NCBI GenBank assembly: GCA_024137785.1
Contig: JAHRHZ010000065.1
Location: 14,547,724-14,611,723, forward strand
Direction: 5' to 3'
DNA length: 64,000 nucleotides
Source of the DNA: Ginglymostoma cirratum
Taxonomy: Eukaryota
Shown here in pieces: positions 1 to 64,000 of this stretch. The notes beneath the pieces were generated by a model. The model worked only from the letters and a program-made list of their open reading frames with translations. It was not told the origin of the DNA and did not search any database. The stretch's first letter is position 1; the number at the start of each line of letters is the position of its first letter. A program made the translations under genes and the position numbers.

Positions 1-120
1 AGGAGGCGCGCTGACAATGTTACCTAGCAGGGTGACGCAACGTTTGCGTCTAAACCCACCAGCTCGGCGAGCATGTCTACAACCTCATCCACAACCCAAG
101 CTACAAATCTTCTTGAAAAC
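1..120 (+). mobile_element. Penelope-like terminal repeat fragment with decayed hammerhead motif
   Basis: 11-46 reads CTGACAA-T-GTTACC(TAGCAG)GGTGAC-GCAA-CGTT: hammerhead layout with an intact 6-bp stem II and two core substitutions. Cut by the window edge. Confidence 0.5.
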
Positions 121-421
121 TTCAATTTACTTGTTTTTCTCAGTACCTCAAACCTTTGAAACTCTTTTGTTCAGTCAGTCTCCTTCTCACAATGTTTGGG
201 CCTCCAAAAAAATCTCTTACCTAAACGCAATAACTATTTTTCAAATTATTTAGTCTGCACTTTTTAACCCTTGGATACATGAGAGTGTCTCAAATCCAGT
301 GTTGGAATGGCTACTATGATGAGTTCAAAAATACCGTCCCCAAAACAATTCTCAGATGTGAGCTGCAATCCATGGTATTTTAGCACAATAATCAACAGAT
401 ACAATGATTTGGTATACTTGC

Positions 422-976
422 CTTCTTCTTCTGTGGTGGATTTTGCTGCATCTGTGTATTTCCCTCAAAATACAGAGGCTGCCGGTCTGCTTGAGGGGAC
501 ATGGCTCCTTGCAATGTCTCAGATAAAAGTCCTTGGCTTTGCCTGTTAAAGCAAGAATCCCCGGATGGACTCATATACACAGTTTCTCCAAACCCTCGCT
601 CAGACTGTGAAGACTTCCTGTCATTGATGTAATTGGCTCTGTTCTCCAGTCCTCTGTATGGTCCCTCTAGCCTGTGTGTTGGAGTGAGGTCTCGGAGATT
701 GGAGTTCAAAGGTGAACAGGCATATATTAAATTAAACTCTGTCCTGAATGCTTGCTCTGAGTTTTTCAGGGCTGAGGGACCATCACTATTCCTTCCTGTT
801 GACCCAGTTTCAGTTTCACTGGGAAATGTTAATCCAGAAGGAGGAGGATGAGCAGCACAGTCTGTCAACGGCCCATCGGTGACCGCTGTAACCCGGAGTG
901 TGGTGTCCGGGTCAGGATGAAGGGAGAGATCTGAGAAGCCAGTCCTGGACTGGTCATTATCCGCTCTCAGAGGCGG
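422..976 (-). CDS. SETD5: SETD5 coding exon, 555 nt: PPLRADND...NSEQAFRTEFNLIYACSPLNSNLRDLTP...QNPPQKKK
   Basis: tttcag|CCG acceptor, in frame with ORF 392..868. Ends at a GC donor, AAG|gcaagt. QAFRTEFNL and QNPPQKKK are family motifs. Confidence 0.9.
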
Positions 977-3900
977 CTGAAATGACAGAAGCAGAAATTT
1001 GTTAGTGACAGCTACAACATTTGAGCCTGATGAGGGGTTTGAAGAGGAACTTTTGTTTCACACGAGGCAGTGGACTGAACTCTGCTTCTGTTTAAACATC
1101 AGCACAATACTTATACCATATTTCTGATCAGTGGATCAGAAAGAAACACATTAAGTCAATTCTAAATTTTCATCCTGCATACATAATCCAGTCACAATTG
1201 CGAACATATTTTCATTTGGGACATTTCTCTGCAGATAAATTCACAATGCAGAGATGACTGCCCATCACCCAGAACGATCTAGGTAATTTAAATTTTGAAT
1301 TTGAATAGAGGACATGTGTAGTTCAGAGGCATTCAACCAAATTCCTCCACAGTATTCAATATCTATATTAAACTTCTATAAGGAAAAGTTTTTTCAGAGT
1401 ATGTTGTTTGAAATATAGTTTTAGCTTCTTCTAGAGCTGGTACTTTCACCTCCCACTAATCTCCTCTCCATGTGGATCCATAAAAAGTACTTACTGAATA
1501 AATTATTCTTCTGTTGACATCTAGTTAATACTTGCACAAATGTGCATACACATGATGCTAAAGTGAACAGAATATTCACTTCTCCTGAAAAAGTTTCTTC
1601 TACTGGAATTAAACAAATATTCAGTTCAGTCGGCACATGGAATAAAGTCAAAACAGCAAGTGGAAGACTGGGTGTTTTAGTTTGCGACTACACTTCTTAG
1701 GTCTCCACAATTTTAGTCTTGAAAACTAATTGGAGCTGGAGGAGAGATTTTGTTTAACTTCCTAAATTTAAAATCGAAGAAAAAGATAAAACAGAATTGC
1801 TGACATCTCTGGTGCACCAGCATTGTAGCCAGTCAGACCCTTAACCTACAATAAGGTAAAGTAATAGGAATGTTGCAGTACTTTTTTCAGATAAACAATT
1901 TATGGCACTAACCCAAAGGAGTAAACCTGACAATGACAGATTAAATGCGGCCCTAACCCTAACCTGCAAGTGCATCCAATTATAGTCTTCCAAAATGAAA
2001 AACTTCCATAAAAGGAGATCAAGGTAGGTTGGGAGATGTTATAAAGTTTTGATCTGGCAGTGAGGGAACAATAGTCAAGTGATTCAATAAGGTATTGTAC
2101 ATTAGTGAGCAAACAATAAACTACCATTATGTTCCTAGTGGTGGAGTATGGAATCTGTAAGATTTTTCATTATACACTTAACAAATAAAAGAATGGAGTT
2201 TAGATAGTGGCCTTTTGATATCTTATTTTCTCATAAAAAGGAAGACCATCTCTTCTGTTAAAATATTAAAGATTTACTGACTGGCTATGGGAAAATTTGT
2301 GAAAGGGCAAACTGGCCTTAAATCCACAAATACAGTAATGAAAATTTGGAAAGCATTTTAAACATAAAATTATTTTCACTTGCTTCTTTTAGTCACACTC
2401 AATTATCAAATTTCACTGAAAAATCAAGATTTTTAACTAAGGAAACTTCACTTTAACATTTTCCTAAACTGATTAAGCACAGAATAAGAATCCAGAACAT
2501 TTAAGATTAAAACATACTGAAACTGAAAATTTTATGATATAGATGTTGTGGGTCAGTTGCAGTACTGCCTCTGCATTGTAATAAATCGGAAATTTTCAAT
2601 TTAAATAGCTGGAGTTTAACAGAAACAGTATTGTAAACAAATCAGTCAACTGCTCCCATCATCAGGCTCAGATCATTTGTTCTGTCTTCCTCCACCATAA
2701 AGTCCAGGAATACTCTGAAAAGCTTTACATACACAATATCTTACCACTATCAGTGCTGCATTGATAAAAAGCATCATTTTTGCTTTGGTTCATTCCTTAT
2801 TCAGAAAATATGAAATTTGTTGCTTTGCTAGTCACCTTCATTGCGTTAGTATAATTGCAGTTTTAATGCGTGTCCGTTCACAGAATCAGACACAAGGGGT
2901 TTCCATGTCATTGATAATTAATCTAATAAAATAATCATTATACACTTGCTGCAATGGATCATTTGATATGCAACAGGATGACACATTGAGAACTTTTTGT
3001 ATTGGTGCTAAGAACAACAGATAAAGAGAACTTTTCTTATTAATTTATTAATTTTAAAGAAGCTATATTTTTTCCTAATTGTGTTTATTTTGACATACAG
3101 GAAAAAAGTCAATGAAATTTTGTTCCTAGTCCCACAATGAAACCATCGAACACACTTTACAAAACATTTAATTACACAGTATAAATATCTGCATCCTCAA
3201 TCCAATTCTCAACCTGATCTACTACCAATCCCAAGCTTAGGCTTTGAGAATTGCAGGAACCATGTGACTAAGTATAAGAGTGACGATCACTAGTCTGAAT
3301 GTACAAAGAACACAATCCTGTAACTCAGACTGGGGTCTATTCTTCTCGCAGGAAATGCCTCTCTGACCACACTGCACCTTTCGTTTTATCATAGTTGTTT
3401 GTCATTTTTCTCAGACTGAACTAACCTGTCTCATCCTACTTAGTCATGTTACACAATTTATGTGCTCTACTGAATTACTTAAAAAAAAGCTATTTTAAAA
3501 TCATTAAGCTAAACACTAACGGCTACCATTACGTTTCAAAATATGTTTGAAATACTCAGGGAAATTAACAGCTGATAACAGCAACACTTAGGTAGAAAAA
3601 CATTGAGTGCTGCATTCTACAAGTCAAATTCCTTTTGATTTGACTAGCAGCCACAATCAATCCATTGGAAAAAAAATGGTGTTTTATATTAAAAATAACT
3701 ACAAACACCTGCGTTTAATATGTGTTGAAGTACAGGACTTAAAAGAATAAGAATTTTTTAATGCTTCATCTGGATTTAACTTAATTTTCTAATGGAAGCC
3801 AGACTTCAGACATATGAAACTTCCAAATAATACAGTCCGCAACTGTCTAGTTAATCTCCGTTGCTAAAGCTAACTCCATGCAAGGTAATCTGAGGAATTG

Positions 3901-6900
3901 TTAGCCTCAGGCACAAGGGTGACACCTTTCTATTTGGTCTTCTGCTCTCAAGCCAAATGTCAAGTTTGCTGAAAATATCAGCATTTATATACCACTTACT
4001 CAGAAGCTTGAAACCAAAGGGAAGGAGGTGACCAGCTAACAGGATACCCATGACTGGTTTTCCTGTCACCAGTTCAGAAGACGTGGGAAAAAGTAACTTA
4101 TTTTAAAACGTTATAGAAATAGACGGGCAGCAGAGTAAAAGGCTTAAGAAAAACGTGAATCAAGTTTTTTTTTAAATTGAAAAACTTGAATCCAAATATG
4201 CAGTGCCACTGAGGACCTTCAGGAAAATAATACTATAAAACAGAAATACATATGTGACAATGGGATTTTATGGTGGAGTTGAGATGTCAAGAATGTCCAG
4301 GGTCAAAACAACTGAGGAAAATACCATGAGGACAGAATGCTTTTTTGGTCAAACAAGATATTTGCTGGAACACGGCTGTTCATTCAGCATCTAAAGGTTG
4401 AAATGGCATAATTATCACTGGACAATTTATCACTTTCAGACTGGAATACCAGATTCAGGGAGTGCTGCTATACTGGTCAATCATTATTACTCTCCTTAAT
4501 TTACATTTTTGGCCAGTGCTGAACAGAGGCAGGCTTTGTGAATACGACAGAAGCTACGAACAACCAAGAAAAACTGGGGCAGTTATCAATAAAACAAATG
4601 AAATTAGGCCATTTATAAACATAAAGGCACCTTAAAAAATAAAATGTATGAGCTTCATGTGGCCACCGTCCTACAGAACCTGTTTCAGGTCCTGAAACTG
4701 GCTGTCAAACTGTTGATCCAACTTTAACCCTGTCATCAAAAAAACACAGATCTAGTTCTTCTGACTTGCAGCAATATCCCTACTGGCGGTTCAAAATAAT
4801 CCAGTTGCATAAGTCTTTTTTTAAAATTACTCATTGTTGTTGTTCATCTCCAACAAACCCCTTGTGTCTCATCTGTGGAAATTAATGATCTGCAATAAGC
4901 AACGCATCCTTAGGGTGACTTGTTAACATTTTAAACGTTAGCCAGGCAGTTGGATCGGCCGCTCAATCTCTCACAGTCAGAAAAAGATCAATTAATATAG
5001 GTGACAGTTGAAAATTAGAACTCAATTCTTCACAAAGCAACATGTTAATCAACTAACCCGTCTTAACAGCAAAGAATCTGTCTGTGCATCAAAGATTAAG
5101 TACCAGATTTATTATCACACAAATGACTAGTAGATTTTTAACTTGAACAGCCAATTGTAAAAATGTTGTTTAGAAATTGCAAAATATAACTCTGTATGGA
5201 ATACTGTAATTAGTTTTTGGCATCAAAGCTAAAGTAAGGAGATAACATAAAAATGCAATTAATGTTGCTAATGAAACCTTAAAACGTTTCTGAATGGAGG
5301 GCATTTCTGCTGCTGATTTGATAAGTTTTAATTTATATTTTTAATAGTATAACTATGTGAACGATTACCGGTTTCAACTAGTATTAACAAGGTAACATCA
5401 CTGTGTTTAATGCTTATAGAACTGGAGTACTACAAATAGTATGGACAAAGAGCACTGTGCAAAGAATATCAAGCAGAAGGTTTGGTCTCTGAGGACTCTG
5501 TGATTAGTTGTCTGCTGACTTAAGTCGGTTCACATTAATATTCAAACTCATTTTACTAAAATTAATTTTCTGTACTCTTTGCTTTGATAATTTGTAAAAT
5601 TTCATTTGCTAACCACCTCATTATTTTTAGGACCCCTTTGCCTTGACTAGCTTAAAGCCATTTGCAAGGAGGTTGTTCTGGGTGACCCTGAATACTTCAA
5701 GTCTCTCATGTCATTTTTATTACTATTTATAGGATAACACCAATGAATATCAAGTGAGGTATGTGCTCTGTGCTGCCAGGCAACTACATTGTACAATGGG
5801 AATAATTACACCAATACAGCTTTAGCCAAGAAAGTGACCGGAGCAAAAGCAGCTGTGATGAAGGGGCCTGGCTCTACAGAATTAATGCAAGAATCAGTAC
5901 TGTGGGGTAAATACAGGAATGTTGATTGGGGACAACCTGTACCAATAGATCAGTGATTTAAACTAACTTGGATTGCTCAACCAGATTCACCAAAAATATT
6001 AGTATTTAAATTTTTAAGATAATTAGATAGCTCAGATAGTTTAAGAACCATTACAACCTTCAGTGGTATATGTCACTCCCATTTTGCAAGGCTAGGGGCT
6101 AAACTTCCTTTGAGACCTTCCTAAGGTTTAATCTGGGGAGTCGAGGGAAGCAGTTTCCATGTCATCACTGGAAGGTTTAACCAAAAGCTTGCTGATGGAG
6201 AGACTTAATAATTGGCTGCTTTTTTTCCACATGGCTGCTAACTAGAAGTCTGGGCTGAAAACAAGAAGCAAACTAACAACAGAAATGAAAAACGTGAATT
6301 GTTTTTGCCCACACACTAGACACCACGCATTCACCTTTTTAAACAAGGTGGAGGAAATTTGACCCCCAGAAATTGTGTTTATATCTACTGGCATTTAATC
6401 ATATCCTGGCACTCATAAGCCAAAGTTCCAGCTGTAAGTGAATGATTCCACTGTATTGCAGATATTTTGGGAGAACTAGAGATTAAGGAAGTAAGCCCTG
6501 ATAAAAAACATCTAGAGTGGAGCCCCAAAGTGGACCAAATGTCTAAACATGCTATCTTTCCTACAAGTCCTTCAACCAAGCTGGTGCCAAAGGTACTGCT
6601 TTACACTTCTCTGGATTCAACCAAGGAGGTTCAAGGGAGACCTTGATGTTTGCACAGCCCAGGTAGCCATAAATTTTGACCAGGCCTCTGCCCTGAAGAT
6701 GACACTCCAAAAATGATGCATTTGCTAACACACCACGGGAATAGGCAGCTCCTAGTAGTAAGGTCAACTGAAATGGCACAGAAAACTGGTGCTATGGGCT
6801 GTCTCCAACTGTGGGAGGGATGACCATGTCCTCATGGGTCAGCTAGAGGTATCCCCTGATCGGTAAGTAACTGACCCACAATGATCCATTTGCTTCAATG

Positions 6901-8445
6901 TGTGCTTGGAACTTAAGAGTCTCTGCTCAACAAGTGAACGCAATTGATTGTAGTAGGTAAAACAAGAGAGGATGCCAGCTCCTTGATTAGCAAGCTGGAA
7001 AGTCAGGACCACGTGCAGGGTAGTAAAGTATGGTGTGCAGCTGGTTGACAACACACGTACGATGGCTGTGAACATGACAGGCTGAGCATTGATACAGCAT
7101 TCCCGCAAGAGACCAGGTTCACAGAGAGCAGACCACCGAAAGAAAAACATTACACATTCATCTGGCAGGAACAGAATTCACAGGAAACATGTGAGCAAAG
7201 GGTAGGCTTTGCTGTTAATCTACTCTCTATCATCAAGCCACTCCAACCCTCTTAAAGAAAAAAGGGTCTAGAATAGCTTCTTTCCAACCATCTCGCAATT
7301 TAAATGGGGCCAATTAACCTCAATAGAGTTCAGTTCTATGAGGAGATTCACATCATTGTGTGCAAAATCCCTGAAGTCAGGGCATCTTTACCTACTGGGG
7401 ATTGTAATACAAGAGTGGATGTGGACAACGAGACACAGCATTCCCGCCCTGAAATCGTAGCTTGGGAAAGATAAATGACAAAAGACAGAAACTATTTAAA
7501 TTACTTCATTGCTACCAAGAGATTTGCACAGCTAACATCTTCTTTCAGGAAAAATTATTCCACAAAGTATCCTGAAGACATCCAAGACCAGGGCATTGGT
7601 ATTAGGCGAAACTGATCATCAGTAGGTGCGACTCTCTGAACAGGATCCTCAACACACACAGCTTCCACCACAGATCATTAACTATAATCCATGTGTCTCT
7701 CTGACGTACATTAGAGTGAGGATGCAACCCTTGGAGGCTTTTTCAGAGGCGAAACACTGTCCTCATATCAATAACAGCTATACTGTCTACTCGGATTAAA
7801 AACCAACAATTCCACAAGATAATTGAATAGACACTCAGCACTCCCACAAAAGGTCCAAAAATGAAATGGACCATTCTTTTGGAGGCCACCTACAAGACTG
7901 TTCTGCTAACATATACGAAGCAAGAGGAGAAAAATATTGATTGGTTCGAGGCGAACAGCACCATGATGGAACTGGATATCAAACTTTCTGCTCTTGTTGA
8001 TTACAAATGAGCTATGAGAGAGGAAACTCTGAATACGTTAAGCACCACTTGAATGAGGTAAAGTCTAAAAGATTGTTATTTGATGCATCAATGACCACTG
8101 GTTACAATACTGTCAGAACATCCAAATGTCCTTCAACACAAGGGATGGCAGAGACATGTATGAAGACATTAAAAAGTCAAAATTCCATCAAAGAAAGTGG
8201 ATCCATTGAAAACAAAGTTATGGGAGATTACTGACTACAATAAACACCTGAAGAGATGATGGAACATGACCTTGAGTTGGACTCCAGAGAGGACACTCTA
8301 GAGACTAAAGAAAGCTTGCCTATCATGGCAGAGCTGGATATTTAACATAACAGAGCAACTTAGCAAAGCGAATGACTCACATCCCATGGGTAAAACTCCA
8401 GGTGCAGATGCTATACCACTTAAATCAAGTAGGAGAAACTGGCAG

Positions 8446-8982
8446 AGATAGTAGGAACTGCAGGTGCTGGAGAATCTGAGATAACAAAGTGTGGAGCTGG
8501 ATGAACACNNNNNNNNNNNNNNNNNNNNNNNNNNNNNNNNNNNNNNNNNNNNNNNNNNNNNNNNNNNNNNNNNNNNNNNNNNNNNNNNNNNNNNNNNNNN
8601 NNNNNNNNNNNNNNNNNNNNNNNNNNNNNNNNNNNNNNNNNNNNNNNNNNNNNNNNNNNNNNNNNNNNNNNNNNNNNNNNNNNNNNNNNNNNNNNNNNNN
8701 NNNNNNNNNNNNNNNNNNNNNNNNNNNNNNNNNNNNNNNNNNNNNNNNNNNNNNNNNNNNNNNNNNNNNNNNNNNNNNNNNNNNNNNNNNNNNNNNNNNN
8801 NNNNNNNNNNNNNNNNNNNNNNNNNNNNNNNNNNNNNNNNNNNNNNNNNNNNNNNNNNNNNNNNNNNNNNNNNNNNNNNNNNNNNNNNNNNNNNNNNNNN
8901 NNNNNNNNGAAACGTCAGCTTTCCTGCTCCTCTGATGCTGCTTGGCCTGCTGTGTTCATCCAGCTCCACACCTTGTTATCTC
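8446..8982. mobile_element. Fold-back PLE-derived element, family A, centre lost in an N gap
   Basis: Inverted arms gagataacaa...gatgaacac / gtgttcatc...ttgttatctc, 32-nt left tail, perfect 15-bp TSD AGGAGAAACTGGCAG (8431-8445, 8983-8997). Confidence 0.85.
8509..8908. other. Assembly gap (400 N)
   Basis: Run of N inside a palindromic element. Confidence 0.99.
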
Positions 8983-9356
8983 AGGAGAAACTGGCAGTTC
9001 TGCAAGGCATTCCTACCAACATTTTGACCATGTAAGCAGGGGTCATCTATTAAAGTTACTCAAGAAAATTAGCTGCCAGCCAAAGCCACTCAAATGTGAT
9101 CTCCTCTTTCCACGATAACGCGATTGTTCAGGTCAATTAAGGACAAGGCCACATCAGAACCCTTCAAGATTAGAGTGGGGTCAAAAAGGTTGAGTACTGG
9201 CCCTGACACTCTGGCACAATCTTCTCTTTGCTGTTGTCATATGCCTTCAGGTAATCTAGAGAGGCTGTTTACAAAAAGGCCAGAACTGATGGAAAGCTAT
9301 TCAGCCTCACTCACCAGAGATTCAAGTCAAAAGTGTGACAATTAGAGTTGCTTTAT

Positions 9357-9493
9357 AAAAACCAAAAGAACTGCGGATGCTGTAAATCAGGAACAAAAAC
9401 AAAGTTGCTAGAAAAGCTCAGCAGGTCTGGCAGCATTTGTGGAGGAGAAAACAGAGTTAGCGTTTCATGTCCGGTGACCCTTCCTCAGAACTC
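9357..9493 (-). mobile_element. Single-arm PLE-derived element, family B, decayed hammerhead core
   Basis: Minus strand reads CTGAGGA-A-GGGTC(ACCG)GACAT-GAAACGCT. Imperfect TSD agttgctttat/agtttctctat. Confidence 0.7.
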
Positions 9494-11318
9494 AGTTTCT
9501 CTATGTTGATAATGCTGCACTAACGTTCCATTCCAACAAACAAATGTTTTGGTCCAGGATGTTGCCAGACCATCATCTATTAATACTGATGTGACAGTCT
9601 AGGTTCTTGATAACTTCTTTAATCACCAGCAATCTGTCATCTGCTATTAAAATCAACGCACACAACACAAAATGTGAAGCTGCTATGTTCATGCTGAGTG
9701 TGGAGAATGTGGATCAATAGCAAACTGCCTGAGAACTCCAAACTGTGACCCTCATAAGCATATGTCCTCATCACATTCCTTTGCAGTCATGAGTCCTGGA
9801 CAAATTTACAAGGCAGGAGGAAAGGCTGGACAGTTTCCAACTTCACGGTCTTAAGATATATCCTTGACAGCTCTTTGCAGGATAAGATTATCAACTAGAG
9901 CATAGTAATCGCATTAAGTACACTCATTGCTAAGTCAATGACGTCAGTGCTGGCTCAGCAATGCTCATCGGATGAGTGAAGGTTACTATGCCCAAAGACC
10001 TTCTGAACTGTGAAGTGGGCACTTGGCCATGACCACTTGAGTGTTCATACTGCTGCTACAAAGATTACATGCAAGATTTGAGGTTGGTGAATACTGATAC
10101 TGACAACTATGAAGCAGTCACCATCAGCCTTTAACTGAGGCTGACAGAACAGCTGGGCATTGAAAAATATGAGAAATGTAACGCATACCCAACTGAAAGG
10201 GCACAGAAAACAGAAACAAAGTCCAGTCCACTTTCTTCCTCTGCAACAATTGTGACATACTAGAGAAGGGCTCTTGAGCCACACCAGGTGATATTTATCA
10301 TAAGTGAGCACCATTGTGCAAATCATTGTTGTATGATACAGAGGGCTGCCACTTTCTACAAGAAGCAGCCATATTCCATGACCAGTCATCATAAATACCT
10401 TGACTTATGCAACTCATAGATGCTTAATTTCAGGTGTGGGCATGAAAAATATTATTTCTAATTAAACCTGGCAAAGTCTTTCTTCCACAATGCATCATTA
10501 AAGTCACAATTAAGTACAGTGAAAAGCAGGAGATTTTAAATGATTTAATATTCAGATGACTAAATAGAAGTATGCCATGTGAAAATCCCGGTGACAACAG
10601 TAACGTACCTATCACAGATATTTTGGTTATGAGGTTGAACCAAGCTCCTGGAATTTGTTTTTTGTCAAATTTGGATGAGGTGGAAGCAACTATTTGCAAT
10701 GTAATATGTTTCAGAACTGTTACAGCCATTGAGCCTATGTTAACTGTTATTTCAAGGAATGCAATACCAGTATGCTTTTATTTTCATTGCAATGGATGAG
10801 TGTTTGACAAAATTCCTTCCCAAATTTTCTTTCAAAATGACAAATCATGTACTGGGCATTAAAGAAGAGATGAATCTTTACTGAAAAATTTCAAAAAGGC
10901 AGTTATGCAAATCTGCTCAATATACAAAAAAGGACTATACTTCTCAAATGTATCAGAAGAAATTCTAAAAGGAATTTTGTAACAACTTCAACGTGTTGAC
11001 TAATACTTAGCAGAGTGCAGTTTCTAGCCAAATTCAACAAAATTTTGCAGACCTTTTTAAAAAAATCAAATTTCTTAAAGTTAAGATTAAAGTTTAGTTT
11101 TTTTTGTGTGTTATTTAAAGTCGTTTTTTTATTAGATACACAGACAGATTTACGATCTCAATCTCATTCTCTCTCACTCTCTTCCTCCGCGCCCCAAATC
11201 AATCCCCAAAAGGTGATTCTTGCCTACTTTGGCAAGATTAGCCACTTGTGTCACATGCACACAAACTCTACTAAATATATCATAATGAGAATCATGCATC
11301 AATAGGACTGCATAGGAA

Positions 11319-11322
<4 letters not shown>

Positions 11323-11362
<40 letters not shown>
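11323..11362. repeat. (AG)20 microsatellite, (CU)20 in the SETD5 pre-mRNA
   Basis: Read directly from the sequence. Confidence 0.98.
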
Positions 11363-11367
<5 letters not shown>

Positions 11368-11422
11368 GCTACAAGGGCTTATTTCAGCCTTTCTAATCTA
11401 AGTGAGATACTAGGATAACTAC

Positions 11423-11479
11423 CTCTGGTGAAAACGGCTCAGGCCTATGCACTGGGGAACTCTCAGGAGAGGAAATGTT
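11423..11479 (-). CDS. SETD5: SETD5 57-nt frame-preserving exon (probable cassette): NISSPESSPVHRPEPFSPE
   Basis: cttttcccttctcttag|AACATT...CCAGAG|gtagtt, phase 0/0. NISSPESSP follows PLQFE in KMT2E. Not in the ORF track. Confidence 0.87.
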
Positions 11480-14400
11480 CTAAGAGAAGGGAAAAGCATG
11501 TTATTAGAATTCTACTCACAAGTTGGGTAAGCAAAAGCAAGAGAAAGCCACAGTCTTTTATTGCAAAACTGATTTAGTTACAAACAAACTCTCAAAGGGG
11601 AAAAAAAATTGTATTTTACACAAATCCAAATGACTGGATAATCTTAAATGCACAAATAATTATACCGGTGACAGCACAGTTTGGCACTGTGCAATTCACA
11701 GCTAAGTTCAATAAAGGTCTAGTTCTAGAAGTAATATATCCATTTTGAAAAGAATTTTTTATATTGGTTAGAAGTGATTTGAAAACTGAAATTTAAATAC
11801 TATTATTCCTTATAACATTAAAAAAACCATACCCCAATCCCCTTCTCAAAACCATATATGATCAGTTCAACCTTCCCTCCTAGTGAGGGAATAACTACAT
11901 AAAACAGCTCAATTCTAAAAGATTGTAAAAATTGATCTGGGATGGGTGCTCAGGCTTAAAGCGCTTGACTCTACATCTTCATATGTCACTATAGTTAGAG
12001 GACATACAGATGCTGATCCACTTATTGTAGGATATGATTTGATAGCAGCAACTTGCTACAGAGGAACAACTAAAAAAGGTAGCAAGAGTTGGCATAAAGG
12101 GTATGGAACACAAACACATTGGACCTTAAATTTAGAGCTCAGTGCAAAATGAAGAAAAACCATAAAAACAACCATTCAAGAAAATAAGGGCAACTGATTA
12201 AAATAACATATCCAATCTTCATGCAATTATGCAGTAGAAAACTAAACTGTCACTGCAAATCAAGGTCAATACTCCCACCTCTGTCATATGCAGCAGCTTA
12301 ATGAGGAAGATGTTGTTTTATTTTAATTATTTCACTATTAGTGCTTAAATTAAAACCCTTTTCTCCATGTTTGTTTGTAAACCAAAACACAAACAAGAAT
12401 AAAACAATAACCTGTGGCTTATGGTTAGGCTTTATTAAAATAAAATGACAATGCAAAACTAAATTGGAGTGTTTCTTGGTCTATAAAGAAGCATTAGAAG
12501 ATTAAAATTGCAATGTGTCAATGTGCAGACCCCTTAGAGTCTGTTGAGGCAAGCAGGTCAGAAGCTAGATGTGCACAATGGCCAGATTCAAGCCATATGT
12601 TCAAGGGCTCAGTAACACACTTGTAAAGACAGTGCCAAGAATTTCTCTCAGGTTCAGGCTTCACAATAATGCTCTTCAACTTTAAGAATTGTTTGAGGCA
12701 ATTTTAAACGTATTCTCTGAAATATGACTTGTTAACTCATCAAAAACATCACTAATAGCTGCGAAAGGATGGTAAGTACTGGCTGGACCACTTTGCAGTG
12801 CAGTAACTCACTTAGAAAATAAGCTGTTAAACGTTGTTCAGGGTCATGAGTATACTTTTTATTAAAAGCACAAAACTCATTCAAATTCAAGCTTGTGGTT
12901 TTTAAAGAACAAATATAAAAGAATTCAAAGAGGCAATATTGTAAAGACAAAGGCTGGAACTTTTGATATTCAGATAGATCCTTAAAGAATACAAATAATC
13001 TCTTTTTGGTGGCACAGTTCAGAGAAACATTTGATCCTTTGACATTCTTCCTCAGTAAATTGTTATGATTTCAGAGAATGAGATGTTCATGTTTTTCTCA
13101 AGATGAATTCGACCCGCATTTTAGGATCTATACTGCCCACTTTGAGTTATGCAAAACAAATGTTATCTCGCATAATCTAGGTGCTAACATATTTCTTCAT
13201 CATTCTCATACTCAAACTGCAGAATAAAGGTGACAATGTGACAACGAAGTAAATACTATACACAGAAACAGAATAGTAACTAATGCAGCAAGGAGAAAAA
13301 CGTCCCAAAAATAATTTTTTGACCTCAGAACACAAACCAGAAAGGAATATTTTGAAGGACGTTTTGATTTATAAAGTTTATAACTTTCTGTCAACATAAA
13401 TCAATTCAGATCAAACTTATACCATACAAGAATATCAAATTAAGCTTGTAAAATATTTTTGGGTGGCCTATATAAGAACCTAACAGAACACACTTCATGG
13501 ACTAGTTCTCAAAATCTAAATATCAGCAAAGGAGTACACCTTGAAAATAGAAGTGATGGAGTTCACCTGTCAAGAAAAGTTTAAATCAAAATTCTCCGAA
13601 AAAGATATTAGTTACACAGCAGATACGACGCCAAATTCAGGAGTTTGAAAACAAAGATTTTGACTGACTTTTTTTTTAAGAAGCAAAGCTGAAGATATGA
13701 ACTGAGTTCTTCCTCTGCAATGCACTGGAATCTCTCAGAAGAAAATACACATTTGCACATTATATACAGTGCCTGTTATACATCGAATTCTATAGCCTAT
13801 TTAAATTGCAAATTGGAACAAAATAGAGAGACCTCAGTAAAGCCTAGTAGCAGCTTGATAGACATCATGTCAGGTGGCTCATGCTAGAAAGTAATCTAAT
13901 CTAATGTGATCCACCTGGAAATAAAAAGCCATTAGTGCAGGAATGAACAAATTAGCTGTGTTATTAGAATGAGGAAAAACATCCAAAAGGAGAAGAAGGA
14001 AACACATCTACTCAAAGTCTTCCTCTCTTCATTTCAGGCTGTTTAAAAAATAACTCATAACATTAGTTAATGAAGAAAAGTAGGTCCTTCAGATTAATAG
14101 CAGCCAGGCTGCAAATTTTAACCTGCCAAAAATTAGAAATATAGCATCCTATTAGCCATCTTTTTTGAACTCCCAGCTTCTCAAGCATCAATTAGTGAAA
14201 ATTTGAGGCAAAGTTTGTGCGTATTTCAAGTGCCTTCTGGAATTGAGACTGTTTGAGCCAATGAAGTTTGGCAAAATAATTCATCTAACCATTTATTCTA
14301 CATCAGTTTTTTTAAAAAATTTCACATTAAATCCAAAGCTTTTGATGCTTTGAATTCTGACGTAAATTTGTCCAAATCTCTTCCTAAAATGACAGTGACT

Positions 14401-15214
14401 CAGACATGAATTAAAGTCCAAGTACAAAAAGCAGGCTTCCTGCCCCACGGCAGAGCAATCGAGTCAGAAACCTGACTGCTCTCCCTTCTACCCTAACTAC
14501 AGACACCGAACAGAACTACAATGTTAGCCCCAACTGTGACTGAAACCACAACTTCGAGTCTCTTGGATTGCTGGGCTTAGCATAATACACCAAGTGTTCA
14601 GCCAATGTTGCAGCTTTTGGATTTTTTTTTTTTTAAGAAATGCATTCTAACTTTCAATAGTTCCATGATTTAATTCAGTCAACAGCTCAGCTACACAGAC
14701 CTGGGCTAGAGAGGAAGATAAGCCAAGGTCCATTTATGATTGTTATCCAGTGACCATTTCAGGGAATCCTGTGCATCTGTAACTTGAGGATAAGGTTAGA
14801 TTTTGCTCTCATCTCTAAAGCTCGTAGATAAAGAAAGGCCAACTGGCACAAGTGAAAATGTATTTGAGAGGAATCAATTTCTTCAAGGGATTAAAGGAAA
14901 AAAACTGGATCATTCCTGGCATCTGCTGTCAGGCTTTTGGCAATGTGATTTATTGCAAGCTCCTGAGAAATATTTGAAAGTTGCAGGGCCTATCTATAGG
15001 AAGATAGGCTCAGCTCACCATCACTGAGATCAGTAAACAACATCTACTGGCAATTTTCTATCATGCCTTGGCCACCAACTGATTTGGTACAATTTGTGTT
15101 AAAAAGGGCAACATTTATGATATTGTAAATATTTACAATACTGACCCCTTAATGTCTAGTTAATTTCTGACAGCAGCTTCCACTAATCGTCTATGCAATT
15201 CAACACAGCAAACG

Positions 15215-15520
15215 TTGGTAATCCAGAACCCCAGGCTAATGCTCGTGGGTCATGGGTTTGAATTCCAACATGGCAGATGGCGAAACTTGAACTTAATAAA
15301 ATCTGGAACTGAAAAAGGTTATTCTAACAGCATTGTGATTGTCATAAAAACCCATCTGGTTTATATCAGGGAAGGAAATGTGCCAGCCTTATCCAATCTG
15401 GCTGATGCAAGACACCAGACCCACAGAAATTAACTGCCCTCTGAAATGACCTAGACAGCCAATCCATTCAAGGATAATGAGGAATGGACAAAAAATGCCA
15501 GTGACTTCCACAACTCATTT
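15215..15520 (+). mobile_element. Deu-domain (SacSINE1-like) SINE; related copies at ~20345-20705(-), ~30995-31310(+), ~42100-42300(+), ~43380-43650(+)
   Basis: Shared core aaaacccatctgg...gaaggaaatctgccatccttacctggtctgg...aactgccctctg across the copies. Confidence 0.65.
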
Positions 15521-17707
15521 AAGAATTTAAGAATTTGTAGAGGCTAAAACTTATCCCTCAAAAAAAACACCAAGAAACAAGATTCATTAATATGGTCAAT
15601 TGGTACCTTTATGCAAAAATTGTGTTATCACTTTTCCTTACATAAAACGGTGATTACTCTCAAAAGAAAGATTCACCTGATATGTAGCACATTGGATTGA
15701 GAGGACGTGAAAGACTTTTTCTCAATAGAATTCCTCTCTTCTTAGAAGGGTTTGTAGAAACTTATTACTCTCTAAGAACTGCCGATCAAAGTTTTTCAAC
15801 TATTGTATAATTGCCTCCTTTAATCCTGGATTATACTACAAAGAGGCCTTCTCATCCTACTCTTCTAGAACTTGAAATGTCAGCTAGTGAGCAACAGTCA
15901 AAAATTTACGCATGAGATCGTAAGAGCTTTGACATTTGATGATTAGGGAGGTGTTTGGTTGCTTATCTCAGGAACCTGGATACTGAAATCATCTAGTAGT
16001 CTGTGAAATTTTCAAGCAAATTGGGAAGAGCATCAGATACAAACTGTGAAAAAGATCAGCATTAGAATTTAGAATAAGAAAGAAACTTGGCAGTGGAAAT
16101 CGAAAATGAAACTTTACATCTTTGAAAGTAAAGGACTGCGCATTGGTTAATTGTATATTGGAAATAAATAAATTAACTGGGCAAGGAAGATTTGTAGTAA
16201 GACTTGAAAGTACTGTCAAATTTGAAGCTTTCAAAATCTATATATTGCGACAAATTTAAGAAGTTAATACTAAATTGAGTGACATAATCAGAATGTTACA
16301 TTTCAAGATATCAGAAGTAATACTCGTCTAATTGTGTTTAGAAAAGGTTTAGACTGCATTTCTGAGATATTGAAATGTTCAAAGAAATTGGTAAATAAGA
16401 CTCTATATTTGTTAAATATTTAATATGAAAAGACAAAATTATGGTGGAGTGTAATTATCGTGCTTTGAATTAATACATATTTGCACTTGTCTGACTTTGA
16501 AAAAGGTCTCCAATATGAACTTGCAGTACCGTGAAGACCATGCAGAGCATTAAATCTCAATTGTACTTTCAGTCTAAAATGTCTTGACATAAATTCAAAT
16601 ACATTTGAATAATGATTTAAAAGCTTCACTTCTACAAATCATACAATGAACCAAAAACAGCTTGCAATTACTCAAGGAATATGGGAGCATTTCTATAATA
16701 ATTATACACTTCTCTTTAAAGGTCTTAATTTAGAATAAGCTCACACTAAAATCTATGTTCTCTGCATAATGTCTTTTTGGAATGCCACTTTATAATGCTG
16801 ACTGTCAAGACATTTATAGGTAAAATGCTCTTAAATATTTTACGGAAGAAATATAAGCTGGTTGAAGAAGCTTCAGAAGTTGACGGGGCCACTTGACTCA
16901 AGACAGCATGAATGCTAGCAACATGGATTCAATCTTCTAATCCTGAGTACACCACATCCAACGTCATGGGCACATTAACAGGGGAAGCATTGAATGGAGT
17001 TTCAAGCTTCCTCCCACAGGGAGACATTGAAGTAAATTAATCAAACAGCTAAGTAATCCTTTGCATTTGGACCACCAGGCATGTAGGTAGAAGTCTGGGA
17101 GTCAAAGATGTGTCAAAATGTAAGTTGGTATCTGGGGGAGAAATTCTGAAAGGTTAATTAAAATCAGAGAAATATACTGCAAACCCACATACTAAATCTT
17201 TCCCACTAATATTTCTTGCTTCACTCAAAATCCTAAAGCATGAAACAGAATGCTTTGTACAAGCAAAGAAGTAGAAACATTATGTTGTCATTTTCCTAAA
17301 TGTGGGATTAATGCTAATGCTGACATCATGCATATTAAGAGTTAAAAATGAAACTAAGGTTTAGAACATAAGCATCTCCTTTTATTGATATAATGTAAAA
17401 TGCAAACAACAGAAAATTATATTCACCTTCAATAATCTGTGTCAGTTAATGAAGTTCCAGACAACAGGTTAAACAACAGGTCACAACTTTTGTCTTATGG
17501 GGATCAGAAAGTGTATGAAATGAAAACTGCATGAACAAAGCTATTGGACGTGTGATTTTATTGAAATAGCAGATGCAGAGTTTAAAAGAGGTCTGGAACA
17601 TATCCCACATCCCGACAGCTTAATATTTTGCCTTTCTGAAGATCAATATGTCACCAGGTTGATTGAAAAAGTTTGGAGGGGATCTAAACCAGCCATTCCC
17701 TAAATGT

Positions 17708-17890
17708 TCAGAGATAGTAAGAACTGCAGATGCTGGAGTCAGAGATAACACAGTGTGGAGCTGGAGGAACACAGCAGGCCAGGCAGCATCAGAGGAGCAA
17801 GAAAGTTGACGTTTCGGGTTGGGAGGTCAATTTTCCTGCTCTTCTGATACCGTCTAGCCTGCTGTGTTCCTCCAGCTCCACACTGTTATC
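17708..17890. mobile_element. Fold-back PLE-derived element, family A, centre deleted
   Basis: Inverted ~65-bp arms, ~36-nt left tail, 10-bp TSD CCCTAAATGT (17698-17707, 17891-17900). Confidence 0.85.
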
Positions 17891-18471
17891 CCCTAAATGT
17901 AATTGTAGGGAACCTATTTATGCAATTTGTTATTGTCATAAAACCATAAACTCAACTACAAACAGAGAGAAAGTTGAAATGATTCCCACCATCTTTTTAG
18001 GGGGGGCCATTTTGGAATTATGCTTTATACTTTCTTCCACTTAAAAACAATCAATATTGTTAGGGCATTCTTCCTCAAATTAAAGTTTTATAAAACTGTT
18101 CCAATGGGTATATTCCTACATTTGTATTCACACCATAAGATACAGAGCACATGGTGCAGCTAAATATTTAAATTTTCTCTTCTTTGATTCAATCTCTTTC
18201 GGCTATTAGCCACCTGTTTCTGCATCAACAGAATGCAGTGAAATCAACCAATTTGATCCCTATTCTGCCTAGCCCTTTCCTCGCAAACTCAGCAGCACAT
18301 CAGCTAATACACAAATAAAAGTTTTTGAAAAGTGGAGAAAGGGGTAAGCGAAAAAGTAAATTAAAAAAAAACAATTAAAAAGATGATTTTGCTGTTCATG
18401 ATCAGATTTAACACATTTTTATTTTTGCAATGCATTTTTCAGTTATTTCAAAACTGGTGCTTAATTAAGCC

Positions 18472-18586
18472 AACAAGGTGTAGAGCTGGATGAACACAGT
18501 GGGCCAAGCAGCATCAGAGGAGCAGGAAAGCTGACGTTTCGGGTCTAGACCCTTCTTCAGAAATGAATAAATAATTAAGAATTAAA
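18472..18586 (-). mobile_element. Single-arm family A element with intact minimal hammerhead core (18533-18560)
   Basis: Minus strand reads CTGAAGA-A-GGGTCTAGACCC-GAAA-CGTC. 10-bp TSD TAATTAAGCC (18462-18471, 18587-18596). Confidence 0.8.
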
Positions 18587-19133
18587 TAATTAAGCCTTGT
18601 GGTTACTGCTGTTAAGAATAAGAACATGGCTAAAAGACAAAGACAAATTTGTTTTGTACAATATGCACTTGGAACAGGTAGAGCAATTGCATTATATATA
18701 TTAGGTGCACCTCACTCTAGGCTTCAAAACTGCACATTTGTTATCATACTGCTAGTTCAGCTCTTAAGACTAATGCATTCATACTCCATACATCTGGTCT
18801 CTGAACTTACAGGAACATCAAAAATTAATCTTTATGATATGTAAATAAAAAATATTCTCAATGCTGAGTAATTCAATCAAACAAACAGTTAGAATCAATA
18901 TACTAAAGATAATTTATTATAAAAGCAAAGCGTTAGGTGTTTCTGGCTCCAAACTGTGTGCTTGTTCAGCTGGCATGAACCCATATATTTACCTAAATTA
19001 ATTATTTTTTTTAAAAAAAGATTCTGTCAAACAAGGTACAACATTGGAACAGTTTTATTTTCTGAAACAATACTAAAACATTAATTTGCATCTTAAACGT
19101 TGATGGCAGTCCCTTTATTGGAGATATATTTAC

Positions 19134-19384
19134 CTCAAACTGTAGTGGGGTATTACATCGGCTAGCAGCATGGGAGTGAAGGGGAGAGTAAATTACATTA
19201 GATCCATTTTTCTTCTCCTCTTCTCCTGGAAACAAGGTGCAAGGCGTCATTACTGTCGGGCTGGACATAACTGTATCTGTGACAGATGCAGGCGCTGATA
19301 ATGGACTACAAGGTCCGGGCAAATCAGTCACACTCACGTCTGACAGATACCGTGCTTTTCGCTTCTTCAGAGGCGTTATCAACT
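19134..19384 (-). CDS. SETD5: SETD5 coding exon, 251 nt: (E)LITPLKKRKARYL...ASRCNTPLQFE
   Basis: ttgtag|AGTTG...TTTGAG|gtaaat, overlapping ORF 19011..19382. Confidence 0.94.
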
Positions 19385-19644
19385 CTACAAAACAGAGAAG
19401 TTATCAGACATTCCATTATAAATTGCAAAGAAATACGTTTTACACAAGTTAAGCAGCTGGGATACGTTAAGCCTGTGAATATTTCAACACTGCAGTTATT
19501 CTTCCCATTGTAGGTTCTGTCAATGGTTTGAATTATTTCCAAAATAAAATCCAAGTATTTTTGCAGGTATATCAGAACGCAGATCAATGTGCTTACCACT
19601 TGCAACTTAGCAAAACAATTTCAAGCCTTGTATGTTTGAAGAAT

Positions 19645-22010
19645 CTTTAGAGATGAGCGACCACAATGTCATAGAATTTCACACTGTCCGAAAAGTGAGG
19701 TAGTTTAATTTGAAGCAGGAGTGTTAAATTTGAGTAAAGGGAATTCTGAAAGCAAGGGGTACAAATTGACTGATTTAGAAAAAGACAATAAAAGGCATGA
19801 CAAAATAGGCAATGGGCAGGCTTTAAAGAACAATTACATGGTTTACAGCAACTGTACATTCCTTTGTGGTACAAAAACTCTAAACAAGTCAACTTTTAAA
19901 GAAAAGGCTTCTGAAAAACCAGAAATAGTAATAAAGATGTAATGAGGATTAGCACGTTTTTAGATACAGCAAAAAAAATGAATTATTTATATACACACAC
20001 ACGCAATCTAGCTAAAATCACAAAAAAAGGAACTGTGAGACTGCTTCAGGTATGTCAAAAGGAAACGGCTGACTAAACGAACGTGGGTCCATACAGGCAG
20101 AGTCAGGAGAGAATACACAAATGGCAGAGAAGCTGAGTTATTACTTTGTATCTGTTTTCATTGAAGAAGATACAAGAAATCTCCCAGAATTACAGATCCA
20201 AGTTTCTATGGAGAATGAGGAGTTGATGGTAATTAGTACGAGTAAGAAGGTTGTACTAGAGAAATTAATGGGGCTGAAAACTAATATGTCCCCAGGACCT
20301 AGTATCTTATACCCCACAGTAGCTACAGAGATAGTCATGCATTTTTATTTTATTCATTTATGGGGATATGGGTGTCACTCTTTGGGCCAGTATTGATTAC
20401 CCACCCCTAACTGTCCAGGGGGCAGTTAAGAATCATCCACATTACTGTTGGTCTGAAGTTCCATGTAACCCAGATTTCAAAATGATGGCAGATTTCCTTA
20501 ACTAAAGAACTGTTACGAACCAGATATGTTTTTAGAACAATTGACAATGATTCCACAGCCTTTATTAGGCCACCTCTTTATTCCACATTATGGACTGAAT
20601 TCAAATTTTACCATTTGCCATGGTGGGATTTGAACACATGATCCCAGCACATTGGCCTGCGGTTCTGGATTGCTAGTCCAGAGACACTGCCTGTACCACC
20701 AACTCCTCAAAGATTTAAAAGACATGAACCATCAACAATTTGCCAAATTTGCCAAAGACATCATTAGCTGTACGGTAACTTGGTTATATTTTGCTGCTCT
20801 ATAACTGCCTGTGCATTTTTCAGATGTTTCTGATTTGAGCGTTCACTCCTATAATTAAATAGTTGATTATGTTTCTACAGAAGGAGCTGACAATTAGTGT
20901 TTTTTTTTCACCTATGAATTACGTTTTCTTTATAATCTACAAAGCTTGCAAGTAAATGGTTTCTGATTTTTATTTACTACGATGTGTTTAAGGCCACAAG
21001 TCAAAATCAAGTGAAGTTCATAACCAAACAAGGCAAGATAGTGTAGAAGACAAATAGAACAAAGTTGAAAAAGGAACAAATAAATATCTTTACAGGGAAG
21101 GAACTGATCATCTTCTAAAAGTCTGCAGGCATCTGTAATTTCTCCGTAAATTCTGCAGACTCCCGCCGACTGTAAGCTAACAAATGTCATAGAGTCATGT
21201 ATATCATTTCACCATTTCAGAAAGGAGAAAGACTTAAAACAGGAACCTACAATCTTATCAGCCTTACACCTGTAGCAGTGAAAATGCTAAAAACTATCAA
21301 AAAGGACATGATAAACAGACTCTTGGAGAAAAATAGTTTGATTAGGCATAATCAATAACTATTCGTGAATGAAAAATCAAGTTCAAAAAACTTGGAATTG
21401 TTTTGAGATTATTACAAACAAAATTGTTAAGGGGAAATCAATAGACAAAGTATTTTTGGATTTCCACAAGGCTTTTGAGAAGGTTTCCCACAGGAAGTAG
21501 ATTAGCAAAATTGATGCACATGGGATAAGAGTTACTATACTGGCATTGAAAGGATTGGTGAAGAGAGAAATCAGGGAGCAGGAATAAATGGGCTATTTGC
21601 CCATTGGCATCTGCTCATAAAATATATCAATGGTTTGGATGTGAAGACCAAATGAAATATTTCCAAATCTACAGATGATACAAAACTAAATGGAATGTGT
21701 ACTATGAGGGAGATGTAAAGTAGCTTCGGGAGGATTTGAACAGGCTTAGTAAGTCAGCATGAACATGGCAGATGAAGTAAAATGTGGAAAAATGTGAGGT
21801 TATTCATTTTAGGAGGAGGAACAGATGTGCAGACTATTTTTTAAAATGGTGACAGCTTGGAAAGCATAGATGTGCAAAGGGACCTGAATGTCCTTATCAT
21901 TATGTCACAGAAGACAGTGACAAACATACAGATGCAGCTAATGAAAAATTGGCCTTCACTGCAAAAGGATTTGCATGCAGGAGCAGTGATGTCTTATTTC
22001 AAATGTACAG
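19645..22010 (+). mobile_element. Degenerate CR1-clade LINE ORF2 fragments interrupted by a SINE (approximate)
   Basis: SDHN endonuclease end (~19655), MAEKLSYYFVSVF (ORF 20121), RT motif VFLDFHKAFEKVSH (~21450-21492). Confidence 0.75.
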
Positions 22011-22029
22011 GATGACTCTGCTTCCTTCA

Positions 22030-22930
22030 CCTTTGTGCTGGAAAGAGAGTTCCAAAGACAATCACCAAAGAAAGACATTCAGAATTGATTTCAAATGGGT
22101 GATCTTTAATTTTTCAAATAGTGAGCCCTAGTTCTAAATTCTTCCAAAAAAGGAAATGTCCTTTCCATATCTATCCTATCAAGACACTTTAGGATCTTAT
22201 ATGTTGCAATCAAGTCATCCTTTTCTCCTGAACTTCAGAGGATACAAGCCTAGCCTGTCCCACCATTCCTCCTAAGACAATCTGCCCATTCCAGGGATAT
22301 TAGTTTTGAAAATCTTCTCTGAACTACCACCAATACCTGAACATCCTTCGTTAAGATGACTAATGCAGTGCTCCAGGTGCAATCGTACCAGTGCCCCAAA
22401 CAAGTGAAATATAATCTCCCTCCTCTTGTACTCAATTCCCTTGCAATAAGTAATAACATTCTACTAACTTTTCTAATTAGAAGTTGTGCCCACATAATAT
22501 CATGAAATTCATGCACGAGGACGTAGATTCCATTGCATCTCAGAGCTCAGCAATCTCTCACCATAGCATGATTACTTCTTATTCTTCTTGCCAAAATGGA
22601 CAATTTCACATTTTCCCACCTATTTGCCCCCGAACATAACCTATCCATGTCTTTTTGTAACTTTCTTCAGTCCTCTTCACAACCTACTTTCCTATCTGTG
22701 TTGTCAGCAAATTTGGCAGTTGTTCTTTCCAACCAGTCATTGTTATAAATTGTGAACAGTTAAAGTCTCCAACCCTGATCCCTGTGGCACAACACTTGTT
22801 ACATCTTAACAAGCTGAAAAAGACCCAATTACACCTACACTCTGTTAGCCAGTCAATCTTCTATCCGCACCAATATGCTACCCTTTACACCCTGATCTTT
22901 TAATTGCCACAACAGCCTTTGTTGGGACAG
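22030..22930 (-). mobile_element. Degenerate CR1 LINE 3' fragment (approximate)
   Basis: Minus-strand peptide VVVQRRFSKLI (ORF 22250..22516) and typical CR1 3' layout. Confidence 0.7.
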
Positions 22931-24029
22931 CATCTAGGGGGCAGTGTTGGCAATAAAAGAAAGTTCAAGATAATGAATGAGGAATGAGGATATATAGATA
23001 GTACTAAGACTGAAGTAATACACTGGAAAAAAGCAAACCATGAGGCAATAAAGGGTGGAACCAAGGAAGATAAACTGGAGAAAAATATTAACATGGCAGA
23101 AGAACAGTAGGCAATATTTCAAAAGGAAATCAACAAATCGGGAGAAATATTTAACACTGAATATCAGAGTAAAAGACTGAATGCTGAAAAAGGCTGAAAT
23201 TCAGGAGAGTTTTGTACAATACCAGAATGCAGTGCTGCACTGAGCCAAATATAAAGATGAACTCAAAAATCTTAATAATGGTGGTGAATTTCGCATATGA
23301 GACTAAATTGGGAGGATGCAACTAGTAAGGGTGGAGGATAGAGAAACAGAATATAGAGAAGTGCACAGCTGCTCATTTTGGTTGGAAGAATAAGGCGATC
23401 ACTTATTCCTTGGCAGATAAGAAAATAAGTTGGGTAGAAGAGTAAAGAGATCTAAGAATACAGATACATTAGCCAATAAATGAAACCAGAAAAATTGATG
23501 ACATCCTTTCAGCTCCTAATAATTCTGGTGGACCTGCACTATACCTTTTCCAAGCTATCAAAGTTAGTGATAGAATCATGCAAATATGCTATGCAATGCT
23601 TAGAAGACAAAGAGAAAAGAAGCAGCTGGTGTGGAGCACTGGAACACTAATGAGAGAGAAAATCATTTGGGTTACTTCTCCTGACAGCTGCATTGTGATC
23701 TGTGCTGGAAATATACATGCACTGAAATCAAATGAAAATGGGATCAGGCTTTGCTTTGATGCCTTGCCAATAATAGCACTGTGGTCTGAGATTTGAAGAA
23801 TGACCACTTGATGGAAGTAATGGGTCTGGGATTATTCCTTCATCTATTATTCAATACTTAATCACAACCACTTCCTTACAGGGATACACAGAAATCATAA
23901 AGATGTCATCCCATGTTCATTTCATTACACCTCCTTGTGGACATAGACAGACAGGAATAGATAATCTGATATGTCAGCTTGCTGACTTTGCTTTATATGA
24001 TGAGAAAAAAGGTTATGTTTTCCACCTAC

Positions 24030-24171
24030 CAATTGAAGCAATGGTGCTATCCCGTACATCAGGAACAGTGCTGCTGTCACTGCTTTGGTATAAGGGTGAC
24101 GTTTCTTGTCCTTTATCTGGTGCATGGGGAGTTTGCACCATGGCCTCATCCATTGCCTGTTTTATCCACCT
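24030..24171 (-). CDS. SETD5: SETD5 coding exon, 142 nt: RWIKQAMDEAMVQT...STIASI
   Basis: tttcag|AGGTGG...ATTG|gtaggt. RWIKQA motif; phase 0 to 1 fits the next exon. Confidence 0.9.
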
Positions 24172-25408
24172 CTGAAAAGAAATAACAGATTAAATATTCA
24201 ATATGGTTTAACAATCCCATGCATTTCTATTATACTACCATCTGTGGGGAGGTTATACTGTACAGAAACATACACTGTATAGAAATATAAATAAAATTGA
24301 AAACGCATAGCAAACACTGACAAATGTGCAAAACAGAATCACAGAGAGAAGTCCATTGCAGAAATTCATCAAAAATGCAGTTGTTGATTTATTTTTACAA
24401 AATCTGACAACATCAAGCCTTTTTAGAAGATCTGAGTAATATGGTGAACCAGTACTGGATTTACATTGAGTTAACAGCATGTTCACATTTAGACCTCAAG
24501 TCTCTAATTTTGTACTGTAATTTTCTAGCTATACTTGCATTGAAATTATACACATCCTATTGAGATGAACTCAACTTCTAACTCAGAAACAAACAACTTA
24601 GAGGAGAAAGCACTTTAAACCAAACTTGACCAGAATAAAGAATGCGCTCAACCAAATAAGAACATTTTTTAAAACACTAAATAATTTCTGCAACTTGATT
24701 AACTGCATTTAGCCCTAGTTAGGTTTCTACTCAGTTTGCAGCATTTTGTTGGGCTGGTACAATATTACTGCAACAACAGAATTCAGTCTAACTAAATGAT
24801 AGAAACATGAAAATAACCCAAGTTGGTTAATAAGAGGGGAGATATTGTACTGTGATGCTCACCAGGCACCGTGGGCTCTGAGTGAATACAGCAGTCATCA
24901 TGTGATTGTGCTCTGTGGTCATCCAGACATGCACAGGGGGTCAGCCAGTGGGATATATTCTTTGACTTGTAATCCTATACCTTTAGATGATGGATTCCAC
25001 CAAAAGGTACAATAATCCGTTTACTCAACTAACACATCAGAAGAAGCAAAAATCACCATGAAAAAGGGGCTGCAACTTCAGCATTCCACAAAAGTATTAA
25101 AAACTGCCACAATCTTACAAAGTTTGCTTGCAACTAAGGCAAGCAATGACCAAGACGAGTGTTTTGAATACCCAGTGGTGTTAGGGAGGATCCTTGAATA
25201 GAATGTTACAAAATGAGGAATACAAGCAGCTTTAAAATCTAACATCTATTATTCTAACTTTAATCTAACACTCATAACGTTGCTTGAACACGCATCTCAT
25301 ATAGTTAACAGATCCTATGTTAAATTTCCAACACAGACACAATATGGCCCAATGGACTCCTTCATCAACTTCCTATGTTTAAGTTGTACGGTTGTTGTAC
25401 AGACTTAC

Positions 25409-25651
25409 TTTTTTGCAAGATCCATAGTTGCCATCACACACAACTCTTTGTCTTCGTCTTTCAGGAGTGAAGGGGGAACCAAAGCGAATGTAGTGTTTAG
25501 GGGTTGTGCAAATGTGTGGGTTGTGGCTCAGGCCTGGCAGCATGTTCAGTGTTGTTGCCAATACAGTAGGATCAGTTGTGATACGTAATGGTCGGTCATA
25601 TGGGCATTCTGATCGCTCAACCTTGTCATTCAACCATTCTGTAACCAAATA
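25409..25651 (-). CDS. SETD5: SETD5 coding exon, 243 nt: [10 protein letters not shown]...[21 protein letters not shown]...[11 protein letters not shown]...SCKK
   Basis: ttcag|TAT...AAAAAA|gtaagt, inside ORF 25379..25660. Confidence 0.96.
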
Positions 25652-26169
25652 CTGAACCAAAAGATGGGGAAAAAGTTACAGCAAAAAGTAGTTGAGTCAT
25701 TTGAAAATTCCATGCAAATTCTTAAGCTCCTAAAATGTCTATAATTTACCATGAGGCCTGTCACCAACATATTTTGATGGAAACACTAAATTGTTGAATT
25801 CAATCTAATTTGACATCTAAAAAGCAGCCAATTCCAATTTACCAGAAGGAAATTGGTTAGTCTTGACCACTAATTTTCTTAAGGTTTGATTTTAACTTGT
25901 ATCAAAAGGGCATGAGGTACAAAGAGGTGATAGCATTGTACCTGTTGCTCAATTCAAACAACCTAAATGGCAAAGAAATTAAGTTTTACAGTTATAATAT
26001 GCATTATGGGGTTGGCCTATGACTAATGGAAATTTCAAGTAGGTTCAACACCAGTGCTGTTCGATTGTAAGGGACTGCCAGGAAAAAAACTGATCCATAT
26101 AAAAGAAAAATAATTTGCAGCATCCAAGTTCCTAATTGGTGAGAAAGAATAGCAAATGTACTATAACTA

Positions 26170-26640
26170 CCGGAAGGGTGTGACTGCACTGGAGAGGATG
26201 CAGGGAGATTTACCAGGATAAACTGTCTCAGTTGGGAGGGGAGACTGGAGGGCTGGGTTTGTTTTCCTTATAGTGGGGGGGGGGGGGTCTGACTGAGGTG
26301 CACAAAATTATGAGAAGCATAGACAGAGCAGAACATGGGATTCCACAATAGATGTTTCTAAGACCAGGGCATAAGTTTAAGGTGTAAAGTAAGTGGTTCG
26401 GAGGAGATTTGAGAAAAAAAAATTCTCCCAAAAGGTGGCAGAAATATAGACTGTGCTACCTGAGGGATGGTACAAGCAGGTACCCTAGCACCATTTAAGA
26501 AGCATCTGGATGAGCACTTAAAATGCCACGGGATAGTAGGGTATGAAATAAGTGAAAAATGGGATTAGTGCAGTTTGATGTTTGTTGATCAGCAGGGAAA
26601 TGGTGGGCCAAAGGGCCTGCTTCTACTCTGCAACTCTATA
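26170..26640 (+). mobile_element. CR1 LINE 3' end fragment (approximate)
   Basis: ctggagaggatgcagggagatttaccagg (LERMQGRFTR-like after a frameshift) and a gggccaaagggcctg 3' tail. Confidence 0.75.
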
Positions 26641-27185
26641 AGGTACATTGTTTGATATGACTTCATCACTAGGAAATATCAGGAAGGCTGGTCATTTGCA
26701 CTCATGCTGGGATTATACCATGTAAAGATAAATCTTTGTTGGTAGTAAGATAAACAAGTTTAAAGAAAATATATTACTTTTAGAATCCTCAAAAGCACCG
26801 TTGAGCAGTCAAATACATTTCATGCATCTAAGCAAAACACTAATCAGGGAATTTTTGGATTTTATTGATGAGATGAAAGAATATCATGCACATTAACAGT
26901 ACATAATTGCCATATATCAATTTGGTCACCAAATTACTTCAATGCAAAATCAATTTTGGAATCATAATTTAAGAAACCTGCACAACTTAATTAAAAGTCT
27001 CAATTGTGCTTAATAAAATAATGGATATGCGTAATTCATCAGGTTTCGCGGTGGTGGTAAATAAAATTTGTTAAACTGTCCAAAATTAAGGGAATCCAAC
27101 TTTTTTCTATACATGTGATTGTGAACCTCTGGAACCTTTTACATTAAGCAGTCTAGGAGAGCGTGATCAGCCAGATCACACTTAC

Positions 27186-27494
27186 CCTTTTAGTTTTAGG
27201 ATACTTGAGGTTGGTTCGATTTGTTTGGGAGGAAATAATAGTTCCCGATGTCGTCTCAACTCCTGGGGTTCCCACGCTTGTCACACCTTCTGCAGCTGTA
27301 GAGTCTGCCACAACAGCTCCTGTTGCTCCCTCCTCAACTGCTACAACTGGCGCTGGTTCTGCCTGGCTGCTTGCTTGTCGTTGTCGACGCAGTCGTTGCG
27401 CTGAACTGGAGCGATAGCGTGAGAACCGATTTTTGGGTCTGGGCTTGGCTGGTTTTGATGCAGGAGGTTTAGCAGGCTTCTCTGGAACTTGTTC
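27186..27494 (-). CDS. SETD5: SETD5 coding exon, 309 nt: EQVPEKPAKPPASKPAKPRPKNRFSRYRSSSAQRLRRQRQ...KYPKTKR
   Basis: tttatag|GAA...AAAAGG|gtaagt. Matches SETD5 [23 protein letters not shown]...KYPKTKK. Confidence 0.94.
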
Positions 27495-27776
27495 CTATAA
27501 ACAAAAAAGTGTTCTTCAGGAAAACAGAATACGTTCTACAAGCTAAAAATTATTCACTGATGAACTTCTCATTGAAATAATCTAAATGGATGAACCAAGA
27601 TAATCTAAGAGGAATTGTACTATCAAACTGAGATTATTGGTAACATACTGAATAGACTATGAATATGATCAGTGATATCAAACCAGAAAAATAATAATAA
27701 AACAGAAGTGGCCTCCAGTCGTATACATTTTTTCAAAATGTGCGACACCCTCTTTCCTTCCCGACAACCTAGCCTT

Positions 27777-27990
27777 GATGTGGAGATGTCGATGTTGGAC
27801 TGGGGTGGACAAAGTCAAAAGTCACATGACACCAGGTTATAGTCCAACAGATTCATTTAAAATCACAAACTTCTGAAGTGCCACTGCTTTGTCAGGTGAA
27901 GTCACTTCCCCTGAGGAGCAGCGCTCTGACAGCTTGTGATTTTAAATAAACCTGTTGGTTACAACTTGGCGTTGTGAGACTTTTAACTTT
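27777..27990. mobile_element. Fold-back PLE-derived element, family C, decayed hammerheads
   Basis: Inverted arms aaagtcaaaagtcac...caacagattcatttaaaatcacaa / ttgtgattttaaataaacctgttg...gacttttaacttt. Core remnant CTGA..GGAGCAGCGCTCT-GACAGCT, AATAAA, ~30-nt left tail. Confidence 0.7.
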
Positions 27991-28135
27991 TTCCTTGTGA
28001 AGCACCTCTCACAAGAAAAGCATAGACCAGTAATGGCCTTTCATCTGATTTATTTCTAACTTACAGTGCTACAGAAAATTAGGAATTAAGCAGAATAGGA
28101 TGGAATGGAGACATTTTCCTAACTGCTTCAATGTA

Positions 28136-28354
28136 GAGTCGGTTCTGATGTAATGTGTGTTTCTTCAACTCGAACTGGCTTTAACGTGATTGAAGAATTT
28201 AGACCGCTATTTGTAGAACACAAACTTTCCTTACCTATATTAGCTATAATGCAATTCCGGCCCCAATAGTTTAAATGGCGCAGTTATTGTGCGATTTTCT
28301 TATAATGCAAGATTGCACGAGAACAGTACTATTACGTTATAACAGGACCAACTA
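28136..28354. mobile_element. Tc1/pogo (Tigger-like) MITE
   Basis: Imperfect ~20-bp TIRs (gagtcggttctgatgtaatg vs revcomp tagttggtcctgttataacg) flanked by TA at 28134-28135 and 28355-28356. Confidence 0.65.
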
Positions 28355-31300
28355 TACTGCACTACTATATCATAATTTAAATGCTGACTTAAGGACAATG
28401 TAGACTTCATTTGTAGACAGTGTAACTTCATTTCTGGGGTATGGATGTGAACCTAGAGAGTAATGGGATTGAACAAGAAAACGCATCAAACTCAGCTGAT
28501 GGTGAACACAAATTCTATTAATTTTAAAAACAGTTTACAATCACACTCAAAAGGCTTTTAAGATGGATGATAGCAAAATAAATACGCACACACATACACA
28601 CACGAGCAAGAATGTCTGCAATGGACATGTCAGCGAGGCTGCCTGCATAAACATCACTCATTCTGAAGAATGTGAAGACAAATTTTCAAATGCTTGAATC
28701 TTTAGTGCTTGAAAAAGACTTCTAATGAATCTTTTAATACTAAAATAACACTAGGATTGGTACTCTTATGTTATCAACTACACTTTCTGAACTGTTCCTG
28801 ATCAGCAAGAAAATGTAAAATACAATTCTTCCTAAAATATGAAGCTTTGAATGTACTGATCTTTCAGCACACCCCCACTGTTCTGTACAAATTTTATTTC
28901 CTTCCATTCCTTATGTATAATGCTAGGCATATTTCCCAACCATTGTCTTTTGAAATGGGAAATGATTACATTTGGCATAATGACTACTTTGTGGCAGACA
29001 GTAAACAATCTCATCATCTTCAACCTGAAACAATTTTTCATAAGTATAATGGCATGTTTTGGTCGGAGTGGGTGTGCGGAGAGGTGGTGGTTGCTACTGA
29101 TGGTACTAAGATGTGAATGAGAGAATCCTGGCTATGTTTTTAGTTGTGTAGTGGCCACACTTTGTTTACTCACTCACATGCCAATCTCACCAGATGTTAC
29201 CAAGAAATCTTTTCACTTTATCTATTCAGTTTCTTTGGTAGACAGAAGGAAACTATGCTTTACTTTCATATATTTTAATATTTCTGCATCAGTACGTACA
29301 ATGATGCCCATGCAAATGATCAAACACACTAACTTCCTGACACTGTGATTAAAAATAAACATTATGATAGAGGGTTTTGATAGTCAGCCATTGTTAGCGA
29401 GAATTTCCCAGCACATTTTTTAGAAACATGTGGCAGCATGGCACCTAATGGCTGATCAATGACACTACACAAATCGATCCATAAGAAAAAAATCTTTAAA
29501 TACGTTCAAATGATCTAGCCTCCGCAACTCTGAGGTAGATATCTCCAAATATGTGCTACCCACTGGAAGGAATTCCTTCACAACTCAGTTTTAAATTAAT
29601 GTCTTCTTAGTCTGTAACTATGTCTCCCACGTTGAGATCTCCACACTTGGAACATGTTGGAACATTTTCTCAACATCTACATGTTATCTTAATTTTTCTT
29701 CCCCAGAATTTCTATATGGAAATGAAGGAACATTAAATACTGAATTTAATTTGTCTATTTTAATAGCAGGAAATACTCATATTTCCAACTCATCATATTT
29801 CAGTGAAAAAGACAGGAATCAAATTTATATTTTCATTTTCTTTCAGATGAACAGCTCAGCATAAAGTCACTCAACGATTGCTTCAACTCATGAAGCTTTT
29901 CTTTTATGTCCATGAGTAAAAAAGGGTGCAAGCAATGTTTTGATTCACTAGTCTGCTTGCAAACCATATATCTCAAAACTCATTGGGTGTATTTCTACGA
30001 AACCTGGCACACAGATAGGGCAAAGCCCAAGGGAGAACAGATGTAAACTTGGATAAAATGTAAACCCAGATCCTGGAATATTTTATTGGATTAACATAAA
30101 ATTAACATTAGGAGGTAGATTTATTGTTTTAGAACGTTGCAGATTATTTCAGCTGTGTATGCATTTGTCCAAAGAGTGAGCAGCTTTTTCAGAGCAGGTT
30201 CCGGATTTGGGCTGATTTGAAGCCTCCCCAGTGAGATGGAAGATCCTAATGAAAATGTTGTTTTTCAGATTTCTGGTTTCAGAGCATCAACAAGGTAGGG
30301 AAAAGCCTCAGGGAAGTGATGTGATTGTAATCACACCCAGTTAACACAGCATGGTAGAGGTACGTACTCTATTTCTTCATTTATTTAAGAAAGTTAATTT
30401 TTTTTTTCTTCTCCTTACACACTTGTTACCAATTTCCAAATCAACTCTCTCAATATACGAAATAGGAGCAGGAGTAGGCCATTCAGTCTTTCAAGCTGGT
30501 TTTGCCATACATTACATTATGGTTGATTTTCTACTTCAATTCTGTTGCCCATACAGTCAAAAAAACCCTGAGTATCCAAAAATCTACTGCGTATTTTCTA
30601 CAGAAAATGGTCCACAGTTGTGCTTCCACAAGCCCCTTGGGTACAGAACTACAAAGATCTTTAACCGTTTAAGTAATCTCTTATTTTAGCCTAAACAGCC
30701 CTGATTCTGAGACAGTTACCCACTATTTCTAGACACCCCAGCAAAGGCAAACATCCTGGCAATATTTACACCATCATGTCATTTTAAGAATTTCATGTGT
30801 TTCAATGAGATTAGCAATCAATTTTTCCAAAATCCAGGGAATGTAATCTCAGCGTACTCTATCTTTCCACCCAGACAATCCTCTTAGCCCAGTGAACTCA
30901 TCGCATGCCCTCCCGCAAAGCCAGGTGTGTGCATAATTTTAGAATGCCCATTCAGAAAGCCTTATATAAATTGTTAGCTAAGGATTTTGAGAAAGTGGTG
31001 GTGTCGTGGTATTCCAGAACCCAGGCTAATGTTCTGGGGTCATGGGCTCAAATCCCAAAAATCTGGAATTAAAAAAACTAACCTAACGGCAGCATTGCTG
31101 ATAGTTGTAAAACCCCATCTGTTTTACTGATGTCCTTTAGTGAAGGAAATCTGCCATCCTTACCTGGTCTGGTCTAAATATGACTCCAGATGTTTAAAAA
31201 TACAATTAATTCTTAATTGACCTTAATATGGCCTAGCAAACCACTCAGGTCAACAACAATTAAGGACCGGCAATAATTAATGGCCTAACCAGTAATAACC

Positions 31301-32668
31301 ACATCCCAGAACCAATGGAACATGGCAAAATAAAATTTCTGCTCCACTCAGCCCTCCTAAAGGCACAACCATATGACAGGTAATAAGCGAAGGCATGAAA
31401 TGAATGCTGTACTGTAACAAGATATCAGTCAGCAGGTAGCTTTTATGATATATGATTTTTCCTCTCTTTCCTGGGAAATGTACCAGGTATCTATTTCAAT
31501 TACCATTTAAAAGGCTCATTTTCACATGTACCACCAAATATCGAGAAATTTTTTAAACAGCCAAAGTTTGAGAACTATAACATAGACTCACGTACCATTA
31601 GAAACTTAAGAGGCTCTCGCCTAAAAAGGTTATATCCATCCTCAGGTGTTTCACTTTAGGGGAGCAATTTCTAAATGGACTACAGATCCAAAGGCAGCAT
31701 CACAGTAGAGAATTTCGAATGGTTTCCATCTAGATTTGACTAATGTTCACATTCAGTGCAACAAGGAAGGTAGTCAAATGTTAAGTTCATCCTCCCAAGT
31801 TAAAAGACACATCAATAGTTAAACTAGTATCGGTATTCTTTTGGCAGATTTATTGTATGTTACTTAAATAACTTGGTTTGTTAGACTACCCAAGTCACTG
31901 ATGCACCACTTCATTTTTGAGAGATTTTAAACAAATGCTGGTTGAACATCATCTGCTACAAACATGACAACTATATTTCTACTTGACATTTCTGGCATGC
32001 CAGTAAAAAGTTTAGAACAGCATTTCAAACACTAACTGGATAACTTATCCAGATGTGAAGCAGATGGCAAGCCTCTCAGGTTGTCTTCCCAATCTAATTT
32101 TATATGCTTATTTTAATAAAATAGGTAACCATGTTTGTAGCTCCATTGTTTGAAAAATGAAAATCATTCTTGACACATCAATGAACTGACACTGGGATAT
32201 TTTCGAGCAGATACTAGCAATCTAAGATGTACAATTACCAAGTACATTGCACATCTAGAAACGTGAACATTTCCTCAACCAATTTCCTTCCCCTAAAGTA
32301 AATACATCTGTAAACAGTACATGTCACAAAAACATGTCACATCAAGGGAGCTTGGAAATGTATTACTGCCTCTCAGTGTGATTTAGACTGACAGAACTAC
32401 CGCTTTACTTCTGCTGGAGAGGGGAAGAGCAAGACCACCTTGCCAGGCCATTTGCAACTGACTAAACTCCAAACAACAAATCATGTTAGCTTGTTCTCTT
32501 CCCAAACTGCAAGTGCCTGAGCAAAGCCCATACACAATGAAGCACAGAACACCACTAAACAATTAGCACCAAAAATTCCTAACTTTCTCCTCTCCATGAT
32601 GCAGCAATAACACTAATAACCATTCTTGTGCTTCTTTGGCCCATTTGCCATTTAAATTCTCTGCTTAC

Positions 32669-32914
32669 CCCTAGCTGTGAAGTTCGCCGTGTGTTTACCC
32701 CTGTAAGCTGTGGTGGTTTTGCCCCATTGGGTGGCGGTTCTTCTGCTGCAGGCTCCAGTTTCACCTCCTCCACATCTGTGGTTGGAGTCTCCGGGTTGAC
32801 ATCGACACCAGGCTGACTAGCACTGCGCTCAACCACCTGTTCACGCCTTCTCTTTCTCTTCTCTAAGTTTTCAAATACCTGCATGATGGCTTCCATCTTC
32901 CGCTGCTCCCGCGA
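32669..32914 (-). CDS. SETD5: SETD5 coding exon, 246 nt: SREQRKMEAIMQVFENLEKRKRRR...GVNTRRTSQLG
   Basis: ttcacag|TCG...CTAGGG|gtaagc, inside ORF 32579..32956. Matches the conserved REDRKVEAIMHAFENLEKR motif. Confidence 0.95.
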
Positions 32915-34880
32915 CTGTGAACAATGAGCGTCAAAGAAAACAAAAAACATAAACAAACCACGCAGAGGATCAAAATCTTACCTTCAACAACTTATTTCCT
33001 CTCCTACCTCCTCATGTGCAAACACAGTGTTCAATTCCTAGGTGTCAAACCATTTGTCTGTATCACCACACTTATAAAATCATAAGCACCCTAGCTTACA
33101 GTATTGCTAGCAAAGTATTCTTTCTACCATCCTTTTCTTGTCAATTTCACTATGTCACTATATTTCTCGGAATCAATTGTAGCTTATTGTGGCTGCAACA
33201 AAAACAAAGTGCACTCAAAAGAAGATAAAAATATTTCTTCCCCCTTCCAACTTGAAACAGCAAGTACACCCACTGAAATACCAGACTTTTTTTTTGTGTT
33301 TGATTGGCCCCAAAGATTGCATATTTCACATTTCAGCCAGTAGAATTTGCCAATTCCAACATACAGCTTTCTAAGGAGTTAAAGCTCTTCTTTCCACGAA
33401 GGTTCAAGAGGCTAACGCGCCATATCCATTTACAGTGGCATTCCCAAGTGGTAACCATGCTATGTTCTGTCCAATCTGGCACTCTCAAGTGGCAAATTCT
33501 CCATGCAGATTAAATTCTCAATACTTCAAAATTTTAAGAGATAAAAGATCCCACCAAATGGTGCCGAAGAATGGATTCTGGACTTTTGTGGGCTCTCTGA
33601 AATTTGTAACCTCGATGAAATCCTGAGACCTTGACAGCTCTCTAGGGTTTATTATGTTTTAATTTATCTAAAATCAAAGATTTTTCACTCGACATGTATA
33701 GCAAAGGTTATGAGCACAACAATGTACATTATTAAGTTTTTAAAGTGGTTGAAGGGGTCAAGTCTGTAAAGATCATATACAGAGGAATAGTCTTCAAACA
33801 AGCATATCTAATAAGGTTGGTTGAAAATGCAGACCTAATATATGGCAGTAAATGGCTGTTGATAGTATCTTACAAAGCTGCACCATTCAAAGATATCAAT
33901 TAAATACAAACTGGGATTAAACAGCAACAGGTTAGTTTATCCAGCTCTGTGCTTTGCAACCTTCTGCACATTTTAAGGGAAAACAATCCCTTAGATCTTG
34001 CATTGGCGGTACAACATGTCACACTGTGGGACTGCAATGTGACCAAGGGGGATTTTAAATATGATACAGGAGCTGGGTTTTCATGTTGTCAAATGACAAA
34101 GTTTTTTTTAAAAATGTATTATTTTTTGATGTAGGAGCAGAAGGCCATTCGGCCCACTGAGTCCACTTTGCCATTCAATGAGATCATGGCTAATCTGCTA
34201 ATCATCAACTCAAATACGATAGATGGACAGGAAAGTTATGTCTATCTAGAAATCTATCTTTCTTGATCTTCACTGTACTTAACAATCCAGATTTGACTGC
34301 TCTCAATGGTAAAGAATTCCACAGATTCACAAAACCTTAAAAGAAGAAAACTGCTCTGTTACCAGATCCAAAACAGCCTGATCCCGGGTTGTATCCACAA
34401 TATATTGTTCTAGGAAACTATCCCAAACACACGCTGTGAATTTTTTCTTGCGTCTACTTCTGCAAATTAATTTTCCTAATCTACATGAGGGTTAAAGTCA
34501 CCCATAATTAGCATAATCATATCAGTATATATAAAAAACTTCTGATGGTGTATCAATCTAGTATTTATTATGTCATGATACCTCAGGTTGAAATTAACAC
34601 ATCTTCATATATACAGACGATGCTTGCCAGAGGCAAATTGTCCCTGCACACCCCAGGACTGAGGTGTGATTGTTAATCTCTCTCTTGAATAGATACAATG
34701 CATGTTTACAAAGGAATTAATAAAGCTTTAATGATCTACACATATCTGGCCGATTATTAATAAGCCTATTTAATACCTTTACCAGTTCAGGAGCAGTAAT
34801 ATGAGTCGACCATAGGGGGCAATTCCCCAGTAGATGCTGATTTCCCAAAGCTGGACAGGAAAAGAAATCAGTTGAGATCT

Positions 34881-35102
34881 AAGAGTGTGAGGCTAGAAAA
34901 GCACAGCAGGTAAGACAGCAGAGGAGCAAGAAAGTCAAAGTTTCGTGCCAAAACCCTTTGTCAGGATGTTTCGGGCCTGATGAAGGGTTTCAGCCCAAAA
35001 TCGTGATTTTCCTGCTCCTCTGATGCTGTCTGACCTGTTGTGCTTTTCCAACCTCATACCTATAGACTCTGGCTTCCAGTATTTGCAGTCCTTATTGTCT
35101 CC
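34881..35102. mobile_element. Older fold-back PLE-derived element related to family A
   Basis: Inverted arms gaaaagcacagcagg...aaaccctttgtcagg / cctgatgaagggtttcagcccaaaa...ctgttgtgcttttcc, with a right-hand tail ending ttgcagtccttattgtctc. Confidence 0.75.
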
Positions 35103-36093
35103 AAGATTTACGTAAAGGTTGGCTAAGTGTATGGTAGCTGTAGGTGGGAATAATGACTGGCATTAGGAAATTAATGAGAATAGAAAATAACTTCATAGAA
35201 TTATACAGCAATGATAGCCAGTTGATCCATTTACCTATGGTAATTAATTAGTTTGATACTCTTGGTTTTGTCCCATTGCTCTATGTTTTTTATTTTAGAA
35301 CGTAATATCCAAGTCTTGATTCAAAGTTACTATTGCATCTGCTTCAAGTACCCTTTTACAAAATGCATTCCAGTCATAACAACATGCTGCATGAGAAATC
35401 TTAAATCTGTGTCCTCTAGATATTGATCCTACAACTTGAACAAACGACTAGTCTCTTCCCTACCTACTAATCAAAATCCAACAATTTATTTTGGCTGCGT
35501 CTTTAAAGGGGAAAAATTGTTTTTTAGATAGGAAATCAGCAACTGAAGAGATCAATTTCTAATTTGAAAACCTGTTTGTCTCTTGATCTATTTCCTATTT
35601 CCAGATTTCCCATATCTGCGGTATTTTACCTTTGAATTAGACAGATCAATTCAGCTAACAATCAGTACAAATGATAAATAATCAAATGAAATGCCTCAAG
35701 ACAGCTACAGCTAAATACAATAACCAAAAGCAGGGAAAAAATGTATCTACCTCTGGAACAGGCAGTCATGTTTCCAATGCATCATCTATTCATGCAGCAG
35801 CAAACATCACTTGCAAACAGCAGCTCAACGTCCCATTGGCAAGATCAGGATGGACCTATTTGCTACAAACCTATTAAACTACACATAGCATGTGTAAAGA
35901 ACAGCAGAACTGGATTATATTAAACATAAGGAGGGATTCTAACCACATTAGTAGCTGCAATTTTTTTCTGGAAGGGGGCAAGCAGGGAGAGAATACAAAG
36001 CAAGTTAAAAACAGCTAGAGTTTAGCAGTAGGATAGTTATGGTTCTGGACTCACATTCCTACAATCACATGTGAAACTTAATACAATAAAATT

Positions 36094-36432
36094 CATAGAA
36101 TCATAGAATTCCTACAGTGTGGGAACAGGCCATTCAACCCAACAAGTCCATATCGACTCTCTGAAGAGCATCCCACCCAAATCCCTACTCTATCGCTGTA
36201 ACCCTGCATTTCCCACGGCTAATCCACCTAACTTATGCATCCCTGAACACTACAGGCAATTTAACATGACCAATCCACTTAACTTGCACATTTTTGGACT
36301 GTGGGAGGAAACCTACGCAGACACAGGGAGAATGTGCAAACTCCACACAGACAGGTGTCCAAGGCTGGAATTGAATCTGGGTCCCTGGCACGGTAAGGCA
36401 GCAGTGCTAACCACTGAGCCACTGTGCCACCC
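36094..36432 (-). mobile_element. HE1-type V-SINE (tRNA head, V domain, CR1-like tail)
   Basis: Revcomp starts ggcacagtggctcagtggttagcactgctgcc (A box), has the V core gagtttgcacattctccctgtgtctgcgt and a (ttctatga) tail. Confidence 0.85.
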
Positions 36433-36639
36433 CCAAGTCTTTCAACTTATGATCTAACATCAAGGGAAAATGATGAAGAAAGCTGTCAAGATCACATCCT
36501 TCAGAAAAGGAATGCAACTCTAATCCAATAATATTTGGCCAATTTTTATTATCTTCTGAAGTAGCCTAATAGACACCCACCACTGTCACAGGACAATTAG
36601 GGATAGATAATTAACAGTGTTCCAGTGTTGCTCACATCT

Positions 36640-36822
36640 AAAAAGGTGAAGTAACCATAGTCCTACTGGATCATAGGGCCACTCTCTCATGACAGAGACA
36701 CGTGACCGATGGTGATTTTAACCCAAGCGTCACCACACCTCAGGCAAAGGAACAGGTTGAGAAGTAGAAAGACACTATTGGCATTACTCTGCAGGCCAGC
36801 CATCCAGCCAACTGAGCTAATA
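36640..36822 (-). mobile_element. Short tRNA-headed SINE; second copy ~42300-42515
   Basis: The two copies share aaggt..ccatagtcc..catagggc..ctct..caccacacctcag. Confidence 0.55.
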
Positions 36823-37616
36823 AATAAAAAACAGAAATGGGGTTACAGGATCGTGTCTGGGTATAGGCTGAGAGGTTCTAGGTCTTCCAATGAGCCACAA
36901 CAGATACATCAGTTATGCTTTGATTGGCATCTAAATCAGTCAATCTGTTTAAATATGTTTGCTTAACTGAATTAAATGCACTAACAACCAGCATTAAAAT
37001 CCATGTTGAAAGTGACATGACAAACTAATCGATCTAGTCAATTTATCACAGTTAGATCCATGTTGTTGGTGTCAACATGGATACAAATCCATATACATCA
37101 GATATTGTTTCAGCTATATAAACACACCCATCAGTTAAGCTCCTGTGCCGATCAGCCACACATATTCAAAAAGACACAGCCTTTTGCTGAAAACTTTTCC
37201 AGTGATGTCAGGGATCATCATGTGTGATTCTCTCAACTGAACTTCCTGTTATTTCTCCTGCTGACACATTGTATTTTCACAGGGAAAACATTCTCTATCC
37301 TTTCTCCAATACATGATAATCTCAACTGTGCAAATCCATATTTCTCTCTGCAAAACACACCCCCTTGTACAAGCACTCTGATCTTTCTTTCCCCATAGCT
37401 GATTATCATCCTACTTAGGAACGTATTATTCCTTCCAATCCTTTGCTCACACGCAGCTTCACAAAACAAACGCACCATTTTCCTGCCTGCGCCTAGTTTG
37501 CCTGCGGTCAAAGTATATTCTGCTGTACTGCGCTGCTAAGTCCACGACATCTGGGTGCATGACTTCTAGCTGCTAAGACATTCCTTGCCTGCACATTATG
37601 ACTGCCTGTCACTTAC

Positions 37617-37709
37617 CAGTTTACTTTGTGCTATTGCACGGAGCTGTTCATCCATTTCTGACTCGTTTTCTTCTTCTACTTTTAATCGATCTCCTTCTCC
37701 AGGCCCTTC
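37617..37709 (-). CDS. SETD5: SETD5 coding exon, 93 nt: EGPGEGDRLKVEEENESEMDEQLRAIAQSKL
   Basis: aaacag|GAA...AAACTG|gtaagt, phase 0/0. Acidic linker at the expected position. Confidence 0.85.
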
Positions 37710-39534
37710 CTGTTTAAAGAAAATGAAGTCAGTGCAGTGAATAGTACTGTACATAAAAGCCTGCACCCCAATTATTATACATTGATATGATGTAGCTCAA
37801 TGTCATCTGTGAAATACAAACTAATACTTTACTGCTCACAATGACATCACTTCTGTCACAGCCCTTCCTTGTGACATCATAAAACAGTTCAACTATCTAC
37901 ATTATTAAACTTTGCCTGAAGCAAGCGCCTGCCCTTTTCATGAATATCTGATATATAAACAAAATAGCACTTTGATGAGCAAGGGTTAACTTTTAAATGT
38001 AATGCTATAAGTTGCAGGCATTCTTTTCAAATGCCAGAAAAAGTGCTTTATGTTGCAAGCTTTTGCGTTATGCACTCTAACCCCAGACATAAATCCACAT
38101 TCTTTGCTATTTTCCTCCACAGGATATATATGTTTACCAGGTATAATTTTGATCAAATTTATTTAACTAATTTCTGAATAATCAATGTGATTACAAAGGT
38201 TTTGTTGTGTTGAGTCCACTCACTGAATAATTAAGTCCACACAGTTCCCAACATTGTTCAAATTGGTATAATTGGAAGTAACTTGTTTTTACTAAAAATG
38301 ATTTACTCTCGAGGCTGATGACCAAGTCAAACATTCTGGAGGTGTTTCAACTTCAAGCAATATCATTATCAGAGATAACCCTTACCGTTGCAACTTTTTT
38401 TTGTAATGGAATGAGATTTGTACAGTATAATGGATCGCAGAAATTTGTTTACAACAGCTAACGATGAGCATATTCTAACACTGCATTTTAGATGCATGAT
38501 AGGACAACAGATATTCAAATAAATTCACAAAGACATGATTGAGTGTGTGTTTTGGGTAACTCAATGTTATTGCAACATCATATTACATTTTCTTCTTTCA
38601 ATGCAAAGGTTTTACTTCCTTTTCATCCAAACATAGAAGGTTGTTGCACTTACAAGCAGGTTCATAAACCAACTAAGGACCACTGTGTTAACACGTATGC
38701 CTCCCAATTAATCTACAACTAAGATCCAGACCAATTCCTCGACTTTGTCCGGAAAGAAAGAGGCGCTTCAAGTCATTTAACAAGAACAGACAGGAAATAT
38801 GCATTCACATCTCGTTTGCAAATTTCCACTTTGAGATCCTACAGAGATGCCTGATGTGTGATACCAAGGTGGTGTTAGCCCATATCTTACTTTCCGACAC
38901 ATGACCTGAATTATAAGAGGCAGCTCTTCATAATAAAAGTGACAGCACATGTATCCACACAGGAGCTATCTTTCTAACAGCCTAGAACTTTGTTGAAGGT
39001 CTTGGAGGGAACTGCCATTCAATCTGAGCTGCTCCACCAAAGTCCCTATCTGTGTGTTATCAATTTCAATAACATACTGTTGTAGTAGAGGAGGATCTGC
39101 ACACTAAATGTATTAAGAGTGAGGGACATACTGAGTGGCAGTGGATTGGACAGAGGAGAAACCTCATCGCATTCACAGGTGCATTTAAAACTTCCTATGG
39201 CAGTGGAAAGTGCAAAGATATCCAACTACTATTAATAAAAACAATTTGATGCTGATTCATAATTTTACTTTCATTCACATACGTATAAGTGACTATGGGT
39301 CTTTGGTACAGGTAATGCCTCTGTCTGAAGGAAGCACTTGAGCTATCTGGTCACACTAGGTTATCCAGTGTCATTCCATAGGTTCAGTTCAAAACAGTTG
39401 TTAAGTTCAAATCACAAGCATATTTTATTCAACCCTGAAACATGATTCTGTGATAATCACATCATACCTAAGCATAAAATGTGTTTTTTTGTGCATTTCT
39501 GATAAAACTTTCACAATATCACTTGCATTACATC

Positions 39535-40250
39535 AGGTACATGAAACAAATGGGTTAATGGCAGGATCCTTGGCAATGCGGAGGAACAGAGAGATCTTGG
39601 GGTCCACATCCATAGATCCCTCAAAGTTGCTACCCAAGTTGATAGGGCTGTTAAGAAGGCGTATGGTGTGTTGGCTTGCATTGGCAGGGGAACTGAGTTT
39701 AAGAGCCGTGAGGTTATGCTGCAGCTCTATAAAACCCTGGTTAGGCCACACTTGGAATATTGTGTTCAATTCTGATCACCTCATTATAGGAAGGATATGG
39801 AAGCTTTAGAGAGGGTGCAGAGGAGATTTACCAGGATGCTGCCTGGACTGGAAGGCAGGTCTTATGAGGAAAGGTTGAGGGAGCTAGGGCTTTTTTCATT
39901 GGAGAGAAGAAAGATGAGAGGTGACTTGATAGAGGTGTACAAGATGATGACAGGCATAGATAGAGCGGAATGCCAGAGACTTTTTCCCAGGGTGGAAAAG
40001 ACTATTACAAGGCGACAAAATTTTAAGGTGATTGGAGGAAGGTATAGGGGAGATGTCAGTGGTAGGTGGTGGGTGCGTGGAATGCGCTGCCGGCAGCGAT
40101 AGTGGAGTCAGATACATCAGGGACATTTAAGCGACTCTGGATAGGCAGATGGAGGATAGTAAAATGTAGGGTATGCAGGGTAGTTTGATCTTAGAGTAGG
40201 ATAATAGGTCGGCACAACATCATCAGTACAACTGCGCTGTTCTATGTTCA
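39535..40250 (+). mobile_element. CR1 LINE 3' fragment, relatively young
   Basis: ORF 39797 ALERVQRRFTRMLPGLEGRSYEERLRELGLFSLERRKMRGDLIEVYK is the classic CR1 ORF2 C-terminus. Confidence 0.92.
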
Positions 40251-40805
40251 AAATGGAGTAGCTGGGATTTTGAGACATGCTGGTATGTAAAAGTCAACAG
40301 AACTTCAAGCCAAATAGTATTTCATATCAATCCTGCTAAATCTGCAGTGTTAGTTGGTTGTGCATACAGGAGGAGGAAAAATATAATATTGAAATGTTCC
40401 AGATCATTAGCTGAGCACCAAAAAAAAAAAAACCCCGAACTAGCTTAAGCTGATAGAGCTTGATGTTACTTTCAGTATGTGGACTTGTTAGAAAAATTAA
40501 TAGGTTGCTGTATACATCAGACTTCTTTTAAAATGCTGTTTACACTTTTCTTTCCTCTAGTATTTTGCTCCTGTGCAAATGCTTTTTTTGCCGTTTTCAA
40601 CCTTGCTGGTGAATTGTACCACCCTGGCCCTTCACCTTCTTTCAACTTATGGGGTAAAAAAGCTAACATGATTTAGTTTATCAGTGATTGAGATGCATTT
40701 GTAAGTGGGCAAGAGCACAATTTTGCTTATTATATGTGCCTCATGTGCATCTGGAGAAAACTGTAACATGGCGGTTATCTTCTGTTAACATCTGTATATG
40801 CATAC

Positions 40806-41055
40806 CTCACTGTCACTTGCTGGGATTTGTACAGGTAACTCCTGTTGGTCTTTGGATTCTGCTGGTTCCTCCTGCTGTTGGTTGCTATTTTCATCAGAAG
40901 CTTGATTCAGCTCTGATTCCATTTCCCATTCTTTTCGTCTGGCTTTTCTCCGCCGCGTCTCTGCACCTACTGGGGACTCCATTGATCCTTGGTTATGTTT
41001 CTGTACTGGACAATTCTGGTTTCCCTTATGACACGCACAGTCAACTTTATATTTA
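40806..41055 (-). CDS. SETD5: SETD5 coding exon, 250 nt, post-SET: [19 protein letters not shown]...[13 protein letters not shown]...ASDSE
   Basis: catag|TAAATAT...AGTGAG|gtatgc. Post-SET CxC-x-C, overlapping ORF 40785..40982. Confidence 0.95.
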
Positions 41056-41734
41056 CTATGATGAAGTGAATAATATAAACTTAATTATATATTATATTAA
41101 CCCTTTCGGTTTTATTTTGATTATCACAAGTAGAAAATAAATGCAACCAATTTTCCCTAAATGCACATTATACAGATGCTCACAAACCTGTGAAATGCAT
41201 AGGAAAAGTAGGCAAATCCTAATTTCATGCAAGGTACAAAGTGCTATTCAAGGGGGATTACCTAATCCCAGAAAAGTTCAGAGTTCATATGATCAGATCT
41301 GAGGAAGTCTCAGAGTAAGAATATTCTAATAACTCAAGACAATCAGGTACTAACAAATAATAATCATTAACTATTTGACCCAAAACCTTCTTCTGGCTGT
41401 TGAAGCATCCCTACCAAGTTACTGAAACTATTCCTGATTTAGAAACTTAGCCCATTCCAAGATTTTTCTGGTCTGAGCCCCCTTGCCTCCACCGCCCTTC
41501 AACCTGGCATATCCTCCGTACTGCACAAGAAAGATTTTGCTAAGTGCTCCTTTTCGCCTCCTCTCTTCCTCTTTCCCCATCGTCTCCAGTCACTCCCCTG
41601 GTCTCAAACGTTAAACAACAGTTTGTACCCTACCTGAATCATGTACCACTAACTAGTTTTTCTAAAAACTGAATAGCATAAGCACCAAGCCTTTTCTGTA
41701 CAACACTGATTCTGATAAAGCTGATTTTACTTAC

Positions 41735-41844
41735 CAGCTGCTGTATTCATAGTCAAAGCCAATGGTCACCTCATTGTCCTTTGGGATGTTTGTGATGGCA
41801 TATATACAAAGGTGGATCATCCCATCAGCAATCATGTGCCGCAC
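41735..41844 (-). CDS. SETD5: SETD5 coding exon, 110 nt, SET end: [36 protein letters not shown]
   Basis: ccctag|GTGCGG...AGCTG|gtaagt. Contains the EVTIxFDY motif. Confidence 0.96.
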
Positions 41845-43650
41845 CTAGGGGACACAGTATTCATGTTCTTTTTCTCTTATGAACCTTAACTAGGTCAAAC
41901 CCAATTTATCCCATTTGCTGCCTTCACATTTTTGTACAGTTTTTCTCAGTTAGCTGAATATGTGCCAAGGGGTTACCAATGTAAGAATATAAATAGGGGC
42001 TATAATTCTTGCCAAAAACACTGATTAAACTTCAGTAACTATCATAAAAAAATTATGCAACCATGGGGGTGGTGGTTGAGGAGGGGTGATGGGGAAAATT
42101 GTCAGTGGTGTAATGTCAATGTTACTGAGCTCATAATCTGGAGCCTAATGCTCTGAGGATGCAGGTTCAAATCTGGTTTGCTAGTATCCCTTCAGGAAGA
42201 AAATCTGCCAACCTTAGGTGGTCTGACCTACATGCAACTCAGGACCCACAAAAATGTGTTTCACTCTTCAATTCCCTCAAAAATGGCCTGGCAAGTTATG
42301 AAGGTAAAGATAAAGTTGCCATAGTCCCAGAGGACCAAAGGGCTGCTCTGCTTTAAAGAGGTATATCTTTTTAACCTGAGGGCTACCACACCTCAGATGA
42401 GGTCAGGAAGGCGAGACCTTCATGATGATCTCAGTCAGAACAAGAATTGAACGCATCCTGTTGGCGTCACTCTGCATTAAAAACTAGTCACCCAGCTAAC
42501 TAAACTAACTGATTCCGTGGTGATCATGCTACTGGATGTTGGTATAAAAGTTAAACAACTTTAACAAAGACATTACATTACCAGGAATTTTATTTTAATT
42601 CCCATGTTTTCAAATACTGAATATGTTGTCACTGGAGGATTATAGTGCAATTTATGTTAAAAAGTGCTAAGTCAGTTAAATCTGGCTGTCAGATTTTTAG
42701 AAAAACAGAACAGTACACAATGAGACTTAGAGATTCCAGTGACCGTTAGCACCAAATACAGCAAATGATTCAGATGATTTTTGAGAGCTCAGAACAAGAT
42801 GTCTGTCTACAATAATGAAAGATGGGAGAATTGTTTTGAATGACGAGTCTGCTGAATGGAGGAGCAAGCGCAGGTCCTGCTCAAAACTATATGAACAAGA
42901 GCCAGGGTGCATTCAGTCAGCTAGTTAGCTTGATCTAGAAGAAAGCCTAACCTTAGGAAATGCAAGTTCATTCATCTGAAACCCTGATCTGATTTAATTC
43001 CAAGGGGCGATCAAAAAATTTTAAACAAGATTGTTCGATAAAAAGATAGTTTTGCTAATTTGCATTGTTTTTCTTCTGTTGAATTAATTAAACCAAGATG
43101 AGATTTGCTTTGCTTTTTTTCAGAACTGCCGTCTATAAAAGAAAGTAGATTAACAATTTGTTTATGGTGCCTTTTAACTACGGTATGTCTGTCTATCTGG
43201 AGAAAAATAAGTAGAGTGCTATGAGTCACAGGTGAAGCCACAATACCTGTTCTGATCATTCAGGGCTCTTTCAGTTACATCTCTGGGATACATCATTTTT
43301 AATATTCATTCATTGAACATGGGTGTCACTGGCATGGCCAGCATTTACTAGACATCCTTAATTGCTTGAGAAAATGCATGATCAGACAATGGGCATGTGA
43401 CAGGTGGTTAAACCTGAATTCACACAAAATCTGCAAGAAATAAAAGCTAGCCTAATTGTGATCATGTAAGCACTACTGATTGTCATTAAAACCTCTCCTG
43501 ATTCACTAATGTCATTTTGGTGAAGGAAATCTGCCATCTTTACCTGGTCTGGCGTATATGCAACTCCAGACTACAGTTGAGTCTTAACTGCCTTCTGGGC
43601 GATTATGGGTAGGTGCTAAGTGCTGGCCTAACCAGTAACATTCAGATCCC

Positions 43651-43835
43651 AAGACAACAAGGTGTAGAGCTGGATGAACACTGCAGGCCAAGCAGCATCA
43701 GAGGAGCAGGAAAGGGTCTAGACCGGAAACATCAACTTTCCTGCTCCTCTGATTCTGCTTGGTCTGCTGTGTTCATCCAATTCTACACCTTGTCGTCTCA
43801 GATTCTCCAGCGTCGGCAGTTCCTACTATCTCTAC
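43651..43835. mobile_element. Fold-back family A element, centre deleted, inserted in a SINE tail
   Basis: Inverted arms, ~36-nt right tail, 14-bp TSD AACAT(T/C)CAGATCCC (43637-43650, 43836-43849). Confidence 0.85.
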
Positions 43836-43916
43836 AACATCCAGATCCCGTTTTTTTTAAACAAATGGCAAGTGTCATGAATCCAATACCCTTGGACTGC
43901 TTAGAAATATGACCAG

Positions 43917-44052
43917 AGTGGCCCTCGTGGCTCAGGAGTAGTGTCCCTACCACTGGACCAGGCGGCCTGGATTCAAGTCACACCTGCTCCAGAGACACAT
44001 TTAATATCTCTGAACAGGTTGATTAGAAAATAGGTCAAAATTTTTTTGAAAA
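43917..44052 (+). mobile_element. Short tRNA-derived SINE
   Basis: A box gtggctcaggagtag, B box ggattcaagtcac, flanking direct repeat ttagaaat(a/g)tgac(c/t)ag. Confidence 0.55.
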
Positions 44053-44736
44053 TTAGAAATGTGACTAGTACTATCCAAGACTTAGACTCATACTTGTGAC
44101 AGTGTGAGAAGCTTTATCAGGTAACATCTGTTATAGGGTATCATATGGCTGTGTTGTTAAAGAGACAAACTTAACCACAGCATAAAATTTCCTGAGCCCA
44201 TTATTTGGGATTCTCCAGGAGACAAAAGTCTACTTGAAGTTTCAACAGTTTGGGGAGACAAAGAAATGGAGACTAAAACAGTGAGGGGTGAGGTAGAGGT
44301 GTTTTGTATCTGAGCAATGTAGTTTCTCCATTATCTCATATTTGGAGAAGATAAGACAAGACAGCACAACGTTTAGTTTAGGAAGCTCTTTGGAAAACTT
44401 TGTACCTCAACACAATTAAGTTAATTAATTTTACGTAAATACCAAAAGTTGCCTATTCAAAAGTCTAGATGTCTACAATTAACTGTCCAAATAAATGAAA
44501 AAACTCAAGGAAGAGTAACATGACATCATGGGCTGGGGGGAGTAACTAGTGGGTAGCTCTTGACACTTCCTCTGAATCAGATACGACAGTGTAGTGGAAT
44601 AGTGTAGGTCGGGCGTAACTTGCCAACAAATATACCTAAATATTACTAACAATGATCATTCTCCATGCTCATCCTAGCCAGTAAAGTGACAACAATCTAA
44701 CATCCATTTGCAGTAGTCAAACCAACAAACTTCTCA

Positions 44737-45522
44737 GATAACAAGCATGGGGCTGGATGAACACAGCAGGTCAAGCAGCATCACAGGAGCAGGAAAACTT
44801 GACGTTTCGGGCCTAAACCCTTCATCAGAAACGGTTCTGAGAACCCTCTTCCCCTCCCCCATTTCTGATGAAGGGTTTAGGCCCGAAACATCAAGTTTTC
44901 CCGCTCCTATGATGCTNNNNNNNNNNNNNNNNNNNNNNNNNNNNNNNNNNNNNNNNNNNNNNNNNNNNNNNNNNNNNNNNNNNNNNNNNNNNNNNNNNNN
45001 NNNNNNNNNNNNNNNNNNNNNNNNNNNNNNNNNNNNNNNNNNNNNNNNNNNNNNNNNNNNNNNNNNNNNNNNNNNNNNNNNNNNNNNNNNNNNNNNNNNN
45101 NNNNNNNNNNNNNNNNNNNNNNNNNNNNNNNNNNNNNNNNNNNNNNNNNNNNNNNNNNNNNNNNNNNNNNNNNNNNNNNNNNNNNNNNNNNNNNNNNNNN
45201 NNNNNNNNNNNNNNNNNNNNNNNNNNNNNNNNNNNNNNNNNNNNNNNNNNNNNNNNNNNNNNNNNNNNNNNNNNNNNNNNNNNNNNNNNNNNNNNNNNNN
45301 NNNNNNNNNNNNNNNNCAGGAAAACTTGACGTTTCGGGCCTAAACCCTTCATCAGAAACGGTTCTGAGAACCCTCTTCCCCTCCCCCATTTCTGATGAAG
45401 GGTTTAGGCCCGAAACATCAAGTTTTCCCGCTCCTATGATGCTGCTTGACCTGCTGTGTTCATCCAGCCCCATGCTTGTTATCTCAGATTCACCAGCATC
45501 TGCAGTACCTTTTATCTCTGAT
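44737..45522. mobile_element. Young fold-back family A element with a hammerhead core on each strand, spanning an apparently spurious N gap
   Basis: Minus core 44801-44828 CTGATGAAGGGTTTAGGCCCGAAACGTC; plus core 44865-44892 ending GAAACATC. 12-bp TSD ACAAACTTCTCA (44725-44736, 45523-45534). ~37-nt right tail. Confidence 0.88.
44917..45316. other. Assembly gap (400 N) with overlapping flanks
   Basis: 44790-44916 is identical to 45317-45443. Confidence 0.99.
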
Positions 45523-45924
45523 ACAAACTTCTCATTTTTGTTTTTCTTATTTTTAATAATGGATTTTTGCAAAATGCTGCTAGTTAATGAAGGGTGTAAT
45601 TTCTACAGATTACAAACTAAATGTAATCAAATGTTAACATCATGATCCAATTTAGATTTCTTATAGTTTGGACTTGTTTCGCACAAGGTTGATTATAGAC
45701 AGACTCATCTTTACAATAGAGCTGCTTCATAATTCAATATCTCAATCTATAACCTCACAAATATGTTCAGAAGCAACACATTAAAACAAAGCTTACATTT
45801 AAAAAAGTATTTTTATAGGAATAAAAACAACATTTTTACTCAGAAGCACAGCATTGTGGTTGGCATGGTTAATTTTTAATCATATTTTAAAAAATAATTT
45901 CAGCACACTTCGTGTTATAACCTA

Positions 45925-46158
<234 letters not shown>

Positions 46159-46572
46159 TTATTGGTGAGCTGAATTAATCAATACTGTTAGTATTTTCAA
46201 CCATAGGTTGAAAGGAATGGAGAATTCACACTGTTCGGCTTTTTTTTAAAATGAGGAGTGAAATGTAAAGTTAATGTTTATCAAAGCACTATGTCAAGTT
46301 TAGTTTACTTTCCATTACTTTAACTAAAAATCTGCCCTGACAACTCGCCATTCATAGCAATAGAGATGTCGTAATTAATTCACTATATAATGCAATTTAT
46401 CTTCTGTTCAGTTAGCTTTTCAAAGAGGGATAAAAAGATGCATTGTTAGATCTTAGAAATAAACTTGCGAATCAACTTCAATAGTTATGACAAAGTTCCA
46501 AATTGTCTCAATTTTGAGACAGTAAAACTCACAGAAGGTAGTATTGCATGTGAGTCTCTAATAATGTCTTAC

Positions 46573-46721
46573 CTTTTAAAGAAATGTCCATTAACTTCAA
46601 ACTGCTGCCTTAGCATCACCTTACCACGGTATTCGATAATAAGTATGCCTGGTGTTAGATCTCTGGCTGCTCGCAAAATTTTGCGATGACGTTGAACTCT
46701 CGTGACTTTACCAAGCTGTAG
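46573..46721 (-). CDS. SETD5: SETD5 coding exon, 149 nt, SET domain start: [49 protein letters not shown]
   Basis: gatag|CTACAG...AAAAG|gtaaga. Contains the SET motif IIEYRG. Confidence 0.96.
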
Positions 46722-47302
46722 CTATCAACAGTAGGAAAATAGTACAATAAAGTTACTATTTTGCTAATTATTTGGAAAATCCAACTGACTTGGTTGGCTT
46801 TCACAACATAAAGAATAATTCCGGTGAATGAAAGTAAAATAAACTAAATAATTGTTAATTTTCTAAAACAAAAATTGTAAGTGTAATATTATAAATTAAA
46901 CTGCATATCCTGAGGCACTATCTAGTAGATTCACTGTTGACTAAAGTTCAAGTTTATAGGAGTAGGCAGGAATATGGGGTAATTAGATCAACCACCATCT
47001 TAACGAATGGCAGGGCAGACTCAAAGGGCCGAGCGGCCTACTTCTGCTCCCAAATCGTGTTTTCGTATTCCCAAATCAGCAGAAGGTTGTTTAAGTCAGA
47101 TTTCTTCCTGCCCTATTTCTATAAGCTAGCAGCAAGAGCCAAATTTAGAGCTAATCTTTAACCAGTCTTACATTTATTTGCAAAATGAAGTAATACATGC
47201 ATAATCTTGAAACTCAACCACTTTCCTTATTTGCTCAATTGAAATCTGAGTTAATGCTCTCTACCAGCGTATAACTAGATTTGAAACACAATTAACACTT
47301 AC

Positions 47303-47542
47303 CTGCATCTGAGAGCCCAGAACTGTATTGTTACAGGCTAGTTCAGTTTTATTAATAGTATCCAGCACATTTTTTCCCACAGCATCCTTCATGGTTAATC
47401 GATACAATTCTAAAAGGTTCTGTACATCTGCACTGTACTGATTTGCAAAAGATTCCTCGTACTGATCTGTCCAGAGTCGGATCCTGTTCTCCCAACCCTC
47501 TGCTGTATTTTCATCCAACGCATGAGCTTCTGACAGTGAGTT
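47303..47542 (-). CDS. SETD5: SETD5 coding exon, 240 nt: [30 protein letters not shown]...[10 protein letters not shown]
   Basis: tttag|AAC...ATGCAG|gtaagt, overlapping ORF 47261..47518. Very close to mammalian SETD5. Confidence 0.96.
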
Positions 47543-48544
47543 CTAAATATAAAATTCGGCAAAATTGAACAAACTAAACATGTTTCGGTACTGAAAAGAT
47601 GACTGATGAGAGAAACGTAAATTCTTCAAATTCTCAGTGTTTTTACATTTAGTTTCGGAATATTACTTGACTTAAAAACTGTGAGTAGAACTGTAGTTTT
47701 AAATTCTCACCTCCCCCCTCCCCCATCTATTGCTGGCAATCCCTGGTGGCCACAACATGTGTCGAGTGTAAATTGTTTTACTTAGAACAGCTAAACCCTT
47801 GCAAAGTTGAGAAGTATTTTTGTCTGATATCAGTCATTCCATTTTGGATCTTGTCATACTAGGATGTGCTTTAATTTAGATAACCATGCCGAAGCTGCCA
47901 AAATTCAGAACCTGAGGTGAACATAACTAGGTAGCCAAACACATACAATGCAAGGAAGTAAAAGAACTGGAAATCAGACTTGTGATTCTCATAATCGGAT
48001 CTCACTCATTTAAGTAAATTGAACAAATAACTCAAGAAATTCGCAATTACTTGAAAAAAAACCAAACAGACAATGCTTATGTACTTTTGCAGCGTTGGCT
48101 CAAGAGCTGTGTTGGCAAAGCCCTAGCAGCACAGGATCTCTGAAGTCTCCGGATATAACATTATGTATATTTTTGATTGCAAAACTCTTGGAAAACCAAG
48201 ATAAAGGATGCCCTGATGTATTTAAGAGTTTCAAAAAGAGATAAAGACAATAAGTAATGATTAGACTCTAAGCTTTAGACTTTACAAGTCTGATGACTAT
48301 GAAATGAAACAAAGACTGAAGATTCCGAGCTTCATAATTGCGAAGCTGCGAGGAGACGGTGAGTGATAATTATTGATAGCATATAGGCTATTCAAAAACA
48401 AACTGGAGAAAGAATAATTACAGATATAGATAAAGAAACCTCCCAAAACAAAATAGAACTTCTTGAAAGATTTGGATGACTGCTTCATTTTAAATCACTG
48501 CTGGTCATGCAGAACTCAAGTTAAAAGACATTTTATTGGAACTA

Positions 48545-49545
48545 ATGATTTTGCACTCATCAGGAAATTTTGAAAGAATACAAATTCAAGGGGAAAACAA
48601 ACACGTTTACTGCATGAGAATAAAGTTCTGATTGGTTGGCAAGTGAACTCTGATTTATTGATGCAGTGCCGTGGAGAATGCACCCATTAATGCTGACTGA
48701 CAGCCAACAGCCAGACTTGGTTCAATTTTAAATCAAACAGATTGGCTCTGGTTGGTCAGGGCATTGCTCTGAGAAATAAACCAGCAAATCGCATTGAGCT
48801 GAAACAGATGTCGTGTTTGTGTTCTTTTTGGCTGCAAAGACCAGGGTCCTATGTGTTATTACATGGAGATTCCAGTGCACATAAGTGTGCCACACTGTAA
48901 GCCTGGCTAATAACAGTAACTTGGTTACCAGCCTAAAAGTTTGCACATTTAGGATTATCCAGCAAAGGTTGTTTAATTGCAAAATCACCTCTAATGATAG
49001 ATTTTGTGTTGCAAGGTTTTCAAGTGATGGTACAATCAGTATCTTGCTTGTTGCAAGCAGCCAAAGGGACACCTTGTTTGATACAACCTGCCAGTCTTTG
49101 GGTCATAAAACCTGTCTGCCTGGCATCACACTGGCAGTGAAATTCATATATCAATTGAAGACTGTCAGTTGGGCTCAAGCTGTTGGGTAATTACATGCAC
49201 TGGAAGCTATATATGTCAATACATAGGGCACCGTTCTTTGCAGTTAGAACATGCAAATCCATTGCCTCAATTCCAACACAACAAAATAGGTGACAGCCAT
49301 TTCTTGGTTCATTTCTCAGGCAATGTCTGATCAATTAGAGTAAACCTACTTGGTTTAAAATTTAACAACACTGGTTGTTGATTGCCATTCAGCATTAAAT
49401 GGTGCATTCCCCACAATCATGCCTCTACTAGAGTCCACTTGCCAATCTGCACTCTTCTCTCATGCTGTACAAATGTTTTTCTCTTGAATGTGTATTCATA
49501 CGAAATGTCCTGATGAGGTGCGAGATGCAACAACTTTGACATAAT
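48545..49545. mobile_element. Inverted Penelope-like retroelement relic with GIY-YIG endonuclease pseudogene fragment
   Basis: One minus frame, 49154 to ~48820, reads LIYEFHCQCDARQTGFMTQRLAGCIKQGVP...DFAIKQPLLDNPKC...ISQAYSVAHLCALES...LCSQKE with 3 stops. ~350-bp diverged inverted repeats each end near a CCTGATGAG core. Confidence 0.8.
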
Positions 49546-49845
49546 GTATTTTTTTTTCAGCAACACTTTAATTTACTTTTTTTAAAAAAAGCAAAAGGTT
49601 GTCATGAGCTATCAAGGCTTGGGGCACAGTGGACAAAAGAAAAATATTGCAATATGGGTATTTACAACTCAACCAGCAATTAATGAATTATGTCCAACAG
49701 CTTTAAGTGGGAAGTGGTCCAGCCCGATTAATGGTTCAAAACTCAATCTGAAAATTGTTGCATATATTTTTACTTAGCCAAAATCTGCCAATTTCAAAAG
49801 ACCAGAAGGAAATCTGACACTGCAAATCTACCATTCTATCCTTAC

Positions 49846-49884
49846 CTTCATCCTCATGGATCTTCTGGACCCTTCACGAAAGGC
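49846..49884 (-). CDS. SETD5: SETD5 39-nt frame-preserving exon (probable cassette): AFREGSRRSMRMK
   Basis: ctgcag|GCCTTT...ATGAAG|gtaagg, phase 0/0. Homologous to KMT2E AFREGSRKSSRVK at the same position. Confidence 0.88.
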
Positions 49885-51067
49885 CTGCAGATAATAAAAT
49901 CTTAAATGATTATTTTGCAATAATGTAAACAGCCTATTAACCCTGCCCAGCGGGGTGCAAGACCCCCAATCACGAACATTTTTCAAAATAAAAGAAAACC
50001 CCAACAAAACACATGAGTCAGAATCAACCAAGCACCGGCTTACATGAGTGATCATCCATTTAACGCCTCAACTCTTTAACTAACAGAGCTTTAGATGGAA
50101 ATATATAGATAGCTCTATTTATATACTCTATGTTCCCTAAGAGACAAATAACCACATTTTCAGCTTAGCAACTGCTGTTACGTAATTAACATGGTGGTGA
50201 ACAAAGCAAGTTCCCTACATGGTTTCTTAACTGGACTTAATATATTAAGTTCCATGTCAAAGTTTTGTTCCTGGTATAGTCTAGTGATACTTGTTTACTA
50301 GGAATAAATTATAGTACCTGGTACAGGAAATGGAACAATCACTTACTTCAATATCTCCAACCTGCAGTGAAAATCTGCTAATCCCTATCCCCTATCTCCA
50401 TCACGACCCTCACTGCACCCAGAGTCCATACAGTAGGGGCAACTTATTATGGCAAATTTAGAGTACTGTGGGTATTTCTCCTTACTGCACGGTAAAAGTT
50501 AAATGTACTGACTATGCATCTTAAATTCTTCTGCTAAATTAGATGCCCCAAATTTGATTTGGGAATGATTTGTTTTCAAATATTGCCATGTAGAGAAAAC
50601 CCCCTGCAAATATTGATACATTTCTAAGGACCTTGCTTCTACTTCCAAAAAAATCATTCACTATGGAAAGAAATGCTGTCGTTGCTGACTTGTTTTTTAT
50701 TAGATTAAAGTTATAGAAAAAATGACGTTAAGAGAGCAGAACACAGAATTGGGAGACTCACTAGGCTTAACTCCAGATGAACTAAACCTTGCAGACCTTG
50801 GAAAATCTGCTTCCCAACCTTTTAGGGCTGTACAAATGGAATCACAGAAGGAAGCCATTTAGTGTTATACATCCATGCTGAATGGCTGAAGGAGCAAATC
50901 AACTGGCAAAACTTTTTTTTACATGTTCCCTGGAGCCCTGCAGTCTTCCTGTTCAGATAATAATTCCTTCCTGAATACCTTGAAACTGCCTCCACCAGAT
51001 GTTCAGATAGTGTATTTCAGATCTTAATCACTTACATTTGGGGAAAAAAAATTGTTCATGTCACCGT

Positions 51068-51307
51068 GAGATAGTAAGAACTGCTGATGCTGGAATCAGA
51101 GATAACACAATGTGGAGCTGGAGGAACACAGCAGGCCAGGCAACATCAGAGGAGCAGGAAAGTTGACTTTTCGGGTCAGGACCCTTCTTCAAAAATTCTG
51201 GATTTCTTCAGAATTTCTGAAGAAGGGTCCCAACCCGAACTGTCAACTTTCCTGCTCCTCTGATGCTGCTTGGCCTGTTGTGTTCCTCCAATTCACACTG
51301 TTATCTC
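51068..51307. mobile_element. Fold-back family A element with two decayed hammerhead cores
   Basis: Plus core CTGAAGAAGGGTCCCAACCCGAACTGTC mirrored on the minus strand, ~31-nt left tail, imperfect TSD tgttca(t/g)gtc. Confidence 0.85.
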
Positions 51308-51571
51308 TGTTCAGGTCCCATTGTTGCTTTTGTTGATTACTTTAAATCTGAGCACTCTGGCTTGTGTCCTATTTATCAATGGGAAACATTTTCCCTATCT
51401 ACTCTGTCCAGACCCTCATAATTTGGGATCCCTCTATCAGGCCTCTTCTTAATTTTTCCCTCTCCAAAGGGAAACAATGACAAATTCTTCAATCTATTTT
51501 CATAGGTTCCTTATCCATGGAACCACTCATGAATCTTTTTGGCATTCTCCCTAATGCCTAGACATTGAGTC

Positions 51572-52385
51572 AGTCATACAGTATAGAAACAGATCCTTTG
51601 GTCTGACTCGTCAATGCCAACCATGTCTCCCAAACTAAACTAGTCCCACTTGCTTGCATTTGGCCTATGTCCCTTTAAATCTCGCCTATTCATGTACCTG
51701 TCCAAATGTCTTTTACATGTTGTAATTGTACTAGCCTCTACCACTTCCTCTGGCAGTTCATTTCAAAAACAAACCACCTTGTATGTGAAAAATTTGCCCC
51801 TCAGGTCCTTTTTAAATTTTTTTCCTCTCACCTTAAAAATATGCCTCTAGTTTTGAAATCCCCCATGTTAGGGGAAAGGACTTTGCTTTTCATCTTATCT
51901 ATGCCCCACATGATTTTACAAAACTCAATAAGGTCACCCCTTAACCTCCTACGCTCCAGTCAAAGAAGTCCCAGCCTTTCCAGCCTCTCCTTATAACTCA
52001 AACCCTCTAATCCTGGAAATATCCTGGTAAATTTTCTCTGAACTCTTTCCAATTAAAAATACCCTTCAATAGCAGGGCAACCAGATTGCCACATAATACT
52101 CCAGAAGAGGCCTCGCCAACATCCTCAACATGATGTCCCAACTCCTATACTCAATGGTCTGAGCAATGAAGGCAAGCTTGATAAGTGCTTTCGTAACCTC
52201 CCAATCTGACTGTGATGCAATTTTCAAAGAACTATGTATCTGAACTCCTCGGTCTCTCTGTTTGACAACGCTACCCAGTTTCTACCATGAACTGTATAAG
52301 TCCTGCCCTTGTTTGCTTTATCAAATGCAATACCTCACATTTATCTAAATTCAACTCCATCTGTGACTCCTCAGCCCAAATGGCC
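51572..52385 (-). mobile_element. CR1 LINE 3' fragment
   Basis: Reverse complement of the CR1 C-terminal region seen at 39.5 kb and 59.3 kb (LERRRLRGDLIEF). 3' tail at the left end. Confidence 0.85.
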
Positions 52386-53104
52386 TCAGAGTTGGATGCA
52401 ATACTCCAGTATAGGCTGAACTAGTGTGTTAAACAAGGTTAAAACACCAGCAACCATCTTGCTTTTATACACCATGTCCCTATTAATACGTCCTAGGATG
52501 CTGTATGTTTTCTTAACTCTCTCCATCTGTCCTGCCACCTTCATTGATTTATGTACAATTACATCCAGATCCCTCAGGTCTGGCATCCTTTTTAAAATTG
52601 CACACTTTGTTTTATATTGTTTCTCTGTAGTCTTCCAACACAATGAATCACTTTAGACTTCCCTGCATTAAATTTCATTTGCCACTTGTCACTCATCTGT
52701 CCATTCTGACACTCATCTGTCCAAACAAATTTTCTGCATACTTTGAAACTCTACATTATCCTTCTCAAAATTCACATTACATTCAAGGTCAGTATTCAGT
52801 CTGTAAATTTTGAAATTGTGCCATAAATACTAAGGTGTTGGACATTATTCAATTTCAGGAAGAACATGGGTCTTGACGTCAAATCCTAGAGAACATAACT
52901 ATAAGCTTCCTTCCAGTCTCAAAGTCACCCATTAACCACTAAATTCTGTTTCCTATCACTCATCATTTTGTATTCATATTGGTATTGACGCTTATTTTAT
53001 GAGATATAACTTTGTTCAAATAGTACAGAAATCCATTTACACAACATCACTACCTTCACAAATCCTGAGTTACATCATCAAAAAACTTGAGCAAGTTAAA
53101 TATG

Positions 53105-53441
53105 AGCGGCACGCTGGCTCAATGGTAAGCATTGCTGCCTCACATCGCCAGGGATCCAGGTCTGGTTCCAGCCTCTGGCAACTTTCTAAGCAGAGTTTGC
53201 ACATTCTCCCTGTCTCTGGATGCTCCAGTTTCCTCCCACTGTCCAAAGATGTGGGGGTTAGGTGTACTGGCCATGCTAAGTTACCCATAGTGTCCACTGA
53301 TGTGCAGGCTAGGTGGGTTAACCATGAGAAATGCAGGTTTACAAGGATAGGGTAGGGGCTTGGGTCTGGGTGGCATGCTGTTTTAGGGTCGGTGTAAATT
53401 CATGGGCCAAATGGCTTGCTTCCACTTGTAGGGATTCTATG
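53105..53441 (+). mobile_element. HE1-type V-SINE
   Basis: Head gcggcacgctggctcaatggtaagcattgctgcc, V core gagtttgcacattctccc...gtttcctcccac, tail gattctatg, TSD-like taaa(t/c)atga. Confidence 0.85.
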
Positions 53442-53519
53442 AAATAAACATGATTTTCCCTAAACAAATCTATAGTGGCTTTCTCTAATTAGCATGCATT
53501 TGTTCAAGTTAAGTATTCA

Positions 53520-54417
53520 TGTTAAGATGGGTTCCTGTATCCAATATTTTATGGACTAGAGCTTAAAGTATTGTGGGTGTCTGGATTTTTTTAAACAGGT
53601 GAATGAAAGGACATTGGAACTTTTTTTTAATGCAAGGGATTTCTTAGAAACCACACTGTTGTAGATAATGCTGAGCTTGTTGCTTGAATACACTTTAAGG
53701 GAAGCACCTATTTTTACCTCCGAGTTTTATGGCTATTCCATTTGAACTGTATTATGCAGGCTTAAATTTCAGTTGAGAAGGTTTGATGAAAAGAACTGCT
53801 CAGCTGATATCTCCTATTACTGAGGCAGTTTTATAGTGAATCCAGTGTGAAACCTGATTATTCTGATTGAATAGTGACTGGACGACCTCTTGATACTGTG
53901 TTTCTGAGCAAGTTGCATCTGCCAGGTGCCCTGAGAAATCTGGCTATGTTGGTGACATGTCTCTACACATGCTTAAACATCTGATGGACAGCCATCTGAA
54001 CATTCCACACCTCACCGTTTTTAACTCCCTTTAAGAACTAAAACTTATTAGACAAATATTTCCAGAACTGAATTGCTGTAGATAGAAATCTATTCTTTAC
54101 TCTTTTCGCAGTGTGATTGGGGTGTGTTTGTGTGCGTAGGCCTGTGCTTGGAGTTATTGAGAGTAGTAAGCATTTCCATTTCCAAATTACAAACTATGTG
54201 GTAATCAGCTTTTTATCTTCTTGTAATATGATTTTTGAGAACAGGTCACCGATTTGTTGTTTATTAAAGAAACCTGTTTGATAGGTCATTATATTCCAAG
54301 TACAATATAGAAAAAGCATGCAACTGGTCATATTGGGGACAGGATAAAACAATTAAATTTTGAAAGACTAACAGCTTAGAGAAAGATAGTGTAACTCTTC
54401 CCAACTCGGTTATAACA
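53520..54417. mobile_element. Possible solo LTR
   Basis: ~900-bp block bounded by TGTTA...TAACA that interrupts the CR1 remnant. Internal ATTAAA; no clear TSD. Confidence 0.35.
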
Positions 54418-56072
54418 GAACCTTCGCCACCACTGACATTAAATTTACTGGCTTGCTGTTGTTGGGCTTATTTTTACATCATTTTTGAACAGTTTTATTA
54501 AGGTTTCTAGCTCGAGATCTCTGACACCAACCTAAAGTCTATAAAAGATTGTAAAATTACGGTCAATGCCCCCACAATTTCCACTCTCACTTCCTTCAGC
54601 ATCTCTGGATGCATCCCATCTCACCATGGTGTCTTTTCAGTACCTATCATTCTATATCTTTCAATTCCTAATTAATACTTCATACATCAATTTTAAACCC
54701 TTCAAGTGTTAAGTTATCCCTTTCTTACTGACCTGTGAAGCATTATCTTATTGGTAAAAACAAATGCAAAGCATTCATTTCGTGCCTCAATCTTGCCCCC
54801 ATGCGTAAATTCTCTCTTTGTTTTGAGCTGACCCCACTCCTCCATTTAGCATTCTTCCTAATTATATGCCTATAGAAGACTTTTCAATTACTTTTTTAAA
54901 ATTAGTTACCGGTCTTGTCCCTTTCTTTGCTTTTTCAATCCTCCTTTGAACCTTCTATAAGCAGACTGGTTCTGAATTGCATTATCTAGCTGACATCTGG
55001 TCAATAAGCATACTTTTTCTTAATCCCTGCATCTTTTGTTATCCAGGGAGCAGTGGATTCTTTTATGCCCTGCTTTTCACCTTTGTGGGAATATACATTG
55101 ATTGTGCTAAACTCGCTCTTCTTTAAGGTAGCCAATTTTTTTGTTAGTCTTGCCTGCCAAACTTTAAATCAAATTTATCTGGTTCAAATCCAATAAGTCC
55201 CATTGAAGTTTGTTTGCCCCATTTAATTATTCTCACCCTGATTGTTCCCTAACCTTTTCCATAGCTAACCTAAACATTCTGATTCAATTATTTCTGTTCC
55301 ATAAATTCTCCCTGACTGATACTTGGCCTAACTCATGACAAAGATTCAGGTCTGACAGTGCATCCTTTCAAATTGGAATGGAAAACATATTGCTATAGAA
55401 AGTTTTCCTGAAGGTCCTCTAGGAGATCATGTCCTTCTGTCTGCTTTACACCACAACTACTACTACCACGACTATTATTATTATTGTGGTCTATATTCAG
55501 ATAATTAAACTCCTTCACTGTAACTGCATTATAATTCTCACACCTTACTGTAATTTCCTTGCAAAATTGTTTCTCAACATCTTTCCAGCTGCTGGAGGCA
55601 ATGTGCTGAGCAATGCAATTACACCTTTCTGACACTAAACAAAAAACAAAGAAGTGCAGATGCGAGAAATCGGAAACCCCTTTGTTACACCATTTTTATT
55701 CCTTGGTTCTAATATGTTTTATCTTTGAGTCATATAAAACATTTTCTCTCTCCAGCACTGCAATATTCCCCTTAATTGATATAGCCACACCTTCTTTCCT
55801 AAATTTTCAAAACACCTGAAATATTCAATATCCTGTCAAGCCCTTCTTTAAGGCAGGTCTCTGCTATAGCTGTATTATATTTTCACAACTTCAAATTTGA
55901 AAATTTACACTGCAAGTGTAAAATTATATTTTGTTCTAGTCTCTGAAGATGTGGCTTCTATTTTCAAACATTCAAGTTGCAGCAACCGACATTCTGAAGT
56001 CTTAGAAAAGTAAAACTCCACCAAAACTCTGAACCTGCACTCCATGTGCAGATGCTTCCTTTGAATACCTAC

Positions 56073-56260
56073 CTTGATTTTTTTGGTTTTGGGGGCATTT
56101 CTTGCTTTTTCTGTGCTTCTCTTTCTCTTCTTCGCCTTGGCTCTCTTTACTCTGTTAACTGTAAGTGTGATGCTGGTGGGTGTGTGTTGTGTCGCAGTGT
56201 ATGACACTGTCGATGGTGAGACTTCCTCATCCCCACTCTCAGTTGCACTGCTATCTCCAC
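56073..56260 (-). CDS. SETD5: SETD5 coding exon, 188 nt: [34 protein letters not shown]...KTKKIK
   Basis: ccccag|GTGGA...ATCAAG|gtaggt, inside ORF 55905..56288. Contains the [14 protein letters not shown] signature and an NLS-like basic tract. Confidence 0.95.
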
Positions 56261-57032
56261 CTGGGGAGAAAGATGATTTCATCCACAAATTCGTTAAACA
56301 AATGAAGTCAATTTCCTGGATGACTTGTCAGCTCCATTGCCTTAACTTCAGTTGTCGATTCAAGAAATTCACTACGAAACACTGAATAACTCAGTGCATC
56401 AACAGGGCTATATATACTGCACCTGTTTGCTGCAGCAAATACTGCAAGGTGCAATAGTTACAAGTAGATGGAATAAGCTTTCTCTTCTCTATTTCATTAG
56501 CAGGCATTTAGCAAAATAAGCAGAATATTAAGAATAAACTGTAGTTTGTGAATTGGTACACAAAGTGCGAGAGATGCCACATGGTGAATCATGAGTGATA
56601 ATGTCCTAATTGAACAATTAACAATTTTAACAGCACTGCAAGCTTTTTAAGTGAACAACAGTTAAATGCCGAATGAATAAACACCAGTGTGTTTCTGAAT
56701 TGTTTAAAACTTTTTGAAATGAGAACTAGTCCTTTTAAAAATGGAAGTGTTGTTCAGCAAGAGTTACCACACTCAGCAGTGCCAACGATTGATACCATTG
56801 TTTTAACACCTCAGAGCCACTGCATTAGTTCAACATTTTCTCACAGAATGGTGTCCCAGCATTACTTCCTACCAAGTAGTTTTGAAATCACTGGTTCCCT
56901 TTTAAAACAAAAAATCTAAATACTGTAGAACAAGATGTTATAAAATATCATTGACAAATCACTGAGACTGTACTCCGTGCTAATAATAAAATGAAGAGAA
57001 AAAAAGCATCCAAATAAATGTTTTCTCCTTAC

Positions 57033-57091
57033 CAGACACATTCTCCTGCTTCCTGCGCTGCAGTCTGATGACCTTCCGCCTGTCCAGCCCC
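57033..57091 (-). CDS. SETD5: SETD5 coding exon, 59 nt: GLDRRKVIRLQRRKQENVS
   Basis: ttttcacag|G...TCTG|gtaagg, phase 2 to 1. Matches SETD5 GMSRGKVIRLHRRKQDNIS. Confidence 0.92.
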
Positions 57092-57521
57092 CTGTGAAAA
57101 TCAACACCGATTACAACACAATGAATTACTGATGATCAAACCTGTAACCAAGAATTTTAAATCAGTGTTGATTCAGCTTCTCTCAAAGGCTACATTACTC
57201 CATAAAAAGTAAATTATAAACGGAGTCATTAAGTACTACAATAAGTTGCTTCGAGAAATATTATCATTTAGTGGCATTAGTTTTTCGGTGTTTTTAAAAA
57301 AATACAACGAAATCCTGAACACACAGGGTGCTGTGTGCTATTTATAAACATAAATCAACTAATTGCAAACAATAATAAAACAGCTGTTAATTGGTCTTTC
57401 ACTCATGTTTTTTTTTCTTGGGAGGTGTTCCTTTAGTGAGCTCTTTTGGAGTTCATGCCAAATCACTGAACCAACTGTGCCTGTTCAAAAATTCCCTTAG
57501 ATGTCTAGTGCCACTTCATAC

Positions 57522-57733
57522 CTGCAATTTTCGCAAGCGATAATAAAACCATCCTGAGTTAAACTACAATGGCACCAAGGAATGTTCTCATCCTCAGATG
57601 AACTGTCACTATCTTCAGAATTATCATCATATCGCTGGCAACGTAGACTATTAAGCTCTACTCGGGCAATGATGGTCTGTGGAGGTGGTGAAGCTGGGGG
57701 TGTTGGAGGAGGTGGAGCACCATAGTTGTGGTC
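57522..57733 (-). CDS. SETD5: SETD5 coding exon, 212 nt: DHNYGAPPPPTPPASPPPQTIIAR...WCHCSLTQDGFIIACENCR
   Basis: ttttaag|GAC...TGCAG|gtatga, inside ORF 57497..57778. Carries DHNY and the first half of a PHD-like motif (CxC...CxxC). Internal acceptor at 57676. Confidence 0.93.
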
Positions 57734-59257
57734 CTTAAAATAAAAGGACAAGTCATGAAAACACAAAATAAGTGACACAGAATAGAAGAAAACACAAAGC
57801 AGTATTGAGGCAAACAGGTCTGGAACAACTGACTTTTCAGTATAATTTCTTTATTACCTCAACATTATAAACCAACTTCCTTTATGCACATAATAGTCAA
57901 TATAAAATGCTATTCAATTGTTTTTCAATTCATTTTCTCATTTAAACAAATATTTTAAGAAACAATTATCATACATGGAATTTTCACACGAACCATGCCT
58001 GAAGTCACTCTGTCCAAACTGTAGCATAATCCAAACCAAAGAGGTCAAAACATATTCTGTACTAATTTCAACCATAGGGACATCATGTTAAATACAAGCT
58101 CGAAACATTTCTCAGATAATCTAAGAATTTGGTAACTTAATATAAATGGTAAAGCACAGATGGTTCTGTCTTGATCTAAAGTATGACAAAAAGCTACATT
58201 CAATATATTACTATTACTACACTACCTGTATCCAAACCTTGAAATTAACTGAATAAGGCCCAGTGCAAAAGGCAGCTGAATGGCATCAATTTCCACGTGT
58301 CTCTAATTCTAGCTGGAACACAGTACGTGATTTTGCTTCCCTGCTTTGTAACTTCCATTCCCCCCTCAATTTTAAATGGAGTGCTCATTTAGCTTCTTTC
58401 TTTCCTCATCATTTCCTGAGCATAAGCAGTGACACTGAGTGCAAAAGCCACTTGTAATTGAGTCAAAGTATCTGAAATCTTCTTCAGAGTCTCACTGATA
58501 ACCTCAGCCAATACTGCACCAGTAGGAAAACCATATTCTATAGGAAAACATTCTGATGCACCACTACAAAGTATATTTGTTAACTGCCATTAGAGTTGAC
58601 TAGTTATAAAAGCAAACACATTGCACACGTTAAACTTTTGGAATAAGGTACTGAATTGACTTTCAACATGGGCTGGGTTCTCCTTTCATATAAACATAGC
58701 ATTTTAACTATGATATTTCTCATTTAAACAACATTAATTTTCATAAACAGGAAGAAACAGCCTCAAATTTCTCTTTCCTTAAGCAGATGAAAACCGCATG
58801 GTCAGATTAAAAGGTTTGGTATCTTGAGGCATGCACCATCTTAAGATCAGGTGAAAAGGGCAAACAGTTTGCTTCCTTGGGAAGAAAGCCACCAATAAAC
58901 CATACACCTTTATAATTGTAAAGAAGACTACTCCTAATATTGCTCTCGAGTACAGAACGAATAAAGATAGATTCTGAAGGTGTATTACACCTGGAAAGCA
59001 GTCAACCGTCTATGTCAGTAAGGAACTGCTGCATGGACATTGCCAGTGATAAGTAAATAATTTGAACATAAAAACAGAAAATGCTGGAAATATTCAGCTA
59101 GTTCAGTAACACCTGCAGAGACAGAAACTGGGCTGGATTTTCATTTCCAAATGGAGGCGGGAACATGTTAGAGAGAGTAAAATATTTATTTTTTTGATTG
59201 CAAATTCCAGACTCCCATCCATTTTTTGTGTGGCTTTTTTTTTACTGGTCAGGCAGA

Positions 59258-59975
59258 AAGATGAAGTCCTGGGGATGTTGCTGAACAAAGAGATCTTGAA
59301 GTTCAGGTTCACAGTTCCTTGAAAGTGGAGTCGGCGGTAGATAGGATAGTGAAGGCGACGTTTGGTATGCTTGCCTTTATTGGTCAGTGCATTGAGTAGA
59401 GGAATTAGGTGGTCATGTGGTGGCTGTACAGGACACTTGTTTGGCCACTTTTGGAGTATTGCGTGCAATTCTGGTCTCCCTCTAATTGGGAGGACATTGT
59501 GAAACTAGGAAGGGTTCAGAAAAGATTTACGAGGGTTGGACGGTTTGAGCTACAGAGACAGGCTGAATTGGCTGGGGCTATTTTCCCTGGAGCGTGGAAG
59601 CTGAGTAGTAACCTTATAGAGGTTTTTAAGGTCATGAAGGGTATGGATAGGGTAAATAGGCAAGGTCTTTTCCCTGGGGTGGGAAGTCCAAACCTAGAGG
59701 GCACAGGTTTAAGACGAGAGGGGAAAGATATAAAAGGGACCCAAGGGGCAGCTTTTTCACACAGGGTGGTGTGGGTTTGGAATGAGCTGCCAAAGGAAGT
59801 GGTGGGGGCGGGTACGCTTACAACATTTAAAAGACATCTGATTGGATATATGAATAGGAAGGGTTTTAGAGGGCTGTGGGCCAAATACTGGCAAATGTGA
59901 CTAGATTTATATCGGATACCTGGTCGGCATAAACAAGTTGGACCGAAGGATCTGTTTCCATGCTGTATATCTCCA
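59258..59975 (+). mobile_element. CR1 LINE 3' fragment
   Basis: ORF 59409 LYRTLVWPLLEYCVQFWSP...VQKRFTR...VWNELP...TFKRHL. Confidence 0.92.
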
Positions 59976-60961
59976 TCACTCAGTGGCCATAATTGCAAGC
60001 CTTGTATGCACCTCTTCTCAAATTAGCGTCGACATTGTGAGCACCAGGAAATTTGAATTTCCTTCTTCATATTGCGTGTGTGCTCGCATGTGTTCGCAGT
60101 AGATCTGGAACCCCATAAAGAAGGTTCGAGAGCCTATGACCAATGGGAGAAAGCAGCTGAGAATTGTGGGATATTCTGACAGCTGTGCGTCAATTGTTTT
60201 GACACATCCAAATCTCAAAATTAGGTGCTGCATTAAAACATGCATCTCCACATCAACAATAACCTGAGGCGTCTTGATAGTTGACAGTAACTGAGAGTGA
60301 GGGAACATAAGAATATGTCGGTGATCTGGGCTAATATCCTAACAAACCAAGATCGGCCTTCACGCCAGCCCACTTTGACACCTGCACTCGTTGGAAACTG
60401 CCTCAGGACTCAGAAAACCCAAACCATCCTCACCCATGCCTTTAGGAGACAGAAATATGGCAGATATGAACAAAGGTGTCAGGCTTGCGATTTGAAATTG
60501 GGAAATTGCCCAATTCACATTTCTTGGTCTTAACACAAAAATCAAGCTCAGAGTATGCATTTCAAGTTGTGATCTTTCATCATAAACGTTTCTGGCATTT
60601 TGCAATAGAAGACAACAAAAGCAATTCAATTTATTTTAAATACATTGCAGGTTTAAAGATTGACAAATTTCAAACAATCGTAACAATTTTTGCAAGAAAA
60701 AAGGTTTTTATTGTTTGGCAATATTGTTTGATGAGTTCAGGCAGTGTCACAGAAAAGGTAATAGGGAACTATAGGTTTCCTAAACAACTGAGTAATTTAA
60801 AAAAGATGCAAAAATTCTCATTCTGTCGCAGAGTACATCCCAGCATATGATACATGTCTAGCAAGCGTAAATGAGCCATGGGACAAGTTTGAACGATTAA
60901 CTTAAATTGGTTAAATTATTTCAAAGGAATAATCTGGCTTTCTTCTTTATCCACTGAGGTA

Positions 60962-61091
60962 GCAAAAACTGTAGAAGCTGCAGCCAGAGGCAACACAGCG
61001 TGGAGCAGGTCAGGCAGCATCACAGGAGTAGGAAAGTTGATGTGTTGGGCCGGGACCCTTCTTCAGAAAATTCACACTGTGTTGTCTCTTG
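60962..61091. mobile_element. Truncated fold-back family A element
   Basis: Minus core CTGAAGAAGGGTCCCGGCCCAACAC (decayed), short inverted arm, 12-bp TSD TCCACTGAGGTA (60950-60961, 61092-61103). Confidence 0.8.
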
Positions 61092-61938
61092 TCCACTGAG
61101 GTATTGCTTTTAATGTCTATGAACCTTAATTCCCAAATCTTTTCACTCCTCCATGTCATTTAGCTTTTTTTTCTCCATTTGAAGTACAGTTATTTTCCTT
61201 TTATTAACATGTACTAAATTCCAGTTAGTAACAATGAATTCTGCTCATTTTGCCTGATAAGTATCCATTTGCAATTTCCTTTGATCCTCAGAATTATTTA
61301 CTGTGCCTCACGTTTCAGTAGCATCAGCAAATTATCTCTATCCAAATCACTGAAGTGCACAGTAAACAGCAACAATTCCAAAACAGAACTCTGCAGAATT
61401 CCACTACCTAATACTAATCACTTTGGGATATTTTCCCCCACTCCTAATTCTCATTGCCTCCCTTTCAAATATTTTTTACTCCTTTTTTCTATCTTTCCCT
61501 AATTAACACCTGTTAAATCTTGTACAACAGTCTCAGTTTGTACTAGCTATTTCATATGTAGAGCTCGGGGACACATATGTTCATCTTGCTGGTTAGAAAG
61601 TGATGTCCTTTCATGTTTGTGCAATTTTTTTTTTCCTCTTTCAAATCAACTGCATGTTTAAGACTTAAATGGCTTTAAAATGGGATTTTCCTGATGAGAA
61701 TGATCGCCAAAATGGTTGGATTTACCCACTGAACTTTGGATGATCTGATCATGTGTGTCCTGCACCCAAGTGACCCCAAAGGCATTCTGGAGCCACATTT
61801 GTGCTGGGTGCTGCTTGCAGGTCTGACTGGAGGTATAATGTACACACTGTTTTGTGCTTCAGACCGGCATCTAATTGTCATCCGGATAGGACTACATGGC
61901 TAGCATAGCTTCTGGTGAAACAGAACTTGCTTACTTAC

Positions 61939-62044
61939 AGCATATGGCAGACCTCTATACCCATGATGTTGTGCAGTCCCATAGTTGTGATTTGAGTAGC
62001 TGTTCTTCTCAGCAACTGCAGGGCTAGCTTCCACCAACTCTGGG
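61939..62044 (-). CDS. SETD5: SETD5 coding exon, 106 nt: (D)[35 protein letters not shown]
   Basis: ttttag|CCCAGAG...TATGCT|gtaagt. Matches the recalled SETD5 N-terminus ([35 protein letters not shown]). Not in the ORF track. Confidence 0.93.
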
Positions 62045-64000
62045 CTAAAACAATAAAAGCAAAGTCAAAATATCATTTGTTTGCAATTTTTCCTCTGCAG
62101 CTTCAAAAATTTTGTTTTTCTCATTGGAACTTAATCCTTTAGACATCAAATGAGGCTTTCACTTTTCCCTTAGCCTTGCTGCCACAGTTCAACACCTCAT
62201 GCCTTCTCTCGTCACCTCTAACCAAGGCAACATGAGGCAAAAATATAATTTGTAAAGCGGGACTAATACGTTTCTCCATATTCACTCACAGCGCACTGCT
62301 AGTAATAAGGCCAGTATTTATTTTCCACCCCTAACTACTGGAATATGGCAATGAGTTGTTTTCTTGACCAAGCATGAGAGTGGTCAAAGGCAGAATGCAG
62401 AAGGGGAGTGGGAAAAGATGGCTTTTGAGAGGGGATGCGGAAGACAGAGAGCGAGAGCGTGAGAGATTTTCACAGAATCAAATTGACTTGGGAACCCTTA
62501 AAAAAAATGACAGCCAGAACCCAATTCCAGAATTTCCGACTCCAAACTTGGGTTCTCCTATTTTAACCAGGGCCTTTAAAAAGCACAGACTGGATCAGGT
62601 CACAATCCTGTACCCAACACTCTCAACCTGGACTGCTCCATTGCGAAGCTCAGCAGAGCCTACTGCACAATTTTCTTGAAGTTCAGTCAGGCTTTTAAAT
62701 GAACATGTACCATAGTTGTGCATACAAGAACCTTTTGGAAGATAAGTTCAAAGGGTGTTCCAGTTCCCCATACTAAGGCGTGTCCTTCAAATGCGCACCC
62801 TGGCTCCTCAGGTTCTCCATCCCAGAGTATGTCCCTCCTGTGATGCTCTACAGCCTTTTGTACCCCAAGCCAAATAAAGCTTCTTCAACCAACTCCAATG
62901 GCCCATCATGACCAACCAAGCAATAGTATGCTACTTTCATGCCCAGTCACCCACTCTATGGTGGATAGAATTAATGACCTCATTAAAAAAAAAATGCTTT
63001 AAGACATGATAATTCATTTTGTTAACACCAATAAGTTTAAAAATAATTGTGTCCTGAAACTTCTATTGAGCTGTAACCATTCAGACATTTTAAATATTCA
63101 ACTCACTCTCCAACCTGAAAAAAAGAGGAAACAGGCTGAAAACCAGTGAAGCCCATACAAACAAGCAGTGAAACCTTAGCAGAGATCAGTCAGGGAGAGC
63201 TACCAAACAAGCTAGGGCCCAAAATAATGCAAGGTAGTAAAGATTCTCAGATTTCCTCAGATGATGAAGCTTGTCTGAGAGGACAGACAACCATCATTGA
63301 TTGAAATCTCTGTTTGTGATCTTGATCAATTACACATTGCTTTTCAGATATTGAAACTTTAAAAGGTCTGGATAATTGAAACCTTTATTGGGTTTCAGTG
63401 AGTGGAGGTGTTTTTTTCCCTAAAAGAAACACTAGAGGCATTATCAAAGTTTTTCTTAAACACATCCAACTGTGCAGTGGTGGAAAATGCCCAGAACCTC
63501 CATCACAACAGACAGCAGACTGACTGACTCAAACATCATGTCTACTGACAAGTAATTCCCAGGGCAAATAGCAGTCACAAAGTACTTGCTGGACCTTTAT
63601 TATGATTGGGACAAAAAAGACAAACACCTCAACTTTCTCCTTCCCTGTAGACTTGGCGTGCAAAAACTCCTTCAAATCGCACATTCTGCCTCTGGAGGAG
63701 CAGCAAGATCATGAGAGGGGTCTTGTGACCAGGGGAGGTGGAGAGGCCAGTGTCAAGAGAACAGAATCTGTGATTGGAGCAGCAGTTTTGCCTTTTCCAT
63801 GCTGGCTACTCCTCCAATCGCAACTTTGCGATCAGTTCCCACGCTTTCTAACTGCAGAGCTGCAATTTTTTAAAAATCCGATAGGAAGGCTGGTAAAGAT
63901 ATTTAAAATGGTGAACTTGTGAGATGCGGAAGTCAGACAACTGCTAAATAACAGAAATTTCTCAACCCTGTCTTGATCCAACTGGGTGGCCTGCAACAGC

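Follow-up and report, generated by a model that had tools for sequence, protein, structure and literature searches.

The locus at 44725-45534 of a 64,000-nucleotide stretch of the Ginglymostoma cirratum genome (the window) raises the question of what a short palindromic insertion with a hammerhead ribozyme motif is, and of how two copies of one unit come to lie head to head within it. A first-pass annotation had treated the whole span as one element, yet it is not an 810-nt insertion, as its length from TSD to TSD includes a 400-N assembly gap (44917-45316) and the sequence at 44790-44916 is repeated at 45317-45443. We infer a single element of ∼260 nt, partly assembled twice around the gap. 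Since no contig or read bridging this gap was found, the overlap rests on the exact 127-nt repeat and on the single pair of TSDs. Throughout, the unit is numbered with C3 of CUGA as 0, which puts the predicted cut between +27 and +28. The minus-strand arm has an intact core that is predicted to be buried inside a hairpin, while in the plus-strand arm (GAAACATC) the ACGT palindrome is broken and the CG of stem III is lost. Beyond the tail of the plus-strand arm and its three templated bases, the next four bases are compatible with element and target alike.

Table 1. The focal element and the other insertions of the same unit in the window (positions of the 64,000-nucleotide stretch).
Feature	Positions	Strand	Remarks
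Inverted pair, tailed minus arm and tailless plus arm	8446..8982	.	400-N gap in centre (8509-8908); 15-nt TSD
Inverted pair, arm starts +17 and +25, without CUGANGA	17708..17890	.	13-nt TSD, one mismatch
Single tailless arm from -5, intact core, C3 at 18560	18472..18565	-	Descriptor match
Inverted pair, older subfamily, 77% to L064, degenerate cores	34881..35101	.	TSD looked for, none found
Inverted pair joined within stem II (+32 / +6), without CUGA	43651..43833	.	14-nt TSD, one mismatch
Left TSD, focal element	44725..44736	+	12 nt, identical copy at 45523-45534
Focal tailless arm, unit ∼-6 to +92	44737..44834	-	98% identity with the terminal 3' sequence of L064, an autonomous copy
Intact minimal hammerhead core: CUGAUGA, extra A, 4-bp stem II, GAAA, ACGU, GUC triplet	44801..44828	-	Descriptor match; cut predicted between 44801 and 44800
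Focal tailed arm, first assembled part; starts at unit -25, C3 at 44865	44840..44916	+	Core GAAACATC, palindrome broken at CpG
400-N assembly gap within focal element	44917..45316	.	
Exact duplicate of 44790-44916 beyond gap	45317..45443	.	127 nt, 100%; assembly overlap (inferred)
Focal tailed arm, continuation to unit +93	45444..45485	+	
34-nt PLE tail (+94 to +127) and three templated bases into TSD	45486..45522	+	Continuation into ORF leader seen in L072
Right TSD, focal element	45523..45534	+	Identical to 44725..44736
Inverted pair, both arms from -4, both cores mutated, extra re-primed pieces centrally	51068..51309	.	10-nt TSD, one mismatch
Tailed minus arm from -3 and 20-nt tailless inverted partner	60956..61089	.	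12-nt flanking repeat, read by eye

All eight insertions named by the first-pass annotation are present in the window and derive from one unit (Table 1); of these, 18472 is a single arm. The arms are unequal, one with a 34-nt tail and the other with none. The unit start that the annotation had proposed, CTGA(T/A)GA...GAAA-CGTC, has three matches in the window against none in 100 shuffles, and at 17708 and 43651 CTGA(T/A)GA itself is absent. At 51068, 60962, and 34881 the cores are mutated and at 8446 the core is hidden by the gap. The claim that a hammerhead core is carried on both strands had to be given up, since only two real window arms fit our minimal-hammerhead descriptor, with C3 at 18560 and 44828, both on the minus strand; the further match at 45355 is the gap duplicate and not another arm. 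An Rfam scan of the window returned 22 matches, none above gathering score and none to a hammerhead even at E ≤ 10; minimal hammerhead motifs need a descriptor. No PLE coding sequence or PLE ORF was found in the window. Both window gaps (8509-8908 and 44917-45316) fall inside unit palindromes.

The unit was identified as the 3' end (pLTR) of an autonomous Penelope-like element (PLE) with RT and GIY-YIG domains. Parent loci were chosen by GIY-YIG family alone, and 29 of the 30 carry the unit downstream in the same orientation, mostly ∼290 nt after the ORF, while the 30th has a gap at that place. That a PLE shares this terminus, as the earlier interpretation requires, is thereby borne out. L061 contains a 714-aa open frame in which RVT_1 (residues 207 to 367, with a YIDD motif) scores below the Pfam cut-off (E = 2.6e-5) and GIY-YIG (600 to 677) above it; no whole unbroken PLE ORF was seen among the copies examined. 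The general plan can be read from L072, which consists of an inverted arm, a 5' pLTR with hammerhead and tail, the ORF leader, the ORF, and a 3' pLTR without tail, with the unit standing both before and after the ORF. The first ATG of the long ORF lies ∼35 nt past the tail. Many copies also have a second long frame of 330 to 345 codons, rich in Ser, Pro, and Thr, which shares its strand with the PLE ORF and overlaps the 3' half of that ORF (for example, L061:4144-5166 and L062:3844-4839); it may reflect codon bias only.

The shark element has the hallmarks described for endonuclease-positive PLEs (Craig et al. 2021, PMC8557442; Arkhipova et al. 2013, PMC3846280), namely, an ORF with RT and C-terminal GIY-YIG, flanking pLTR units, an adjacent inverted truncated copy, a tail (30 to 40 nt in the published elements) at one end, short TSDs of variable length, TATA/Inr-like words in the pLTR, and assembly trouble at inverted structures. 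Between RT and endonuclease, L061, L062, and other copies have the linker CNRRKCYTC. This fits CX2-5CxxC, the linker by which the Neptune clade is defined and which is common to Nematis too (PMC8557442), and the parent is a candidate member of Neptune.

The exact core has 81,651 matches in the 4.36-Gb genome and none in the control, whereas one-base-longer variants of the core number 86. This copy number is about ten times the 4,000 to 9,000 reported for coelacanth and Xenopus (PMC4209133). For counts of arms, 1,464,000 bases were fetched irrespective of arm structure, 456,120 of them N and 1,007,880 non-N; the sample is not random, as it combines 464 kb surrounding the window with two blocks of contig C1 that were picked because they had known matches and with 10-kb pieces taken at even intervals. 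Pair counts are based on 150 family-1 arms, left after 10 older-family arms were dropped from 160, and the histogram of 5' ends is based on the 131 resolved arms that remain when 19 with a gap at the 5' end are set aside. At 150 arms per 1.008 Mb, the element makes up ∼4.5% of the sampled DNA, and of 20 assembly gaps of 400 N in the sample, 12 are bordered by the unit on each side, figures of practical weight.

The 3' ends of the arms are bimodal, near +93 and +127, so that 75 arms are tailed and 74 tailless, with 1 unclear. With such numbers, about half of all pairs would be one-tailed by chance. Instead, all 37 scorable head-to-head pairs (38 pairs, one unscorable) join one tailed arm to one tailless arm, and five short hidden partners beside "solo" arms obey the same rule (5/5), giving 42/42 in total. 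In known PLEs the tail is described as optional or as often found at one end (PMC8557442, PMC3846280), whereas in the shark element the asymmetry is strict. Among targeted loci, one of which overlaps the sample, the rule was followed in 24 of 27, and the exceptions (two tailless-tailless and one tailed-tailed) are all compound insertions. TSDs of at least 8 nt (8 to 18 nt) flank 30 of the 38 pairs compared to 7 of 300 random positions, in agreement with the variable-length duplications first described; 25 of these 30 are 12 to 18 nt long and ten are 15 nt, lengths that include microhomology.

These observations bear on the possibility of a DNA-transposon MITE with terminal inverted repeats. 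Such elements are palindromic, short, and numerous, as the present ones are. In place of equal terminal inverted repeats, a fixed-length TSD, a uniform interior, and a matching transposase, we find a tail on one side only, TSDs of 8 to 18 nt, a different centre in every copy, and a sequence that is the terminus of an RT element. The MITE reading is thus already refuted and retains practically no credence, as the first-pass annotation had also held.

That PLEs carry hammerheads is already established, and the motif itself is an ordinary one. Our descriptor gave 58 matches in the 1,007,880 non-N sampled bases and 0 to 1 in each of 10 shuffles; an extra base follows CUGANGA in 57 of the 58, and the matches have G10.1:C11.1 and a palindromic CG at 15.2/16.2. 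The minimal hammerheads of metazoan PLEs (Cervera and de la Pena 2014, PMC4209133) likewise have no loop III, a base between 9 and 10.1, G10.1:C11.1, a palindrome at 15.2-16.2, and a short stem I, and occur in thousands of copies in truncated PLEs. Pairs of minimal hammerheads on opposite strands, 100 to 700 bp apart, were already reported in truncated PLEs by the same study, as was low activity even as dimers (PMC4209133); a dimer result of Lunse et al. 2017 is relayed by a review (PMC6765202). Unlike the hammerheads of PMC4209133, stem II here is 4 bp long in the young family and 5 to 7 bp in two other families of this genome. No shark is named in two supplement files of that paper.

In the core region, variation inside family 1 is confined to N7, loop II, and decayed CpGs, and the changes between subfamilies fall on N7, loop II, and the flanks. 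The flanks too are well conserved, with a mean of 0.92 against 0.97, which makes for a weak contrast. Pairing across families appears to be better evidence for a hammerhead than this within-family conservation. In three families whose flanks are unrelated, pairing is maintained in both stems while the letters differ, the 5' strand alone being independent evidence because the families were sorted by downstream letters. The commonest stem I pairs are UA, UA, U.G, and AU in the young family, UA, UA, GC, and AU in family E, and AU, CG, GC, and U.G in the third family (4 copies); stem II measures 4, 5, and 6 bp across the three with different letters, and subfamilies D and B are mismatched at pair 3. 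The assignment to minimal type I hammerheads of the PLE kind is upheld by this covariation together with the descriptor matches and their extra base.

Two further hammerhead groups were noticed along the way. One is an older PLE-end family with a 5-bp stem II and a GUU triplet, an overlooked copy of which stands in the window at 9366-9490 (minus). Members of this family are frequent in the sample, and in L128 and L099 they are found downstream of divergent PLE coding fragments. The other, a third hammerhead family, combines a 6- to 7-bp stem II with a Watson-Crick stem I that has different letters, and it occurs at L136:8913, L138:5779, L178:4426, and L186:7788.

Two intact cores are found in none of the 21 short pairs and in 5 of all 38 pairs. 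When a head-to-head stump is folded, the predicted hairpin has an energy of -103 to -122 kcal/mol and leaves stem II at probability 0, and the antisense arm is transcribed first in either direction. The hairpin is therefore predicted to hide the hammerhead motif instead of offering a ribozyme on both strands, which removes the ground for the proposal that transcription of either strand presents a ribozyme. The hammerhead fold is also disfavoured by its predicted energy in the monomer (-2.6 versus -9.3 kcal/mol) and in the dimer (-3.5 versus -28.8 kcal/mol), and this agrees with the protein dependence reported for the hammerhead of the anole Poseidon element PAc (Frangieh et al. 2024, PMC11167929). 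RNA reads on L072 contained no RNA ends at the predicted cut, and the back-joints in these reads are indistinguishable from genomic tandem copies. The hammerhead is probably a constrained feature of the parent RNA that is copied as a passenger, with uncut RNA as the usual template.

The same results weigh on the reading originally proposed, in which PLE machinery spreads a non-autonomous palindromic family as a unit and transcripts of either strand are cleaved. The very high copy number (150 arms per 1.008 Mb), the TSDs, and the 7 of 21 short pairs that reach C3 on both arms would suit such a family, and PLE-derived non-autonomous retrozymes exist in vertebrates (bioRxiv 10.64898/2026.07.22.740005). 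These non-LTR retrozymes resemble the shark copies in being short, non-coding, and pLTR-derived, in having a type I hammerhead, and in occurring in a cartilaginous fish; they form head-to-tail tandem families with a lineage of their own, whereas the shark stumps are head to head or single and have none (bioRxiv 10.64898/2026.07.22.740005). Dimer cleavage needs two same-sense cores, and a head-to-head pair supplies no such cores; the rarity of pairs with two intact cores and the predicted hairpin count against this reading as well.

The population structure is unfavourable to it too. About 40% of arms are stumps of 100 to 130 nt with a common 5' edge, and the 21 short-pair junctions are all distinct. 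When 52 short and 33 long arms are placed on one tree, 22 changes of label are needed (shuffled mean, 26.2), with at least 8 forced by well-supported branches, and no bootstrap tree out of 200 unites the short arms in a single clade; this tree has few columns and many open forks. Because the junctions differ in 21/21 pairs and short and long arms interleave on the tree, the stumps appear to be made afresh by each subfamily of the autonomous element and to have no family of their own. A separate non-autonomous family now seems to us very improbable.

We instead consider it probable that the stumps are the shortest insertions of the autonomous PLE itself, produced when both target strands are nicked and the RNA is copied twice. 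The PLE protein would nick the two strands ∼12 to 17 bases apart, the element RNA would be copied once per nick from two fixed sites 34 bases apart, and the two truncated copies would then meet head to head. Both arms would be templated by RNA, and neither would be a copy of the other, because the arm that extends further 5' is often the tailless one, the tail being present on the other alone. Of the 22 resolved pairs, 8 have a tailless arm that extends 5' by at least 5 nt more than its mate, 8 have a tailed arm that extends further, and 6 are equal, a pattern that later deletion at the hairpin centre could mimic in short pairs. In 8 of the 14 gap-free long pairs, the tailless arm exceeds its mate by hundreds of bases; the tailed arm is the longer in 5, with 1 pair equal, and in L070 a tail-only arm faces a tailless arm of 1.4 kb. 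Mates are closer to each other than to most arms (a median of 6% of other arms are closer). Rare variants are common to mates in 8 of 94 cases in short pairs compared to 177 of 12,416 in non-mates; as mates share so few of them, one shared RNA molecule is not supported, and one or two molecules both fit.

A head-to-head structure could also arise by fold-back self-priming: a palindrome would let a cDNA or antisense template turn back and be extended on its own sequence, and the product would then be resolved at the tail by the endonuclease. Self-priming from palindromes was already proposed for inverted PLE junctions (PMC3846280), and the tail has been ascribed to endonuclease resolution (PMC8557442). 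Some junctions here do lie in the palindromic stem II or in A/T palindromes, and one tail per insertion is predicted by this route likewise. A fold-back copy, however, cannot hold sequence that is absent from the first strand, which is what 8 of the 22 resolved pairs and 8 of the 14 gap-free long pairs show. We regard this explanation as already strained and rather unlikely. The tail asymmetry and the non-containment of the arms together favour priming on both target strands from two RNA start sites. The overlap of the arms, which argues against self-priming, sets the shark element apart from published PLEs, as does the 40% share of stumps with a common 5' edge.

L1 twin priming also uses primers from both target strands and yields an inverted insertion with a TSD, with two segments that represent non-overlapping parts of the RNA; the arms of the shark element, in contrast, overlap and start at two fixed sites. 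A parallel to priming on both strands is provided by the anole PAc protein, which is predicted to be dimeric, nicks and extends both strands, starts at two sites that bound the tail, and uses uncut RNA (PMC11167929). As in the shark element, the hammerhead of PAc lies upstream of the start sites, and in PAc it is dispensable for insertion (PMC11167929). The two differ in that PAc belongs to the Poseidon clade and its ORF begins inside the hammerhead (PMC11167929), whereas the first ATG of the shark ORF follows the tail. The anole study reports no strand difference in start site in vitro, which counts against a fixed rule linking strand and site, and in its available text we found no tie between double priming and head-to-head insertions (PMC11167929).

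The arms also have a sharp 5' edge, with 53 of the 131 resolved arms (25 tailed, 27 tailless, and one unclear) starting at -8 to +1. Genome-wide exact matches of the young subfamily fall from 58,684 through -3 to 44,977 through -4, 39,707 through -5, 35,871 through -6, and 33,381 through -8, corresponding to losses of 23%, 12%, and 10% per base from -3 to -6 compared to 3.5% per base at -7/-8. On the strength of a TATA-like box at -31, an Initiator-like word, and an extra G, we think it reasonably likely that the pile-up of 5' ends at -6 to -2 marks the start of a capped Pol II transcript. The Initiator consensus is YYANWYY, and it is fitted by CCATTTC, which holds A(-4) in 42 of 51 long copies. 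TATTTA is located at exactly -31 in 36 of the 51. The older family, with few long copies, has TCAGTTC and TATA-like words at -27 to -31, a similar spacing with other letters. A promoter in the pLTR was demonstrated in Drosophila Penelope (PMC2377424), and TATA/Inr-like words were reported in rotifer pLTRs (PMC3846280).

Where C(-5) is absent, G stands directly before A(-4) in 2,843 of 5,270 matches. With slippage and other-arm CAG contexts excluded, the G:T ratio is 82:18 among the matches listed, or 64:18 without the ATG context. An untemplated 5' G has been credited to cap copying in L1/SVA (PMC3287187). Inspection of 20 G cases left 8 without another explanation; slippage accounted for 6, the other arm for 4, a TSD for 1, and mutation for 1, which counts against the cap. 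Also against it, the largest 5' junction class has T and not G before TTTC (79 of 100 among the matches listed, of 13,707), junctions that we read as palindromic joins. A poly(A) run and an amplicon-like run mapped on L072 gave no pile-up of starts or ends, and 84% of the poly(A) reads ran on into other sequence.

The 5' edge might instead reflect an RT stall or a microhomology hot spot at the AT-rich ATTT before a C-rich tract, with all else as in the double-priming model. This possibility is favoured by the A/T microhomology or slippage repeats at many junctions, by T as the most frequent junction base at -4, and by the preference of the anole endonuclease for ATT (PMC11167929). Neither the excess of G (82/100 among the matches listed) nor a TATA-like box at exactly -31 (36/51) is predicted by it, and in the older family the starts fall at the same position although the letters there are different, so that we find this possibility unlikely, if less so than fold-back. 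Two other sources of the edge were rejected. Only 1 of 141 arms starts within 2 nt of the predicted ribozyme cut (at +29), and of six arms at +32/33 at most one could, by eye, have started there. A splice acceptor is equally unsuitable, as family 1 has no AG at that place and the upstream sequence differs at every locus.

If the edge is a capped start, priming in the 5' pLTR of the transcript would let the enzyme run off after 100 to 130 bases and leave a stump, whereas priming in the 3' pLTR would give the long truncated copies. We lean, by a little, toward a combined scheme in which an enzyme with two sites would, in every insertion, start on one target strand at +127 and on its partner at +93, giving head-to-head insertions with a one-sided tail without self-priming; the capped transcript would start at the first base of stem I, 31 bases below the TATA-like box, and the hundreds of thousands of stumps would be strong-stop-like run-off copies of uncut RNA. 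This two-site, run-off reading of the stumps was not found in the literature searched. Neither were the shark family and its double-priming reading, although Dfam, Repbase, or preprint supplements may list the family or its pLTR, nor any paper on Penelope elements of Orectolobiformes.

The published views compete between self-priming on an antisense template and two start sites with double nicking, the latter in vitro. The strict tail asymmetry, arms that cannot derive from one another by copying, a 5' edge that is sharp and shows an additional G, and the near absence of starts at the cut site provide counts that discriminate between these models, and they yield exact predictions for the existing in vitro system and for 5'-end mapping.

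Some junctions, in L233, L236, L225, L243, and the window (51197-51212), contain short 5'-edge pieces in repetition, as if synthesis had been re-primed more than once at the template end. These pieces resemble repeat addition by the related telomerase RT.

Several other features of the window were recorded. Exon-like frames occur on the minus strand at 57500-57850, 56073-56258, 32582-32977, 27156-27494, 19014-19400, and 395-1057. They resemble what we take to be a SETD5/KMT2E-type gene, for which searches gave no confirming match; if that is the host gene, all eight elements would be located in introns and the two intact cores would have the orientation of the host's sense strand. Another dispersed repeat family, presumably SINE-like, is present at 15220-15419, 20363-20671, 31020-31308, 42190-42244, 43319-43651, and 62292-62337, and the element at 43651 sits inside one of its copies. 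The segments 39405-40099, 59106-59897, 36175-36428, and 53108-53365 represent presumed 3' fragments of CR1/L2-type LINEs and a second inverted-orientation repeat pair.
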